In this document: one piece after another, positions 1 to 64,000 of the stretch
Layout: each line of letters begins with the position of its first letter
How positions within the stretch are numbered: the stretch's first letter is position 1
Source of the DNA: an uncultured Gemmatimonadaceae bacterium
GTDB taxonomy: Bacteria; Gemmatimonadota; Gemmatimonadetes; Gemmatimonadales; Gemmatimonadaceae
Length of the DNA stretch: 64,000 nucleotides
NCBI GenBank assembly: GCA_963740355.1
Contig: CAVUDW010000003.1
Coordinates: 320,001-384,000 of the forward strand
Reading direction: 5' to 3'
Notes under the pieces: generated by a model
Databases searched by the model: none
Seen by the model: the letters and a program-made list of their open reading frames with translations, nothing else
Told to the model about the DNA's origin: nothing
Translations under genes and position numbers: made by a program

Positions 1-1
1 G

Positions 2-409
2 ATCGATCAGCTGCCACACCGCGCCTGGTAGCGACGGGCGGAGCGACAGCTCGCAACGCTCGAGCCGACGCCGAATGCGCCGGAGACGCACCATGTCACG
101 CGGCGACAGGATCCGCACCGGAAGCGCGACCATCTCGCCGAAGGTCGCGAGCCACTCGTGCACCAACGAGATGTCAAAACCGGCGACCGGCTGCTCTTTC
201 GGCCAGCCGCGATCGCAGAGCACCAGCCAGGCGAGTTGCTGATCGTGGCGTGCAGCGACAGACGCCTGCAGTTCTGCTTCAGCTTCGACGCAGACCGTTT
301 CGAGTTGTTGGGCGAGCCGCTCTGCACGCGCCGCAAGCTTGCGCTCATCCCGGATTCGATCGACACGGGAGGCTTGCGAGTGCGGTTCAGAAATCGTACC
401 GGTAGGCAA
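2..409 (-). CDS. Hypothetical protein (3' end runs off the window), paralog of 2066..2734
   Basis: Not in the ORF track. My translation from TTG at 409: LPTGTISEPHSQASRVDRIR...LAWLVLCDRGWPKE...LERCELSLRPSLPGAVWQLID. It is colinear with the 222-aa ORF at 2066..2734. Start codon uncertain. Confidence 0.8.
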   Translation of the reverse strand, partial: MPTGTISEPHSQASRVDRIRDERKLAARAERLAQQLETVCVEAEAELQASVAARHDQQLAWLVLCDRGWPKEQPVAGFDISLVHEWLATFGEMVALPVRILSPRDMVRLRRIRRRLERCELSLRPSLPGAVWQLID

Positions 410-629
410 AATCGTGCTCGCAAGTGCTGCGCGCGAAACGACCCCTCATGCACCAGATCCCGACGCCGGAATCGTACCGCGCATGGCATTCGACCGTGCA
501 AGACTTTGCCCGAACGCCGGAGCCGCTCTTCTCTGCCAGCTGATCGTCACCAACCGCCTGATGATCAACGACGACATCATAGCAGACAAATGAGCGATCT
601 CCTACCCCCACGCTTCAGGGAATTCGCAT

Positions 630-1877
630 CTATTCGTGTCGGATCGCGTCTATCGGACTCATCCGTGATGCCCGCAGTGCTGGGTACGTCCCGAACGCGA
701 GCCCGACCAGCACGGCGCTGAGCACGGCCACCGCGACTGTCGTCCAGGTGAATCCGGCGTGGAAGAAGGGTGCGTTCGCGGTCCGGCGAATGATCGCCGT
801 CACCACCAGGGCACCCGAGAGACCGAGCACCACACCAATCGCACTACCGGCACCTGAAATCGCCACGGACTCAGCGAGGAACTGCATCAGGACATCACGG
901 CGGCGTGCCCCGAGCGCCTTTCGGACGCCAATCTCCCGCGTCCGCTCGGTCACGGAGGCCAGAAGGACGTTCATGATCCCGACGCCTCCGACCAGCAGCG
1001 AGATGCCGGCGATCGACGCCATGAAGATCTTGAAGATCAGGATACCCTGCTCCGTTTGGGCGAGCCGCATTTTTTGCGTCAGGATGTCCAGTTTCTTCAG
1101 CCTCGCCGAGAAGCGCCGAGCCGCCCAGTCTTCGGCGGCGTTCCGGAGCGACTCGACCGACTCGATAGACGGGGCGCGGAGCATCATCACCGTCGGCCGC
1201 GGACTGGCGGTGGCCGGAAAGACCTTGCGAGCGGTCTCGAACGGGACGTACGCGCTGGTGGCGGTCTCCCCCTTGAACGTGGCGAGCACGCCGACAACAT
1301 CGAGCGTGGAACCGTCCATGCGCACTTGCTCACCGACCAGCGTTTCAGGATCGCCGTCGCGCGACAACTCCCGGGCCAGCTTGTGGCTGAGCACAATCAC
1401 CGGTGTGCCGCGAGCGGCCTCGGCGTCCGTGAAAAATCTGCCGTGTGCGAGTATGAGGGCGTGGAACTGGTCCGCGCGTGAGAGGACCCCGGAGACACCG
1501 GTCGCGCGACGGCGATTGGAGGTGACGCTTTCCACCGTCATGGACGACGTCATCATCAGCGACATCCCGGTCGCGCCGGTCGCACGCTCAGCATTCGCCG
1601 CATCCTCCGGCGTGAAAACCGGGTAGTTCCGAACCGGCATCCACACGCCGTCCACCTGCTCGGTGGTCTTCGGCGTCAGCACCACCGTTTGGACTCCGGT
1701 GATTCGCTCCACCTGACTCCTGGCGGCGTCCTGCATGCCATCACCAAGCGAAAGCACCGCAACCAGTGAGGCTACGCCGATGATCACACCAAGCGTCGAG
1801 AGGAGCGTGCGGAGCGGGTTCGAGAACAAAGCCTCGCCGCCGATGCGCAGCGCCGTACTCGTAGAGGAAGGGTGCAT
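630..1877 (-). CDS. ABC transporter permease, MacB/FtsX family
   Basis: N-terminal LRTLLSTLGVIIGVASLVAVLSLG, then a periplasmic domain, then GGVGIMNVLLASVTERTREIGVRKALGA and C-terminal YPALRASRMSPIDAIRHE. Confidence 0.95.
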   Translation of the reverse strand: MHPSSTSTALRIGGEALFSNPLRTLLSTLGVIIGVASLVAVLSLGDGMQDAARSQVERITGVQTVVLTPKTTEQVDGVWMPVRNYPVFTPEDAANAERATGATGMSLMMTSSMTVESVTSNRRRATGVSGVLSRADQFHALILAHGRFFTDAEAARGTPVIVLSHKLARELSRDGDPETLVGEQVRMDGSTLDVVGVLATFKGETATSAYVPFETARKVFPATASPRPTVMMLRAPSIESVESLRNAAEDWAARRFSARLKKLDILTQKMRLAQTEQGILIFKIFMASIAGISLLVGGVGIMNVLLASVTERTREIGVRKALGARRRDVLMQFLAESVAISGAGSAIGVVLGLSGALVVTAIIRRTANAPFFHAGFTWTTVAVAVLSAVLVGLAFGTYPALRASRMSPIDAIRHE

Positions 1878-2065
1878 GCGTTCGGGGAGCCGTTGGCGGG
1901 AGGGGAGCGAACGATCGCGTCGCTACGCGACGTCGGGCAGACCGGCGCAGGTACGTGCGGAGGGGCACGCGAGTTTCCCGGTCGCAAAGTAAAGCTCGCG
2001 GGCGACCGGCATTCGCGGTCGCGCAACCCTTGGCTCGATCGCCCGACGACGCGCCTGGCTCGCGC

Positions 2066-2734
2066 CTACCGGCGTGATGCGACTCGCGGCAGTACGTCCG
2101 GTGCTGTCTTCGCCAACTCGGCCAGCGCCTGCCAGCCGGCAAGATCGAGGGAATCGCTGGGCGGTGTCAGGTCGAGGGCTCGCGCCTCACCCACCAGACG
2201 CTCGACGCGTTCACGCAGGTGGGTCGTCCGTTGTGCGGCCAGCAGGGCGCGCGAATGGGCATCGACCCACGCCGCCAACGCCTGCAGCACACATGCGAGG
2301 GTCGCGCGGCCAAGGGCGTCGAGCGGGTCAACCAGTTCCCAGACTGCCCGGGGTAGCGACGGCCGAAGCTCGGCTTCACAGCGACCCAGCAGGCCGCGCA
2401 TCTCATGTTCGTGCGCCGTGTCGAGCGAGGACGTGATGTGCACCGGCAGGGTGACGTACTCACTCCACGCCGCCATCCATGGGCGGGCGGCAGTCAGCGT
2501 CTCCGCATCGGCTCGCACCTCACGCGGCCACCCCCGTGCGCACAGGATCAGCCAGGCCATCGCCTCATCGTCCAACGCCTTGTCGGCCGTCAGCAACTCC
2601 TGCGACGCATCGGCGCAAAAGGTCTCGATGGATGTCGCCAGCCGTCGCGCCAACTCGGTCCGATCGCCATCCAGACGGAGTCGATCGAGTCGCGAACCCT
2701 GCGATTCAGAATGCCGGCGGGCGGACGATGCCAA
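2066..2734 (-). CDS. Hypothetical helical protein, paralog of 2..409
   Basis: 222-aa ORF. Shares SR(L/V)DR, AWL(I/V)LC.RGWP.E and RCE..LRPSLP.AVW.L.D blocks with the edge gene. Confidence 0.75.
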   Translation of the reverse strand: MASSARRHSESQGSRLDRLRLDGDRTELARRLATSIETFCADASQELLTADKALDDEAMAWLILCARGWPREVRADAETLTAARPWMAAWSEYVTLPVHITSSLDTAHEHEMRGLLGRCEAELRPSLPRAVWELVDPLDALGRATLACVLQALAAWVDAHSRALLAAQRTTHLRERVERLVGEARALDLTPPSDSLDLAGWQALAELAKTAPDVLPRVASRR

Positions 2735-2974
2735 GGGCGAGCCTCGTTGCCCTCGCGGGCGGGTCGGACGGGTGCACAGAACGGGTCGAACCGTCGAACA
2801 GTCGGTCGGGAAGGCGGAGCACTACTCGGGATGCACGGGGACCGGCACGCCCTCTCACTGACGACGAATGGTGAGCCCGCAGGTCACCCTGCGTCGGGCA
2901 GCGCCGCCGTCCCATCCAGCGTCCCTGACCGGTCGCTATGTTCCCCGGCGGACCCTACCAGAGGAGAGCATTAC

Positions 2975-4765
2975 GTGGTTCAGGCCAGTCCCAAGTCGCA
3001 GACGAATTACGATGTGATCGTCGTCGGATCAGGCGCCGGCGGTGGCATGGCGGCGTACCAGTTGGCCGTCGCCGGCCTCAAGGTGTGCGTGCTGGAAGCG
3101 GGGCGTAGCTATGACCCGGTGCGCGAGACACCGATGTTCAAGCTGCCGCGTCAGGCACCGCTGCTTGGTGCCGGCACCAAGCACAAGCCGTTCGGCTTCT
3201 ACGACGCCACGGTTGACGGCGGCTGGGAAGTGCCGGGCGAGCCGTACACGAACGCACCTGGCACCGACTTCAAGTGGTGGCGCGCGCGCATGCTTGGTGG
3301 GCGCACGAACCACTGGGGCCGCATCTCGCTGCGCATGGGCGAATACGATTTCAAGCCGAAGACGCGCGACGGACTCGGCGCGGACTGGCCGCTCACGTAC
3401 AACGACCTCGCGCCCTACTACGATCGCACCGAGATGCTGATCGGCGTATACGGCGGCGATGACAACCTGGAGAACACACCAGCGTCATCCCCCGGCGTGC
3501 TGATGCCCGCCCCTGCGCCACGCGCGACGGAGCTGCTGACGAAGAAGCATGCGGCTCCGATGGGCATTCCCGTGATCCCGGCCCACCTCGCGATCATGAC
3601 GCAGCGTCAGGACGCCGACACGCTGCCGAAGAAGATCCATCCCAACAATCCCCTGGCGCAGAAGGTGCTGGCGCAGTCGATGCGGCAGCGCGCCGCCTGC
3701 CTCTGGGCGACGCCATGTGGGTGGGGCTGCTCGGTGAAGGCGAACTTCCAGTCGACCACCGTGCTGCTGCCGCCGGCGATGATGACGGGGAACGTCGACA
3801 TCGTTCCCGATGCGATGGTGCGCGAATTGATCGTCGATGCGAGCGGCAAGGCGACTGGCGTGCACTACATCGACAAGACCACGCGCACCGACCGGCAGGT
3901 GAAGGCCCGCGTCGTGGTGCTGGCGGCAAGCGCCTGCGAAAGCGCGCGCATCATGCTGAACTCGAAGAGTTCCCTGTTCCCGAACGGTGTCGCGAACAGC
4001 AGTGGGCTGGTGGGCAAGTACCTGATGGACACTGTCGGCGCCGGGATCGGCGGGCAGATCCCGATGCTCGAGAACCTGCCGCCGCACAACACCGACGGTG
4101 CCAGCGGCATGCACATGTATGTGCCGTGGTGGGAATACAAGAACCAGCTCGCCGGAAAGCTCGGCTTCGCACGCGGGTACCACATCGAGTTCGGTGGCGG
4201 GCGTGGCATGCCGGGCGCTGGTGAGTTCGGCGGCCTCGAGAACTACACCCAGGGCGCGTACGGCAAGCGGTTCAAGGAGGAGGCGCGCCGCTACTACGGC
4301 AGCTTCATGTACTTCGATGGTCGCGGCGAGATGATTCCCAACGAGGACTCGTACTGCGAGATCGATCCGAACGTGGTGGATCAGTGGGGCATCCCCGTGC
4401 TCCGCTTCCACTGGAAGTGGTCGGAGCACGAAACGAAGCAGGCCGCGCACATGGTCAAGACCTTCGCCGACATCATCACGTCGATGGGCGGCAAGGTGAA
4501 TGGCACGGTGCAGACCGATGGCAGCAAGGTGATTGCAGCGGGTGGCCAGATCATTCATGAAGTCGGCACCTGCCGCATGGGCACCGATCCGAAGACGTCG
4601 GTGCTCAACGAGTACTGCCAGTCATGGGACGTGAAGAACCTGTTCGTCACGGACGGCTCGGTGTTCGTGTCGAATGCAGACAAGAATCCGACGCTGTCGA
4701 TCCTCGCACTGGCCTGGCGCACGTGCGATCACATCCTGGCTGAGATGCAGCGGGGGAATATCTGA
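2975..4765 (+). CDS. GMC family FAD oxidoreductase (gluconate/glycoside dehydrogenase flavoprotein subunit)
   Basis: GTG at 2975 after GAGGAG. YDVIVVGSGAGGG dinucleotide fold, LGGRTNHWGR, HEVGTCRMG, NPTLSILALAWR. Confidence 0.95.
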   Translation: MVQASPKSQTNYDVIVVGSGAGGGMAAYQLAVAGLKVCVLEAGRSYDPVRETPMFKLPRQAPLLGAGTKHKPFGFYDATVDGGWEVPGEPYTNAPGTDFKWWRARMLGGRTNHWGRISLRMGEYDFKPKTRDGLGADWPLTYNDLAPYYDRTEMLIGVYGGDDNLENTPASSPGVLMPAPAPRATELLTKKHAAPMGIPVIPAHLAIMTQRQDADTLPKKIHPNNPLAQKVLAQSMRQRAACLWATPCGWGCSVKANFQSTTVLLPPAMMTGNVDIVPDAMVRELIVDASGKATGVHYIDKTTRTDRQVKARVVVLAASACESARIMLNSKSSLFPNGVANSSGLVGKYLMDTVGAGIGGQIPMLENLPPHNTDGASGMHMYVPWWEYKNQLAGKLGFARGYHIEFGGGRGMPGAGEFGGLENYTQGAYGKRFKEEARRYYGSFMYFDGRGEMIPNEDSYCEIDPNVVDQWGIPVLRFHWKWSEHETKQAAHMVKTFADIITSMGGKVNGTVQTDGSKVIAAGGQIIHEVGTCRMGTDPKTSVLNEYCQSWDVKNLFVTDGSVFVSNADKNPTLSILALAWRTCDHILAEMQRGNI

Positions 4766-5463
4766 TGAGCGAGGAACAGACTCCCCCGATGGATCGCCGC
4801 GAGGCGCTGAAGGTGATTGCGGCCGCCGCTGCGAGCGCCTCGCTGGCCGAGGGGCTGAGCCCGTCGGCGGCAGAGGCGCAGCAGGTGGCGGGCGGTCCGA
4901 AGCCGAAGCCGCGCGCCGGAGCTGCCGCACCGGTCCCGCCGAAGTCGGGTCCGCGAGGCACACTCACCGATCCCGACCTGCAGAATCCGACGGCGAACTG
5001 GCCGCGATTGTTGTCGGCGTCGGAGATGCTGACGCTGGCCGCGCTCTGCGACATGATCATCCCGGCGGACGACAAGAGCCCAGCCGCCTCGACCGTCGGC
5101 GCGCACAAGTACATCAACGAATACGTCAGCGCCCCGTACGATTGGGCCGAGCGGGCGTTGGTGCGGGTGCGCGGCGGTCTGGCCTGGCTCGACGTGGAAA
5201 GTGATCGACGGTTCTCACGACGGTTCACGGCGCTGACGAATGCCGAGCGCACCAAGATCTGCGACGACATCTGTTTTCTGCCCAATGCGAAGCCGGAATT
5301 TCAGGCCGCTGCGCGCTTCTTCGACCAGATTCGCGATCTTACGGCCAGCGGCTTCTACACGACCGATGCGGGCATGAAGGACCTGCAGTACATCGGCAAT
5401 GTGCCACTCGCGAAGTTCGATGGGCCACCGCCAGAAGTCCTGCGCAAACTCGGACTCGCCTGA
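4765..5463 (+). CDS. Gluconate 2-dehydrogenase subunit 3 family protein, Tat signal
   Basis: DRREALK twin-arginine motif, LCDMIIP, GFYTT..G.KDLQYIGN. Stop/start overlap (TGATG) with the GMC gene. Confidence 0.9.
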   Translation: MSEEQTPPMDRREALKVIAAAAASASLAEGLSPSAAEAQQVAGGPKPKPRAGAAAPVPPKSGPRGTLTDPDLQNPTANWPRLLSASEMLTLAALCDMIIPADDKSPAASTVGAHKYINEYVSAPYDWAERALVRVRGGLAWLDVESDRRFSRRFTALTNAERTKICDDICFLPNAKPEFQAAARFFDQIRDLTASGFYTTDAGMKDLQYIGNVPLAKFDGPPPEVLRKLGLA

Positions 5464-5552
5464 CTGTCAGCGTCCGCTGGGCTCCACTGACGGCACTACA
5501 GTTGTCATAGCAGGCCAAGCCTGAAACTGTCGGCGCGCTCACCGCGTCGAAT

Positions 5553-5592
5553 GAACGTCGGATGCGAACGCGCGTCCGACGTTCGTCGTTTT
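5553..5592 (+). terminator. Intrinsic terminator
   Basis: GAACGTCGGATGCG/CGCGTCCGACGTTC stem followed by GTCGTTTT, downstream of the GMC operon. Confidence 0.65.
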
Positions 5593-5803
5593 CTGCTGCA
5601 CGTAGGGGCACTGCCGTGCTCAAGTGTCGTTGCAGGGGTGCCGAGTGTTGATGAGTGTCAGCGTGCTGATGTGTCAACTCTGTGACGGAAACCAGCGCCA
5701 CACCGTCACTGTGTGTACACCTCTTTCGAGGACATTTGCATCCCGTGGTATCGTGCATCAGTCGAATTGCGCGATTTCTGTGTGTTCGGCACAGAGCCTC
5801 GGC

Positions 5804-5832
5804 TTGCAGGCCGACTCGGTTCCGGATAACAT
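5804..5832 (+). promoter_or_regulatory. Putative sigma70 promoter of the ACP-FkbH cluster
   Basis: TTGCAG-17 nt-TAACAT, ending 22 nt before the ACP ATG. Confidence 0.5.
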
Positions 5833-5854
5833 TAGAACGCTTTAAGAAAAGGTT

Positions 5855-6112
5855 ATGACGACGCCGACCCAGATGAACTCCCCGATGCCTCTCGAAGAAT
5901 TGGTTGCCGCCGTGCTCGACCTCGAACTTTCCGAGGTTTCGCTCGACAGCTCCCGCGAGAACACCGAGAAGTGGGACAGCCTCGCCCAGCTGTCGATTCT
6001 CTCGGCCGTGGAAGACACCTACGGCGTGACGCTCTCCACCGACCAGATGATGCAGGTGGATTCCGTTCGGGCGATTCGAGCGTTGCTCAAAACGAAGGGA
6101 ATTTCTGGGTGA
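5855..6112 (+). CDS. Acyl carrier protein
   Basis: 85 aa, acidic, WDSLAQL phosphopantetheine-attachment motif. Confidence 0.9.
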   Translation: MTTPTQMNSPMPLEELVAAVLDLELSEVSLDSSRENTEKWDSLAQLSILSAVEDTYGVTLSTDQMMQVDSVRAIRALLKTKGISG

Positions 6113-7800
6113 CGCTGAAGCGAAAGCTGTCGTGGCGTTCCCTTCAATCGACTCACGACGACACGGCGCTTCGCATCGCCGTTCTCGCCACCTTCACGGC
6201 TGAACCGATCGTGCCGTTTCTCGGAACGGCGATGCACGCGGAAGGATTCCCGGCGCGGTTGCAGGTCGCGCCGTACGACCAGATCGTCGCACAGTGCGTC
6301 GATCCAACCAGCGAGACGGCCACATTCCGGCCGGACATCCTGGTGGTCTGGCCGCGACTGACAGATGTGTGGCGAGGCCGCGACCTGCCGCTGGTGGATC
6401 CGGTCGAGAGTTACGTCGAGCCGCTGCTCAGCATCGTTGACGCAGCCATCAACGCCGGCAGTTCGCTTCAGGCGACGCTGGTGTTCGTGCTACCCGTCCT
6501 GCCGGAAGTCCGGCCGCTCGGTGTTGGTGATGCCGGCAACCCGCGCGGTGTCCTCGCCACCGCAACTGCGGCACGCGAGGCCGCGCGTCAGATGCTGGCT
6601 GCCGCACCAGGCACCCTGATCGTGGATGCCGAGGAAGTGGTGCGCGCCATCGGGAGCCGCAAGGCGTTGGATGCTCGCACGCTCACCATCGCGCGCATTC
6701 CCTACACCGATGCCTGTTTCGCCGAAGTCTCCGACAACATCGCCCGGCTGTTGCGCATCGCACGTCGAGGTGCCGCCAAGGTGGCGGTGGTCGATGCCGA
6801 CAACACGCTCTGGGGTGGCGTGGTCGGCGAAGATGGTGCCGCTGGCATCGACCTGCTCGACAACGGTCCCGGTGAGTCGTTTCGCGAGTTCCAGCGCTGG
6901 CTGCTCGAACTGCGCCGCGCCGGCCTGCTGATCGCACTGGCGTCGAAGAACAACGAGTCCGATGTGTGGGAGGGATTCGCGCGTCCGGAGATGGCGCTGA
7001 AGCAGGAGCACCTCGCGGCATGGCGCGTGAACTGGAGCGCCAAGTCGGGCAACATCAGCGAAATCGCCGATGAGTTGAACCTCGGCACGCAGAGCTTCGT
7101 ATTCATCGACGACAGCCCGATCGAGATCGGTGAAGTGGCGGCTGCCGCACCGGAGGTCCGTGCGCTGCAGATGCCGGCGGATCCGACGCAATGGAAGCAG
7201 TTGATCGCGGCCTCCGGGGCGCTCGATCGACTGGCTCCGACGGATTCTGACCTTGGTCGCGCTGCGTCGTACGCCGTCGAGTCGACACGGCGGGTGATGG
7301 CGCAGAAGATGACGCACGAGGAGTATCTCGCATCGCTGGGCATCGCGGTGCGCATCGCCGAGCCGTCACAGACGGACATCGCGCGCTTGTCACAGCTCGT
7401 CGCGAAGACGAACCAGTTCACTCTTGGCGGACCTCGGCACGCGGAAGCCTCGCTTGCCGGGTTCCTGACCGATCCGCGCTACGCCGTGCGGGTGGTGCAT
7501 GCCGTGGATCGCTTCGGCGACTACGGCGTGATCGGCGCGCTGATCGTGGCGCATGATGATGGGCACGCGCGGCTCGATACGTTCGTGCTCTCGTGCCGTG
7601 CCATGGGCCGCGGCGTGGAAGAGGCAATGTTATGCAGCGCGTTCGAGGCGGCGGCACCGCAACAGTTGACGTGCACGCTGGTGGCGACGGAGAAGAACAA
7701 GCCTGGTCGGACGTTCTTCGCGCGCCATGGCGTCGCCGAGCCAGGCGTCGCGACCGTGATGGCACCGGTCGCGTGGCCAACCCACGTCGAGCGACGCTGA
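6109..7800 (+). CDS. FkbH-like HAD-IIIC phosphatase / glyceryl transferase
   Basis: GTG overlaps the ACP stop. DADNTLWGG, ASKNNE, FVFIDDSPIE, KTNQF, DRFGDYG, LSCRAMGRGVE. Confidence 0.92.
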   Translation: MTLKRKLSWRSLQSTHDDTALRIAVLATFTAEPIVPFLGTAMHAEGFPARLQVAPYDQIVAQCVDPTSETATFRPDILVVWPRLTDVWRGRDLPLVDPVESYVEPLLSIVDAAINAGSSLQATLVFVLPVLPEVRPLGVGDAGNPRGVLATATAAREAARQMLAAAPGTLIVDAEEVVRAIGSRKALDARTLTIARIPYTDACFAEVSDNIARLLRIARRGAAKVAVVDADNTLWGGVVGEDGAAGIDLLDNGPGESFREFQRWLLELRRAGLLIALASKNNESDVWEGFARPEMALKQEHLAAWRVNWSAKSGNISEIADELNLGTQSFVFIDDSPIEIGEVAAAAPEVRALQMPADPTQWKQLIAASGALDRLAPTDSDLGRAASYAVESTRRVMAQKMTHEEYLASLGIAVRIAEPSQTDIARLSQLVAKTNQFTLGGPRHAEASLAGFLTDPRYAVRVVHAVDRFGDYGVIGALIVAHDDGHARLDTFVLSCRAMGRGVEEAMLCSAFEAAAPQQLTCTLVATEKNKPGRTFFARHGVAEPGVATVMAPVAWPTHVERR

Positions 7801-7802
7801 GC

Positions 7803-8375
7803 ATGGAAAGTGTTGGTGCGGTGGTTGGCATGGCATGGGCGTCGATCTCCCCGTCGGGCGTAGCACTGGTCTTTGCACAGCTCTTCCTGCGTGTATTGCC
7901 CGGCTTCGCCAGTGGCCGGCTACGCAGTCGGCTCTATCGCCTGCTGGGCATGGACATCGAACGCGACGCCTTCCTGATGGGGAACCTGACCTTTCGCGGT
8001 GGCCGCGGTGGGCACCAGCGTCGCCTGCACATCGGTCCGCGCGCGCGAATCAGCACCGATGTCACGGTGAACTGCGACGACCACATCACGATCGGCGAAA
8101 AAGTCACCATCGGGCCCTTTGTCAAGATCTACACCTCGACACACAGCCTTGGCCCCGGGTCGGAGCGCTGCCTGCCGGATGTCGTCTGCAAGCCGGTGGT
8201 GATCCAGCAGGGCGCATGGGTGGCGATCGGCGCGACCATCCTCCCGGGCGTGACGGTTGGGCATGGCGCCGTGATCGGCGCGGGGGCCGTCGTGACACAC
8301 GACATCCCGCCCAACGCCTACGCCGAGGGCGTGCCGGCCAAGGTGATTCGCATGCTGCCCATGGGCAATCGCTGA
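7803..8375 (+). CDS. Hexapeptide-repeat (left-handed beta-helix) acyltransferase
   Basis: ITIGEKVTIGPFVKIYTSTH, AWVAIGATILPGVTVGHGAVIGAGAVVT, GVPAKVIR. Confidence 0.9.
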   Translation: MESVGAVVGMAWASISPSGVALVFAQLFLRVLPGFASGRLRSRLYRLLGMDIERDAFLMGNLTFRGGRGGHQRRLHIGPRARISTDVTVNCDDHITIGEKVTIGPFVKIYTSTHSLGPGSERCLPDVVCKPVVIQQGAWVAIGATILPGVTVGHGAVIGAGAVVTHDIPPNAYAEGVPAKVIRMLPMGNR

Positions 8376-8565
8376 TTCGCGGCGACCTGGCCGGGCTCGT
8401 GTCAGCACTTCCCTGACCCTCACCAGGGCCGTTCGGGAAAAGATTCGGTCGCAGCGCGTCTAAAGGTCAGTCGCTTCGACGATGAGTGTCGACTGGCGCC
8501 GAATGGCCCGGTTCGTGCAGCCCCGCGGCGGCAGGAAACGGTACTTCTTCCACCAACGGTTCGTT

Positions 8566-11500
8566 ATGGGCGACGCTGCTCATCGGTTCTGCTCCCCGCG
8601 CCTCTCCCGCGCGGTCGTGCTGGCGGCACTCGCTGCGAGCACATCATGCGGTGATTCTGGGTCCACCGACCCGGCGCCGATCGTCAAGACTCCGGCGCCC
8701 GCGACTGCCATCGCACTCGTCACGCCATTCGATGCCGCGTCGCCCTTCACCCGGCGCGCCAACGACAGTCTGCCAAGCGCACTCGCAGTGCAGCTCCGTG
8801 ACGCCACGGGTCAGGCCGTGAGGCAGGCCGGCAGAACTGTGACGCTGACCGTGTCCGAACCAGGCGGGGCGCCGACCAGCCGGATCCAGATCCGCCGCGG
8901 CGGCAGTGCCGTCACCGATACGGCAGGCATCGCCCGGCTGACGGAGCTGGTTCTGTCGGGACGTGTCGGGGATGCCGAGCTCTCGGCCAAGGTCGACTCG
9001 CTGCCAGCCCTGAGCATCCCGATGCGGCTCGGCGTCGGAGCGCTCTCCACCACAGCCTCGGCCGTCACCGTGGCACCGGATACCGTCCCGGTGGGTGGCG
9101 TGGCGCAGGTGGTGGTGATGCCGATGGATGCGTCGGGCAACAAGCGGGGCGCCAATGAACAGGTGACGGCTGCCCTCGACGGCGATCAGACGCTGGCAAC
9201 GGTAAGCGCGTTCACCTGGACGCCTGCGGACTCCTCGTATCGCGGTTCGATCACGGTGGTCACCCCATCCCCGGCGCGGCCATTGCGCGTCACCGTCAAC
9301 GGCTCGGCACTTGGCCTGACGCCGTCATTCACCGGTATCGCGGCACCTCCGCCACCGGCCAATCCGGCCACCGCACTGCGCTTCGCCACGCTCCCGGGCG
9401 ACACGACGCCGTCGTTCAATGCCGTGAGCGCGTCGATCTGGCCTGCGACCAGCGTGCAGTTGGTCGATGCAAGTGGAGCCAGCGTTCGGCAGTCGGGTGT
9501 CGCCATCACGGCTCGCGTCACGAATCCGGCCGGACAGGCGCTGCCGGGCGCCACCTTGAGCGGCGCGGGCCCCGTCAGCACCGATGCATCGGGGGTGGCC
9601 GCGTTCCCGGCCCTCTCGCTGTCATCGCCAGCTGGGCTGGCACGGGTGCGGTTCGAAGCCGGCAACCTCACCGCAGTCAGCCTGCCGGTGCTGGTGTCGC
9701 CAGCGGTCGTGACCGCGAGCAGCCCGGTTAGCCTGACCCCCGACACGATCGCGGTGGCCGGTGTCGCGCAACTGGTCGCGACGCCGCGCGACGCCGGTGG
9801 GCGCAAGCTCGGTGCGGGTCAGACGGTCGTCGTCTCGGTTGCCGGCGGTACCAGCGTCGTGACCGTCGGCGCCGTCGCGTTCAGCGCGGGCGATTCATCG
9901 TATCGCGCCAGCCTCACCGGCGTGACGGCTGGTACAGCCACCACGGTCACCACGACCGTGAATGGCGTCACGCTGAGCACCACGCGCCCGCTTACGGTCC
10001 GCAGTGCCGGCGGCGTACCGGGTGCTGCGGACATCAGCGGCACGGTGAACGGCAGCAACACCTTCGAGATCTCGCGCTTCATCTACGGCGGCAACTTCCT
10101 CGACGACTTCAGCAGTTGGGGCAACTCGACACCGCCGGCGGAGATGACCCTGAATCGCATGGGTGGCAATCGCCTCTCGGCGTACAACTGGGAGAACAAC
10201 TACAGCAACGCCGGCAACGACTACTTCTACAACAACGATCAATTTCTGAGCGGGAGCGCCACTGCCGGCCAGGCCGTGAAGACGCGGGCCACCGCGGCCT
10301 TTGGGCGCGGTCAGGCATTCATGGCAACGGTGCCGATGATCGGCTACGTGGCGGGTGATGCGTGTGGGTGCAACGTCGGCATCACCGATGCAGACCGCGC
10401 GAATCGGCTCGCGACGCGCTTCCGCGTCAGCAAGGCCGTGAAGGGGAGCGCGTTCTCGCTCACGCCCAGCACCGGCGACGGCTTCGTCTACCAGGACGAA
10501 TTCGTGAACTGGTTCGAGTCGAACTTCCCGGGCCGCACCACCAACAGCACGGCACCGGTGTTCTTCTCGCTCGACAACGAGCCTGACATCTGGCACACCA
10601 CGCATCAGGAGATCAACAGCAACATCGGCGACAACTCGTCAACACCACGCATCCAGACATACACGGGCTTCACGGATACCAGCGTGGTGTATGCAAAGGC
10701 GGTGAAGAACGTGTTGCCGAATGCGATGATTTTCGGCCCTGCCACCGCCACCTATGCGGGCCTGGCCACGCTGGGCCGCTACCCGACGCCCGATCCGGTA
10801 TACGGTTCGCAGAATTTCTTCGATGTGTACCTCGACCGGATGCGCGCAGCCAGCACCGCCGAAGGGCGTCGCCTGCTGGATGTGCTGGACCTGCACTTCT
10901 ATTCCGAGGCCACGCCAGGCAGTGGCACGGTGAGCGACGACTATTCCACACAGTCGGCGGCGATGATCGAGGCTCGATTGCAGGCGCCGCGCTCACTCTG
11001 GGATCCGACCTACACCGAGAACAGCTGGGTGTCTGGCGTGACAGGTGGGCCGATCCGACTGATTCCGCGACTCCGCGAACAGATCGCAGCGCACTATCCG
11101 GGGACGAAGCTCGCCATCACCGAGTACTACTATGGCCGCGGTGGCGACATCTCCGGTGGCATCGCGCAGGCGGACGTGCTGGGCATCTTCGGGCGCGAAG
11201 GGTTGTTCGCCGCCACGATCTGGCCGCTCGGGCGCACCGATGCCTCTGGCTACAACGGCAGCGGCACGCTGACCTACCAGTACATGTACGGTGCCTTCAA
11301 GATGTATCGCAACTACGACGGCGCTGGTGGCGCGTTCGGTGTTACCGGGCTGCAGGCCACGACATCGGATGTTGCAGCGAGCTCGATCTATGCCAGTCGC
11401 ACCACATCAGGCAAGACGGTGCTGGTGGTGATCAACAAGACCAGCGCTGCGAAGGTGACGCGCATCACCCTCAGCAACGTCGGGTCGCCGACCGGTGCGC

Positions 11501-11625
11501 AGGTCTACCTGATGCAGAACGGAACACCAAATCCTGCGCGACAGGCTGATGTCGTGGTCAGTGCGGGCGTGCTCACCTACACCATGCCGGCGCTGAGTGT
11601 CTCGACGCTGGTATTGACGCCATGA
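8566..11625 (+). CDS. Glycoside hydrolase family 44 with N-terminal Ig/invasin-like repeats, probable lipoprotein
   Basis: RMGGNRLSAYNWENNYSNAGND, LDNEP (acid/base), LDVLDLHFY, LAITEY (nucleophile). Signal ends AASTS-C. Start could be 8482. Confidence 0.88.
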   Translation: MGDAAHRFCSPRLSRAVVLAALAASTSCGDSGSTDPAPIVKTPAPATAIALVTPFDAASPFTRRANDSLPSALAVQLRDATGQAVRQAGRTVTLTVSEPGGAPTSRIQIRRGGSAVTDTAGIARLTELVLSGRVGDAELSAKVDSLPALSIPMRLGVGALSTTASAVTVAPDTVPVGGVAQVVVMPMDASGNKRGANEQVTAALDGDQTLATVSAFTWTPADSSYRGSITVVTPSPARPLRVTVNGSALGLTPSFTGIAAPPPPANPATALRFATLPGDTTPSFNAVSASIWPATSVQLVDASGASVRQSGVAITARVTNPAGQALPGATLSGAGPVSTDASGVAAFPALSLSSPAGLARVRFEAGNLTAVSLPVLVSPAVVTASSPVSLTPDTIAVAGVAQLVATPRDAGGRKLGAGQTVVVSVAGGTSVVTVGAVAFSAGDSSYRASLTGVTAGTATTVTTTVNGVTLSTTRPLTVRSAGGVPGAADISGTVNGSNTFEISRFIYGGNFLDDFSSWGNSTPPAEMTLNRMGGNRLSAYNWENNYSNAGNDYFYNNDQFLSGSATAGQAVKTRATAAFGRGQAFMATVPMIGYVAGDACGCNVGITDADRANRLATRFRVSKAVKGSAFSLTPSTGDGFVYQDEFVNWFESNFPGRTTNSTAPVFFSLDNEPDIWHTTHQEINSNIGDNSSTPRIQTYTGFTDTSVVYAKAVKNVLPNAMIFGPATATYAGLATLGRYPTPDPVYGSQNFFDVYLDRMRAASTAEGRRLLDVLDLHFYSEATPGSGTVSDDYSTQSAAMIEARLQAPRSLWDPTYTENSWVSGVTGGPIRLIPRLREQIAAHYPGTKLAITEYYYGRGGDISGGIAQADVLGIFGREGLFAATIWPLGRTDASGYNGSGTLTYQYMYGAFKMYRNYDGAGGAFGVTGLQATTSDVAASSIYASRTTSGKTVLVVINKTSAAKVTRITLSNVGSPTGAQVYLMQNGTPNPARQADVVVSAGVLTYTMPALSVSTLVLTP

Positions 11626-11635
11626 CGTGAGGGTT

Positions 11636-11662
11636 GTGGAGGCAGCGTCGCGCTGCCTCCAC
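11636..11662. terminator. Bidirectional hairpin between convergent genes
   Basis: Perfect 12-bp stem GTGGAGGCAGCG-TCG-CGCTGCCTCCAC. Confidence 0.7.
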
Positions 11663-11675
11663 CGCTGAGCGCGAT

Positions 11676-12362
11676 TCAGCGCGCGCGCAGCTTCGTCAGT
11701 TCGACCTTGCGAATCTCCACGGCAGCGCCTTCCGACTGGATGGCCACCTGGCCACGGTCAGCGGTGGCGTTGGTGCCGCGATTGACGAGTGTGCCGTTCA
11801 CGAACACGGTGATCGTCCGTCCGACGGCTTCGACGACGATGCGATTCCATTCGCCGAGCGGCCGTTCGCGACCATCGACGAGATGTACGATGCGACGCCC
11901 CTTCCCTTCCGTGATGCCCCATTCCGCACGCGGGCCACGACGGCGAACCATGTCGGGCACCCGAATGTCCTCGACGATGCACCAGAAGTCGCCGGCATTG
12001 CCGGACTCCATCTGCACCTCGATCGATTTCGGGAACATGGCGTAGAGCGCGCGCGGCGTGGATGCGTGGATCAACACGCCCGCGTTGCCTGGCTTTCCCG
12101 GAAAGCGGTACTCCACCTCGAGCCGATAATTCCGGAACGTGGAGTCGGAGATCAGGTGACCGCCCGGCACACCGGAGATCAGCAACAGGCCGTCCTTGAC
12201 GGTGAACGGTGAGGCGAGTCCTGGGGTGGTGTCGGCCGCCGGCACGTCGGTGTGCCATCCGGTGAGATCGGTGCCATTGAAGAGCCGCCGCGTCTGCGCC
12301 GGAGTCTCGACGGCGAGCAACGCGGAAGCGGTGACGATCGATAGGAGGGCGACGGATCGCAT
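11676..12362 (-). CDS. DUF1080 (3-keto-disaccharide hydrolase-like) secreted protein
   Basis: Signal peptide, LFNGTDLTGW, NYRLEVEYR, GEWNRIVV, IQSEGA. Confidence 0.9.
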   Translation of the reverse strand: MRSVALLSIVTASALLAVETPAQTRRLFNGTDLTGWHTDVPAADTTPGLASPFTVKDGLLLISGVPGGHLISDSTFRNYRLEVEYRFPGKPGNAGVLIHASTPRALYAMFPKSIEVQMESGNAGDFWCIVEDIRVPDMVRRRGPRAEWGITEGKGRRIVHLVDGRERPLGEWNRIVVEAVGRTITVFVNGTLVNRGTNATADRGQVAIQSEGAAVEIRKVELTKLRAR

Positions 12363-12505
12363 CTCGAGGCGGGTCAGGGACGACGTGAGGGCCACCGAAG
12401 GCGGTCCGGTGCGGAGTGCTGCGCAACTTCGCCGCCGGGGCGAACTCTCGGGAGGGGCACGGCGCCGTCGGAGCCACGGTCCGAGCGCCGTCGCTAAATT
12501 CCGGG

Positions 12506-13063
12506 ATGACTTCTTCACTCTTTTCCGCTCGTCGGGCGCTGCTGTCATCTGCAACCGCGCTCATCTTCGCGCTGTTGCCGTCGCAGGTTGCTGCGCAGGC
12601 GCCCGCGACGTTTCTCGGCTACACCACCACCGTGCCAGCCGGGTGGGTCGCGGCACCATCGTCATCCTCGATGCGACTGGCCCAGTACACCGTGCCTGAC
12701 CGGGATGGTGCGGTGGGCGCCGAAGTGGTCGTGTATTTCTTCGGGCAAGGTCAGGGCGGCGACGTTGCGGCAAACCTCGCGCGGTGGAAGGCGCAGTTCT
12801 CAACGCCCGATGGTTCGCCCGTCTACGACCAGGTGACCCATCCATCGCCGGTGAATTTCCGCACCACGGTGGCGGAGTATCGCGGTACCTACGCGCGCGG
12901 CACCGGCGCCGGAGATACCGCGAACGCGAAGCCGGGTCAATCGTTGATTGCTGCAATCGTCGAGACGCCGAAGGGGACACTCTTCGTGCAACTCTTCGGC
13001 GCGACGGCCAAGGTCACCGCGCAGCGCGAGAAATTGCTCGCGTTCGTGATTGGGCTGCATTGA
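12506..13063 (+). CDS. Conserved secreted hypothetical protein
   Basis: Signal peptide ending AAQA. VPAGW...MRLAQY, FFGQGQGGDVAANLARWKAQF. Confidence 0.75.
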   Translation: MTSSLFSARRALLSSATALIFALLPSQVAAQAPATFLGYTTTVPAGWVAAPSSSSMRLAQYTVPDRDGAVGAEVVVYFFGQGQGGDVAANLARWKAQFSTPDGSPVYDQVTHPSPVNFRTTVAEYRGTYARGTGAGDTANAKPGQSLIAAIVETPKGTLFVQLFGATAKVTAQREKLLAFVIGLH

Positions 13064-13133
13064 TGCCAGCGGGGAAACACTGCGCTCTCGATGTCACCGT
13101 CAGTATTGTCGGCGGTCGAGTTGAAGGCAGTCG

Positions 13134-14672
13134 TCAGCCCGGCGTCTCGCCGTAGCGGCCGAACACGGCCACCGACTGCGGGTGCAGCACGATGCTCTGC
13201 TCCCCATTCTGATCGACGATCAGCGGTTGCCAGGTCGCGGGCCAGAGGGCGTCATAGCTGGCGCCGGCCACCAGCCCTTTCATCTGCACGGTTGCCGCGT
13301 CGGTGCCGACGTTGATGGCGATCACCGTCTGGTCGTCGTCGAGCCGGCGCACGAAGCCGAAGGCAGTGCCGTTCACCGTCACGCTCTCGTAGCTGCCGAA
13401 GGCGATGGAACGCCGAGTGTTCCGCAGCCCGATCATCGCCTTGTAGAAGTGCAGGATCGAGTCCGGGTCGGCACTCAGTGAGGAGACGTTGTTCGACCGC
13501 ACATTCGGAGAAAAGTTGCGGAAGGGCGTTCCCGTGCTGAAGTCGGGCCGCCCCTCGTCATGCGTCCAGCTCATCGGCGTCCGCAAGCTTTCGTCGGCAC
13601 TCATGCCCTGGCCGCTGGCCATACCCACTTCCTCGCCGTAGTAGATGAACGGCACGCCCGGCTGCAGCAGGTAGAGCGCGGCCGCGAGCTTCATCTGCGC
13701 GAGGTTGCCGCCCAGTTGGTCAAAGACCCGCGTTCCGGCGAAGGCGTCGTGATTGCTGAGGATGGTGGCGATCGTCGGCGGCGCGACGGGTGGAAAACCA
13801 GCCACTCGCTCGAGCGCCCATCGGTCGCCGCGCGCCGCATCGATCAGGTCACGGTGATGACCGAAGGCAAAGGCGCTCCCACCTGGGTGGGTGGTGGCGA
13901 ATCCAATCGGGTCGGTGGGCGCCTCGCAGACCATGAAGCGATTCTGGTAGCTGTCGATCAGGGCTTCCAGTCCGGCCACGATCGCGTAGCTCTCGCGCTG
14001 GTTCTGGTATTCACCGGGGCTGTTCTCGACCAGGTTGCCGACGGCGTCTAAGCGAAAGCCGTCGATGCCGCGATTGAGCCAGAAGCGGAGGTTGTCGTGG
14101 TGCCAGGCGATCACATCCGGGTTGCGCAGGTTCCAGTCCGGCATTTGGTCCCAGAACGCACCGAAATAGAAACCCGTCGGATCGGCGTGCCACGGATCCG
14201 AGCCGTAGATGCTCCACCCGTCCGGCTTCGGGTCGGCCCAGAGGTACCAGTTCCGGAACTCCGACTCGACGTTGAGGCGCGCGTTCACGAAGGCGGGATG
14301 CTGTGCCGCGCTGTGGTTCATCACATAGTCGAGGATCACGCCGATGCCGCGCGCGTGCGCTGCCGCAATCAGTGCATCGAGGTCGGCGAGGCTGCCGTAT
14401 TGCTCCTCGATGTTGCGATAGTCGATCGTCGCATAACCGTGATCGTGATCCTGGCTTCGCATCACTGGCATCAGCCACAGGCCCGTGACACCCAGATCCT
14501 CGAGGTAGTCGAGTCGTGCGATGAGGCCCTGCAGGTCACCGATGCCATCGCCATCGGAATCCTGGAAGGCACGCACGAACACCTCGTACATGGCGCCGAA
14601 GTACCAGTTGGGCGGCAGTGTCGAGCCGGGGTCGGCGTTGGGGACGGGCGCGAAAGTCGGGATGGGCGTCAC
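13134..14672 (-). CDS. GH13 alpha-amylase / alpha-glucosidase family
   Basis: DSDGDGIGDLQG, DYVMNH, GFRLDAV, VCEAP, LSNHD, IYYGEEVGM. Confidence 0.93.
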   Translation of the reverse strand: MTPIPTFAPVPNADPGSTLPPNWYFGAMYEVFVRAFQDSDGDGIGDLQGLIARLDYLEDLGVTGLWLMPVMRSQDHDHGYATIDYRNIEEQYGSLADLDALIAAAHARGIGVILDYVMNHSAAQHPAFVNARLNVESEFRNWYLWADPKPDGWSIYGSDPWHADPTGFYFGAFWDQMPDWNLRNPDVIAWHHDNLRFWLNRGIDGFRLDAVGNLVENSPGEYQNQRESYAIVAGLEALIDSYQNRFMVCEAPTDPIGFATTHPGGSAFAFGHHRDLIDAARGDRWALERVAGFPPVAPPTIATILSNHDAFAGTRVFDQLGGNLAQMKLAAALYLLQPGVPFIYYGEEVGMASGQGMSADESLRTPMSWTHDEGRPDFSTGTPFRNFSPNVRSNNVSSLSADPDSILHFYKAMIGLRNTRRSIAFGSYESVTVNGTAFGFVRRLDDDQTVIAINVGTDAATVQMKGLVAGASYDALWPATWQPLIVDQNGEQSIVLHPQSVAVFGRYGETPG

Positions 14673-14806
14673 GGGTGCTGACGAGAGGTACAGGCGGAGG
14701 ATCGGAATGGACGACGCTCGTGCCGTTGAGTCTACTCAGGCAGGCCGGGCACTGCGATGATCGGAGGATCGCTCGCGTGCCGTGATGCACATGCCCATCA
14801 TTCGGC

Positions 14807-16096
14807 ATGCACCGACGCGACCTGATTGCCTCGCTCGGCGGGCTTGCCGCCGCCCGCGCCTTCGGCTTCGCCGGCGACGTTGATCTCTCGTCAGGCGAGA
14901 CGACCAGCGCACCGGCGATGCCGACCGCTGGCGCGACCTTTCCGCGAAGGCAGGACTTCAGCATCGAGGACGGCTACTCGTACCTCAATGCCGCCTACAC
15001 CCACCCGATTCCCCGCGTCTCGGTCGAGGCAGCGCGCCGATCCCTGGAGGGCCGTGGCCTGCTGCGCGCCCCCGGACCGCCGGGAATTCCCATCGGCTCG
15101 CCGACGCCACGCGACCTGTTCGCATCCCTGATCAACGCCAAGCCGACCGAGATCGCCTACGTCTCGAGCACCAGCGACGGCGAGAACCTGGTGGTGCGCG
15201 CACTCGGCCTCGACCACGACTTCCGCGGCAACGTGGTCACTGACGGCCTGCATTTCGAAGGCTCCATCATGCACCTGCTGGAGCTGAAGAAGCGCGGCCT
15301 CGATGTGCGTGTGGTGCCACCCACAGCCGATTCGCGGATCGAGATGTCGGCCCTCGAACGCGTCGTCGATCGCAAGACGAAATTGATCGAGGTCTCGGCG
15401 GCCGCGATGTACAACGGCTTCCAGCACGACCTGAAGGCGATCGCGGATCTGGCACACGCGGTTGGCGCCTACGTCTACGTGGACATGGTGCACGCAGCGG
15501 GTGCCCAGCCGTTCGATGTGAAGGCGACCGGAATCGACTTCGCATCGTGCTCCAGCTTCAAGTGGCTGATGGGCGACTTCGGCCTCGGTTTCCTCTACGT
15601 GCGCGAGGAACTGCTGGATCGAATCCAGCGGCCGGTGGTGGGCTACTACCAGAGCGACGATATCGATGCGAACTATCCACCCAACCTTCCCGCCGGCCCG
15701 TATGCGCCGGTGACGTACACGTTCAAGCGCAGTGCGGCAGGGATGTTCGAAACCGGGGCGATGGTCGGCAGTGCGGAAGTCGGCGTGGCCCTGCTGGCGA
15801 GTTCACTCACCTACGTCCAGGCGCTGGGGGTCGAGAACATCCAGGCCCATCGACAGCCGCTGATCCGCCGGCTGCAACAGGAGTTGCCGCGGCTTGGCTT
15901 TACGTCGGTGACACCTGCGGATGCCACGGGCGGCAACGTGACATTCGCCAAGGCGAACGTATCGGAGAGTGATGTTCCGAAGCGCTTACAGTCGGCCAGG
16001 GTGAATGTTCGCCTGGCCCGCAACTGGATGCGCATCTCACCGTCGGTCTACAACGACATGGCGGACGTCGAGCGCCTCCTCGAGGCGCTGTCGTAG
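14807..16096 (+). CDS. Aminotransferase class V-fold PLP enzyme with Tat-like signal
   Basis: HRRDLI signal, YLNAA, DMVHAAG, SSFKWLMG (PLP lysine), RISPSVYN. Confidence 0.88.
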   Translation: MHRRDLIASLGGLAAARAFGFAGDVDLSSGETTSAPAMPTAGATFPRRQDFSIEDGYSYLNAAYTHPIPRVSVEAARRSLEGRGLLRAPGPPGIPIGSPTPRDLFASLINAKPTEIAYVSSTSDGENLVVRALGLDHDFRGNVVTDGLHFEGSIMHLLELKKRGLDVRVVPPTADSRIEMSALERVVDRKTKLIEVSAAAMYNGFQHDLKAIADLAHAVGAYVYVDMVHAAGAQPFDVKATGIDFASCSSFKWLMGDFGLGFLYVREELLDRIQRPVVGYYQSDDIDANYPPNLPAGPYAPVTYTFKRSAAGMFETGAMVGSAEVGVALLASSLTYVQALGVENIQAHRQPLIRRLQQELPRLGFTSVTPADATGGNVTFAKANVSESDVPKRLQSARVNVRLARNWMRISPSVYNDMADVERLLEALS

Positions 16097-16104
16097 TCAG
16101 GACA

Positions 16105-17548
16105 TCACCGCATCAGCGCTACGGCCCTTGCCTGCTCTGCCTCGAGTGCGGCGCGATCCACCTTGTACTGTGCGCTGCGCAACACCTGCTCCGAGACGGT
16201 TTCGCCATACGCGACCTGGAATGACGCGATCATCTGCGAGTACTTCGCGATCTGGTCTTCGTATTTCCGCGCATCGCTCTTGAGGCCATCGGTGCCCGGC
16301 GCCAGGGCATTGAAGCCGGCGAAGAACACGGAGGTCAGAGTGTTGATGCCGCCGGCCAGACGTCGAGTGTCGTCGGCCTTCGCCAGCTGGAACGAGCCGG
16401 CGATGAGCGCCGTGGCCAGTGCAATGATGCTGCGACGACGGCGCGACCGATCACTGGAATTGATCTGGTCGCGGATTTCTTCCAGCCGTGTATCGAGTTC
16501 CTGCGCGGTGATCTGGGCGCTGGCGAAAAAACGCGCGTGCGCCGCCTGCTCGACGCGGAGGCGCTCCGGCTCCATGCGGGCGCGGACATTGACGCGCGTG
16601 GTGCAGAGATCTGACTGCGCGTTCTGCGTGTCGATGGCGCGCCATTGGAAGTCGAGGGCGCGCTCCGCGGCACCATTCTCGACCGTGCCCCACGGAATCT
16701 GCCAGCGATACCCGGACGAATCGACGCGGCCATTCGTCAACTCGCGTTCCGGCCGGTAGCGCAACGCATCACCATTGGGATCGGTGGCGCCGAGTGGCAG
16801 CACGACGTCTGACCCTTCACTGGAGGTGATGCTGGCGATGGTGAGCGGGCATTCCGGTCGCGCGTTCTGGCCACTGACCAACACCGCGAAGATCGCCGCG
16901 GCGATATTCGTGCCATCGGAGACTTCGACCTTGAACTGGTACGGCGTGCCGGCGGCGTTGCTCGACGACGGCGCATGCCAGCGGAAATGGCCTGTCGAGT
17001 CGATTGTCGCTGGCTGCGCGCCGGATGACATGTCGGTGACCAGATAGGTCAGGGAATCGCCGTCAGGGTCCGCGGCGCCGACCATGAAATCGAGCGTACC
17101 ACCTGCCTGCACCTGCTTCGATGCGATCCGGACGATCGGTGCGCGCTGCGCGCGATCGACAGTCAGCTTGAGCTGTCGACAGGCAAGGGCCGCTGTGCCT
17201 TGCCGTGCGACGACCGTGAGGTAGTTCGACACCTTCCATCCCACGCATCGGGCGCCAGCGAAAGACGTTGTTCGCGTCCACCACGCCGCGATCGATCCCG
17301 GCCGGGACGAACGTGATTCGACCGGCTGGCGCGTTGTTGAGCGAGAGCCCGATGCGAACGCTGTCGCCCACGAGGTACTTCGCCGCGGGATCTGTATCGA
17401 ACACGATGGCGGGAGCATTGGCTCGCGCCGAGTCGGCCACGACTGGGCAGTCGGCGCTGGGCGACTGCGCCGCGATGGCTGCGGGCGTCACGAGCGCGAC
17501 AAGGGCTACGAGCGCCACCGGGAACCGGCCGACGGGCAGACGGAGCAT
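16105..17548 (-). pseudogene. Secreted Ig/cadherin-like repeat protein interrupted by a one-base frameshift near 17230
   Basis: The signal peptide and first repeat (to FRWRPMRGMEG) are in ORF 17063..17548. The continuation (SNYLTVV...DPDGDSLTY...DPNGDALRY) is in ORF 16105..17418. Could be a sequencing error. Confidence 0.75.
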
Positions 17549-17668
17549 CAGAGCGAGGCTGTCAGGAAAAGGGCGTCACGACACAGCTCGACCACCGAGC
17601 TGTGCCAGAATGTAAAACCGATCCGCCATTGTACAGCTCGGCAGATCTGGTGATCCGAGTGGAGCTCC

Positions 17669-20278
17669 TCACACCCACCGAGCGAGGTATCCGGCGGTCC
17701 TGCTCCCCGCCGTGGACACGATCACCTCAGGTGGCCCCGCAGCGACGATCCGACCGCCTTCGTCGCCGGCACCGGGACCCATATCGATCACCCAGTCACT
17801 CGACGCCACGATGCGCATGTCATGCTCCACCACCACGACGGTGCTGCCAGCGTCCACGAGGCCATGCAGCTGCGTCATCAGCCGGTCGACGTCTGACGGA
17901 TGCAAGCCGGTGCTCGGCTCGTCGAGCACGTAGAGCGTGTCACGACGCTGTGCGCGCTGCAGCTCGGTCGCGAGCTTGATGCGCTGGGCTTCGCCCCCGG
18001 AGAGTTCAGTCGCGGGCTGCCCGAGTCGCAGATACCCAAGACCGATCTCCTGCAGCAGCGCCAGCGGTCGTGCAACGCTGGTTTCGGCGGCGAAAAACTC
18101 CAGCGCCTGATCGACCGTCATCTGCAACACCTGTGCGATGTTGCGACCGTTCCACTCGACCTTGAGTGTCGCCGGATTGAAACGCGAGCCATGGCAGGTG
18201 GGACATGGCGCGTAGACCGTCGCCATGAACAGCAGCTCGACGCTGACGAAGCCCTCGCCCTCGCAGGTTGGGCACCGACCGGGGACGAGGTTGAACGAGA
18301 ATCGTCCGGCATCGTAGCGCTTCGCTTTCGCCGCGCGTGTGGCCGCGAAGAGTCGTCGCACGTGATCGAACAATCCCGTGTAGGTCGCAAGGTTCGATCG
18401 AGGCGTGCGACCGATCGGTTTCTGGTCGACGCGCACGAGTCGCCGGATGAATTCTCCGCCCGAGACGATTCGCCCCCTCGTCTTCGCGGTCAGCCCGGGC
18501 TCGGGATCGTCCCCGCCAGTGTCGCTGCTCGCAGCGATCGCCGCGGCATCCTGACCGAGCTGCTCGCCCACCAGGTCCACCAGCACCTGGCTGACGAGGG
18601 TCGATTTGCCCGAGCCCGACACACCGGTCACCATCGTCAATGCACCGATCGGGATTCGTGCGTCGATGTGGTGCAGGTTGTTTCGCGAAAGCTCCGCCAG
18701 CTCGAGCCAGCGCGTCGGCGAACGACGCGGCCGTGCGATGCGCGACACACGATCGAAGAGATATGGTGCCGTGCGAGACGCAGTGACGCTGCGCAGGCCG
18801 TCGGGCGGACCACTGTGCAACACGTACCCTCCCCCTGTGCCGCCGTCAGGGCCGACGTCCACCAACCAATCCGCGCGATGCATGATCTCGAGATCGTGCT
18901 CCACCACGAAGACGGAGTTCCCTGCGCGCTTGAGCAAGTCGAGCGCCGCGAAGAGGGCTTCGTTATCGGCCGGATGCAACCCTGCCGATGGTTCGTCGAG
19001 CACGTAGACGACACCGAAGAGATTCGAGCGGATCTGCGTTGCGAGCCGCAGCCGCTGCAACTCGCCGGCAGACAAGGTGGTGGTGGTGCGCTCGAGCGAG
19101 AGGTAGCCGAGTCCAAGGGACTCGAGCGTGCGCACACGCGACAACACGTCCTGCGCAATACGCTGCGACGCAATGCGCTTTTCCTCGGTCATGGTCCCAG
19201 CGGCGATGCGATCGCTGGCAGCAGGTTCCAGCCGGCTGGCGAGATCACGCAGCGTCAACTGCGAGAGGCTACCGATGTCCAGTCCGCCGAATGTGACGGC
19301 CAGCGCCTCACGCTTGAGCCGTCGTCCGTCGCAGGTTGGGCAGACGGCTCCGGACATGTAGCGCGACACGCGCTTCTTCATCATCGCGCTTTGTGTCGTC
19401 GCAAAGGTGTCGAGCACGTACTTCCGAGCGCCGACGAACGTTCCCATATAACTCGGCTCGAGCTTGCGCCGCAGTGCCTCGCGCGTTTCAGCGGGCGTGA
19501 AGCCGGCGTAGACCGGCACAGTGGGCTGCTCCTCCGTGAACAGGATCCAGTTGCGCACCTTCTTCGGCAACTTCTTCCAGGGTAGATCCACGTCGTAGCC
19601 AAGCGTGACCAGAATGTCGCGCTGATTCTGTCCTTGCCACGCCAGGGGCCATGAGGCAACGGCGCGTTCGCGGATCGTGAGCGAATCGTCGGGCACCATC
19701 AACGCTTCGGTCACATCGTACACGCTGCCCAGGCCATGACACTGCGGGCAGGCGCCCTGCGGTGTATTGGGTGAAAAGTCCTCCGCATACAGCATCGGCT
19801 GGCCGTCCGGGTAGGTACCAGCGCGAGAGTACAGCATGCGGAGCAGGTTGGAGATCGTCGTGACGCTGCCGACGGACGATCGCACACTCGGTGCACCGCG
19901 TTGTTGCTGCAACGCAACGGCCGGTGGCAATCCGTCGATCGAGTCCACGTCGGGCACGCCCACCTGATCGAACAGCCGTCGCGCGTAGGGTGCCACCGAA
20001 TCGAGGTAGCGACGTTGCGCCTCGGCAAAGATGGTTCCGAATGCCAGCGACGATTTCCCGGAGCCCGAGACACCGGAGAACACCACCAGCGCATTGCGCG
20101 GCACATCGACGTCGATGTTGCGCAAGTTGTGCTCGCGTGCGCCGCGAACACGAATGAAGGCATCGCGGCTGTGTTCGTCCGTCGGCATGCCGTGTGACGC
20201 GTCCGTCCGTGCGGCGGATGCACGAGGGGCGGCAGCACGGGTGCCGGATGACTGGCCTGATTTCGAGCGAGGCGACAT
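17669..20278 (-). CDS. uvrA: UvrA-family ABC ATPase, class II (UvrA2/DrrC-like)
   Basis: GAREHNLRNI, two GVSGSGKS Walker A motifs, LSAGE/LSGGE signatures, CxxC zinc fingers. About 870 aa, appearing to lack the UvrB-binding insertion. Start uncertain. Confidence 0.9.
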   Translation of the reverse strand: MSPRSKSGQSSGTRAAAPRASAARTDASHGMPTDEHSRDAFIRVRGAREHNLRNIDVDVPRNALVVFSGVSGSGKSSLAFGTIFAEAQRRYLDSVAPYARRLFDQVGVPDVDSIDGLPPAVALQQQRGAPSVRSSVGSVTTISNLLRMLYSRAGTYPDGQPMLYAEDFSPNTPQGACPQCHGLGSVYDVTEALMVPDDSLTIRERAVASWPLAWQGQNQRDILVTLGYDVDLPWKKLPKKVRNWILFTEEQPTVPVYAGFTPAETREALRRKLEPSYMGTFVGARKYVLDTFATTQSAMMKKRVSRYMSGAVCPTCDGRRLKREALAVTFGGLDIGSLSQLTLRDLASRLEPAASDRIAAGTMTEEKRIASQRIAQDVLSRVRTLESLGLGYLSLERTTTTLSAGELQRLRLATQIRSNLFGVVYVLDEPSAGLHPADNEALFAALDLLKRAGNSVFVVEHDLEIMHRADWLVDVGPDGGTGGGYVLHSGPPDGLRSVTASRTAPYLFDRVSRIARPRRSPTRWLELAELSRNNLHHIDARIPIGALTMVTGVSGSGKSTLVSQVLVDLVGEQLGQDAAAIAASSDTGGDDPEPGLTAKTRGRIVSGGEFIRRLVRVDQKPIGRTPRSNLATYTGLFDHVRRLFAATRAAKAKRYDAGRFSFNLVPGRCPTCEGEGFVSVELLFMATVYAPCPTCHGSRFNPATLKVEWNGRNIAQVLQMTVDQALEFFAAETSVARPLALLQEIGLGYLRLGQPATELSGGEAQRIKLATELQRAQRRDTLYVLDEPSTGLHPSDVDRLMTQLHGLVDAGSTVVVVEHDMRIVASSDWVIDMGPGAGDEGGRIVAAGPPEVIVSTAGSRTAGYLARWV

Positions 20279-20347
20279 GCAACAGGACTGGTTGGCGTGA
20301 GGCGCGAAAGATGGTCGCGCCCTCGCCGGCTGCGTACCACCCACGGG

Positions 20348-21025
20348 TTACGTGCCTTCCAACTCCCGCAATCGACGATCGAGATGCGAACGATCAGCGA
20401 CCGCCTTCGCCAGCGGCCCGCGGGGACCGAACTCCACCACGCTGACCGACCCGGTTGGGCAGCCGAACCGGTAGCGGAAGCGACCGACGTCAACACCGAG
20501 CAGAGTGCACAGCAGGGCTCGGATGGAGGCCTTGTGCGTCACGAAGAGCACATCGCCATCGGAAACGGTTTGTGTGACCTCCTCCACCACACCAAGCATA
20601 CGGCGCGCCAGTGCAATTGCCGTCTCGCCGTCTGTTGGTGCATTCCAGGCGGGGTCTGCGGTCCAGCGCACGTAGTCGTCGTGGAATTCATGATCCACGA
20701 CCTCGGCACTCAGTCCGTCCCAGCGGCCATAGTCGATCTCCGTGATTGCATCGCGCGTCTGCACCGGCAGTCCCGCCTTCGCGGCGATGATGCCGGCTGT
20801 CACCTGCGTGCGCAACAGCGGCCCCGCATAGATCGCCTTCCATGCCGTCGCGGTGTACGCAGCCGCAAATGCCTCGGCCATCGCGACGCCGTCGGGCGTC
20901 AATTCCGGATCGAGGTGTGCGCCGCAGAAGACGTTGTCGCGACTGGTCGGAGTCTGACCATGTCGAAGCAGGTGAAGGCGAAGCGGCACAGTGTCGGTGG
21001 ATGCAGGGAGCGGAGTGACGGGCAC
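20348..21025 (-). CDS. Histidine phosphatase (phosphoglycerate mutase-like)
   Basis: LLRHGQT, EIDYGRWDG, GET, VTH motifs. Confidence 0.92.
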   Translation of the reverse strand: MPVTPLPASTDTVPLRLHLLRHGQTPTSRDNVFCGAHLDPELTPDGVAMAEAFAAAYTATAWKAIYAGPLLRTQVTAGIIAAKAGLPVQTRDAITEIDYGRWDGLSAEVVDHEFHDDYVRWTADPAWNAPTDGETAIALARRMLGVVEEVTQTVSDGDVLFVTHKASIRALLCTLLGVDVGRFRYRFGCPTGSVSVVEFGPRGPLAKAVADRSHLDRRLRELEGT

Positions 21026-21070
21026 GAAGAAGGCACATCCACGACAGCGACGTTCAGCATCGTCGGGAAA

Positions 21071-23062
21071 TCAGTGCTTCCCGTCGAGCGAGAACGCAAG
21101 CAGTTCGGCGTTCTCACCACCACCGGTGGCGATCACGACGTACTGTACCCCGTTGGCGCCGCGATATGACACCGGGTTCGCATATCCACGACCGGCTGGC
21201 AATTCAAACTGCCACAGCACTCGTCCGTCGCGTGTGTCGAGTGCATACAGCACGTTGCCACCGCCGGTCGCGAAGATCAGGCCACCTTTCGTCACCGTAC
21301 CGCCGGGTGCTCCGGCCACACCGAGCGGCGGCAGCGCCACGCCCTTGAGCAACGGATGCTCGCGAATGGACGGCGTGTCACCGAACGTCACCTGCCAGCG
21401 TTGCTTGCCTGTATCGAGGTCGATCGCCGTCATCGTACCGTATGGAGGCTTGATGAGCGGCAGCTGTTCTGGCGGTGCGTGATCGGCCCGGCCCGAATCG
21501 GGATCAGCAGTGACGCCGATTCCACTCTGCCCGAGGTTGGCGGTGTACTCGAAACCGATGGTGTCGTTCGGCACTCCCTTCTCGATGCGGAACAACGCCG
21601 GGCTGTTGGTGGCCTTCACGAAGAGCGTGTGCGTTTCCGGATCGTACGAGGTGCTGCCCCACCCTGCACCGCCGATGGCACCAGGCATGGTGATCGTGCC
21701 CTGTGTGGATGGTGGGGTGAAGATCGGCCCGCTGCGATACCGACCGAACACTTCGAGGGCTCGGCGTTTCAGCTCCGGCGTGAAGTCGATCAGGTCGGAT
21801 TCAGTGACGGTTTGGCGAGAGAACGGTGCCGGGAGCGTCGGCATTGGCTGTGTCGGCGACGCACGCTCGCCGACCACATCGCTGGCGGGCACCGGTCGCT
21901 CGGGGATAGGCCAGATCGGCCGACCTGTCACACGATCGAAGACGTAGATCCACCCCGTCTTCGATGGTACAGCGACCACGTCGCGCGGGCGCCCCTTCCA
22001 GTTGATCGTGGCCAGCACCGGCGGCGCAGGGAGATCGTAATCCCACAATCCATGATGCACGACCTGGAAGTGCCACACACGTCGCCCAGTCCGCGCGTCG
22101 AGTGCCACCACCGATTCCGCAAACAGGTTGTCGCCCTTGCGATCACCACCGTACCAGTCGTTGGTGGGTGTCGACACTGGCAGGAACAGCAGCCCCCGCC
22201 TTGCATCGAGGCTCATCGGTGCCCACACGTTGGTGTGGCCCATGTACGCGTACGAGCCATTCTCCCAGGTCTTCCAGCCGAACTCCCCGGAGTCAGGAAT
22301 GGTGTGGAAGCTCCAAACACGACGTCCGGTATTGACGTCGAAGGCCTGCACGTCGCCCGGTGGATCGTTGGGATAGCGCAGGCGATCACCAACACCATTG
22401 CCGACGATCACGAGATCGCCGAACACCACCGGTGGCGACGTATTGGTGTAATGCTCGCGCCGGATGCGGCGGCGCAGTTGCGCGGTGAGGTCGACCTCGC
22501 CGTTGCGGCCGAATGTCGGAATCGGCTTGCCGGTGCTGGCATCGATGGCGATCAGCTTCCAGCGGGCGTTGATGAAGACGCGCCGCGCGGTAGAGGACGC
22601 CCAGGTCGCAATGCCGCGATGCACGAAACCCGTGCCATTCGACGGCTGGCCCATGCGCCAGACTTCGGGATCGAACTTCCACAGTTCACGGCCGGTCTGC
22701 GCATCGAGTGCGGCGACAGCGGCATACGGCGTGGAGACATAGAGCGTATCGCCGATGACCGTCGGAGACGATTGAAAGAGCCCCGGGCGCGCCGGCAGCT
22801 GACCGGGGCTCGCGGCGATGGCACGTTCGCCTGTGCTCCAGCGCCACGCTGGCTTCAGCCGCGAGACAGTCGATCGATCGATGTCGCCGATGGGCGCGTA
22901 CCGCATGGCGCCCGGATCACCGCTCGGGCTTGCCCAATCGACGCGCTGCGCACCAGCTGAGATCGCTGTCGAGATTACTGCAAAGACCGCGGTGAAGGAG
23001 TGTGCAAGCACACGCTGTTGGCGGTGATGGCGCGCCGCTGAGACCGCACAGGACATAGTCAT
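21071..23062 (-). CDS. PQQ-dependent dehydrogenase (glucose/quinate type), secreted
   Basis: Beta-propeller repeats ALDAQTGRELWKF, HHGLWDYDLP, GGAGWG, KPPYGTMTAIDL. Confidence 0.9.
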   Translation of the reverse strand: MTMSCAVSAARHHRQQRVLAHSFTAVFAVISTAISAGAQRVDWASPSGDPGAMRYAPIGDIDRSTVSRLKPAWRWSTGERAIAASPGQLPARPGLFQSSPTVIGDTLYVSTPYAAVAALDAQTGRELWKFDPEVWRMGQPSNGTGFVHRGIATWASSTARRVFINARWKLIAIDASTGKPIPTFGRNGEVDLTAQLRRRIRREHYTNTSPPVVFGDLVIVGNGVGDRLRYPNDPPGDVQAFDVNTGRRVWSFHTIPDSGEFGWKTWENGSYAYMGHTNVWAPMSLDARRGLLFLPVSTPTNDWYGGDRKGDNLFAESVVALDARTGRRVWHFQVVHHGLWDYDLPAPPVLATINWKGRPRDVVAVPSKTGWIYVFDRVTGRPIWPIPERPVPASDVVGERASPTQPMPTLPAPFSRQTVTESDLIDFTPELKRRALEVFGRYRSGPIFTPPSTQGTITMPGAIGGAGWGSTSYDPETHTLFVKATNSPALFRIEKGVPNDTIGFEYTANLGQSGIGVTADPDSGRADHAPPEQLPLIKPPYGTMTAIDLDTGKQRWQVTFGDTPSIREHPLLKGVALPPLGVAGAPGGTVTKGGLIFATGGGNVLYALDTRDGRVLWQFELPAGRGYANPVSYRGANGVQYVVIATGGGENAELLAFSLDGKH

Positions 23063-23125
23063 GGCTGGAACATTGCACCCAAAACAAGCGAGCGCGACCT
23101 GCGATCATCTGAGAATTTCTGACAA

Positions 23126-23141
23126 TGGCGTGCTGATTGCA
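23126..23141 (+). promoter_or_regulatory. Putative sigma54 -24/-12 promoter
   Basis: TGGCGTGCTGATTGCA, exact GG-N10-GC spacing, upstream of the GlsB/YeaQ gene. Confidence 0.6.
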
Positions 23142-23255
23142 TTGCTTCAGGGTTACAGTGACTCGCGGAGTGCGGCCGACGACAGGTCGCCTCGCATCAG
23201 TGCCGGACGTACGGCACACAATTCAGATCTCACAGTCTTTTCAGGATATATCACC

Positions 23256-23525
23256 ATGAACATCATCATCTGGCTCTGTGTCGGCGGCGTGCTTGGGTGG
23301 CTGGCCAGCATCGTCATGAAGACCAATGCCCAGCAGGGCGTGTTGCTCAACATCATCGTCGGAATCGTGGGTGCCATGCTTGCCGGCTGGTTCCTGTCAC
23401 CGCTGGTGGGCGTTGGAACGATCAACCAGAACAACTTCAGCCTGCCGTCGCTGTTGGTGTCGTTCGTCGGTGCTGCAGCCCTGCTCGCGGTCGTGAACCT
23501 GATCCAGCGCGGTTCCGCGCGCTGA
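23256..23525 (+). CDS. GlsB/YeaQ/YmgE family stress membrane protein
   Basis: MNIIIWLCVGGVLGWLAS...NIIVGIVGAMLAGW...SFVGA, 89 aa. Confidence 0.92.
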   Translation: MNIIIWLCVGGVLGWLASIVMKTNAQQGVLLNIIVGIVGAMLAGWFLSPLVGVGTINQNNFSLPSLLVSFVGAAALLAVVNLIQRGSAR

Positions 23526-23536
23526 TATGTCTTGAG

Positions 23537-23591
23537 TGCACGGCATCGGGTGCAGCGGCGGTAGTGACCGTCGTTGCATCCTGTGCTGCGC
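23537..23591 (+). terminator. Long hairpin after the GlsB-family gene
   Basis: GGGTGCAGCGGCGGT-AGTG-ACCGTCGTTGCATCC. The mismatches are G-U pairs on the + transcript. Confidence 0.55.
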
Positions 23592-23697
23592 TTGGCGTTG
23601 CGGCTGGCTGGCGCGCTGGGCTGTAGGTCAGCATTCTACGGAGGGACGAACGCGCAACCGGCGCGGACGATTCGTCGCCACTCACCTCCGCCAGCCG

Positions 23698-26064
23698 ATG
23701 ATGACGCCCCGCCCTCTGCCGCGCGACTCACGATTCCTGTCGCTCGTCGCGCTGTGTGCCGCAGGCCTTGCAACGTCCGTTCACGCCCAACAGGCGTCCA
23801 CGGCACCGCGACCCATGAACTGGGTCGATGTCCAGAATGTGCGTCAGGCCGGTGCTCCCGTGCCGAGCCCCGATGGACGGTTCGCACTCTACACGCTTTC
23901 CGTGCCGGACTGGAAGGAGGCGCGTCGCCAATCCGACATCTATCTGGTGTCGATGACGCAGGGTGTGTCGAGCACCAAGCGCATGACCGCCACTTCTGAC
24001 AAGAGCGAATCAGCTCCCGCCTGGACACGCGATGGGCAGGCATTCGTGTTCCTGTCGGATCGTGATGCCACCGCCAATGCCGCGGCGCCTGCGACGCGCG
24101 GCAGCACACTGCCGACCTCCGGTCCCGGCATGCAATACCTGCCGGCAGCGGCAGGCGGCGGCATGGGCAGCCCCACGTCGCAGCTGTTCCTCATGCGGCC
24201 CGATGGTGGTGAAGCACGAAAGATCACCGAGGCACGCGACGGTGTCACGACGTTCGCGTTCTCGAAGGATGGCCGTTGGCTTGTGTACCGCTCAGGTCAG
24301 GCGACGCAAGAACAGTTGTACGCGTTGCCGGTGGCCGCGCTGATGGCAGGCGACACCACGAAGCCAGTCCAGTTGACGCGGCATGCGACGGGCGTCGGCT
24401 TGTGGCGTTTCTCGCCGGATGCGAAGCGGATCTACTTCACCGCCGCCGATACCGTCGATGCCGATGAAAAGGCTCGACTGGAGAAGCGATTCGACGTGCG
24501 GGTGCGCAACGCCGAGTCGCCACTCTACAGCCTCTGGGCGCTGGACGTCGATACGAAGAACACGACTCGGCTGACGCGCGACACGACGTTCAGTGTCGGC
24601 GACATGTCGATCTCGCCGGATGGCAAGTGGATTGGGTTCCATGGGTTGAGCGCCAATCGCTTTGAACGAAATGTGCTCGAGCAGGAGATCTTCGCCGACC
24701 TCTACCTGCTGGAGGTCGCGAGTGGTTCGGTCGAGCGGCTGACACGGAACAAGGAGATCGGTGAAAGCAGCGTCAGCTTCTCGCCCGACAGCCGGACGGT
24801 GGCGTTCTCCGCGCCGGACGACTTCATCATGCGTCACAACCTGCGCGTGTACACGCGCGACGTGAGCGCACGCGGCTCCGCATTCAAGAAGCTTGGCGCG
24901 GGTTTCGATGGGCCAGTGACCATCGATTTCTGGTCGAAGGATGGCGGCACGATCTACTTCGATGTCGGCATCAAGGCGACGGACCAGCTGGCAGCACTCG
25001 ATGTCGCGTCCAATCGTGTGCGACAGGTCACGACCGACAAGGCCAGCGTGCGCGTGCGCCAGGACGACGACTCCGAGCGCATCTTCATCACCCGCAGCGA
25101 TCCGCAGACGCCGTCCACCATCTACACCGTCGCCTCGCCGGCTGACGTTGCCACGCGCAGCAGCTGGACGCAGCTCACCGATGCCAATGCGTGGACGCGA
25201 TCACTGGCACTTGGCGAAGCGGATGAGATCACCTGGAAGGGGCGTGATGGCACGCCTGTCGGCGGCGTTTTGGTCAAGCCGGTCGGCTACCAGCCAGGCA
25301 AGCGGTATCCGCTCATCGTGCAGATCCACGGCGGCCCACAGTCGGCCGACGTTCTGACCTTCAATGGCGGGTATGGCTCGCAGGTCTACGCCGGCGCGGG
25401 CTACGTGGTGTTGCTGCCGAACTACCGCAACTCCACGAACTACGGCCAGAAGTTCGAGATCGAAAGCCAGGGCGACTACTTCACCAAGGGGTATCAGGAC
25501 ATCATGGCCGGTGTGGATCACCTGATCGCATCCGGCATGGTGGACAGCACGCAGATGGGCGTCCTCGGCTGGAGCGCAGGGGGCCATTGGTCGAACTGGA
25601 TCCTGACGCACACGAATCGCTTCAAGGCCATTTCGACCGGCGCGGGCGTCTACAACTGGATTTCGATGTGGGGCGTGAGCGATACGCAGCGTGGTCGCCA
25701 GTGGTATCTCGGCGACAAGATGTACTGGGACGACATGGAGCATTGGTGGCGTCAGTCACCCGCGGCGTACATCAAGAACGCCCGCACGCCGACGATGATT
25801 CACGTCGTCGACGGTGATCCACGAGTGCCGCGTCCTGAAAGTGAAGGGCTGCACATGGCGCTGAAGCGACTGGGCGTTCCGACGGAGTTTTATGTCTATC
25901 CCGGCGGAACCCACGGCATTCCCGATGCGCGCAACCAGTTGGTGAAGGCCACGGCTGAAATGGCCTGGATGGACTACTGGGTGCGCAATTCGGGGCACAA
26001 GTTCGCGTGGCGCGATGTGTTGCGAACGGTGGAAGAGCCGAAGGCGACGACCCTCACGCCATGA
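23698..26064 (+). CDS. S9 family (dipeptidyl/acylaminoacyl) peptidase, secreted
   Basis: Signal peptide, SPDG propeller repeats, IHGGP, GWSAGG nucleophile, DPRVP, GGTHG. Confidence 0.93.
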   Translation: MMTPRPLPRDSRFLSLVALCAAGLATSVHAQQASTAPRPMNWVDVQNVRQAGAPVPSPDGRFALYTLSVPDWKEARRQSDIYLVSMTQGVSSTKRMTATSDKSESAPAWTRDGQAFVFLSDRDATANAAAPATRGSTLPTSGPGMQYLPAAAGGGMGSPTSQLFLMRPDGGEARKITEARDGVTTFAFSKDGRWLVYRSGQATQEQLYALPVAALMAGDTTKPVQLTRHATGVGLWRFSPDAKRIYFTAADTVDADEKARLEKRFDVRVRNAESPLYSLWALDVDTKNTTRLTRDTTFSVGDMSISPDGKWIGFHGLSANRFERNVLEQEIFADLYLLEVASGSVERLTRNKEIGESSVSFSPDSRTVAFSAPDDFIMRHNLRVYTRDVSARGSAFKKLGAGFDGPVTIDFWSKDGGTIYFDVGIKATDQLAALDVASNRVRQVTTDKASVRVRQDDDSERIFITRSDPQTPSTIYTVASPADVATRSSWTQLTDANAWTRSLALGEADEITWKGRDGTPVGGVLVKPVGYQPGKRYPLIVQIHGGPQSADVLTFNGGYGSQVYAGAGYVVLLPNYRNSTNYGQKFEIESQGDYFTKGYQDIMAGVDHLIASGMVDSTQMGVLGWSAGGHWSNWILTHTNRFKAISTGAGVYNWISMWGVSDTQRGRQWYLGDKMYWDDMEHWWRQSPAAYIKNARTPTMIHVVDGDPRVPRPESEGLHMALKRLGVPTEFYVYPGGTHGIPDARNQLVKATAEMAWMDYWVRNSGHKFAWRDVLRTVEEPKATTLTP

Positions 26065-26089
26065 GCTGGCGGCGACCAGAATACTGATC

Positions 26090-26128
26090 AGCCCCGGGGG
26101 GCCCGACACTCCGGGGAGCCCCCCGGGC
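26090..26128 (+). terminator. GC-rich hairpin after the S9 peptidase
   Basis: GCCCCGGGGGGCCC...GGGAGCCCCCCGGGC imperfect inverted repeat. Confidence 0.5.
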
Positions 26129-26242
26129 AACTGCCGACGCGGAGGCCGCTGCGTAACTTCAGGCGGATTGGCAAACCCATGCCGCCCTGGCCGCACGCAG
26201 CGGCGCCGCTCGCACCATCAAGTACAGTCCGTTCCTTTTCAC

Positions 26243-26890
26243 ATGCCCTATCGTACCGACGACACTCCTGCTTCACGACCGGCCGCCAAGGCACCCGCGC
26301 AAGCGGCCAACAGGTCAGCGTCGACGCAACAGCCAAGACAGCAATCGAAAGCGGCGCCGAAGTCTGCTGCCAAGCCAGTCGCGAAGCCGGTCACGATGGC
26401 CGCAGCGAAAGCCGCCACGCCAAAGCCCGCCGCGGGTGGCTCCGGTCGGTCTCGCTCGCGCGGTGGGCGCGGGGCGCGCGGCCCGAAGGGCGTGCAGGAG
26501 TCGGCACTGACATCGATGCCGACCGGGCGTCTGGCCTACGCGGACACCCGCACCTGGCTGGTGAAGCAGCATGGGCTCATCTGCGCGTATTGTGCGAAGA
26601 AGGTCCCTGCCAAGGATCTGACGCTCGACCACGTCGCACCGCGGCGCGGCATGACGGCGTACGATCGACGCGACAACCTCGTGCTCTGCTGCCTCGCCTG
26701 CAACATCGCCAAGGCCGACAAGACGACGATGGCGTGGCTACTGGGCCGGCGGAGTCGCGCGGTCAACCTGATCCGATTCGGCAGTCATCTGAGTCAGCTG
26801 CTGGTTGAGATGGCACACGACCTGGCGGGACCGGAAGGCATTGCCCTGGCGGAGCGATTGTCTGATCCGGACTATCCCTACGCGGACTGA
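26243..26890 (+). CDS. HNH endonuclease with a disordered basic N-terminus
   Basis: CAYC...LTLDHVAP...NLVLCCLACNIAK, McrA-like zinc-binding HNH. Ala/Lys/Pro-rich N-terminus with an RGG tract. Confidence 0.88.
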   Translation: MPYRTDDTPASRPAAKAPAQAANRSASTQQPRQQSKAAPKSAAKPVAKPVTMAAAKAATPKPAAGGSGRSRSRGGRGARGPKGVQESALTSMPTGRLAYADTRTWLVKQHGLICAYCAKKVPAKDLTLDHVAPRRGMTAYDRRDNLVLCCLACNIAKADKTTMAWLLGRRSRAVNLIRFGSHLSQLLVEMAHDLAGPEGIALAERLSDPDYPYAD

Positions 26891-26912
26891 GCGGTCTGCG
26901 TGGACGCTGGGT

Positions 26913-27326
26913 TCATGGAAAGAGAGCCAATGACTTCACATGCAACGGCCGCACAACTCCGAAGTGTTTGCGATCAGTGGTGAGAATCCCTCGACTGCCA
27001 AGGCGCTCTGCGACTGCGATCACGGATGCGTCCACGAAGCCCATCGGAAGATCTGCGTATTCACGCATCAGGACCGCCGATCGCGCAACGTCCTCGGGCT
27101 CGATCGCTTCCGTGATCAATTCGCCGGTCGCGATCGCTGCGACGAATGCCGTTTCGGCTGCGGGGCCGATCCGCGTCTGGAGCAAGTAGCAGACTTCCGG
27201 CAGGACCGACATCGGAATCACGATGTCGCGCGCCGCTTCGCTCCACCACCGCGTCACGCGCGCATGCCATGCATCCCGCTTGTCGACCAGCGCGTACAAC
27301 GGGCCGGTGTCGGCAACGATGATCAC
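26913..27326 (-). CDS. vapC: PIN-domain VapC toxin
   Basis: IVADTGPL, D.WH, LPEV, GFVDAS, LTTDRKHF. Confidence 0.92.
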   Translation of the reverse strand: MIIVADTGPLYALVDKRDAWHARVTRWWSEAARDIVIPMSVLPEVCYLLQTRIGPAAETAFVAAIATGELITEAIEPEDVARSAVLMREYADLPMGFVDASVIAVAERLGSRGILTTDRKHFGVVRPLHVKSLALFP

Positions 27327-27559
27327 CGGTGCGGGTCGCGCCAGAGCAGCTCGTCAACTCGCTCCGACGTATCGGAGTCATCGCTCTCGAACTGTCCCGC
27401 GATCGATGGTATCCCAGCGGGAGCGCGGGGCGCCGCGAGGTACGCAGAAATCGCCTCGCGAATCAGCGAGGCTGAACTCACACCCGTGCGCTCGGCAACT
27501 TTCTGAAGCCGCAGCAGGGTCTGTTCGTCGAGAAAAACGGAGGTTCGGCGCATAGGCAT
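27323..27559 (-). CDS. vapB: CopG/ribbon-helix-helix antitoxin (VapB)
   Basis: MRRTSVFLDE...GVSSASLIREAI. Four-base overlap with vapC. Confidence 0.88.
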   Translation of the reverse strand: MPMRRTSVFLDEQTLLRLQKVAERTGVSSASLIREAISAYLAAPRAPAGIPSIAGQFESDDSDTSERVDELLWRDPHR

Positions 27560-27581
27560 ATATATGCCTGCGACAGGCATA
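27554..27581. promoter_or_regulatory. Putative vapBC operator
   Basis: Perfect 16-bp palindrome AGGCATATATATGCCT, overlapping a second inverted repeat TATGCCTG-CGA-CAGGCATA at the antitoxin start. Confidence 0.75.
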
Positions 27582-27658
27582 CATGTCAACGGGGTGGAAG
27601 ATAGGTTGCGACCTGACCCGCCTGCATTCGGCATCGGGTCAAGGCACAATCCGACGCC

Positions 27659-28552
27659 CTACCGCCGCAGCCCTTCCTCGAACACCGCGCGGATGAAGCG
27701 CTCGTGCCCGCCCGGCCACTCCTTTTCGTACTCGGCGCTCAGTTTCATCGCCAGCACCTGCTCGATCGTCTTCTTCGCGCGGAGCTGCTGTTGCACGCGA
27801 CCGCGCACCGTGTAGATCGCGTCGCGCCAGGCCTTGAGGCGATTGCGATCGGTGACCTGACCGTGGCCGGGGACGATCTGCGTCTGCGCATTGGTCATTG
27901 CATAGACACGATCTGCCGCGGTGATGAAGCCGTCCACGACGCCACCGCTTGCACGATCGATGAACGGCAGGCCGGTGTTGTTGAACACGTCGCCCATGTG
28001 CACGACGTTGGCCTTCATGAAGAACACGACCGCATCGCCATCGGTGTGCGCCGGCAGCACGTGCACGACGGCGACGGAATCGCCGTTGAGGTGCAGCGTC
28101 ACCGCATCCGAGAACGTCACGACCGGCAGCGCCGCATGTGGTGAGGCGGGTGCGGTGGTGTTGGTGGCCGCAATGAAGCGTTCCACGGACATGCGCTTCC
28201 GCACGTTGTCATGCGCGACGATGACGGCACCGGCATTGCCGAAATTTTCATTGCCGCCGGTGTGGTCACCATGCCAATGGGTGTTGATGACGAACTTCAC
28301 CGGCTTGTCGGTGAGCGTCTTGATGGCCGCGACGATCTTCGGCGTCAGTGGCGCAAATTGATCGTCGATGATGAAGGTGCCATCGACACCTGTCGAGACG
28401 CCGATGTTGCCGCCAGCACCGAAGAGCACGTGCAGCCCGGGCGCGAGTTGCGCCGCGCGCACTTGCACCGTGTCGTAGTTGGTCTGCGCGGAGAGCGAGG
28501 TGGCGACGCCGAACAGCGCCAGTGCAGCGACGGGGCGGATGATGGAGCGCAT
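27659..28552 (-). CDS. MBL-fold metallo-hydrolase (cyclase-like), secreted
   Basis: Signal peptide, NTHWHGDHTGGN, AHTDGD, MGD, PGHG. Confidence 0.92.
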   Translation of the reverse strand: MRSIIRPVAALALFGVATSLSAQTNYDTVQVRAAQLAPGLHVLFGAGGNIGVSTGVDGTFIIDDQFAPLTPKIVAAIKTLTDKPVKFVINTHWHGDHTGGNENFGNAGAVIVAHDNVRKRMSVERFIAATNTTAPASPHAALPVVTFSDAVTLHLNGDSVAVVHVLPAHTDGDAVVFFMKANVVHMGDVFNNTGLPFIDRASGGVVDGFITAADRVYAMTNAQTQIVPGHGQVTDRNRLKAWRDAIYTVRGRVQQQLRAKKTIEQVLAMKLSAEYEKEWPGGHERFIRAVFEEGLRR

Positions 28553-28661
28553 GGGCGGAACTCGAAGGAGAGGGAGACCCGGAGTTCGCCGGGATCGTGC
28601 AGGGAATCTCACCCTGGGGCGGCGAACCGACAGAGTGCAGCACACGGCAGGCGACGTCGCA

Positions 28662-31600
28662 CTAGTTCGGCGTGCGTGACAGCGACTTGAAGTACTCGTT
28701 CACCATCTCGCGATATTGAGCCGGCACCCCCTCGGATCCACCGAGCACCGGTCCGCCGGTTTCCGACGCGCCGATCGTTCGCCGCAGTGCGAATTCGAAC
28801 GCCTTGAGTGCGTCCACGACACCGGCGCGGAACTCCTTCATCGCCTGCTCGCTGCCCAGCACCTTCTCGCCATCGACTGCGCTGAGGCGTGCGATGGCTC
28901 GGTCCAGCTCGCGGGTGTCCACCCCCGTGCCGGCAACCGAACGACGCAGTTGTTGCGCGGCCTCACGCCGAGCGCGCAATTCGCGGGACAGTTGGCGCGC
29001 TTCCTCGACTGTGAACGACTCGCCAGCGCCAGCGCGCCCAGGACCACCCTGTCCGGCGCCGCCAGACTGCTGGCCGTCACGGTTTCCGCCGCTGCCACCC
29101 GTCGCGCCGGATTGACCCTGACCCTGACCTAGGCCCTGACCTTGGCCCTGACCCTGTCCTTGGCCTTGGCCCTGACCATTTGCGCGCTGACCCTGCCCCT
29201 GCCCTTGGGCCTGGCCCTGCTGCCCTTGGCCCGGTCGCCCGCTTTGTGACTCGCCCTGCCCTTGCCCCGTCTGGCCAGCGCGACCAGCGCCCACAGGCGC
29301 GCGCGACTGCCGCTCCTGCAGCCGATCGTCGAGTGAGCTGAGACCGCGCACGAGATCGCGCGCCTGCGCCAAGGCCCGCGACGACTTCTGCGCCGAATCA
29401 CGCCCCGCGAGTGCAGCGCCCGCGGCTCCCGCGACACGCTGCTCCAGACTGTCGAGATCCTGCTGGATCGAACGCTCGAGACTCTTCCCGTACGCCGCCG
29501 ATCCCCCGGAACGAAGTACATCGCGCGAGTATCGGATCTTGTCGCCGAGTCGTGATTCACGCACCGACGATGCGGCCTCCTGCGCCGCGCGGGCGGCGCG
29601 AGGATTCGTGCCGCGATTCTCGCGCGCCAGGCGATCGAGATCACTCGACAGCGCCTTCACCCGTTCCTCCATGCCGGCCTTTCGTTCGTCGAGTCGTCGC
29701 TGACGTTCCGCGCGATCGGCACCGGCGTTGCCGAGTTGCTCGACATCCCGCTGCACATCGCGCTGCTCTTCCGCGAGCGCACGCGCACGCGCGGTCGCAT
29801 CACTCAGGCCACTTCCGGCTGCCTGGTCGCGCGCAGACTCGAGCGCACGACGCGCCGATTCGAGGCGGTCCGACGCCGCCTGCGCCGCACCGGCGCCGCC
29901 GGACGCTGCCGAGCGACGCATGGATTCCGCCGCCTTCCGCATTTCCTGCGCAGTCGCTTCCATCTCGCGCGACTGCTGTTCGCGCGCCAGCCGCTCAAGT
30001 TGTCGCGCCGCCTGCTCCGTCTCTTCAGCGAGCTGACGCTGCGCTCCACCGCCGCCACCCGCCGAGGCACCGGATTGCTGCGCGCGCTGACGGGCCAGTT
30101 CCTGCTGCTGCCGCGCCGCCAGCTGCTTCAGCCGCTCGAGCGTTTCGTCAGTCTTTCGCGCACCGCTCTCCTCGCGACTCCGCTGCACCTGGTCATACTG
30201 GTTCCGCATCTTGTCGGTCTCGAGCTCCAGCAGATCCGCCAGATCGGAAGCACTGGCGGCGCCGCCGCCACCACCGCCGCCACCTTGCTGCTGCATGCTG
30301 ACCTGTACCTCGCGGAACGCCGCCTCCGCCTTTTCCAGCCACTGCAATGCGCGCTGCTCAGGCGCGAGCGCATCGGCGGTCTTGCCCTGCACCAGCAGTT
30401 CCTCGGCCGACTGCATTTCGGTCGCCGCCTTCGGCAGCACATCCGCGAGGATCCTGAAGCTGGTGTCCGCCGCCTGTGCCGCAGGGCGCGCCACACGCTT
30501 GAGCAAGGCGGTCAACTCCTCTCGCAACCGTCCCTGCGAAAGATGCAACGTGCTGATGTCGCCACGCAGCGTGGCCGCATTCGTTCGCGCACGGTCGCGC
30601 TCAGTCTTGAAGGTGCCAGCGACGATGTCGCGCTGTCGCTGGACGAGTGACCCCGGATTCATCTCCTGCGGTCCACCGCCCTCACCACCGCCACCTTGCT
30701 GGTTCTGCTTGTACTCGCGACTGAAGGGACGAATCGTGAGGAACTGGATGTCACTTGCACCCGGCTTTGGCCGGGGACGTTGATCGTTATCCAGAGCCCG
30801 AGCGTAGTAGCTGATCACATCGCCCTGCTTCAGCCCCATCTCCTCGAGGAAGAGTGTGTGCGACGCGATCACTTCACGCGGACGCACTCCACTGCCCTCG
30901 GCGAGCGTGATTGCCTTCTCGTCACCACCGTTGACGCGATAGACCAGCTCCAGCTTCCCGACGCCGTAGTCGTCCGTCGCCTCGGCCTCGATCATCACTT
31001 CGTCGACGTTGGTTGGCCGGAGATCGCGGCCCGGCTGCTTGATGCGCACTGATGGCGCGGCGTCATCCAGCGCGTCGACGGCATACTCGACCGAACCACG
31101 CACGACGGTACCATCGGTCGACGTCAGCTCGACGCGATAGAAGCCATCGCGACGAATCGTCACGCGGGCAGCGACCGTGGAGTCATCGAGGCGCTGGAGT
31201 GGAACCGTCGTTCCATCATCGAACACCAGTGTGCCCGATGCGACAGGCCGAGTCGCGTGCACGCGCAGCAATGCGGCCGTGCCACCGGGTGCCGCGATGT
31301 CGCCACCGTCCTCGGTGACGTCTGGTGGCATGTTCATGTATGACGGGTACCGCAGCTCGACACCGATGCGATCGACACCTGGCAGATCCTTCACTGTCAG
31401 GCGCCCGGTGATGGAGCGCACGCCGCCCGCTTCCGCGTAGTACTCGGCATCCTCGGCAACGTCGAGCAGTCGAACGACGAACGCGCCGCGCGCCGCACCG
31501 ATGCCCATCGGGATTCGCTCCCACTCTGCACTCGTGCCACGCCGCACCATCATGTCGACCGCCTCACTCTCGAACCCACCGAGTGCGGCGGAGAGCTGCA

Positions 31601-32237
31601 CATCACTGCCACGCGGGACGACCAGCGACTTTGGTTCGAGCGCAATCGAGTACACTGGCGATGCAGTGGCATCCTTCCACGGCGACAGCAGATGGCGCGC
31701 ACCGGTGCGCAGGAATGCCGGCCCGAACTGAAACGCGAGAGCGGCCAGCGCGACGGCTCCGAACGCAATCGACAACGCGCGAATCGTCGTCGGGCGCTCG
31801 AGCAGCGGGACGGTGGGCGAACTGCCGAGGCGACGGGTGGCATCGGCCACGAGTCCGCGCTCGAGCATCACCGAATGACCAGTCTCCGCGTGCGGCCGCA
31901 ACGTGACGGCGGAGTGCACCGCGCCACCCAGTTGCGGCACACGTTCCTCGAGATAGAGCGCAAGGCGATCATCGGGCAGGCGGCGCATCAACGGCCAGGC
32001 GATCCAGCGTCCAACCACAACCGCTGTCACGATCGCAAGGACGGCACGTGTGACGGTGATCGCATCCGGTGCGAAGCGCGTCGCTTCGAGCGCAAGCGAG
32101 CCAGCGGCAAGCACGAGGACGACGGCGCAGGTCGTGATGGCCGCGCCTACGGCGAGATGACGGAGACGCCAGCGGCGACGAGCCCGTTGCAGCAGTGATG
32201 ACAGCGATGCGGCGGCGTGCAATCTCGGTGCGGTCAT
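28662..32237 (-). CDS. DUF4175-like membrane-anchored Ig/coiled-coil protein
   Basis: Three N-terminal TM helices, DDYGV motif, long Q/G-rich coiled coil, C-terminal VPAQYREMVNEYFKSLS. Confidence 0.8.
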   Translation of the reverse strand: MTAPRLHAAASLSSLLQRARRRWRLRHLAVGAAITTCAVVLVLAAGSLALEATRFAPDAITVTRAVLAIVTAVVVGRWIAWPLMRRLPDDRLALYLEERVPQLGGAVHSAVTLRPHAETGHSVMLERGLVADATRRLGSSPTVPLLERPTTIRALSIAFGAVALAALAFQFGPAFLRTGARHLLSPWKDATASPVYSIALEPKSLVVPRGSDVQLSAALGGFESEAVDMMVRRGTSAEWERIPMGIGAARGAFVVRLLDVAEDAEYYAEAGGVRSITGRLTVKDLPGVDRIGVELRYPSYMNMPPDVTEDGGDIAAPGGTAALLRVHATRPVASGTLVFDDGTTVPLQRLDDSTVAARVTIRRDGFYRVELTSTDGTVVRGSVEYAVDALDDAAPSVRIKQPGRDLRPTNVDEVMIEAEATDDYGVGKLELVYRVNGGDEKAITLAEGSGVRPREVIASHTLFLEEMGLKQGDVISYYARALDNDQRPRPKPGASDIQFLTIRPFSREYKQNQQGGGGEGGGPQEMNPGSLVQRQRDIVAGTFKTERDRARTNAATLRGDISTLHLSQGRLREELTALLKRVARPAAQAADTSFRILADVLPKAATEMQSAEELLVQGKTADALAPEQRALQWLEKAEAAFREVQVSMQQQGGGGGGGGAASASDLADLLELETDKMRNQYDQVQRSREESGARKTDETLERLKQLAARQQQELARQRAQQSGASAGGGGGAQRQLAEETEQAARQLERLAREQQSREMEATAQEMRKAAESMRRSAASGGAGAAQAASDRLESARRALESARDQAAGSGLSDATARARALAEEQRDVQRDVEQLGNAGADRAERQRRLDERKAGMEERVKALSSDLDRLARENRGTNPRAARAAQEAASSVRESRLGDKIRYSRDVLRSGGSAAYGKSLERSIQQDLDSLEQRVAGAAGAALAGRDSAQKSSRALAQARDLVRGLSSLDDRLQERQSRAPVGAGRAGQTGQGQGESQSGRPGQGQQGQAQGQGQGQRANGQGQGQGQGQGQGQGLGQGQGQSGATGGSGGNRDGQQSGGAGQGGPGRAGAGESFTVEEARQLSRELRARREAAQQLRRSVAGTGVDTRELDRAIARLSAVDGEKVLGSEQAMKEFRAGVVDALKAFEFALRRTIGASETGGPVLGGSEGVPAQYREMVNEYFKSLSRTPN
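29113..29270 (-). repeat. Coding (Gly-Gln)n hexamer repeat
   Basis: Degenerate 6-bp units encoding GQGQGQ inside the DUF4175-like gene. Confidence 0.8.
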
Positions 32238-32281
32238 GGTAGTCGCATCCGGTTGGCGTCCATGCGGGGATGATGCATATG

Positions 32282-34345
32282 CTACTCGAGGGCAGGCGTC
32301 TGCGTTGCCGCCCGGCGCGCCACGATGCTTTCCGCAATCAGCAGCAGGCCTGCGGCGATCAGCAGGTACCACCAGGTCGACTGCCGCGATTCGCGATCCG
32401 CCAGGGTCTCCGACTCCGGCGTCGCGCCGTTGGTTGGTGATGTGCTGGTGGTGCTCGTCAGCGCCGTCGTGAGTCGCACGACGTCGAAGGATGCGAAATC
32501 GAGCTCGGCCGGCGCGACGTTGGCCGCCACGAGCAGCGGGCGCGCACCAGGCGAGCCACCTGGCCGGAGTTCGAACACACCAGCCTCCGTGAGCTCGAGA
32601 GCCGCGGGCGCGTCGGCACCACCGACGGTCGTGCGTGCACCCGACGGTGCGGTCGCGATCCACCGACCGTCCGATGGCAACACCACCGTCGACAGGTCGA
32701 CCGGCCGCACACTCGCGCCAATCTCGAGCGCACGCGGCGCATCGCGCCAGCTTGCGGCGTATCGGGCCAGCTGCTGAACCAAGGGAAGAAAGGCGGCCTG
32801 ACGTGGCAGGTCATTCCACGTACCATCGAGGCTCGATCCGAAGGTCAGCACACGGCCGCGACCCACGGCATGCTCGGTGAGCGCAGGCGTCCCATCGTCG
32901 AAGCGCGCCAACACGCCGGATGTCGTATCCACCGCGCGGTACTTGTAGAAACGCGCCGCGGCGAGATCGCCCGCACGCGGGCCGGACAGCAACGCCAACG
33001 CGGGGTGCCGGCCATCGACGACGCCAAGCACGGCGCCGCTCCCCCCAAGCCGATCCGTCGCCGGCCGGATCGCGCCGGGAATTAGTGCGCGGGCCGCGCC
33101 AGTCCACACGCGAGCATTCGCCTGCTCGCCGAGTGCCACGATCAATCCGCCACCGTTTTCCACGAATTGCGCCAGCGGCGCTGCACCGATGCCTGATGGA
33201 AAGGCCCCATCGGCCAGAATCACGAGTCGCCGGCCAGGGAGGTCGGCGGCCGTGGCGCGACCCGGCGCGCGGCTCGTGATCTCGAAGCTCGGTGCATCTC
33301 CGATCGCCAGCGCACGCGTCAGGAACGGCGTCGAACGCCCCTCGATCACCAGCACAGGCAGCACCGGCGCCTGCGCCATCAGGAAATGAAATGCGTCGTC
33401 TCCGGGGATCGAATCCGCGGCCAGCACCACTCGCGCGGGCACGGCCGCCGGCTGCATCGGCACCGGCGCAAAGCTGACTGACGCGCCACCGTCGCGCGGC
33501 AGGTCGACGGCACGCTGCTCGATCACGCGCCCACCGACTTCCAGCTGGACTGAAACCCCGCGCGCCGCAGGACCAAGGTTGGCGATCCGCGCGCTCACGA
33601 TCACTTGTGCGGGCCCGCCCACCGTGCGTCGGTCGCGTCGCACATCCACCGACCTCACCGCGCGATCCGAAACCGGCGTGCCACCACTGACATCGAGGGG
33701 CGTGAGTTCGGTGCCAGGCGGCAGGCGCGATTCCTCAGTGATATCCCATGCGGTGCGCTGAAAATCGGAGACCACCACCAACGCCCTGCGAGGTGCATCA
33801 CTGGCGGCGAGGCGCTGCTGCGCCACGGCAATCGCTGGCGCGAGCCGCGTGGACTCGTCGCTCGGCTTCAGTGAATCGAGGCCGGTGCGAAGCTGCGCCA
33901 CATCGCCGGTGGCGGCAGTGACAGCACTTGCACGCCGATCGAACGGCACGAGCGTCATCCGATCGCCGGGCGCCAGCGTGCGTATGACGCTGTCCACTGC
34001 AGCGCGCGCCTTCGTCCAGCGTTGACCGACGCGCATCGAGAACGAACGATCGAGCAGGACGACCACTTCCCGTCGACGCTGATCGACGCCACCCACCACG
34101 GGTCGCGGGCCCAGCACCGGTCGCGCAAACGCCAGCACGAGTGCAACGATCGCCAGGGCGCGCAACAGAAGCAGCCACGGGTCGCGAAGGTGCCGGCGCG
34201 AGGTGAACGGCGACGGTGTACGCTCGAGAAACATGAGCGATGGGAACGCCACCGGGTCGCGTTTCTCCTTCTGGACGAGGTGCACCAGTAGCGGGATCGC
34301 GATCGCGGCCAGGCCAAGCAGGAAAAGCGGTGCAAGCAGCGGCAT
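32282..34345 (-). CDS. BatA-domain vWA membrane protein
   Basis: LLGLAAIAIPLLVHL...FPSLMFL...LLLRAL...FARP, DRSFSM MIDAS motif, VSDFQ, C-terminal TM helix. Confidence 0.9.
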   Translation of the reverse strand: MPLLAPLFLLGLAAIAIPLLVHLVQKEKRDPVAFPSLMFLERTPSPFTSRRHLRDPWLLLLRALAIVALVLAFARPVLGPRPVVGGVDQRRREVVVLLDRSFSMRVGQRWTKARAAVDSVIRTLAPGDRMTLVPFDRRASAVTAATGDVAQLRTGLDSLKPSDESTRLAPAIAVAQQRLAASDAPRRALVVVSDFQRTAWDITEESRLPPGTELTPLDVSGGTPVSDRAVRSVDVRRDRRTVGGPAQVIVSARIANLGPAARGVSVQLEVGGRVIEQRAVDLPRDGGASVSFAPVPMQPAAVPARVVLAADSIPGDDAFHFLMAQAPVLPVLVIEGRSTPFLTRALAIGDAPSFEITSRAPGRATAADLPGRRLVILADGAFPSGIGAAPLAQFVENGGGLIVALGEQANARVWTGAARALIPGAIRPATDRLGGSGAVLGVVDGRHPALALLSGPRAGDLAAARFYKYRAVDTTSGVLARFDDGTPALTEHAVGRGRVLTFGSSLDGTWNDLPRQAAFLPLVQQLARYAASWRDAPRALEIGASVRPVDLSTVVLPSDGRWIATAPSGARTTVGGADAPAALELTEAGVFELRPGGSPGARPLLVAANVAPAELDFASFDVVRLTTALTSTTSTSPTNGATPESETLADRESRQSTWWYLLIAAGLLLIAESIVARRAATQTPALE

Positions 34346-35262
34346 CAGACGGCCGTGCGCAGGAACTCGCGCCGAAGCAGGACATCGAACAACACGCGGT
34401 CCAGCGGTTGCGAGGTGTCGACGAGGCTGTAGTCCACGCGCCCACCACCCAGCTTCGATCGCATCAGCTTGAGATGGGATTCCATCGCAGCCACGTAGCG
34501 TTCCCGCATCCGGCCGGGACTCACCGGCAGCCGTTCGCCGCTTTCGAGATCGCGAAAGGTGGTCGCGTCACTGAACGGGAAGGTGCGTTCCGCAGCGTCG
34601 AGCAACTGAAAAACGATCACGTCGTGCCCAGCCCCGGTCAGCGGTCCGAGCGCTCGCAGCACGTCGGCGGCAGGTTCATAGAGATCGGAGATCAGCACGA
34701 AGATTCCACGACGGCGCTGTGATTGCGCCACCTTCGACAGCGGCCGCGCCAGCGATCCGGTACCCGCCGCTGTCGCGCGCTCCAATGCGTGCAACACGTT
34801 GGGCAGGTGTCGCGCCGACGGCGGCACGATCTCGCGAACGTCGTCAGCAAAGGTCACCAGCCCGACCCGATCACGCTGCCGGCGCGAGAACCACGACAGC
34901 GTCGCAGCCACCAACTTGGCGTAAGCCAGCTTGGTGATACCGCCGTGCGCGTATCCCATTGATGCCGACACATCGAGCAACACCGTGAAATTGGTGTTCG
35001 TATCCGCTTCGTATGTCTTGAGATAGGTGCGCTCGGTCCGCGCGTAGACCCGCCAGTCGACATGTCGGATGTCGTCGCCGGGCACGTAGGGCCGATGCTC
35101 GGCGAAGTCGGTCGAGAATCCGAGATGCGGCGATCGGTGCAGTCCGGAGATGAACCCTTCCACCACCCAGCGCGCCACCAGCTCGAGGTTGCCGATGCGC
35201 GCGAGGGCTGCAGGGTCCATGACGAGGCGCTCAGCCACGCCCGCTCCGACGCTGACCGACAT
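34345..35262 (-). CDS. DUF58 family protein
   Basis: GLHRSPHLGFSTDFAEHRPYVPGDDIRHVDW, DVSASM, ISD. Confidence 0.93.
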   Translation of the reverse strand: MSVSVGAGVAERLVMDPAALARIGNLELVARWVVEGFISGLHRSPHLGFSTDFAEHRPYVPGDDIRHVDWRVYARTERTYLKTYEADTNTNFTVLLDVSASMGYAHGGITKLAYAKLVAATLSWFSRRQRDRVGLVTFADDVREIVPPSARHLPNVLHALERATAAGTGSLARPLSKVAQSQRRRGIFVLISDLYEPAADVLRALGPLTGAGHDVIVFQLLDAAERTFPFSDATTFRDLESGERLPVSPGRMRERYVAAMESHLKLMRSKLGGGRVDYSLVDTSQPLDRVLFDVLLRREFLRTAV

Positions 35263-35265
35263 GCA

Positions 35266-36303
35266 TCACGCCAATCCAGCCGTTGGGCGAGGCACGGCCT
35301 TCAACAGGATCTCCACCAACTGATCGGTGGTGACCTTCTCGGCCTGCGCGTGGAAGTTGAGCAATACGCGATGACGCAGTACCGGTGCCGCGAGTGCAGC
35401 GATGTCCTCGAAGCTGACGTGGTAGCGGCCGTGCAGCAGTGCACGCGCCTTGCCGCCGAGCACCAGGTACTGTGCGGCGCGCACCGAGGCGCCATAGCTC
35501 ACCCACTCCTTCACCTGCGGTGGGGCCATCGGCGAGTCCGGCCGCGAGGCCCGCACCAGATGCACGGCATACCGCGCCACCGCGTCAGACACGGGAACAC
35601 GCCGCACCAGCTGTTGGTAGGCCACGATCTCGGCCGCTGTCATGACGCGCCGGAACTCGTGGCGCTGAATCGCCGTCGTCTGCTGCACCACCTGCAGTTC
35701 CTCATCTTCGGTGAGGTATCCCACCACCACCTGGAACATGAATCGATCGAGCTGCGCCTCGGGGAGCGGATACGTGCCTTCGAGCTCGATCGGATTCTGC
35801 GTGGCGAACACGAAGAACGGCGCCTCCAGCGGGTAGGTCCGCCCCTGCACCGTCACGCGCCGCTCCTGCATCGCTTCCAGCAGCGCGGCCTGTGTCTTGG
35901 GCGGCGTGCGATTCACTTCATCGGCGAGCAGGATGTTCGTGAACAACGGACCGGGCACGAACGCCATCCGCCGCCGCCCCGTCTCGGCGTCCTCCTGGAT
36001 GATGTCCGTCCCTGTGATGTCACTCGGCATCAGGTCCGGCGTGAACTGTACGCGCGCAAACTTCAGGTCGAGCACCTGCGCCATCGCGTGAACGAGCAGT
36101 GTCTTCGCGAGCCCCGGCACCCCGACGATGAGGCAGTTGCCGCCGGCGAACAGCGCAATCAGCGCCTGCTCGACCACCGCTTCCTGGCCCACGATCAACT
36201 TGCGCAGCTCGGCGAGAATCGCGGTGCGGCCGTCCCGAAGGCGATCGGCCAGCGCAACGTCATCCACGGCAGCGAGGGGACTGGGAGTGTTGTCAGCAGG
36301 CAT
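35266..36303 (-). CDS. moxR: MoxR family AAA+ ATPase
   Basis: GVPGLAKT, QFTPDLMPSDITG, ADEVNRTPPKTQAALLEAMQE, ATQNPIELEGTYPLPEAQLDRF. Confidence 0.96.
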   Translation of the reverse strand: MPADNTPSPLAAVDDVALADRLRDGRTAILAELRKLIVGQEAVVEQALIALFAGGNCLIVGVPGLAKTLLVHAMAQVLDLKFARVQFTPDLMPSDITGTDIIQEDAETGRRRMAFVPGPLFTNILLADEVNRTPPKTQAALLEAMQERRVTVQGRTYPLEAPFFVFATQNPIELEGTYPLPEAQLDRFMFQVVVGYLTEDEELQVVQQTTAIQRHEFRRVMTAAEIVAYQQLVRRVPVSDAVARYAVHLVRASRPDSPMAPPQVKEWVSYGASVRAAQYLVLGGKARALLHGRYHVSFEDIAALAAPVLRHRVLLNFHAQAEKVTTDQLVEILLKAVPRPTAGLA

Positions 36304-36305
36304 TT

Positions 36306-37055
36306 TCAGTGAGTGAGTGCGTAGACGACGTAGTTCACCGCAAGCTTGTACGCTTCGTTCGTGAGCGCGATCGGGAGCAGGCCCTGATCGGAGAATTCCA
36401 TGTAGTCGCCGATGTCGTTGTTGAAGTTGGCGATCATGACCAGGCGTTTCGACGAGTCGTTGTCCTCGTAAGCGCCCCAGAACTCCGATTTCACACCGAA
36501 GTTCGGATGTGACATCTCGAGGTTCTCGATGCGGAAGAACGAATCGAAGATCGGATTCGACGCATCCAGCTTCACCGGCACCAGCGTCGGGAATGCCGTC
36601 CGCCACTTCTCCTCGAAATTCAACCAGTGCCGACCGGCGAAATCATCGAAGATGATGAAGCCACCCTTGTTCACGTATGCCTGCACGCCCGCGAGCTCCT
36701 CTGGGCTCATGGTCCAGAAACCCGGCTCGGACACGTAAGCCACCGGGTAGCGATAGATGTCCTTGTCGGCGAACGAGAGGATGTTCGAGCCGTCGAGTCG
36801 CGGCTTCATGGTCGACACTTCATCGAGGATCTTCATGAAGTGTGTTTCCGACGTCGGGTAGTCGTGATCCCACTTCAGGTCACGTCCCCCACCCAGCGGC
36901 TCGAATTTCACGCGCACGAAGGTGAAGCGACCGTCGTAGCGCACATTCGGATTCGGTGTCTCGCCGGGCGACGCGCGGCGGAAGCGCTGCGCCGGCAATG
37001 CAAGTAGCGGCAGCGTGAAGAGCGCAACGAGCCACCAGCGATTGCGTCGGGTCAT
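36306..37055 (-). CDS. DUF4159 family secreted protein
   Basis: W.HDYP, YVSEPG, GGFIIFDDF, NNDIGD, NYVVYALTH. Confidence 0.88.
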   Translation of the reverse strand: MTRRNRWWLVALFTLPLLALPAQRFRRASPGETPNPNVRYDGRFTFVRVKFEPLGGGRDLKWDHDYPTSETHFMKILDEVSTMKPRLDGSNILSFADKDIYRYPVAYVSEPGFWTMSPEELAGVQAYVNKGGFIIFDDFAGRHWLNFEEKWRTAFPTLVPVKLDASNPIFDSFFRIENLEMSHPNFGVKSEFWGAYEDNDSSKRLVMIANFNNDIGDYMEFSDQGLLPIALTNEAYKLAVNYVVYALTH

Positions 37056-39679
37056 GGGGTCTTCCCGGATGAGCGGATGGTGAGCAACAAATCCTGGGCG
37101 GCCTCGAAACCGGGAGCCAGGTCCAGCGCGCGCAACACTTCCCTTCGAGCCGCAACCTTGTCACCCGCTCCGTTCAGCGCGAGGGCCAGGCGGTAGAACG
37201 CATCGGCACGATCAGATGGTCCCAGCGCAACTACCGCACGACGCGCGCGGATCGCACTGCTCCAGTCTCCACGCGCGAAAGCCAGGTCGCCCAGTCGCAC
37301 CTGCACCTTGGCATCGAACGGATCGACCAGCGCGGCGCGGTTAAGTGCGGCGATGGCGGCGGTCGAATCGTGCCCGGACTCCAGCAGGCCGGCCAGCGTA
37401 ATGTTCTCGTCAACTGCATCGCCGTTCTGGGCCGCGATCGCCGCCAGCGCCGTCCGGACTTTCGCCGTATCGGCGAGCGCCGTGTACGCAGCCACGAGGA
37501 AGTGGTAGCCGCTGCCTGGCTCCACGTACGACGGGAACAGCAGCACCGCCCGCTGCGCCGCCTGCACGACTTGCGGCCACGACTTCCTGTCAGCCGCATC
37601 GGCCGCCGCCGTGAGCGCGTCGCGCAGTGGCCCGGCCAGTTCAGTCAGTGGTTCCCCATCCGGTCCGGGCCGCACCACACCACGCACCGCCGCAAACTCG
37701 CGCGCGAACTTCGCGCGGAACCACGTATCGAAGGCGGCATCCAGCGCTGTTGAATCGACACCGAAAACCTGCTGCATCAGCGCGGGCGTTTTCGCACCGG
37801 TGCGATAGCCAGCAAGCAGGGTCCGGATTCCCGCCATCCCCTTCCGCTCCTCGAGCATCTCGAACACGTAGGCGGCCAACGCGTACGACAGGAAAACTTC
37901 CTGCTCATACCGCGGATGCACGAAGCCATCGTTGAGCCGGCTCACCGGCTGCAGGCGCCCGGCACTGTAGGCGGCAATCAGCATTGGCGTGACACCGCCG
38001 CCCCACTCGGCTCGGGCCCGTCGCTCCTCATGCACCGACAGCCCTTCCGACACCCACCGGGGCACACGATTGTCCGTCATGCCGAGGGTGATGGTGTGCG
38101 CGAACTCGTGCCAAAGCACCGAGCCCCAGTTGAATTCACCGCGCCCCCGGGCCGGCGGCTCATCCACCACCAGCACGTTGCCGAAGGCGACACCCAATGC
38201 ACCAAGCCCTGCCAGGCCAACCGCGCGGACACTGAAATCGGCGTGGCTGCGGAAAAATTCGACGCGGACTCTCCCGTTCGGCTTGAAGCCGTACCGTGTC
38301 GTCAATGCGGTGTAGGCCTCTTCTGCCAACGGTGCGGCGTAGAGGGAGATGATGTCGGCGTCGTTGGGTTCGATCACGAGATCGAAATGCGGAGTCGCGA
38401 CCGTGCGTGCCTTGCCGTACGAATCGAGCAGGTCGAGCGTGTTCTTCACCCAGACGTCGAAGGGGTCCAGCTCGAACGCGCGCTGCAGCGTGGCGCGACC
38501 GGCGTCCACCTGCCCGATGCGCAGCAGGTTGATGCCGAGCAATGCCTGCGCACGCGAGTCTCGTGGGTCGCGCGCCACACCGGCGCGCGCGAAGGTGACG
38601 GCGTCCGCGTACAAGCGATTGCGCGCCGACACATCCGCCAGTTCCACTTCCGCGAACGCCGATCCGGGCAGGCGTCGATGCGCGCGGCCCAGTGCAGCGC
38701 GATGTCCCACGGTATCACTGGCCAGCCATCGGGCGGCCGCGATGGCGACCCAAGGTCCCGGTGCGGTGCTATCGACCACCAGCCCGCGCCGAGCCTCAGC
38801 TTCGGCCGCCTCATACGACTCGGCATCGATCAGCCGTTTCGCTGCGAGGGCGTGGCCTTCGGCACCCAGTGGATCGACCGCCAGCAGCTGTGGCAGTGGA
38901 TCCTTCGCGGTGCCGCGACCATCCAGCGCGTAGAGTCGCACCAACGCAGCAAGTGCCCGCGGGTGGCGCGGATTGACCGCGAGCACTTGCTGCAGGGTCG
39001 AGCGTGCGTCAGCGAAGTTGAACTTCTCCAGGAACATCTCACCCAGTTCGACTCGCGCAGCCAGCCGCGCTGGTTCGAGAGCGAGGGCGCGGTCGTAGAA
39101 GCGAAGGGCGTCCTTGAAGCGCTGCGGCTCAGCGCGACCGAGCAGTCGCGATGCGATCGCCATCGCATGGTACTCACTCGCAGTGCGCGCCCCGCCGCGT
39201 GATTCGACCGTCGCCACCAGACGATTCAATCGACTGGCGACGCTGTCGGCCCCCGAACGCTCCCGAGCCAATCGCAGCCGTTCGACGCGGGCGCGCAGCG
39301 AGTCAGGACCGCGCAGCACGAGCGTCCATGCGGAATCCGCCTCGTCCAGCCTGCCCAGCTGCTCCATCGCCGCGGCGATCGCTGGCGCCACCAACGGATT
39401 GGTGCGCCAGACACCGGCCCGCTGAATGCCCTCGGCAGGGCGACCAACGTCAGCCAGCGCGCGCACCAGCACACTCGCACTCGCTGGCGCAGTGGCGGCA
39501 CTCGTCATTCCCCGCTCTGCCGCGGCAATCGCCTGCTCGTACTGGCCACGCTGATACAGCGCACTCGGTGAGACAGGAGCAACCGTGCGCACCGCTTGCG
39601 CCTGCAGGAGCGCGGTCGGGCTGGCGCTGATCGCAATCAGCGCGGCGAAAATCAGTCGGGAGTTCGCGCGGACCTTCAT
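37052..39679 (-). CDS. TPR protein with a central gluzincin (peptidase MA-like) domain
   Basis: Signal peptide, many TPR units, WHEFAH...PRWVSEGL. Confidence 0.85.
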   Translation of the reverse strand: MKVRANSRLIFAALIAISASPTALLQAQAVRTVAPVSPSALYQRGQYEQAIAAAERGMTSAATAPASASVLVRALADVGRPAEGIQRAGVWRTNPLVAPAIAAAMEQLGRLDEADSAWTLVLRGPDSLRARVERLRLARERSGADSVASRLNRLVATVESRGGARTASEYHAMAIASRLLGRAEPQRFKDALRFYDRALALEPARLAARVELGEMFLEKFNFADARSTLQQVLAVNPRHPRALAALVRLYALDGRGTAKDPLPQLLAVDPLGAEGHALAAKRLIDAESYEAAEAEARRGLVVDSTAPGPWVAIAAARWLASDTVGHRAALGRAHRRLPGSAFAEVELADVSARNRLYADAVTFARAGVARDPRDSRAQALLGINLLRIGQVDAGRATLQRAFELDPFDVWVKNTLDLLDSYGKARTVATPHFDLVIEPNDADIISLYAAPLAEEAYTALTTRYGFKPNGRVRVEFFRSHADFSVRAVGLAGLGALGVAFGNVLVVDEPPARGRGEFNWGSVLWHEFAHTITLGMTDNRVPRWVSEGLSVHEERRARAEWGGGVTPMLIAAYSAGRLQPVSRLNDGFVHPRYEQEVFLSYALAAYVFEMLEERKGMAGIRTLLAGYRTGAKTPALMQQVFGVDSTALDAAFDTWFRAKFAREFAAVRGVVRPGPDGEPLTELAGPLRDALTAAADAADRKSWPQVVQAAQRAVLLFPSYVEPGSGYHFLVAAYTALADTAKVRTALAAIAAQNGDAVDENITLAGLLESGHDSTAAIAALNRAALVDPFDAKVQVRLGDLAFARGDWSSAIRARRAVVALGPSDRADAFYRLALALNGAGDKVAARREVLRALDLAPGFEAAQDLLLTIRSSGKTP

Positions 39680-40659
39680 GGCCTGGCCGCCGGTGCTGCG
39701 GTGCGCAACGCCCGTGTCCGTTCCGCCAACTCGACGATCAACGGCTCGAGCGCTTGCAGGTACGCATCCTCGGTCATGGTGCTCCGACGCGCGCGCAGCG
39801 CATCGATGCGCGCCTGCACTTCAGCGCGAGCCGTGAGCGCCGCGGTCGTGGCAGGGTCGGATGCGGAGGTGCCGCCACCGCGGGTCGCGGTGAAGTAGAA
39901 CGTGCGGGCACGGCCACCGTCGGCCCCATCGTCCAGCACCGCGTGTTCCGTCGCCAGCAGTCCACCTTTCGTGAAGACCTGCTCGACCTCATGCTGCGCA
40001 TACGTGAATGCTTCGAGCAGTGAAACGCGTCCATCCTTGTCGGTATCGCCGACATCGGTCGTCAGCGCCCGAACGAATGGTCCGGGAAAAATCGTTTCGT
40101 TCTGCTCTCGCGCGCTCTTCGTGGCCGTGATCACGATGCGACGCGGCCCGGCCAAAGCGTCCGCGAATTCGCCGCTGGCGCTGCCGGTGTGGATGAATGC
40201 GATCGCCGGCAGTGTCGCCGGCGTCAGAACCCGCGCAAAATCGGCCGGCGTCATGTCCGGGCCAGGCAGGTTCACGCGCGTCTCACCCACCAGCGACGAG
40301 CCATGCGCCATCACGATCACCACCAGTCGATCGGTGGCGCCGAGCGACCGAGCCAAGCCGCCCAGCACGCGCTCGATCGTGACCTTGCTCGACCGACCGT
40401 TCACGCGACCGCTCCCACGGGTGGAATCCTCTGCCAGTACGATCACGTTCGCCGCAGGAATTCCGAATCGCTGCGTCGCCGCGGAGGACAGCGCCATCGC
40501 CATGCCATGCCACTCAGTGCCGATGCGCGGCTCGCCACTCACGCCGGAGATCACCACCAGGTGTGTCGACGCAGCGTCCTGCGCGCGGAGGACCGATGCC
40601 CCAACGAGCGGCAGCAGCAGCAGCAGCGCAGACGCCGCAGTCCGAAGGACAGCTCTCAC
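39676..40659 (-). CDS. Secreted caspase/C13-like fold protein
   Basis: Signal peptide, MAHGS, NLPGPD, TGSASG, ITATK, DTDKDGRVSLLEAF. Confidence 0.65.
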   Translation of the reverse strand: MRAVLRTAASALLLLLPLVGASVLRAQDAASTHLVVISGVSGEPRIGTEWHGMAMALSSAATQRFGIPAANVIVLAEDSTRGSGRVNGRSSKVTIERVLGGLARSLGATDRLVVIVMAHGSSLVGETRVNLPGPDMTPADFARVLTPATLPAIAFIHTGSASGEFADALAGPRRIVITATKSAREQNETIFPGPFVRALTTDVGDTDKDGRVSLLEAFTYAQHEVEQVFTKGGLLATEHAVLDDGADGGRARTFYFTATRGGGTSASDPATTAALTARAEVQARIDALRARRSTMTEDAYLQALEPLIVELAERTRALRTAAPAARP

Positions 40660-42950
40660 GTCAGCCCCCGACGACGACGAAGCACCCATTCGCCAGCCAG
40701 CAGCAGCAACAACAGGATCAGCACCAGCGGCGCATCCCACAGGTCGAGTCGACGTACCGACGTCGCGCCACTGGGGCTGTAGGTCAGGTCGCGTGCAACA
40801 TCGGTCGCGCGCTCCGGCGTGTACATCTTGCCACCCGTCTCGCGGGCAAGCTGATCGAGTAGTCCATCACGGCGTTCGGCACCGAAGTATTCCTCCGTCG
40901 GCTCCGCCACACGCAGGTATGTCAACGGCGCAAGTGTCGTGTCCGCGCCAGCGATGGCCCGCACGCGCACTGCATGAACGCCGTCGGCAGCGGGCACGAA
41001 AGAGCCGGAGTATTCGCCATCGCGATCGATGGCCCAGTCGAACGGAATCTCCTGCACTGCGCCGCCAGGGCCAGTGACGGTCGCCGTCACCGACGCTCCG
41101 TTGCGGCGGAGGTAGCCACTGTCGCGCACGATCGCGCGCAACGGCACTGCGTCGCCCGATCCGGTTTCCTCATCGGCCACTGCCTCCACCCGATCGGGAA
41201 CATCGTTCACCAGCCAGCGAAGCATCTGCCGCCAGAGTCGCTCGTGTGTGGAGTCATCCACGGCAATGTCGGCGTGCATCTGCCAGAGCCAATCATCCTG
41301 CGCACCAAATGCCAATACCCGGCCACGCCCATATCGCTGCGCGGCGAGCAATGGACGAGTCAGGCCGCGGTCGCCAGAGCGGCCCTGCAGGAGTACCGTC
41401 GCACCCGGCTTGGCGCGCGTCAACAGATTCACCGACGTCAGTGCCGGCAAAGTCTTCCATCGCAACGCCACCAGGGAATCGGTGGCGGCCACCTGCAGCG
41501 CCGGATGTCGCATCCCGTCCACCGTCGGCACCGCCGTCACCTCCACCAGCCGTTCCTCCTCACTGCGCGTACTGACTTCCATGTCGACGGGCATCAGGTC
41601 CGACAGCGGGGTGCCGACATAGCCCCCTTCGGCGAAAGACTCGCGACCACCGAGCAAAAGCAAGCCACCACCCCGCTCGGATACGAAGTCGCTCATCATC
41701 CGCAGCTGGTCGCCCGTGAAGAACGACGCCTCGATCGATCCGAGCACGATCGCGCGATATCCAAACAATTGCGCGCGCGAGGTCGGGAAGCCGTTGACGA
41801 GTTCGAGCGAGTCATCGACGCCGAGGCGGAGATACTTGTCCTTCGCCGAGCGCAGTAGTGTCACCAGTTGCAACTGCTCGTCGCCGGCAACGGCACGCCG
41901 CGCGAACTTCACCTCGGGACGGGGCTCACCTTCCACATAGAGCACCTTCTCGCGCCGGTCACGCACGGTGAGCAGTGCACGTCGCACGTTGTTTTCAGCA
42001 ATCAATTCACCGTTCTGCACTGGCACGCGCACCGTGAGCAATCGTGCGCCTGGCTCAGGCGTCGGAATGCGGAGCCTGACCGGAGTGGACTCCGCGTCGC
42101 GTGACAACGTGACGGTAGCCGTGGCGACAATTCGGCCGGAGTCTTCGACGACGAGTGGCAGTGAGGCGCCATCGAAGCCTCGGTGGGTCACGACCACGTC
42201 GAGCAGTACCGTGGCGTTGCGCAGCGCCGTTCGCGGGCCACCAAGCGAGGCGATCTCGATGTCCTTCGAGAATCTCGTGCTGCCGATTCCAACGGGATAC
42301 ACCGGCACGCCACGCGCGCGCAGTGTGGCCACCTGATCGGCGATGGAGGCGGCGTTCTCGCCAGCGCTGCCATTCTCTGCGCCATCGGTGAGTACCACCA
42401 CACCACTCAGCGGAGTGCTGGCGAGTTCGTCTTCGACCCGCGTGATGGCGCCGAGCAATCGTGTCCGTGCGCCATCGAAGTTCAGTGCGGCGACACCTGG
42501 CACACGCCCCGACGCGCTGGTGCGATACACACGAACCTGGTAGCGCTCGGCCAGCGCGCGGAGCAGCGCACTGTCGGGCCCACCGGCCAGCGCTCTGGCC
42601 GTCTGCGCGCGCGGCTGGCCGTCGACGTCAGCGACTCGCATGGATCGGGAGTCATCCACGAGCACGGCCACCACGTTGCGCTGGGCGAGTGACTCGGCGA
42701 CCACGAGCACGGGTCGACAGAGACACCACGCGAGCAGGGCGACGCTGCCGAGCCGCAGGGTACCGAGGGCGAAGCGGGCAGCTCCGGAAAGCGGTCGTCC
42801 CGGTCGCATCAGGCCCCAGATCGCCAAGGCGAACGCCAACGACGCCACCAGCAGCACAGCCCAGACCGGGACGACCGGGTCGTAGGCGAGTGCACCCTTG
42901 GCAAAAGCGGCTGGCCGATACTTGAGGAGAAATTCGACGACCGAGTCCAC
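40656..42950 (-). CDS. Membrane protein with vWA and glutamine-amidotransferase-like domains
   Basis: DDSRSM, LTDG, VLYVEGEPRPE, GGGLLLLGG, C-terminal LLAGEWVLRRRRGL. Confidence 0.85.
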   Translation of the reverse strand: MDSVVEFLLKYRPAAFAKGALAYDPVVPVWAVLLVASLAFALAIWGLMRPGRPLSGAARFALGTLRLGSVALLAWCLCRPVLVVAESLAQRNVVAVLVDDSRSMRVADVDGQPRAQTARALAGGPDSALLRALAERYQVRVYRTSASGRVPGVAALNFDGARTRLLGAITRVEDELASTPLSGVVVLTDGAENGSAGENAASIADQVATLRARGVPVYPVGIGSTRFSKDIEIASLGGPRTALRNATVLLDVVVTHRGFDGASLPLVVEDSGRIVATATVTLSRDAESTPVRLRIPTPEPGARLLTVRVPVQNGELIAENNVRRALLTVRDRREKVLYVEGEPRPEVKFARRAVAGDEQLQLVTLLRSAKDKYLRLGVDDSLELVNGFPTSRAQLFGYRAIVLGSIEASFFTGDQLRMMSDFVSERGGGLLLLGGRESFAEGGYVGTPLSDLMPVDMEVSTRSEEERLVEVTAVPTVDGMRHPALQVAATDSLVALRWKTLPALTSVNLLTRAKPGATVLLQGRSGDRGLTRPLLAAQRYGRGRVLAFGAQDDWLWQMHADIAVDDSTHERLWRQMLRWLVNDVPDRVEAVADEETGSGDAVPLRAIVRDSGYLRRNGASVTATVTGPGGAVQEIPFDWAIDRDGEYSGSFVPAADGVHAVRVRAIAGADTTLAPLTYLRVAEPTEEYFGAERRDGLLDQLARETGGKMYTPERATDVARDLTYSPSGATSVRRLDLWDAPLVLILLLLLLAGEWVLRRRRGLT

Positions 42951-43117
42951 GTGTGTTGGATTTCCTCGGGCTGGACTTGTGCGGGACTCTGCCGTTCAAC
43001 GCGGCAGGGCTCGATGTCGTTCGTGGGCGCGGAGGCAAGCCTGAGTCAACTTGAAACACGCGGTGCCCGGAATGATGGGCCGACGAGGTTCCCAGCAGGA
43101 CCCGTGGAACACGGATG

Positions 43118-43133
43118 TGGTACAGCGCTTGCG
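43118..43133 (+). promoter_or_regulatory. Putative sigma54 -24/-12 promoter
   Basis: TGGTACAGCGCTTGCG, GG-N10-GC spacing, upstream of the PA2779-like gene. Confidence 0.55.
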
Positions 43134-43297
43134 TTCGTTAGAGCACGGTCGTAGCATCCAGATGTTGACCACATGCGCGAACGCAGCGCTTGCCTGATCG
43201 ATTGAGCGAAGTTGGCTCAGAAGATGATGGCGCGAGCAGCCCCCTCCGGGCCGCCCGCGCCATTTTGCGTTTCAATCACTTAGAAAGGGGAGTTCTC

Positions 43298-43657
43298 GTG
43301 TCAAAGCATTTGTCAGTAGCCCTGCTCGCCGCCATCGCGACCATCAGCATCGCGGCACCGCTCTCAGCCCAGAAGCGCAGCACCGTTGACGCCAGCGCCC
43401 TCGAAGTCGCCGTGGCCTCGCGCCCGGAGACCAGCCGCAAGGTCGTCACCTCGGCCCTCACGTCGAGCAACGCCCTGTCCGTCGCCGCTGGCATGGGCCT
43501 GAGCCCGGAAGCTGTCGCGACGCGCATCGCTGCGCTGGATGACGCCTCCGCCCAGAAGGTTGCGGACCAGATCCTGGCCGGTGGCGATTCGACCGTGGTC
43601 ATCAGCACCACGGCAATCATCATTGGCTTGTTGATCCTGATTCTGCTCACCCGCTAA
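43298..43657 (+). CDS. PA2779-family-like small exported protein with hydrophobic C-terminal tail
   Basis: GTG after AGGGGAG. Signal peptide, GLSPEAVATRIAALDD, then AGG followed by DSTVVISTTAIIIGLLILILLTR. Confidence 0.75.
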   Translation: MSKHLSVALLAAIATISIAAPLSAQKRSTVDASALEVAVASRPETSRKVVTSALTSSNALSVAAGMGLSPEAVATRIAALDDASAQKVADQILAGGDSTVVISTTAIIIGLLILILLTR

Positions 43658-43678
43658 TAGCGCGGTTTGCTCGTGACG

Positions 43679-45767
43679 ATGCGCACTGGCCGCTGGCTGG
43701 TGCTCCTGCTGGCGATGTTCACTGCGTCGTGTGCCACGTTGAGGATGCCGGCTGCCCCCGCGGCAGGCGTGCGTCCTGATGAACCGCTCGTCCTGCAGGT
43801 CCCGTACGTGTCACAGTCAGAATTACTCTGTGGCGGCGCCGCCATCGCGATGATCGAGCGATGGTGGGGCCGTCGCGGCGTGTATGCCGAAGAATTCCAG
43901 CACCTGGTGCGGCCAGCAGATGGCGGCATTCTCACCACCGACATGATCGCGGTGATGCGCAGCCGCGGCTGGGACGCGCAGGCGCAGCGATCCACCGCGG
44001 CCGCAGTGCAGCAGTCGATCACTGACAGCATGCCAGTCATCGCGCTCATCAAGGTGTCCGCGAACCGCTATCACTACGTGGTGATCATCGGCTGGTCCGC
44101 CGCGGAGGTCACGTACCACGACCCTGCTGTCGCACCGGCAGTCACGGTGCGCTTGGCTGAGTTTCTGCGCCGCTGGGCTGGCGCAAACGAGTGGGCGATG
44201 ATCGTGCGCCCCGCTGCGGTTGCGGCGGCAGATCTCACTGCACCGGCTCCTTCCGCCCCGTCGACACAGGCGGTCACGGCCTCGATCGATTCTCTGCCCT
44301 GCCGTCCCTGGCTCGATCAGGCAGCCGATGCCGCAGCCGCCAATCGCCTCGACCAGGCCGAGCAGTTGCTCGCTGGTGCGGCACTCGCGTGTCCATCGGA
44401 GCCGCTGGTGTTGCGCGAGCTGGCGGGCGTGCGATTCCGTCAGGGGCGTCGCCCGGAAGCCGTTGTGTTGGCCAGACGAATACTCCCGTCGTGCACCAGC
44501 CGACACGCTGGGCTGGCAACTGCTCGCCAGCAGTCGGTATCTGGTTGGCGACGCGGCGGGCGCATTGCTGGCATGGAATACCATCGGCCGGCCCACCGTC
44601 GACCTGCTGCGTATCGACGGTAGCCACCACATACGATTCCGCGCCTTGGCCGATGGCATCGACGTGCAGCCGGGTGAAGTCCTGACGCCATCGCGCCTGA
44701 AGTTGGCGCAACGTCGGCTGTCGGATATCCCGGCACTCACAACGACGAAGGTGACATACGCCGCTGTGACAGGCGGTGTCGTCGAAGTCCGTGGCGTGGT
44801 GACGGAGCGACCGCTGACCGAGCCGCTCGGTCCCGTGCTGGTGATCAGTGCGATCCGTGCCGCCGTGCGTCAGAGCGTGACGCTGTCGGCAAGCACACCA
44901 CTCGGGCGGGGAGAGGTGTGGGCAGTGCAATGGCGGTGGCAGCCTGCAGAGCCACGCGTTGCGCTTCGCGTCGCGATCCCGACGCGGATAGGCATCCCGG
45001 CGATTGTGCGTTTCGAACGGAGTTGGGACATGTATCGCTTCTCCGGTAGCACGGCCCAGGAGCAGCGCAGTTCGTCGTCAGCGTCGCTCGCCGGCTGGTT
45101 GCGTCCGAATTACGAGCAGCTCCTCGGCGCGCGCTTCGAGCGTTGGACCGACGTGGGCAATTTCGCGGCGATTTCGACCAGTGGCGCGTGGCATACGGCC
45201 AACGATCAGGTCCTGCTACTCGGCGAGGTGGAGCATGCGTTCCCGATCAGTGCTGCGAAGGCGTACGATCGACTGACCTCGCGGCTCGTCTGGACGATGC
45301 CACCTGACCGTTGGTCGAACGATTGGTCGATGCGACTCGGCGCCGATGTGACGAGCGCGAACACTCCACTCGGCGTGTCACCGATCGCGGGCGGCAATTT
45401 TTCGCGTGACATTCCTCTCCGCGCCCATCCCATCATCGTCGACAACCGCTTGCCGTCGGCGCGTATCGGTCGCGCGATCGTGCACGGAGGCATCGCGGCC
45501 GATCGACAGCTGGCGACCCTCGGTCGGATCGCACTGGGCGCGGGGGTGTTCGTGGATGGCGCCCAGGTGCGGACGGCGGTCAGCGGCGCGGAACGCAACC
45601 CGCTTTACGTCGATGCGGGCGCTGGGTTGCTCGTCGGTCTCGCTGGCGCCAAGTGGACGACGCTACGCTTCGACGTCGCGAGAGGGTTGGTGGCCGATCA
45701 GCGCTGGGGCGTGAGCGTTGGCATTGCACAGGCACGCGGGCTGCGGCTCGGCAGGGCGAGACCCTGA
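43679..45767 (+). pseudogene. C39-like cysteine peptidase-TPR-POTRA-beta-barrel lipoprotein, one-base frameshift near 44474
   Basis: Lipobox TAS-C, VPYVSQSELLCG, HYVVIIG, HDPA. The TPR crosses the shift (TTG GCC a GAC GAA TAC). Then a POTRA-like segment (LRIDG...PGEVLT...AQRRLSDIP...VTERP) and amphipathic strands. Confidence 0.72.
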
Positions 45768-45815
45768 GTGCCGCGAGCGAAAAACGGCAACCTGTCCATT
45801 GCCGTTCTGCGCCCG

Positions 45816-46448
45816 CTACAAGTGCTCTTCCACTCGCAGGTAGGCACCGGACGTGATGAGCCGAATGAGGACGTCGCGGTTCCCGCGATTTCTCCAGAAC
45901 CAGCCGTGATTTCCCTTGAATCCGGCAACCAGTTCACCTGAATCCGCCGCTGCGGCCTGCCCCTTCTTGTAGCTCACGAACCAGTCCTTCGGGGCGTTGG
46001 TGGAATCGCCGTGCATGTCGAAGTTCACTGCGCCTCCAGTCACGGTCCACTGATAGTTCACGCGCGTTCCGGCATCCATCACGAGCTTGACTTCGCCGCC
46101 TTTCGTGGGTCGCAGCGTGACCAGCGTGGTGTCGGTTCGCACCGCTGCAGTCGCCGTCGAAGTCGCCGCCGCGTCGCTCGCGGGCGCACTCGCTTCCGAC
46201 GCCGCAATCACCGAGTCAGCCGAGGCCTCGGCCGCCGCATTGCTCGCCGCCTCCTCGGCCAGGGCGAGCTTCACCTCACCCATCTGTGTCAGGCCAAGAA
46301 GCCGACCGATGCCGGTCAGGTCCTTCCCGTATTCAGCGGGCAAGACACAGGTCACCAGCAGCACGATCGCCACCAGCAGCGCGATCAGTGTCGAGCGAAG
46401 CAGCGAGCGGCCCGAGGGCGTCTCGTTCGGTGAGATCGGAGCGCTCAT
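45816..46448 (-). CDS. Transmembrane anchor protein of the HupE-associated cluster
   Basis: VLPAEYGKDLTGIGRLLGL, FDMHGD, GNHGWFWRNR. Confidence 0.82.
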   Translation of the reverse strand: MSAPISPNETPSGRSLLRSTLIALLVAIVLLVTCVLPAEYGKDLTGIGRLLGLTQMGEVKLALAEEAASNAAAEASADSVIAASEASAPASDAAATSTATAAVRTDTTLVTLRPTKGGEVKLVMDAGTRVNYQWTVTGGAVNFDMHGDSTNAPKDWFVSYKKGQAAAADSGELVAGFKGNHGWFWRNRGNRDVLIRLITSGAYLRVEEHL

Positions 46449-47143
46449 GTAGCCGGTTGCATGATGAAGTATCCCGCCAGCTGGAATCCGACCAGCACGA
46501 ATCCAGCGGTCATGATGGCGACGTTCGCGCCGTAGGCGAGGGGGCGAAAGCTGGAGGTGCGCCGCCAGTGATTCATCGCGATCAGGATCGCGCTCAACGC
46601 CAGCACTTGTCCGATCTCCACGCCGACGTTGAAGGCGACGAGGTTCGGGACGAGTCCATCCTTGGCCATGTTGAAGTCGAGGATCTTGGTGGCCAGGCCG
46701 AAGCCATGGAAGAAGCCGAAGATCAGCGTTGCCGCTCGCGCGTCAGGGCTGACGCCGAACCAGGTCTTGAACGCGCCGAGATTCTCGAGCGCCTTGTAGA
46801 CCACCGACAGCCCGATGACGGCATCGACCAGGTACGCGTTCACCGTGACGTGCAGCAATACGCCAAGCAGCAGCGTCGTGGAATGACCGATGGCGAAGAG
46901 CGTCACGTAGAGCGCGACGTCCTTCAATCGGTACAGGTAGAAGATCACGCCAAGCAGGAACAGCAGGTGGTCGTAGCCCGTGACCATGTGCTTGGCGCCG
47001 AGATAGGCGAACGGGATCAGCAGCACACCGCTGCTCTGCTGAATGAAGCCCTTGTCGCCGGCGGCGACCCCATGCGCCATCAAGCGTGGCGCAAGCCCCG
47101 CCAGCATGACCAGCGCGAGCACCAGCCGTTGGACAAGGCGCAC
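46445..47143 (-). CDS. HupE/UreJ family metal transporter
   Basis: GAKHMVTGYDHLLF, FAIGHSTTL, FGFFHGFG, FNVGVEIGQ. Confidence 0.92.
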   Translation of the reverse strand: MRLVQRLVLALVMLAGLAPRLMAHGVAAGDKGFIQQSSGVLLIPFAYLGAKHMVTGYDHLLFLLGVIFYLYRLKDVALYVTLFAIGHSTTLLLGVLLHVTVNAYLVDAVIGLSVVYKALENLGAFKTWFGVSPDARAATLIFGFFHGFGLATKILDFNMAKDGLVPNLVAFNVGVEIGQVLALSAILIAMNHWRRTSSFRPLAYGANVAIMTAGFVLVGFQLAGYFIMQPAT

Positions 47144-47144
47144 G

Positions 47145-47963
47145 TCACTTCACCGCGAACGTGAGCGAGCCCCACTTCGACGCGTGATTCGCTTCTGGAT
47201 CGTTCGCGATCCGCGTCATCGAGATGAACTTGATGAAGTACGTCCCTGTGCGATCGAGCGGAATGCGAATCAGGCCCGCGGCGTCGGAGCGGATGTTGCG
47301 CTGCGCCACGCGGCCGTTCGACGACGACAAGCCGCCATACTGCACGAACTGATTCGCAACCGGCTTGCCATCCACCAGCACACGCACCGACAGCGTCGCG
47401 CCGACCTTCAGGGCGTAGGGATTTTCCACCGGCACCAACTCGGCCGGATAGCCCAGGACGGTGTTGAAGGCAGCGCTTGGCGTTGCACCGACCTGCACCA
47501 GCGCCTTCACGTGCTTCTGGTAGCGTTCCTTCGACCGTTCCTCGAGGCGATTCTGCGCGCGCCGTGCGGCGAGTTCGTCCGGAATGCCATCCGAGCGCAG
47601 GTAGGCATTGAAATCCTTGCCGCTCATCTCGAGCACGCGCGGCTTGGTCGACACCCCGACGACATACGTGCCAGCCGCGCCAGTGCGCAGCGGGAACACG
47701 CTCGTGTCGCCCGCTGCATTCCACTGTGCCACATCGACCTTGGCACGGCCCGCTGGTGACACCACTGCAATGTCAGCGAGGCGATCAGGCGTGATCGAGT
47801 TCTCGGAGAGAATGAAGGTGCCGTTGAACAGCTTCACGTTCACTGTCGTGTTCGGGGCCACGAAGAACTGTTCGAGGCGCAGGAACATGTCGTGCGCGAA
47901 GAGCGGCGTGGCCACGAAGGTGAGGGCCACGAGGATCGACGCGCGTCGGGAGGAGGGTCGCAT
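47145..47963 (-). CDS. DUF4198 family periplasmic metal-binding protein
   Basis: Signal peptide exposing an N-terminal His (FA-HDMFL), FNAYLRSDG, ELVPVENPY, SDAAG. Confidence 0.88.
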   Translation of the reverse strand: MRPSSRRASILVALTFVATPLFAHDMFLRLEQFFVAPNTTVNVKLFNGTFILSENSITPDRLADIAVVSPAGRAKVDVAQWNAAGDTSVFPLRTGAAGTYVVGVSTKPRVLEMSGKDFNAYLRSDGIPDELAARRAQNRLEERSKERYQKHVKALVQVGATPSAAFNTVLGYPAELVPVENPYALKVGATLSVRVLVDGKPVANQFVQYGGLSSSNGRVAQRNIRSDAAGLIRIPLDRTGTYFIKFISMTRIANDPEANHASKWGSLTFAVK

Positions 47964-48161
47964 GTGACAAGTCGGGTGGGGAGAATCGGCGACAGAGGCA
48001 TCACGAACTGGCACGACGTCGACGGCGCGAGCCATCGGGTCGCCTACAACAGACTCTTCCGTATCGGGTGCGCCGATCCGCGCCACTCGGTCGCGGTCGT
48101 CGCCCTCACGGCCTGCAATCAATTGTACCTTTCGCGCCGACGATACCACCTGAGGCTGCCA

Positions 48162-48776
48162 ATGAACCGGAAGTTGCACTGGGAGACGGTGTACGAAACC
48201 AAGGCATCGTCAGACGTCAGCTGGTTTCAGGCAGTCCCGACGCGCTCCCTCGAGCTGATTGCCGCAACCGGGACCACACCGAGCACTGCGATCATCGACA
48301 TCGGTGGCGGCGACTCTTCCCTGGTCGACGCCTTGCTGCAGCTTGGCCACCAACGGGTGACGGTCCTCGATCTCTCCCTTGCGGCGCTCGAGCGTGCACA
48401 GCTGCGACTCGGTGCTCGGGCGGCAGACGTGACCTGGATCGAGGCCGACATCACTCAGGCCGAGCTCCCCGCCGCATTCTACGACGTCTGGCATGACCGC
48501 GCGGTGTTTCACTTTCTGACGGCAGCGGAGGACCGGCAGCGCTACGTCCAGACGGCCGCCGAGGCGATTCGCCCGGGCGGCACGATGATCATCGGGACCT
48601 TCGCGCTGGATGGACCGCTGCGCTGCAGTGGCCTCGAGGTGGCCCGGTACGACCCTGAGACGCTCGCGGCCGAGTTTGCGCCCGCCTTCGATCTCGCCCG
48701 TGGGTTTGCCGATGTGCACACGACACCGTGGGGCGCGGAGCAGCGGTTCACGTTTGTGGTGCTGGTGCGCCGATAG
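48162..48776 (+). CDS. Class I SAM-dependent methyltransferase
   Basis: HWETVY...VSWFQ, IIDIGGG, WHDRAVFHFL, GPLRCSGL. Confidence 0.92.
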   Translation: MNRKLHWETVYETKASSDVSWFQAVPTRSLELIAATGTTPSTAIIDIGGGDSSLVDALLQLGHQRVTVLDLSLAALERAQLRLGARAADVTWIEADITQAELPAAFYDVWHDRAVFHFLTAAEDRQRYVQTAAEAIRPGGTMIIGTFALDGPLRCSGLEVARYDPETLAAEFAPAFDLARGFADVHTTPWGAEQRFTFVVLVRR

Positions 48777-48811
48777 CGCCGCCGCCGCCCATGTCGTCGG
48801 CGCGACATCCG

Positions 48812-49006
48812 GAAATCCGGTGACAGTGCACGATTTCGAAATCCGGTGACAGTGCACGGTTTAACCGGACAAAAACCGGTGACAGTGCACAGTTTCGAAA
48901 TCCGGTGACAGTGCACGGTTTCGAAATCCGGTGACAGTGCACGGTTTCCCCGTTTTCGAATTGTGTGCACTGTCACCGGTTTGGGCGTCACCGGTTTGGG
49001 CACCGG
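48812..49006. repeat. Tandem array of the RAYT-associated repeat
   Basis: Core CCGGTGACAGTGCAC on + at 48817, 48843, 48876, 48902 and 48928 (26-bp unit). Inverted copy at 48965-48979, then truncated GTCACCGG and CACCGG remnants. Confidence 0.95.
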
Positions 49007-49027
49007 CGCCCATGCAGCTCCTTGCGG

Positions 49028-49585
49028 CTACACACGAAGCACTGCCGCCGCCCACTCCGTCGGTTCGACATCGGCCGCCAGCACCCGGTCGACGGCAACG
49101 ATCACGCGGTCCTGCTGCAGGCGAAGTGCAAAACGATCGAGGTCGGGGGTGCGCCGACCGCTCGCGCGACGCCCATCCGTCATGAAGCGCACCTTGTGCT
49201 TGGGACAGTAGAAGCGATTCTCGGCTGGCGTCCACTCCAGCAGCCGCCCCTTGTGGGGGCACTCGAGCGAAAAGGCGAACAGCTGGCGGCTGGTCCGAAC
49301 CAGGCAGACGCGGTTCTCGACGTCCACCCAGACGCCGTCGACTGCCGGCAAGGCGTACGACCGCTCGATCTTGTCGACGGCAAGGGCAGTCACCTCTCCA
49401 ACGCCCGACGCGAATGCGCGCGTCGAGATCAGGCCGCCGGCAAGCAGCGCGGCCCCGATCGCTGTCGCTGCATCCCGCACGAAGCGGCGACGGTCAACAA
49501 CGGCCGGGCAGCCGGCATGGCTGGTATCGCTGGCATCGCTGGGCAATGCCGTCAGCGATCGCATGGTGTGCAGAGACTCCGACAT
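49028..49585 (-). CDS. Tat-exported Rieske 2Fe-2S protein
   Basis: DRRRFV signal, CPHKG and CPKH ligand motifs. Confidence 0.85.
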   Translation of the reverse strand: MSESLHTMRSLTALPSDASDTSHAGCPAVVDRRRFVRDAATAIGAALLAGGLISTRAFASGVGEVTALAVDKIERSYALPAVDGVWVDVENRVCLVRTSRQLFAFSLECPHKGRLLEWTPAENRFYCPKHKVRFMTDGRRASGRRTPDLDRFALRLQQDRVIVAVDRVLAADVEPTEWAAAVLRV

Positions 49586-49729
49586 GACGAATGCTCCTGA
49601 TGAATGTTGGGAGGTGCTGGCCGTACTCAGGCTCACATTCGGCTCCCCACACCCACGCCACCATCCGACATTCGTCGCGACTCAGTCGATCAGAACACTT
49701 GTGAGTCCTGACCGGCGGGCCGATCTCCC

Positions 49730-50281
49730 CTATTCGTCGACGCTTTGAGCGGGAGGCAGCATCAAACCTCCAAGAAAAAAGGCGGCCAGCTCGGCCCTCC
49801 CCTGCTGTCCGGACTTGCCGTAGACCGTCACCGCGTGCTGTCGGACGGTGCTCTCGCTTCGATTCGTCTGCGCGGCGATCTGCTTGTGACCGTGGCCCTT
49901 GAGCAGCAGAAGCGCGACTTCTCGCTCGCTGGGCGTCAGCCCCCAGTCGTCGAACTGTTCGTCGATCGCGCTGGCGAGGCCCGCGAGCGCCCGTTCGGCC
50001 CGACGTTGCCATGCCATCTGATCGGCCTGGGCCGCGGATAGCGAGCGTTTCGTTGCCTGAAGCGCCTCGGCTGTCGTTCGCCAGGCGCGCCAGAGCAGGA
50101 AGCCGACGCTGGCGCTGACCAGCATGATCCCCACCTCGACCAGCACATGGGCCGAGAGCCATTGGTCCGGCGCATCCAGATAGAGGTCGAACGCACCGGC
50201 CGCGACGACAGCCGCCAGGACGGCGAGCACCGCACGCCGCAACCACAGGTCGTCCTCGAACTCTTCACGCGGGAGTGTCAT
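49730..50281 (-). CDS. Membrane-anchored LuxR-type HTH regulator
   Basis: Two TM helices, a coiled coil, then WGLTPSEREVALLLLKG...IA...SESTVRQH. Confidence 0.88.
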   Translation of the reverse strand: MTLPREEFEDDLWLRRAVLAVLAAVVAAGAFDLYLDAPDQWLSAHVLVEVGIMLVSASVGFLLWRAWRTTAEALQATKRSLSAAQADQMAWQRRAERALAGLASAIDEQFDDWGLTPSEREVALLLLKGHGHKQIAAQTNRSESTVRQHAVTVYGKSGQQGRAELAAFFLGGLMLPPAQSVDE

Positions 50282-50461
50282 GAGGGTGAAACGTGCACGC
50301 TTCCGACCGCTGCGGTACCCCAGCACCAGGCGCTGGGGCTTCACATACGTGCAGAAAGCGGCAACCACGACAGATGTCGGATAGGCGGTAAGCCCCGCGG
50401 ATGCGAAGGTGTGGGTGTGCTTCGGGAGCGTCCCGAGAGCACTTCACCCCTGGAGGCATTC

Positions 50462-51022
50462 ATGAACGGCTCATTTGCGGCACTACTGCCCACGCCGCTG
50501 CACCCTGCCATCGTGCATCTCCCGATGGCCCTCGCAGTCCTCGTCCCGATCTTCGCCGTGGCCGCACTGGTGGCGGTTCGGAGGGGGGCGCGACCGATTC
50601 GTGCGTGGAGCATTACCGTGGCGATGTTTGCGGCGCTCACGCTGAGCAGTTGGGTCTCCGTGGAAACCGGCGAAGATCAGGAAGACCGGGTCGAGTCGAC
50701 GGTTCCGCGCGCCGCATTCCATGCGCATGAGGACGCTGCCTCACTCTTCCTCTGGATGTCGGCTGGCGTGCTAGGCATCGCCGGCATCGGGTTGTTGGCA
50801 TCACGGGCTGGATCGACGGCGAGGTGGGTGGCGACTGCTGGATCAGCCGCACTGCTCGTGGCAGGGTACCGCGTTGGGCATACGGGCGGCGCGATGGTTT
50901 ACACCTACGGTGCGGCGAGCGCCTACACTGACAGCGCGGCGGTGGCGGCTGGCAACGCCGCCACGACGTCTTCTGGACGTGCGCGTGCGAGTGGCGACGC
51001 CGACGACGACGACAATCGGTAG
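50462..51022 (+). CDS. DUF2231-like His-rich membrane protein
   Basis: LHPAIVHLP, HAHE, GHTGGAMVY.YG. Confidence 0.78.
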   Translation: MNGSFAALLPTPLHPAIVHLPMALAVLVPIFAVAALVAVRRGARPIRAWSITVAMFAALTLSSWVSVETGEDQEDRVESTVPRAAFHAHEDAASLFLWMSAGVLGIAGIGLLASRAGSTARWVATAGSAALLVAGYRVGHTGGAMVYTYGAASAYTDSAAVAAGNAATTSSGRARASGDADDDDNR

Positions 51023-51200
51023 CGAGCGGCTCGAGCGGCTCGAGCGAGGTACCGTCACGCGCTCATGAAATATCGTGGATGTTTCAACTGTCGAGGTGCC
51101 GCGAGCACGCAACATGCACTGACGATTCATCGCTGCCCTGTCGCTGCGTCACCGTGTCGCGCGCTGACGGGCAGCCTGGATCACGATCAACGGAGGTTTC

Positions 51201-51716
51201 ATGCACATGACTTCATGGCGCACACTGCAGGCATCGGCACTCATCTTGGCTGTCGGCTCGCTCGCTGCCTGCGCTGGCAAGACTGCGGAGAAGGCCAGCG
51301 ACTCTGCCGCGACTGCGGCGCCGGTCACGGCTGAGCCATCGGCGGCCGCATCGAAGATGGAGTGGACGACGACGCTGGAGCCGCGAGGCGGTACGAATGT
51401 GCGCGGCACTGCGTCAGTCGCGGCAGGGGCGACCTCCGGCACTACGACGGCGGCGGTGTCCATCACTGGCGCGCCGAAGGGTGGGACGCACCCGTGGCAC
51501 GTGCATGTCGGGACATGCGCCGCCAGCGGGGCAATCGTCGGAGCGGCTGACGCCTACACACCGCTGAAGGCTGACGACAATGGCGCGGCCAATTCCAGTG
51601 CTACGCTCAATGTCGCGACGCCGACCACCGGCGAGTATCACGTGAACGTGCACCTGTCACCGACCGAGATGGGTACCATCGTGTCGTGCGGCGACCTGAA
51701 GATGGCTGGGATGTAA
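51201..51716 (+). CDS. Cu/Zn-SOD-like fold lipoprotein
   Basis: Lipobox LAA-C, HPWHVHVGTC, HVNVH, SCGDL. Confidence 0.7.
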   Translation: MHMTSWRTLQASALILAVGSLAACAGKTAEKASDSAATAAPVTAEPSAAASKMEWTTTLEPRGGTNVRGTASVAAGATSGTTTAAVSITGAPKGGTHPWHVHVGTCAASGAIVGAADAYTPLKADDNGAANSSATLNVATPTTGEYHVNVHLSPTEMGTIVSCGDLKMAGM

Positions 51717-51741
51717 GCACCGGCTACGAGGCTGAACGTGC

Positions 51742-51782
51742 GGGGTCGGTGCCTTATGTTTGGGGCACCGGCCCCTTTGTTT
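51742..51782 (+). terminator. Intrinsic terminator
   Basis: GGGGTCGGTGCC/GGCACCGGCCCC stem followed by TTTGTTT. Confidence 0.8.
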
Positions 51783-51929
51783 GACCCGCGCCAACGAGGG
51801 GTGGCTCTTCCAGGAACGCTCGCCCGCACCGTCGGGCGGTTGTCCCTGGCCCACATCGCATCCCTGCGCGCCGACATGGCACCTCAGGTCACGCCTTTCA
51901 TCACAACGACGGCTGTGCGTGACGACGGC

Positions 51930-52667
51930 ATGTCGCTGCGCACCAGCTACGATGAATTTCGCGCGCGCGAGATCGATTTTTACAAGGAAATCATTCCGCA
52001 TCAGCAACTGATGCGCCTCGCCGACAGCGCGCTCCAGAGCATGGAGGCGCGGGGCGAGCTCATGCTCGGCGATGTGATGCTGAAATACGAAGTCGACGAC
52101 ATCGTCGCCGCTCGCCTTCGCCTGCCCTCCTTCCGCGCCTGGACACGCCGTCAGTCAGGCGGGGGCGGTGTGCTCCGCCCCTGGTCAGACCGCGCCGACC
52201 AACTGGCTCTCGAACTACCCACTGTTGCATCGAGTGCGGTCGTCCTGCTGCTGCAGCCACGCTCCGCAGATCTCTGGCAGGCCCTGAGCGGACATCGGCA
52301 TCATACGCTGGTCGTGGAACCAGACGACGAGCGTCGAGCGCGGCTGCTGGATGACGCCCACCGCGTCGACGGCGGTGAATACGTGACGGCCCTCCCCGCC
52401 TACGACGCGATCGATCCCGAGACGCTGTTTTCCTCGGTCTGCTATTCGCCGGCCGCCTGCGCCGATCTTGCAGACTGGGAAGCCGAGGAGCTGATCGAGT
52501 CGCTCAAGCAGCGGACGGTGCGGGGTGGCTGGCATGTGGTGGATGGCCTTTTGCGCGACCGCGCCTCGGTCCCACGCTCGATGCTCAAGCGGAGTTATGC
52601 CACCTGGGTGAAGCAAAAGCGGCGCGGCGCCGGCGACAGCACCTTCGTCGCAGCGCACTCAGGCTGA
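51930..52667 (+). CDS. Hypothetical protein, possible degenerate methyltransferase-like C-terminal domain
   Basis: Open frame. N-terminal helical domain ending RLRLPSFRAW, C-terminal LKQRTVRGGWHVV. Start could be 51876. Confidence 0.65.
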   Translation: MSLRTSYDEFRAREIDFYKEIIPHQQLMRLADSALQSMEARGELMLGDVMLKYEVDDIVAARLRLPSFRAWTRRQSGGGGVLRPWSDRADQLALELPTVASSAVVLLLQPRSADLWQALSGHRHHTLVVEPDDERRARLLDDAHRVDGGEYVTALPAYDAIDPETLFSSVCYSPAACADLADWEAEELIESLKQRTVRGGWHVVDGLLRDRASVPRSMLKRSYATWVKQKRRGAGDSTFVAAHSG

Positions 52668-52712
52668 TCGGAACACACCGCCATGCGCTACCACCGGCGG
52701 GACGCCATCAAT

Positions 52713-52755
52713 CCGGTGACAGTGCACTCATTTCCGAAATCCGGTGACAGTGCAC
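52713..52755 (+). repeat. Two direct copies of the RAYT-associated repeat
   Basis: Core at 52713-52727 and 52741-52755. Confidence 0.95.
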
Positions 52756-52783
52756 TCAATGCAAAGCTGCTGCGCCGAGACGT

Positions 52784-53218
52784 CTATGTGCTGGCTGGTT
52801 CAGCGCGGATCAGCGTCCCGCGCAGCTCCGTACCCGGCGAGACAGTGTTGAAGACCGTGCCGTACTTCTGAACGTTTGCGTGCAGCAGGGCCAGCCGCTG
52901 CTCTGATTCGTCGGTGTCGACACGCAGCTCATAAGTGATCGACTCGAGGCGAGGCGGAACGTCCTGACGTACCGCAGTGATTGTGACCGAGACGCCTCGC
53001 AGCGCAAAGTGCAGCATCGGCGCGATGCGCTCGATACCCTTTAGCATGCACGCCGCCAGCGCAGCGAGCAGCAACTCGGCGGGATTGAACGCATCCATCC
53101 GGCCAGCGAGGTCGGTGTCGAGTGTCAGCGTCGCATTCTTGCAGGATGCCGTGCTGCCGTGAGCATCGTCACGATGCGCGGAGACGCGGTACTCCAGTGG
53201 CGGCTTTGCATCTGTCAT
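52784..53218 (-). CDS. OsmC family protein
   Basis: FNPAELLLAALAAC, KYGTVFNTV. Confidence 0.88.
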   Translation of the reverse strand: MTDAKPPLEYRVSAHRDDAHGSTASCKNATLTLDTDLAGRMDAFNPAELLLAALAACMLKGIERIAPMLHFALRGVSVTITAVRQDVPPRLESITYELRVDTDESEQRLALLHANVQKYGTVFNTVSPGTELRGTLIRAEPAST

Positions 53219-53286
53219 GCGCGAGTTCCTCCCGAGGCGGTGGACGTGATCGAAAGATAGCCTCTGAGCACCGTCCCCGACCCAAT

Positions 53287-53301
53287 CCGGTGACAGTGCA
53301 C
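53287..53301 (+). repeat. Single RAYT-associated repeat
   Basis: Exact core CCGGTGACAGTGCAC. Confidence 0.93.
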
Positions 53302-53405
53302 ACAATGGCTATCCACCGCGCCGCGGAGTGGATTCAGGCGTACCCGGCCGGCTGGCCGCTCCCCGCCACTCTGCACCCGAATTCACGCGCGCTCCGTCAG
53401 CCGAA

Positions 53406-53906
53406 TCAGTCGACAGCCACCCCGTGGATGCCGACATGGGCAACGACACCCTTGAGCGTCGCGAGCAGCTGCGCTCGAGCCTCCGCATCGAGGTGCCCGA
53501 ATGCCTGGTCATCGTTGTCGTCGGCGAGCGCGGCGAGTATCGGTACGAGACGTCTGCCCGAGGCCCGCAGCACGATCAGCTGCGCGCGACCGTCCTCCGG
53601 ATCACTGCGGACCGACACCAGTTCCTTGGCGAACAGGCGATCGATGAGCTTCGATATCGCGCCGCGCGTCAGCCCAAGCCTTGCCGCCAGCTCACTCGGC
53701 TTGATGCCATCGCCGTCGAACAAGGCGCGCAACACGACCCACTCCGCGACCGTCACGCCCTGCTGCTCGACCTTCGTCTTGAAGGCGTGCGAGGCATGGT
53801 TCGAGACGACCCTCAGCCAGTAGCCGAGATGTGATTCGAGCGCGCTGACCCCATTTCGGTCCGGCGTCCGCTGGATGGGGCCGGCCTCGCGAACCGCCGC
53901 GAGCAC
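53406..53906 (-). CDS. MarR family regulator
   Basis: HLGYWLR, GVTVAEWVVL, PSELAARLGLTRGAISKLIDRL, DGRAQ. Start uncertain (53906 or 53933). Confidence 0.88.
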   Translation of the reverse strand: MLAAVREAGPIQRTPDRNGVSALESHLGYWLRVVSNHASHAFKTKVEQQGVTVAEWVVLRALFDGDGIKPSELAARLGLTRGAISKLIDRLFAKELVSVRSDPEDGRAQLIVLRASGRRLVPILAALADDNDDQAFGHLDAEARAQLLATLKGVVAHVGIHGVAVD

Positions 53907-53910
53907 CGAG

Positions 53911-54312
53911 CTATTGCGGGAAATGTTCGACATGTGTTTCCGCAGTCCGACCAAAGTAGACGACGCGTTTCCCAAGGAACGAGACCATGTACCCCGCACA
54001 CCCTGCCGCCCGCACCTTCGTGTTGAATCCCGCATAGGAGTAGCCGGGTGCGTTGGTTTGCGCCTCACGCACCGCCTCCTGGATCGCAGTGACGTCGAAG
54101 GTGGCGGCGATCGGTCTCGCCGGTGTCGGCATCGCCAGTTGGACGCTGTCGCCGCTCGCACTGAAGTACGTGGCGGTCCCGCGACGATAGTCCACGTCAT
54201 ACCCCTCGAAGCCGGCGCTGATTAGCGTGCCGACGATCGCAGGAAAGGTCATCGGGCCGCCGTAGGCCGCATCGAGGCACCTCTGCGCGACCGCGGTCAG
54301 ATCCTCGGGCAT
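53911..54312 (-). CDS. DUF1398 family protein
   Basis: TFPAIVGTL...GFEGYDVDY, AGCAGYMVS...RVVYFG. RBS GGAGG. Confidence 0.8.
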   Translation of the reverse strand: MPEDLTAVAQRCLDAAYGGPMTFPAIVGTLISAGFEGYDVDYRRGTATYFSASGDSVQLAMPTPARPIAATFDVTAIQEAVREAQTNAPGYSYAGFNTKVRAAGCAGYMVSFLGKRVVYFGRTAETHVEHFPQ

Positions 54313-54409
54313 CTCAGCTCGTCCTCCCCAGTGTGTGACTATTCGCGTTTCGAACCGACAACCCAAATATAGTTGCCTAGTCACTCATGTGAAGGCCTTG
54401 TCGTTGAAA

Positions 54410-55275
54410 TCCGGTGACAGTGCACTCATTGCGTAATTCGGTGACACAACCCGGTGACAGTGCACTCATTCGCCGACCGGCGCGCGAAGCGGCCTGCGCC
54501 CCGGCCTCCCGGGCCGCAAGCGACGCCTCGTCTGCGACTCCAACTGCGCCACGAACTCGGCCGACCCCGCCGGCCGACCGATCGTTTCACCGGCGCGGAT
54601 CCGTCGCAGGCGATCCTCATCGCCTGCCTCGCCCAGGTACGCCCGCATGTCGTCAATTCGCGCACGCATCAGATCGGGCTCCGTAAGGCCGTCGCCTGTG
54701 TGCGCCAGATAGGCGCGGGCGCTCGACCATCGCCACGCCAATGCCGTCCGTACGAGATTCGCGCGCACGGGATTGAGCAGGACGTACCGCAGCGCCTCGT
54801 AGAGATGCGGATCATCCATCGGTACCGACCCGTAACGCCCCTGCCAGAAGTGTCCCGTGACACCTCGGCTGCTGTTGAGGCAGCCGGCGTACGTGCGATG
54901 CACGGCGGACAGTGTGCGCCGCAACCCATCCTCGCACGCAGGCACGAGGATCAGGTGCGCGTGATTGGGCATGAGGCAATACGCGAGGCAGCGCACACGC
55001 GCCTCGGAACACGCCTCGCAGAGGAGGCGCAGGTACAGCGCGTAGTCTCCCGCTGAGAAGAACACCTGCTGCCGCCCATTGCCACGTTGCGTGACGTGAT
55101 GGGCGACACCGGGGATGACGAGGCGGGCAAGGCGAGCCATATGACGTATGGTGTGGGCACGAAACGCCGCCTTGCGGCAGCACGTGGCACCATCCTAAGA
55201 CGACTCGCCGCCCGCGACCTACCCAATTCTGTGCACTGTCACCGGTTTACACGCAATGAGTGCACTGTCACCGGA
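54410..55275. mobile_element. REPtron-like unit: Y1 transposase flanked by doubled inverted repeats
   Basis: Perfect 25-bp inverted pair TCCGGTGACAGTGCACTCATTGCGT at 54410-54434 and 55251-55275, plus inner cores at 54451-54465 and 55231-55245. Confidence 0.85.
54466..55140 (-). CDS. REP-associated tyrosine transposase (RAYT, Y1 HUH family)
   Basis: MARLAR, HHVTQRGN, AYCLMPNHAHL (HUH), WQGRY, LRYVLLNPVRA (catalytic Tyr), WRWSS. Confidence 0.93.
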   Translation of the reverse strand: MARLARLVIPGVAHHVTQRGNGRQQVFFSAGDYALYLRLLCEACSEARVRCLAYCLMPNHAHLILVPACEDGLRRTLSAVHRTYAGCLNSSRGVTGHFWQGRYGSVPMDDPHLYEALRYVLLNPVRANLVRTALAWRWSSARAYLAHTGDGLTEPDLMRARIDDMRAYLGEAGDEDRLRRIRAGETIGRPAGSAEFVAQLESQTRRRLRPGRPGRRPLRAPVGE

Positions 55276-55276
55276 A

Positions 55277-55762
55277 TTAGGGCTTCCGTGGCGCGGGGGC
55301 CGGTGCCGGCGCGCTGCCCGACGTGCGACCAGTGTTCGGCGAGGTGCCGGCGTTAGGCTTCGGCAACGGCTTGCCCGTGATCGGACGTTCGACACCCTGC
55401 ACCGTCCGTCGCTCGACTTCGAGATCGTCGAGATCATCGTCACCACCTGCGCGCGCCGTGCCGCCGCCGGTATTCGGCGAGACGCCGGCACCTGATTTCA
55501 CCGGCGGCCTGCCGGAGGTCGTCGGTGTGTTGACGCCCTGTACCGTGCGCTTCGTGCCAACATAGATGTCGTCCTCCGTCTGCGTGCCCGGGCCAGTCGT
55601 GGCGCGCGTGTTCACCGGCGGTTTGGTGGTCGGCGCATTCGGGGTGATGGTCTTGGGCGCCGTCTTGGGAGTCGGTGCCGGTGGCGCCGACTGCGCGAAG
55701 ACCGAGGCACTCGTCAGCATGACGGCGCAGACGACGGCGGACAGGCGACTGAAGCGTTGCAT
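55277..55762 (-). CDS. Secreted low-complexity protein with two internal repeats
   Basis: RBS GAGGAG, signal peptide ending VFA-Q, Pro/Thr/Gly-rich, RTVQGV...SPNTG twice. Confidence 0.75.
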   Translation of the reverse strand: MQRFSRLSAVVCAVMLTSASVFAQSAPPAPTPKTAPKTITPNAPTTKPPVNTRATTGPGTQTEDDIYVGTKRTVQGVNTPTTSGRPPVKSGAGVSPNTGGGTARAGGDDDLDDLEVERRTVQGVERPITGKPLPKPNAGTSPNTGRTSGSAPAPAPAPRKP

Positions 55763-55829
55763 TTGTCACTCCTCGAAGAATTTGGGACAGCGTTGAGACT
55801 GACAGATCGTGACGCGAGAGACTCGCGTC

Positions 55830-57227
55830 TTATCGCACACGAACCATGTGCAGCGTGATCCCCGCACCCGGTTCGTCCAGCACCAGGTTGAGCACCCGCC
55901 CGCCGCGGATGCCTTCGAACGACGCGTGAAACCGACGCGTCCGCCCCTGAAAATTGTTGCCGAACGCGATCGTCCAGTTGTCGACCACGGAGAAATTCCC
56001 CCGGTACGACACGTTCTGGCTGCGGATGCTGCCGACCATTCCAGTCGCACTGGCCACATCCATCTGATACGATGCGCCGGTGAACGACACGGTGGTGTTG
56101 CCACCGGCGTACATCATCCCTGCCGCACGGCCCGTCGCCGCATACACCATGCTCGTGCCCGAAGCGAAATTGTCGCTCCACGTACCGACGAAATCCCTCG
56201 GCGACACCGCGAACCTGTTGCGTCCGGCCATCGCGACCCATCGATCCCATGCCGTCTCGTTCTGCCGGTACGGCCCGAACTCTCGCTCGAACGTCGCCTT
56301 GTCTGGCGTCGCGAACTCCATCCAGTGTGTGTTCCTGTTCGGGTGACTGAACAGCACGACGTACATCCTGCGACCGGTCTCGATGTCGGTGGCCGTTCCC
56401 GCCGCGTAGTTGATCGGTTCGTAGCCGCCAGGGTTATTCCGCTCGACAACGAAGTCCGTCAGGTCACGGTACCGCGGCGCCACCAGCAGATTCCAGAACA
56501 GCGTCGTCTGCTCGGCAAGCACGGACATGTACGCCTTCTCTTCTTCGCGCGCGTAGTGCAGCACCACCCGCAGGTCTCCCTTCGTGACCTTCGTGTAGCT
56601 CTCCCCGATGACACTCGTCCACCCGTCGTCGAAATTCGTCGTGCTGAAGGCAAAGGCGCCCGGCGCAGTTTCCGCCGAGGCAGCGTTCTCCGTGACAGGC
56701 GCAGGCGTACTCGCCACCGCTGGCGGGGTTGCAGGAACGTTCGCGCCCGCTGCCGCTGGCTCGACCGCGGCAACGGCCGTCACCGGCCCCGATGGAGTCG
56801 CTGCTGCTGCGACCGTGACCGAGCGCTGCGAGATCTCGGCAGTGTAGAGCCAGCGATCCTTCTTGCCCGTCACGAACGACAGCAGCACGGACGATGCTCC
56901 GTCCTTGTCGGCGATGCCTGTCGTCGAGTCACGCGCACTCATCGTGACGGTCCAGCCGGAGCGCTGCACCGACGCGATGATCTCCGTCGTGGGTGGCGCG
57001 CTGAGTGAGAGCCGAAACACCTCGAGACGAGGACCGAGCTTCACTCCCTCACGCACCGCATCGAGCTTCAGAGACTCGCGGGCTGTTGCACGGTAGAGAA
57101 AGTTCGCGCTCACCGACGTGCCGTCGGGCAATCCCGTCCCGAGTAATGCCGACGTCACCGATGCGGCAGCCTGCGCGAAGCAGACGGCTGGGACCAGCAG
57201 CATTGCGAGGCCTGCACTGAACTTCAC
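55830..57227 (-). CDS. Secreted hypothetical two-domain protein
   Basis: GTG after AGGAG, signal peptide ending CFA-Q, Ala/Pro linker, then domain starting FAFSTTNFDDGW. Confidence 0.75.
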   Translation of the reverse strand: MKFSAGLAMLLVPAVCFAQAAASVTSALLGTGLPDGTSVSANFLYRATARESLKLDAVREGVKLGPRLEVFRLSLSAPPTTEIIASVQRSGWTVTMSARDSTTGIADKDGASSVLLSFVTGKKDRWLYTAEISQRSVTVAAAATPSGPVTAVAAVEPAAAGANVPATPPAVASTPAPVTENAASAETAPGAFAFSTTNFDDGWTSVIGESYTKVTKGDLRVVLHYAREEEKAYMSVLAEQTTLFWNLLVAPRYRDLTDFVVERNNPGGYEPINYAAGTATDIETGRRMYVVLFSHPNRNTHWMEFATPDKATFEREFGPYRQNETAWDRWVAMAGRNRFAVSPRDFVGTWSDNFASGTSMVYAATGRAAGMMYAGGNTTVSFTGASYQMDVASATGMVGSIRSQNVSYRGNFSVVDNWTIAFGNNFQGRTRRFHASFEGIRGGRVLNLVLDEPGAGITLHMVRVR

Positions 57228-57366
57228 GCCTTGACTCCTGCAAATGGTGATCGACCCGCATCCTCGGGCGTGCCACAAGATCTTCCAACATCTGGCGTAT
57301 TTCTGCGGGTTGCACGCACCCGCAACCGCGAGGTGCACTGGTAGCGTGCCCCGTTCAGTCATCGCT

Positions 57367-59748
57367 TCAGTAGGGCATCCACATGAATGCGTTCGCAAGT
57401 CCGGTGAAGGCCACGAACATTCCCGAAGCACGAGCGCCTGGGTCGTATTGATTGTTCGAACCGAACGCCACGTACGCACCGGTCCGCGAGATCGACACGC
57501 CGCTTGGTGAGTTGTTGGTCATCGTCGTCACGGGACGCGTTTCCCCGGTGATGTTGTTGTGCATGAAGATGTTGCCTTCAGGTGCGCCGAGGTTCTTCGC
57601 GGCGGACGCGAAGGCCACCCACTCGCCGCTCGAAGAAAGTGCGAGTCGGCCACCCTGCTCGACCGGCGAATCACCATTCGCCTCGGCGCCAGACGAGGTG
57701 ACACTGGCCCGCTGCACACGCCCGCTGCGCAGGTCCACGACGAACACATCCTGCAGTCCATTTGCATCGCCCGGCACGAGATTCGTCGCCGTGGTGGCAA
57801 ACGCGACGACGTTGCCATCGCCTGAGATCGCCGGCGCGACTTCGCGGCTCGCACTTTCGTTGCCCTGGTTACGCTCTCCACCCGCAGAGGTCCGACTGAC
57901 GCGTGAGAGGCCGCCCGTACTCTGATCGAAGACGAAGATGTCCCAGAGGCCATTCCTGTCACCGGTGACGAGGTCGGCGGAGAAACTCTGGAATGCGATC
58001 CGCGCGCCGTCCTCGGAGATGGACGGCTTCGAGCCACCCACTGCGCTGCCTTTGACACCGCGTGTCACGAGTGTCGTCTGCTTGGCTTGCAGGTCGCGCC
58101 GATAGACGTTCGGCGTGCTGACGCCAACCACGCCAGGCGTGAGATTGCTCGCGCTGCTGGTGAACGCGACCACGCGACCATCGCCCGATACCGTGGGTTC
58201 GTACGAGTCCGCGTTCCCCTCGACGCCGCCACTGCCGATGCTGATTCGGGTGACTGAAGTGGGGAGCAAGCCATTGGCGGCGGACCACACGAACACATCA
58301 CGCACCTTGTTGCCGTCACCCGGCACGAGGTTGGTGGCATGCGACTCGAAGGCCACTGTCAGGCCGTCAGCTGAAATCGACGGAGCGAAGCTGTCAGCGT
58401 CACCCGGTGTGCCATCGGCGGCGGCGCTGAGCAACTGCGTGTTGCCGGTGAGGCGGTCGCGCCAGTAGACCTGCCGCGCCTTCACCGGCCGATCGACCAG
58501 CCCACTCGCACCCGACATGAACGCCACGAATCGCCCCTCGCCGAAGCCGGCGAACGTGCTCCCTACCGGATCAGCAGCCCCGCCGACGACCGCATCCTTG
58601 CTCTCGTAGAACGTCGCACGCACGGTGCCGGCTGAATTCGTGCTGATGTGTTCGAACCGCGTCTCACAGCCCACGCGCAGACCGGGCTGTCCCTGCGGCA
58701 TGATGCCGATCGCACCTTGGTATGCCACACAGGTCACGTTGCTCCCGACTGGTGTCGCGGTGACGGTGTACGGCGTGCCATTTGCTCGCGGAGGCGCAAA
58801 GGTGAAGCTCTGCTCGTTGTAGCGATCAGTTCCACCGATGAAGACTGGCACCGTGACGGTCAGCGGCACGCCGCTGCCATTCACCGTCAAGGCCGCGCGT
58901 GCACCGACTGGTCCACGCAGGATGCCGCCGAGCGGGGAGGTGCCGCCCGCTCGCGGCCCGATGGTGACCGGGAGTCGCGTACGCGGCGGGATCAGCGTGC
59001 CTGAGCCACGGCCGCCAGTCGGCGCTGTTCCAGGCCCGGGTTCGGCGCCCGCTCCGACCACAGGCGGTGGCGCGGCGGCGGTGCAATTCGCTGTGACATA
59101 GATGTCTGAGTAGGCGCGGATGACGAGCGTGTCACCGACCGACTTCACCGCCCACGGCTCGGCAGCGGTGATGGGACAGGTTCGCCCCGCCGGGCTGCCG
59201 GCGCGCCAGACTCGCACCGTGCTGGCCGCGTCGATCATGCGAGTGAACCCGCCCTGGCGAGTTGGCGCGGTCACGTCGATCGGATCGGCGCCATCCATGC
59301 CGAAGCGGACAGTTTCGCCGTCGGCCGTGCCAAACGCGCGCACGATCACGCTAAACGTCGAGGGCACGTCCTTGCAGTCGGCGAATACGACCAGCGAGCT
59401 GCCAGTGGCGGTCCCGGTCTGGTTGGACAATCGGCAGGTGCGTGGGCCGGCGGTCTGCGTCACGGAATACGCCATCCCGCGCGGGACGGGCTGCGCGAAC
59501 GACTTCGGGTTTTCGTAAGTCAGCCCCGTCCACGACCCCGCGGCGTACACCACCTGCTGGCTGCCAAGTGTGAACGTGAACGCATCGTCCATCGAGCGGC
59601 CAGCGACGAGCACGGAGATCGTGGTGCCGGCGAGGGTCTGGGTTGCACCGTTCCGGGGCGGGAGGGTCTGCTGTGCCCTCAGGAGGAGGGGCATGGCGGC
59701 GACGAGCGTCGCCCCCGAACAGGCCAGCGCACGGAAGGATCGAGTCAT
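57367..59748 (-). CDS. Secreted TolB-like (PD40) beta-propeller protein with N-terminal beta-sandwich repeats
   Basis: Repeated PSISADG..VAF.S.ATNLVPGD.N...DVFV units. N-terminal Cys-paired repeats (YSVT...C...V...C). Confidence 0.85.
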   Translation of the reverse strand: MTRSFRALACSGATLVAAMPLLLRAQQTLPPRNGATQTLAGTTISVLVAGRSMDDAFTFTLGSQQVVYAAGSWTGLTYENPKSFAQPVPRGMAYSVTQTAGPRTCRLSNQTGTATGSSLVVFADCKDVPSTFSVIVRAFGTADGETVRFGMDGADPIDVTAPTRQGGFTRMIDAASTVRVWRAGSPAGRTCPITAAEPWAVKSVGDTLVIRAYSDIYVTANCTAAAPPPVVGAGAEPGPGTAPTGGRGSGTLIPPRTRLPVTIGPRAGGTSPLGGILRGPVGARAALTVNGSGVPLTVTVPVFIGGTDRYNEQSFTFAPPRANGTPYTVTATPVGSNVTCVAYQGAIGIMPQGQPGLRVGCETRFEHISTNSAGTVRATFYESKDAVVGGAADPVGSTFAGFGEGRFVAFMSGASGLVDRPVKARQVYWRDRLTGNTQLLSAAADGTPGDADSFAPSISADGLTVAFESHATNLVPGDGNKVRDVFVWSAANGLLPTSVTRISIGSGGVEGNADSYEPTVSGDGRVVAFTSSASNLTPGVVGVSTPNVYRRDLQAKQTTLVTRGVKGSAVGGSKPSISEDGARIAFQSFSADLVTGDRNGLWDIFVFDQSTGGLSRVSRTSAGGERNQGNESASREVAPAISGDGNVVAFATTATNLVPGDANGLQDVFVVDLRSGRVQRASVTSSGAEANGDSPVEQGGRLALSSSGEWVAFASAAKNLGAPEGNIFMHNNITGETRPVTTMTNNSPSGVSISRTGAYVAFGSNNQYDPGARASGMFVAFTGLANAFMWMPY

Positions 59749-59919
59749 GACGTGGTAGCGGAGATGGGAGACATCCACCAACGTCAGACGTCAGGGTCCG
59801 GCAAACATTCTCAGCCGTCGGGCGGGCGGCGTTCCGAGGCGTGCCGCGTCCCGGCGACGCGCAGGGCGATCGCACGTCGCCGGGCGGTTGCGAATGGCGA
59901 GATCCCGGACGTTGAATCA

Positions 59920-59934
59920 GTGCACTGTCACCGA
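59920..59934 (-). repeat. Single inverted RAYT-associated repeat (one mismatch)
   Basis: GTGCACTGTCACCGA. Confidence 0.88.
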
Positions 59935-59963
59935 ATTCCCGGACTTCCGGCAGTGAGATAGCG

Positions 59964-60632
59964 TCAGTTGCCGCGCGTGGGATTGACCGATCGCGTGGCG
60001 CACGGAACGACACTGTAGAAGAGACGATAGGTGCTCATCGACGCCGTCTCACGGTCGGCGTATGGCTCCGGCGGCCAGGGCACGACGTAGTTCGAAGCGG
60101 CGGCGAGATCCACGACAGAGCTCACCTGAAATGTGCTCTTGGCCGTGGTCGCGCAGGCGCTTTCGAGCGGCGCGGCGCTCGAGGCGCGATCGACGGTCAG
60201 CGCGGCGAACGTCATCGTGCCCCCGTTGGCCACGCTGCCGCCAGCGGTGGGTGTGCCGTTGTCGATCGCAATGTTCGACTCGATCAGGACGCCGGATGAC
60301 GCGCCGTTCAATCGCAACGGCGCCATCTGCGCGATCGCCATACGATTCGCATTCCCGTTGCCACCGCCCACCACCAGCTTGTAGCCCGTCTGCATCGTGA
60401 CCGTGAAGCGGATGTTGCAACGCACCCGACCGCGATTGATCGGGATCGGGAACTGTCCCGCCGCCGCCCAATCCGCAGCGAGAAACCTGCCCGACGCATC
60501 CGCCGCCTGGCTGAACGAGGTGCCGGTACAGTCGCCGGACGCGCTGCCGGCGGTGATCGAGAGCGACTGCGCCGCAGCGACCGAGGGCACCGACGCGAAC
60601 AACAGGGCGAACATGACACCTGGACGGAACAC
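59964..60632 (-). CDS. Secreted hypothetical beta-rich protein
   Basis: GTG after GGAGG, signal peptide ending AAA-Q, four Cys. Confidence 0.7.
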   Translation of the reverse strand: MFRPGVMFALLFASVPSVAAAQSLSITAGSASGDCTGTSFSQAADASGRFLAADWAAAGQFPIPINRGRVRCNIRFTVTMQTGYKLVVGGGNGNANRMAIAQMAPLRLNGASSGVLIESNIAIDNGTPTAGGSVANGGTMTFAALTVDRASSAAPLESACATTAKSTFQVSSVVDLAAASNYVVPWPPEPYADRETASMSTYRLFYSVVPCATRSVNPTRGN

Positions 60633-60806
60633 GACGGCCTCCGATGGATTTCCGAGGGGGCACAGGCCGCGTTGGGGAAGCCAGGTCGCGCGCAGGTGCC
60701 GCTCTCGGGGACACAGGGAGGACTGGTGCACGGCAACTGGGCAACATGCCTTGCCAGGGCGATACTTCCCGACTCAACGGATGCCAGACAGCCCAATTCC
60801 GATGAC

Positions 60807-60904
60807 AAATCCGGTGACAGTGCACTCATTGCAGGCCAATGCCCGTGCGCCTTCGCCGCGCCGTGATCGTCCTGAGGGGATATCTGTGCACTGTCACCGG
60901 ATTT
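60807..60904. repeat. REPIN/MITE-like inverted doublet
   Basis: Perfect 19-bp arms AAATCCGGTGACAGTGCAC (60807-60825 and 60886-60904) around a 60-nt spacer. Confidence 0.9.
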
Positions 60905-60908
60905 ACTG

Positions 60909-62459
60909 ATGCCTGCCACATCCTCCCCTCTCCTCCGCTCGCTCGCCGCCGCACTGCTTCTCTCCGCGTGTGGGGGAGATCCCGCGCCGGCGCCGCTACG
61001 ACTCGCAGTGGACCCGGCATTCTGCGCACAGGTCCAGGCCCCTGCCCCGGCGCTGTCCACCGTCCTCGCACCGCTCGATTCGCTGATGCGCGTGCACACC
61101 GGCGTGCACTCGCTCGAGGAAGGTGACCAGTCGATGGTCGCGCGTGCCTGGCTGACCGCCGCGGCCGAGCGCAGCATCGACGTGCAGTACTTCATCTTCA
61201 CGGGCGACAACGTCGGCTTGATCGCGGTGGACTACCTGCTCCGTGCAGCCGACCGCGGAGTGCACGTTCGGTTGCTGGTGGACGACTTCATGCTCGAGGC
61301 GGATGCTCGGTCATTGCTGGCACTGGATGCCCACCCGAACCTCGAGATCCGTCTCTACAATCCGACGACGAACATCGGGAAGACGCTGCCGACGAAGCTC
61401 TTTTCGCTGGCCACCGATTTCCGCGGCTTCAACCAGCGGATGCACAACAAGACGTTCATCGTGGATGGACGAGTCGTGATCACCGGCGGACGCAATATCG
61501 CCGACGAATACTTCGACTACGACCACGAATACAACTTTCGTGACCGGGATGTCCTGCTGCTGGGTGGTGCCGCAGGCGATGTGCAGCGCTCGTTCGAGAC
61601 GTTCTGGTCGAGCGCACTGAGTGTCCCGGTGGCCTCGCTGGTGCGCGCTGATACTGCGCCGATGGACACGGCCGTCGCGTACCGCTACCTGCATGACTAC
61701 GCCTGCGATCCACATAACTTCTGGCCACAGGTGCGCGAACGCATTGCGGCGGCGCCGGCCACCTTCGACCGCCTGCGTGATTCGGGGGCGGTCGTATGGT
61801 CGGACAGCGTCAGCTTCGTGACGGACCTGCCCGGCAAGAACGCCGGGACCGATGGAATCGGCGGCGGAGGGCGAAGCACCGAGGCACTGATCCAGTTGGT
61901 GAAGGAGGCGCGTTCATCGGTGACCATCCAGTCGCCGTATCTGGTCACGACTGCGGTGAGCCAGCAGCTGTTCCGCGATGCCATTGCGCGCGGCGTGCGC
62001 GTGCGAATCCTCACCAACAGCCTCGCCTCGACCGACAATCTCGACGCCTTCAGCGGCTATCAGCGCGAGCGCGCAACGTTGCTTGCACTCGGCGTCGAGA
62101 TCTACGAGTTCAGGCCCGATGCGGCGGTGCGTCGCCGAATCATGACGGGCGCGCTGCAGACGACCCTCGACTACGCACCGATCTTCGGCCTGCATGCGAA
62201 GTCGATGGTGATCGACGACAGGATCGCGGTGATCGGCACCTTCAACCTCGATCCCCGGAGCGCGAACCTGAACACCGAGTGCCTGGCGGTGGTGCGCGAT
62301 GCGCAGGTGGCGAAGGATCTCGCGCGTGCGATGGCGGTGGACATGCAGCCGGAGAATGCCTGGCACACGACGGCCGCGTTCAATCCGGATGGGGAGGTCG
62401 CGCTGGGGAAGCGGCTGAAGGTCTGGCTGCGGGGGGCGGTGCCGAAGGCGGTGTTGTAG
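60909..62459 (+). CDS. Phospholipase D family (ClsC-like) lipoprotein
   Basis: Lipobox LSA-C, two HKD motifs HNKTFIVD and HAKSMVID, FNLDPRSANLNTE. Confidence 0.92.
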   Translation: MPATSSPLLRSLAAALLLSACGGDPAPAPLRLAVDPAFCAQVQAPAPALSTVLAPLDSLMRVHTGVHSLEEGDQSMVARAWLTAAAERSIDVQYFIFTGDNVGLIAVDYLLRAADRGVHVRLLVDDFMLEADARSLLALDAHPNLEIRLYNPTTNIGKTLPTKLFSLATDFRGFNQRMHNKTFIVDGRVVITGGRNIADEYFDYDHEYNFRDRDVLLLGGAAGDVQRSFETFWSSALSVPVASLVRADTAPMDTAVAYRYLHDYACDPHNFWPQVRERIAAAPATFDRLRDSGAVVWSDSVSFVTDLPGKNAGTDGIGGGGRSTEALIQLVKEARSSVTIQSPYLVTTAVSQQLFRDAIARGVRVRILTNSLASTDNLDAFSGYQRERATLLALGVEIYEFRPDAAVRRRIMTGALQTTLDYAPIFGLHAKSMVIDDRIAVIGTFNLDPRSANLNTECLAVVRDAQVAKDLARAMAVDMQPENAWHTTAAFNPDGEVALGKRLKVWLRGAVPKAVL

Positions 62460-62659
62460 AGCGCGTCACGGCGGCGTCATCTCGTAGTTCGACGGTGGCT
62501 CAGCGCCGAGCAGGTTGCGGACGAAGTAGTCACAGCGTGGCGGATCGCGTATCGAACGCTGATGACCCGCATCCGTCACGATCAGCAGGTCGAAGTCCCG
62601 GTTCGCCTTCTGCATGGCGTCGGCCGAGACGCAGCGTCTCAGCAAACCGCGCCTGACGG

Positions 62660-63391
62660 CTACTCTGGCTTCACAACGTCCTCCGTCGACAATCGATGGA
62701 CATTCGTGTCACCTCGACGGATCAGCAGGCCTGCCATTGAATCCCGAAGCCCCAGCGCTGGCGCGGCTGGTGACGCGCCGAGGAAGATCGATCGTCGATT
62801 GGTGGCTCGAACCGACAGGCCCGCCTGCCCGTCGTCGTGCACCGAGAGCACCACCGCCTCGTCGCCATCCTTGCCATCGAGGCCCAAGACGACACGATCC
62901 TTTCCTGCCACGGTCAACAGGCCGTACCCTGTGCGCTCGAAGCCTTCCGCATCATTGATCGTAATGCCTGGCCCAGCGCCGATGCGCGTGCCGATATTCG
63001 GATCGGGCGTGGAGTCGCCGATGGCCAGCCGATCGTGTCCGTTCTCGTCGAGCACCAGCATACCGTGCATGCTCTGCCGATAGCCCTCGTAAAACTTCAT
63101 GTACTGTTTCGGGTCGGGAAAGCGGGCTGCCCATGCGCGCTCGACGCGCGTGGCATTCGTCCGCAGTCGATTGATCGCACTGGGGATGGGCGCACCAATC
63201 AGGATGCGCTCACGACCACGTGCGTCGACGATAACGATCCCACGGGTGCGGATCACGTCGCGTGTCGCAGGCGCGAAGCCAGCCAAAAGCGCAATCGCAC
63301 AGAGCGCTGCGACCGCGCCAAGGAAACGTCGTTGCGTACGAAGCTGACACTCGAGGGCCGTGATCCGCTCCGCTTCCAGTTGCTCATTCAC
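62660..63391 (-). CDS. Hypothetical protein with coiled coil, TM helix and D.xG.xR beta-hairpin repeats
   Basis: GTG after GGAGAGG. IVDARGRER, VLDENGHDR, INDAEGFER. Confidence 0.72.
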   Translation of the reverse strand: MNEQLEAERITALECQLRTQRRFLGAVAALCAIALLAGFAPATRDVIRTRGIVIVDARGRERILIGAPIPSAINRLRTNATRVERAWAARFPDPKQYMKFYEGYRQSMHGMLVLDENGHDRLAIGDSTPDPNIGTRIGAGPGITINDAEGFERTGYGLLTVAGKDRVVLGLDGKDGDEAVVLSVHDDGQAGLSVRATNRRSIFLGASPAAPALGLRDSMAGLLIRRGDTNVHRLSTEDVVKPE

Positions 63392-63443
63392 GATGCATTC
63401 CTCTCCGAAGTAGTTGAGACTCACATCAAACGACACGCCACCC

Positions 63444-63998
63444 TCACCGGGAGGCGGCTGTACCACCAGTAGCGATTGGTACCATCGCACTGACCACGCG
63501 CTCACCCGCCGCCTGCCACGCAGGCGCAATGACCAGCAGCGCCGCACTGTCTCGCCAACTCTGGAGATCGCGGGGACGCGCAGCGCCGCTGCGGAAGCGC
63601 TCGAGTCGAACGATACCAGACATGTGGCGCAGCCCCGGCAAAACAGTCATGCTCGCCACGTCCTTGCTCTCGTATTCATGCAAGGCGAGTAGACGCTTTT
63701 GACCGCGGTGCAACAGGGCGAAATCGAGATTCGCGATATCGTTCCGCCGCCCTGCCATGGCGCTGCCGAGCATGGCCACGCGCACATCGATGGCCACTCC
63801 CGTGTCGCTGACCTGCGCCGACTCGATCGTGACGCGGTATCCGGGTGCTGGCACCGTCTCTACCGACCCGAGATCGACACGCATCAGCTCCGCGCCGAAT
63901 GACGTGCGCACCTGAATCCGCAGCATGGCGCTGGCCACACGTCCGCAGACACGCGTTGCCGCGCTGCGCGAGAGGTCGAACGCGATGTCCGTTCGGCG
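63444..63998 (-). CDS. Hypothetical protein, 3' part only (5' end beyond window)
   Basis: The frame is open from the window edge to the stop at 63444. Confidence 0.5.
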   Translation of the reverse strand, partial: RRTDIAFDLSRSAATRVCGRVASAMLRIQVRTSFGAELMRVDLGSVETVPAPGYRVTIESAQVSDTGVAIDVRVAMLGSAMAGRRNDIANLDFALLHRGQKRLLALHEYESKDVASMTVLPGLRHMSGIVRLERFRSGAARPRDLQSWRDSAALLVIAPAWQAAGERVVSAMVPIATGGTAASR

Positions 63999-64000
63999 CA

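Follow-up and report, generated by a model that had tools for sequence, protein, structure and literature searches.

The window, by which we mean the full 64-kb stretch of DNA that was analyzed, carries at 54466..55140 on the minus strand a gene for a 224-residue RAYT/TIRYT-type Y1 HUH transposase, surrounded by seven intergenic clusters of a short repeat. Searching the window with up to two mismatches, we found 16 matches to the 15-mer CCGGTGACAGTGCAC, 15 exact and one with a single mismatch, all confined to 48817-60900; the chance expectation for the window is 0.36 (sd 0.56), and a count of 16 was reached in none of 100 shuffles. Written with F for units on the plus strand and R for those on the minus strand, the clusters follow the order FFFFFR, FF, F, FF, transposase gene, RR, R, FR, and 14 of the 16 units point toward the gene. 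A sequence-only reading of the same DNA had described these 16 copies in seven intergenic clusters with the same order and strands, and our search confirms that description.

The transposase has similarity to Pfam Y1_Tnp (E 9.4e-8, 32.7 bits, cut-off 23) and to NCBIfam REP_Tyr_transpos (60.7 bits, E 1.3e-16), the latter below the 80-bit equivalog cut-off. The motif H60-A-H62 and Tyr119, which is situated in RYVLLNPVRA, are invariant across seven aligned sequences, and based on their role in the family we consider H60, H62 and Y119 to be the putative catalytic residues. Together these matches and the HUH motif support the earlier identification of the gene product as a RAYT-type HUH enzyme. The protein has a C-terminal extension of ~85 residues; no Pfam HTH family was matched at E up to 1 in seven members, and phmmer returned no match to solved structures at E up to 0.01. 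These two null results and the NCBIfam score count against a REP/RAYT assignment, as does the nature of the repeat, which has neither a GTAG head nor an internal palindrome and matches the motif GGGGWSAS at seven of eight positions.

The first cluster (FFFFFR, 48817..48979, both strands) occupies the gap between the methyltransferase and Rieske genes and consists of five direct units with a period of 26-33 nt and one inverted unit, the final F-R pair being a predicted hairpin (48921-48986, -19.3 kcal/mol, z -5.5). Truncated outer half-copies trail this cluster to ~49010. A CRISPR-like reading of the FFFFF array was ruled out since the "spacers" are near-copies of one another, and Rfam gave no match in 44000-64000 at E up to 0.1. 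The block that follows (49028..52667, mixed strands) contains the Rieske gene (-), a GerE/LuxR-type HTH gene (49730-50368, -) and two plus-strand genes, 51201-51716 and 51777-52667, neither of which matched a family. An FF pair on the plus strand (52713..52755) then lies between the convergent genes 51777-52667 (+) and OsmC (-). The OsmC-like gene (52784..53305, -; Pfam OsmC E 3.2e-14) forms a block of its own, and a single F unit (53287..53301, +) is placed between OsmC and MarR. The third block (53406..54312, -) pairs a MarR regulator (53406-53954) with a DUF1398-like gene (53911-54312), whose match is weak (E 0.0018, 18.8 bits, under the cut-off of 22).

The transposase gene is bounded by terminal repeats on both sides. 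On the left is an FF pair on the plus strand (54411..54465), with a truncated half-copy between the two units and the last unit abutting the stop codon; on the right an RR pair on the minus strand (55231..55274) is located 91 nt upstream of the start. The left and right inner flanks have a 23-nt stretch in common, CCGGTGACAGTGCACTCATTGCG, in inverted orientation. Beyond the right flank are three minus-strand genes (55277..59781) for proteins of 161 and 465 residues and an 804-residue PD40 repeat protein, followed by a single R unit, the one-mismatch copy (TCGG..., 59920..59934, -), between the PD40 gene and a one-gene block for a 255-residue protein (59964..60731, -). The last cluster is an inverted FR pair with a 60-nt loop (60811..60900, both strands) in the divergent gap between gene 59964-60731 (-) and PLD (+), and 60804-60907 has a predicted fold of -31.1 kcal/mol (z -6.0). 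Copies within the window have dissimilar tails, which indicates that they are not recent duplicates of each other.

Pfam bore out the Rieske, OsmC, MarR, PD40, PLD and methyltransferase labels given earlier, leaving DUF1398 as the doubtful one, and the "secreted" label of the last two blocks derives from signal-peptide-like N-termini judged by eye in all four of their proteins. The eight consecutive minus-strand genes noted previously were recovered over 52784-60731 by a codon-usage gene caller, which we used after discarding a GC3-threshold caller that called only 56% coding. A run of this kind is not unusual, as 61% of the called genes of contig C3 are on the minus strand and 52 of its 660 same-strand runs have at least eight genes, accounting for 29% of genes.

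The sequence-only reading had interpreted this arrangement as a local gene-capture platform comparable to an integron, or a composite element growing outward. In this scenario the transposase would cut and rejoin at the repeats, thereby capturing, excising or shuffling the repeat-bounded gene blocks as an HUH analogue of an integron or composite transposon. The facing of 14 of the 16 units toward the gene favors such a role. However, the boundaries between blocks carry one to six units of either orientation, where cassettes would have one site each; the cargo genes have no second copy in the genome; base composition is flat (62-68% GC), so that the cargo is ordinary and gives no sign of foreign origin; and no integrase-like gene, including any IntI-type tyrosine recombinase, was found among the 20 + 10 + 18 proteins of 45.8-63.5 kb and the next 20 kb. 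There is no tRNA gene within the window. Two runs of public reads cover part of the stretch, as short contigs only; the single joint seen, from 52765 to 55253, was taken for a repeat artifact and not a deletion, as it was supported by one contig of depth 2 and one side of it, 21 letters long, fell within a repeat unit.

The 15-mer is the core of a repeat of ~25 nt with the consensus GAAATCCGGTGACAGTGCACTCATT, whose only self-complementary part is the 8-nt stretch AGTGCACT. The consensus thus departs from the classical REP, which is defined by a GT(A/G)G head and an imperfect palindrome. Consistent with this, neither the lone unit nor direct pairs fold (z +0.7, +0.8 and -0.8; for example, z +0.73 for the single unit at 53280-53310 and +0.8 for the FF pair at 54411-54465), whereas inverted pairs do (z -5.5 to -15.9). 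The form F+R+ is found in 31 of 32 mixed clusters genome-wide, the same geometry as FF-gene-RR at the transposase. Within the unit, the core GGTGACAG is the part that compares with the TIRtron motif GGGGWSAS, while exact matches to that motif occur in a second repeat family (GGGGTCAG) and in the flanks of many homologs in other phyla (GGGGACAG). Truncated copies were sought with a longer pattern, an 8-mer seed having been dropped for its high frequency in coding DNA (871 matches versus 301 in the control).

Mapping of the 15-mer over the whole genome altered the picture of a local family. There are 105 exact copies, all on the two large contigs and none on the three small ones, and 126 copies at up to one mismatch, compared to one in a reversed-genome control; the latter form 51 clusters, which are spread over both large contigs and of which 44 are not at the transposase locus. 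The absence of further copies that had been noted is therefore true of the window but not of the genome, 90 of whose 105 exact copies are located elsewhere, and a spread over the genome of the kind that was expected to refute a local family is largely what we observed. This also weighs against capture at the repeats. Nevertheless, the concentration around the transposase, also reported earlier, is real: the seven clusters within 13 kb make this the densest 13-kb window of the genome, only 2 of 10221 sliding windows reach seven, and both are here. That the densest patch surrounds the enzyme gene is a point in favor of capture.

Only 16 of the 126 copies are near the transposase gene, and the largest patch, 15 clusters at 1.628-1.689 Mb of the other large contig (C2), lies 100 kb away from the closest Y1 gene; the clumping can therefore not be put down entirely to proximity to the gene. 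Repeats occupy 14 of the 34 intergenic gaps of the C2 patch, and no transposase or integrase was found among the 46 proteins scanned there. The distance of this patch from any Y1 gene and the unlike tails of the window copies are both observations that run against the REP/RAYT explanation. Throughout the genome, a 6-nt tail is shared by 43 of 464 pairs of copies 0.3-20 kb apart versus 315 of 6728 distant pairs, an excess reached in 18 of 1000 permutations. Local duplications that include doublets plus their flanks were also detected, one of 147 nt with 92% identity and 1.4 kb between copies, another a permuted pair of the form A-doublet-B / B-doublet-A. The orientation of units follows neither the replication strand (31 F and 28 R on C2; 38 F and 29 R on C3) nor the direction of neighboring genes.

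The positions of the clusters relative to genes raise the question of a host function, in which the repeats would be kept at the ends of transcription units as hairpin terminators, mRNA stabilizers or protein binding sites and would be dense here as a result of many short independent units. Forty-seven of the 51 clusters are intergenic, 15 of these 47 are in gaps between convergent genes (compared to 384 of 2398 gaps genome-wide), the inverted doublets are predicted to form very stable hairpins, and parts of the literature ascribe functions in termination and mRNA stability to REPs. On the other hand, units of one orientation only (pure F or pure R) make up 16 of the 51 clusters, and neither direct arrays nor single units fold; nine clusters are in divergent gaps; and the excess around the transposase gene is left unexplained. 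We therefore regard maintenance for a host function as distinctly unlikely.

There are two Y1 loci in the genome, the single-copy transposase at 54466-55140 and a paralog with 34% identity to it. Each has its own repeat family, that is, one gene copy per family; the family of the second transposase, with core GGGGTCAG, has 202 copies in 46 clusters and the arrangement FFFF-gene-RRR around its gene. At the loci of relatives, units flank the gene as F on the left and R on the right in six of seven, the seventh having F only, and these inward-facing copies support the previous view that the repeats are cognate to the enzyme. Of the 59 homologous loci from other phyla that could be tested, 36 are flanked by an exact inverted repeat of at least 12 nt, often with a GGGGACAG or GGTGACAG core. 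The polarity emphasized in the sequence-only reading holds as a count, but past the two inner flanks (three of three pure clusters here, three of five in relatives) it is not significant, and additional copies within 3 kb of the homologs in other phyla face the gene in 28 cases and do not in 19, both of which argue against capture. Single genes bracketed by clusters on both sides occur eight times in the CCGGTGACAGTGCAC family and three times in the second, where two of the three consist of a pure F-array, the gene and an R-array, as at the transposase itself; these brackets count in favor of capture.

Since the relatives available for comparison are other species (~70-89% DNA identity), single-base resolution of breakpoints is out of reach. 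In both G000 and G009 the transposase is enclosed by the same backbone blocks, with entirely different contents between them (37 kb versus about 7-12 kb). The transposase neighborhood lies in a zone of fast gene turnover and is structurally variable between species, in keeping with the sequence-only reading. Homologs of the Rieske and 49730 genes are on other contigs in G004 and G014, and a homolog of the 49730 gene alone is on another contig in G010 (where a DNA search also matched the Rieske region), with no repeat in the stretches examined. Homologs of the three-gene block have a different order and orientation in G019, and the 255-residue protein has a homolog in G017 with 85% identity that is encoded 5 kb from PLD and not adjoining it.

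Alternatively, the clusters could be passive substrates for recombination, with near-identical 15-25-nt units in neighboring gaps promoting deletions, duplications and translocations and so shuffling gene order with no transposase moving genes. The differing interiors in G000 and G009 are consistent with this, as are the local duplications containing doublets and a 20-kb sample of the C2 patch that is also non-syntenic in five relatives. The DUF1398-MarR pair has a repeat at its 3' end in both G000 and G017 in differing contexts (in G017 an FR doublet 58 nt after MarR), and the homology between the two stops at the gene ends. A gene for a 130-residue protein is in new contexts where it is repeat-bracketed (G009 and G010) and syntenic where it is repeat-free (G000 and G014). 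These are correlations, however, and repeats may simply land in gaps already free of constraint. The gene content of the slot upstream of PLD differs also in G016 and G017, where the slot has no repeats, and as repeats occupy 7 of the 12 gaps near the transposase, an intergenic breakpoint would coincide with one at about even chance. We judge it unlikely that recombination between repeats accounts for the arrangement. Altered contexts of repeat-bracketed genes in relatives count against the REP/RAYT explanation, since they would not be expected if the copies merely persisted passively between genes.

The same altered contexts could be credited to capture by the enzyme. Yet the 130-residue proteins of G009 and G010 are no closer to one another (76% identity) than each is to that of G000 (78% and 82%), unlike what is expected of one moving cassette. 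Along with the genome-wide family, the transposase-free C2 patch, the repeat-free variable slot in G016 and G017 and the single-copy cargo of ordinary composition, this leaves the integron-like platform and the outward-growing composite element without support, and we consider capture by the transposase highly improbable. A broader and still rather improbable conjecture is that repeat-bracketed blocks are moved by the transposase or by recombination at its repeats, in which case repeat-rich patches would be engines of local gene-order turnover and the inward-facing arrays (present at both transposases and, in the second family, at two unrelated single genes) would delimit units that can be excised and religated as ssDNA. 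Genuine movement of repeat-bracketed genes, if it occurs, would add a new way in which bacterial chromosomes shuffle their genes.

We believe that the repeats of the window are probably the local and densest part of a genome-wide short-repeat family served by the Y1/HUH transposase, that is, a REP/RAYT system of the TIRYT/TIRtron type, with ordinary genes between the clusters. Under this explanation, a single-copy transposase would serve a non-coding family of ~25-nt repeats, the gene with its inward-facing flanks would be the standard unit of such systems, and the short inverted doublets elsewhere would be miniature hairpin-forming derivatives, like REPINs. We infer that the enzyme makes new copies mostly near its own gene and near existing copies, and that these may persist between genes in a region where gene order is under little constraint. 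The intervening genes would then be ordinary chromosomal accessory genes and not cassettes.

The locus provides a clear case of a RAYT/TIRYT repeat system beyond the proteobacteria. The spread of such repeats is described as poorly understood in Corneloup et al. (2021). Several features seen here bear on it: two families in one genome, the strict F+R+ geometry, truncated outer half-copies and the clumped distribution.

An integron consists of IntI, attI and cassettes bounded by attC. Its resemblance to the locus is limited to short repeats at the boundaries of co-oriented genes beside a DNA-breaking and rejoining enzyme; here there is no IntI gene, the repeats are not limited to one array, boundaries vary in unit number and orientation, single units are unstructured and the cargo gives no sign of mobility. 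The system is of an already known kind, and the accumulation of repeats near rayt was published before. As described in Nunvar 2010 (PMC2817692), rayt genes are flanked by inverted REPs, which accumulate near rayt in Thauera sp. MZ1T and three marine gammaproteobacteria, and those authors' reading was that new REP copies are made preferentially in the vicinity of rayt. The excess near our transposase gene is comparable, differing in the small share of copies near the gene and in the larger patch elsewhere.

A REPtron, in the accounts of PMC2817692 and Bertels and Rainey 2011 (PMC3116915), is a rayt (tnpA-REP) gene with flanking inverted REPs and a genome-wide REP/REPIN family. Our system differs from it in the REP head and palindrome that it lacks, in folding only as inverted doublets, in the common direct arrays of 26-33 nt period and in its host, a member of the Gemmatimonadaceae and not a proteobacterium. 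It has in common with the REPtron the single-copy Y1/HUH gene, the inward-facing flanking repeats with one abutting the stop codon, the more than 100 extragenic copies, mostly in inverted doublets or clusters, and a higher-order cluster beside the gene. For TIRYTs and TIRtrons, Di Nocera 2013 (PMC3733652) gives the motif GGGGWSAS and TIR families that occur as dimers and clusters, and TIRtrons are presented there and in Quentin 2018 (PMC6006769), as subclass 2.1, as RAYT-like genes with long terminal inverted repeats, some of whose TIR families are moderately abundant. The present system departs from these in its imperfect core, in having two families (126 and 202 copies) in one genome and, unlike subclass 2.1, in the absence of a C-terminal HTH by Pfam in the seven members. 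It agrees with them in its flanks, terminal inverted repeats that are not palindromic, and in the occurrence of copies singly, as dimers and in groups; the core GGTGACAG is one letter off the motif that GGGGTCAG and the GGGGACAG flanks of other phyla match exactly.

A pattern search of the window located 16 copies of the 15-mer CCGGTGACAGTGCAC, 15 of them exact and one with a single mismatch (59920-59934), all within 48817-60900. The chance expectation was 0.36 and none of 100 shuffles reached 16. The order and strand of these copies agreed exactly with those given in the sequence-only reading, which had noticed no copies in the window beyond about 6 kb either side of the transposase gene (54466-55140, minus strand). 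Counting the 15-mer over the subject genome (G000; 5.45 Mb in five contigs, the window being C3:320001-384000) revealed a genome-wide family, with 105 exact copies divided between C2 (49) and C3 (56), the three small contigs having none; 90 of the 105 lie outside the window. Allowing one mismatch raises the count to 126, versus one in the reversed genome, and these copies fall into 51 clusters, 47 of which are intergenic. The cumulative GC skew shows a steady rise over C2 and a fall over C3, so that the two contigs look like two replication arms of one chromosome, which places the window some 0.35 Mb from the end of C3 that is probably the terminus.

The genes neighboring the repeats were largely as first labeled (methyltransferase, Rieske, OsmC, MarR, PD40, and PLD), except that DUF1398 is a weak match only and the label "secreted" was based on signal-peptide-like N-termini judged by eye. 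The run of eight co-oriented genes is present but unremarkable, as 61% of the called genes of C3 are on the minus strand and 29% of C3 genes occur in same-strand runs of at least eight (our codon-usage gene calls).

The conserved repeat unit is about 25 nt long (GAAATCCGGTGACAGTGCACTCATT). Single units and direct pairs folded no better than shuffled sequence, whereas inverted pairs form hairpins, with z values of -5.5 to -15.9. Genome-wide, 31 of 32 clusters of mixed orientation have the form F...FR...R (F, forward; R, reverse), and triplets are FFR (12) or FRR (4), never RFR or FRF. The transposase gene, with FF to its left and RR to its right, has this same geometry with the gene replacing the loop, and one unit ends beside its stop codon. 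About 19 half-copies (AATCCGGTGACAG...; counted by eye from a genome-wide listing) are situated just outside full copies; those of the window are near 54436-54448 and 48980-49010. Most stop directly after GGTGACAG, with the next full unit starting 0-8 nt on, and this end may mark a cut or template-switch point.

The 224-aa transposase scores 32.7 bits against Pfam Y1_Tnp (E 9.4e-8; cut-off 23) and 60.7 bits against NCBIfam REP_Tyr_transpos (E 1.3e-16), the latter below the 80-bit cut-off; no sequence match to it was found among solved structures. Residues H60 and H62 (HAH) and Y119 are invariant in an alignment of the transposase, five orthologs, and the product of a second Y1 gene of G000 (C2:1530310-1530978), which is 34% identical to it. 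This second locus (C2:1530050-1531353, L002) has its own repeat, GATCAAGGGGTCAGAGATCTTGATCGG with core GGGGTCAG, arranged FFFF-gene-RRR at a 71-nt period. The 202 copies of this second family make up 46 clusters, found on both large contigs, and frequently form long unidirectional arrays with as many as eight units. At C2:1758335-1759850 and C3:2457276-2458215, single genes of 346 and 140 aa, respectively, are bracketed by arrays of this family, pure F on one side and pure R on the other; neither encodes a transposase, both have signal-peptide-like starts, and the geometry is that found around the transposase.

The transposase neighborhood is the densest patch of the repeat family. Seven clusters occur in 13 kb around the gene, a number reached by only two of 10221 sliding windows, both located here, and repeats occupy 7 of 12 nearby intergenic gaps (at least 40 nt) versus 47 of 2294 genome-wide. 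Another patch, at C2 1.628-1.689 Mb, comprises 35 copies in 15 clusters and has repeats in 14 of its 34 gaps, and four more clusters lie at C2:1.966-1.973 Mb. The 51 proteins scanned in these two C2 stretches are varied (kinases, PD40 proteins, cupins, regulators, and hydrolases), with no Y1 transposase or integrase among them. The first of these is the largest patch of the family (C2:1630355-1687238, loci L024-L026), situated among miscellaneous accessory genes without a Y1 gene, and a 20-kb sample of it was non-syntenic in five relatives.

Copies 0.3-20 kb apart share a 6-nt tail twice as often as distant ones (43 of 464 pairs versus 315 of 6728), an excess reached in 18 of 1000 permutations, and some neighboring doublets (inverted FR pairs) are near-identical, flanks included. 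Both observations are consistent with short-range spread from existing copies, which would account for patches both with and without a transposase gene. Two near-identical doublets surround one gene at C2:1358653-1360473, the order of their flanks being permuted (A-doublet-B ... B-doublet-A; identity 91-97%), and another pair, 1.4 kb apart, has 147 nt in common at 92%.

Relatives were compared using one genome per species. Among the 19 other species of the genus that were searched, about half carry a transposase ortholog (59-79% identity), and in six of seven relatives' loci the gene has F to the left and R to the right, the seventh having F only. Exact copies of CCGGTGACAGTGCAC number 80 in G009 and 40 in G010, and the other 22 genomes of that search have no more than five apiece; at up to one mismatch there are 34 copies in G016 and 33 in G019. 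The 34 copies in G016 (10 exact) are present without a transposase ortholog (E up to 1e-10), and that genome may have lost the enzyme. A scan with one genome per species recovered related stretches from many phyla, numbering at least 576; a Gemmatimonadaceae MAG (79%) is the closest record that carries a name. Of 77 loci listed, 59 had sufficient flanking sequence, and in 36 of these the homologous gene is enclosed by an exact inverted repeat of at least 12 nt, whose core is often GGGGACAG or GGTGACAG.

The system is located in a flexible chromosomal zone. Contig C2 of G009 is collinear with C3 of G000, and in both the same backbone blocks enclose the transposase (up to C3:362977 and from C3:404043), while everything else between the blocks differs, spanning 37 kb in G000 versus about 7-12 kb in G009. 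In G012, a homolog of window gene 62660-63547 is located 1.4 kb away from the transposase. In G010, FFFF and then the transposase come directly after a methyltransferase gene. These three contexts place the transposase in a zone of fast gene turnover. Paralogs at C3:536618-541647 (L028) of genes flanking the left end of the locus (methyltransferase, 69% DNA identity; three-gene DUF4198 block, 77%) complicate the choice of synteny anchors.

The proposal that the transposase and its repeats form an integron-like gene-capture platform is not supported. In both G016 and G017, the latter having only a distant type of the enzyme, the slot bounded by the homologs of 44463-45767 and of the PLD gene likewise differs in gene content and is free of repeats; the cargo genes are single-copy in G000 and of ordinary base composition; and the remainder of the variable zone (C3:384-404 kb) contains ordinary accessory genes, with no recombinase found there. 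There may be a weaker link between the repeats and gene-order turnover. In G017, which has just seven copies at up to one mismatch, the DUF1398-MarR pair (L036:7626-8640, contig C171) is in another context, again with an FR doublet after MarR (58 nt past it), and homology stops at the gene ends. A gene of 130 aa that has no repeats beside it and keeps synteny in G000 and G014 (L128, L129) is found in new contexts in G009, bracketed by clusters beside the transposase (L016:8290-9082), and in G010, bracketed in another repeat-dense stretch (L127:7988-8695). The G009 and G010 versions are 76% identical to each other and 78 and 82% identical, respectively, to that of G000, and this argues against a single traveling cassette, since they are no closer to one another than to G000. 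Both cases associate repeats with rearranged contexts, cause and consequence being indistinguishable, and with more than half of the local gaps containing repeats, breakpoints are expected to coincide with them. Read data were represented only by short assembled contigs of two public runs, which were mapped to the window. The only joint found is in one contig, which connects 52765 to 55253 with five other letters between, its far side being 21 letters in a repeat unit; this joint lies within repeat units, is not credible as a deletion, and was read as a repeat artifact.

The count of 14 of 16 units facing the transposase holds; however, units of one array are not independent. Setting aside the two inner flanks, which form the standard inverted pair, the pure clusters (FF and F left, R right) all face the gene (3 of 3, p 0.125), and the two outermost clusters are of mixed orientation. 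Among pure outer clusters within 20 kb in relatives, three face the gene (G009 FF, G009 Rx6, and G010 R) and two face away (G009 RR and G014 FF), and of the extra copies within 3 kb of homologs in other phyla, 28 face the gene and 19 face away. Based on these numbers, we do not treat a wider polarity as established.

The transposase and its repeats belong to a known kind of system, in which a RAYT/TIRYT gene is accompanied by a repeat family of its own, and the excess of repeats near the gene is also of a kind already described. According to Nunvar (2010, PMC2817692), rayt genes invariably have an inverted REP on either side, in many cases immediately following the stop codon, and REPs accumulate near the rayt gene in four species, with more than a third near it in Thauera, which is read there as new copies being made preferentially near rayt. 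Inverted doublets are presented as the replicating unit, with a higher-order cluster beside each RAYT, by Bertels and Rainey (2011, PMC3116915). TIRtrons, as characterized by Di Nocera (2013, PMC3733652), have a RAYT-like gene (TIRYT) with terminal inverted repeats of motif GGGGWSAS, and some have moderately abundant repeat families as dimers or clusters. Most TIRYTs are assigned to subclass 2.1, with a C-terminal HTH, by Quentin (2018, PMC6006769); in the transposase, no HTH was detected in the C-terminal extension of about 85 residues (Pfam search of seven members, E up to 1). The unit is non-palindromic, its core matches GGGGWSAS at seven of eight positions, and copies occur as singles, dimers, and groups, and from these sequence features the transposase and its repeats appear to fit the TIRtron description best.
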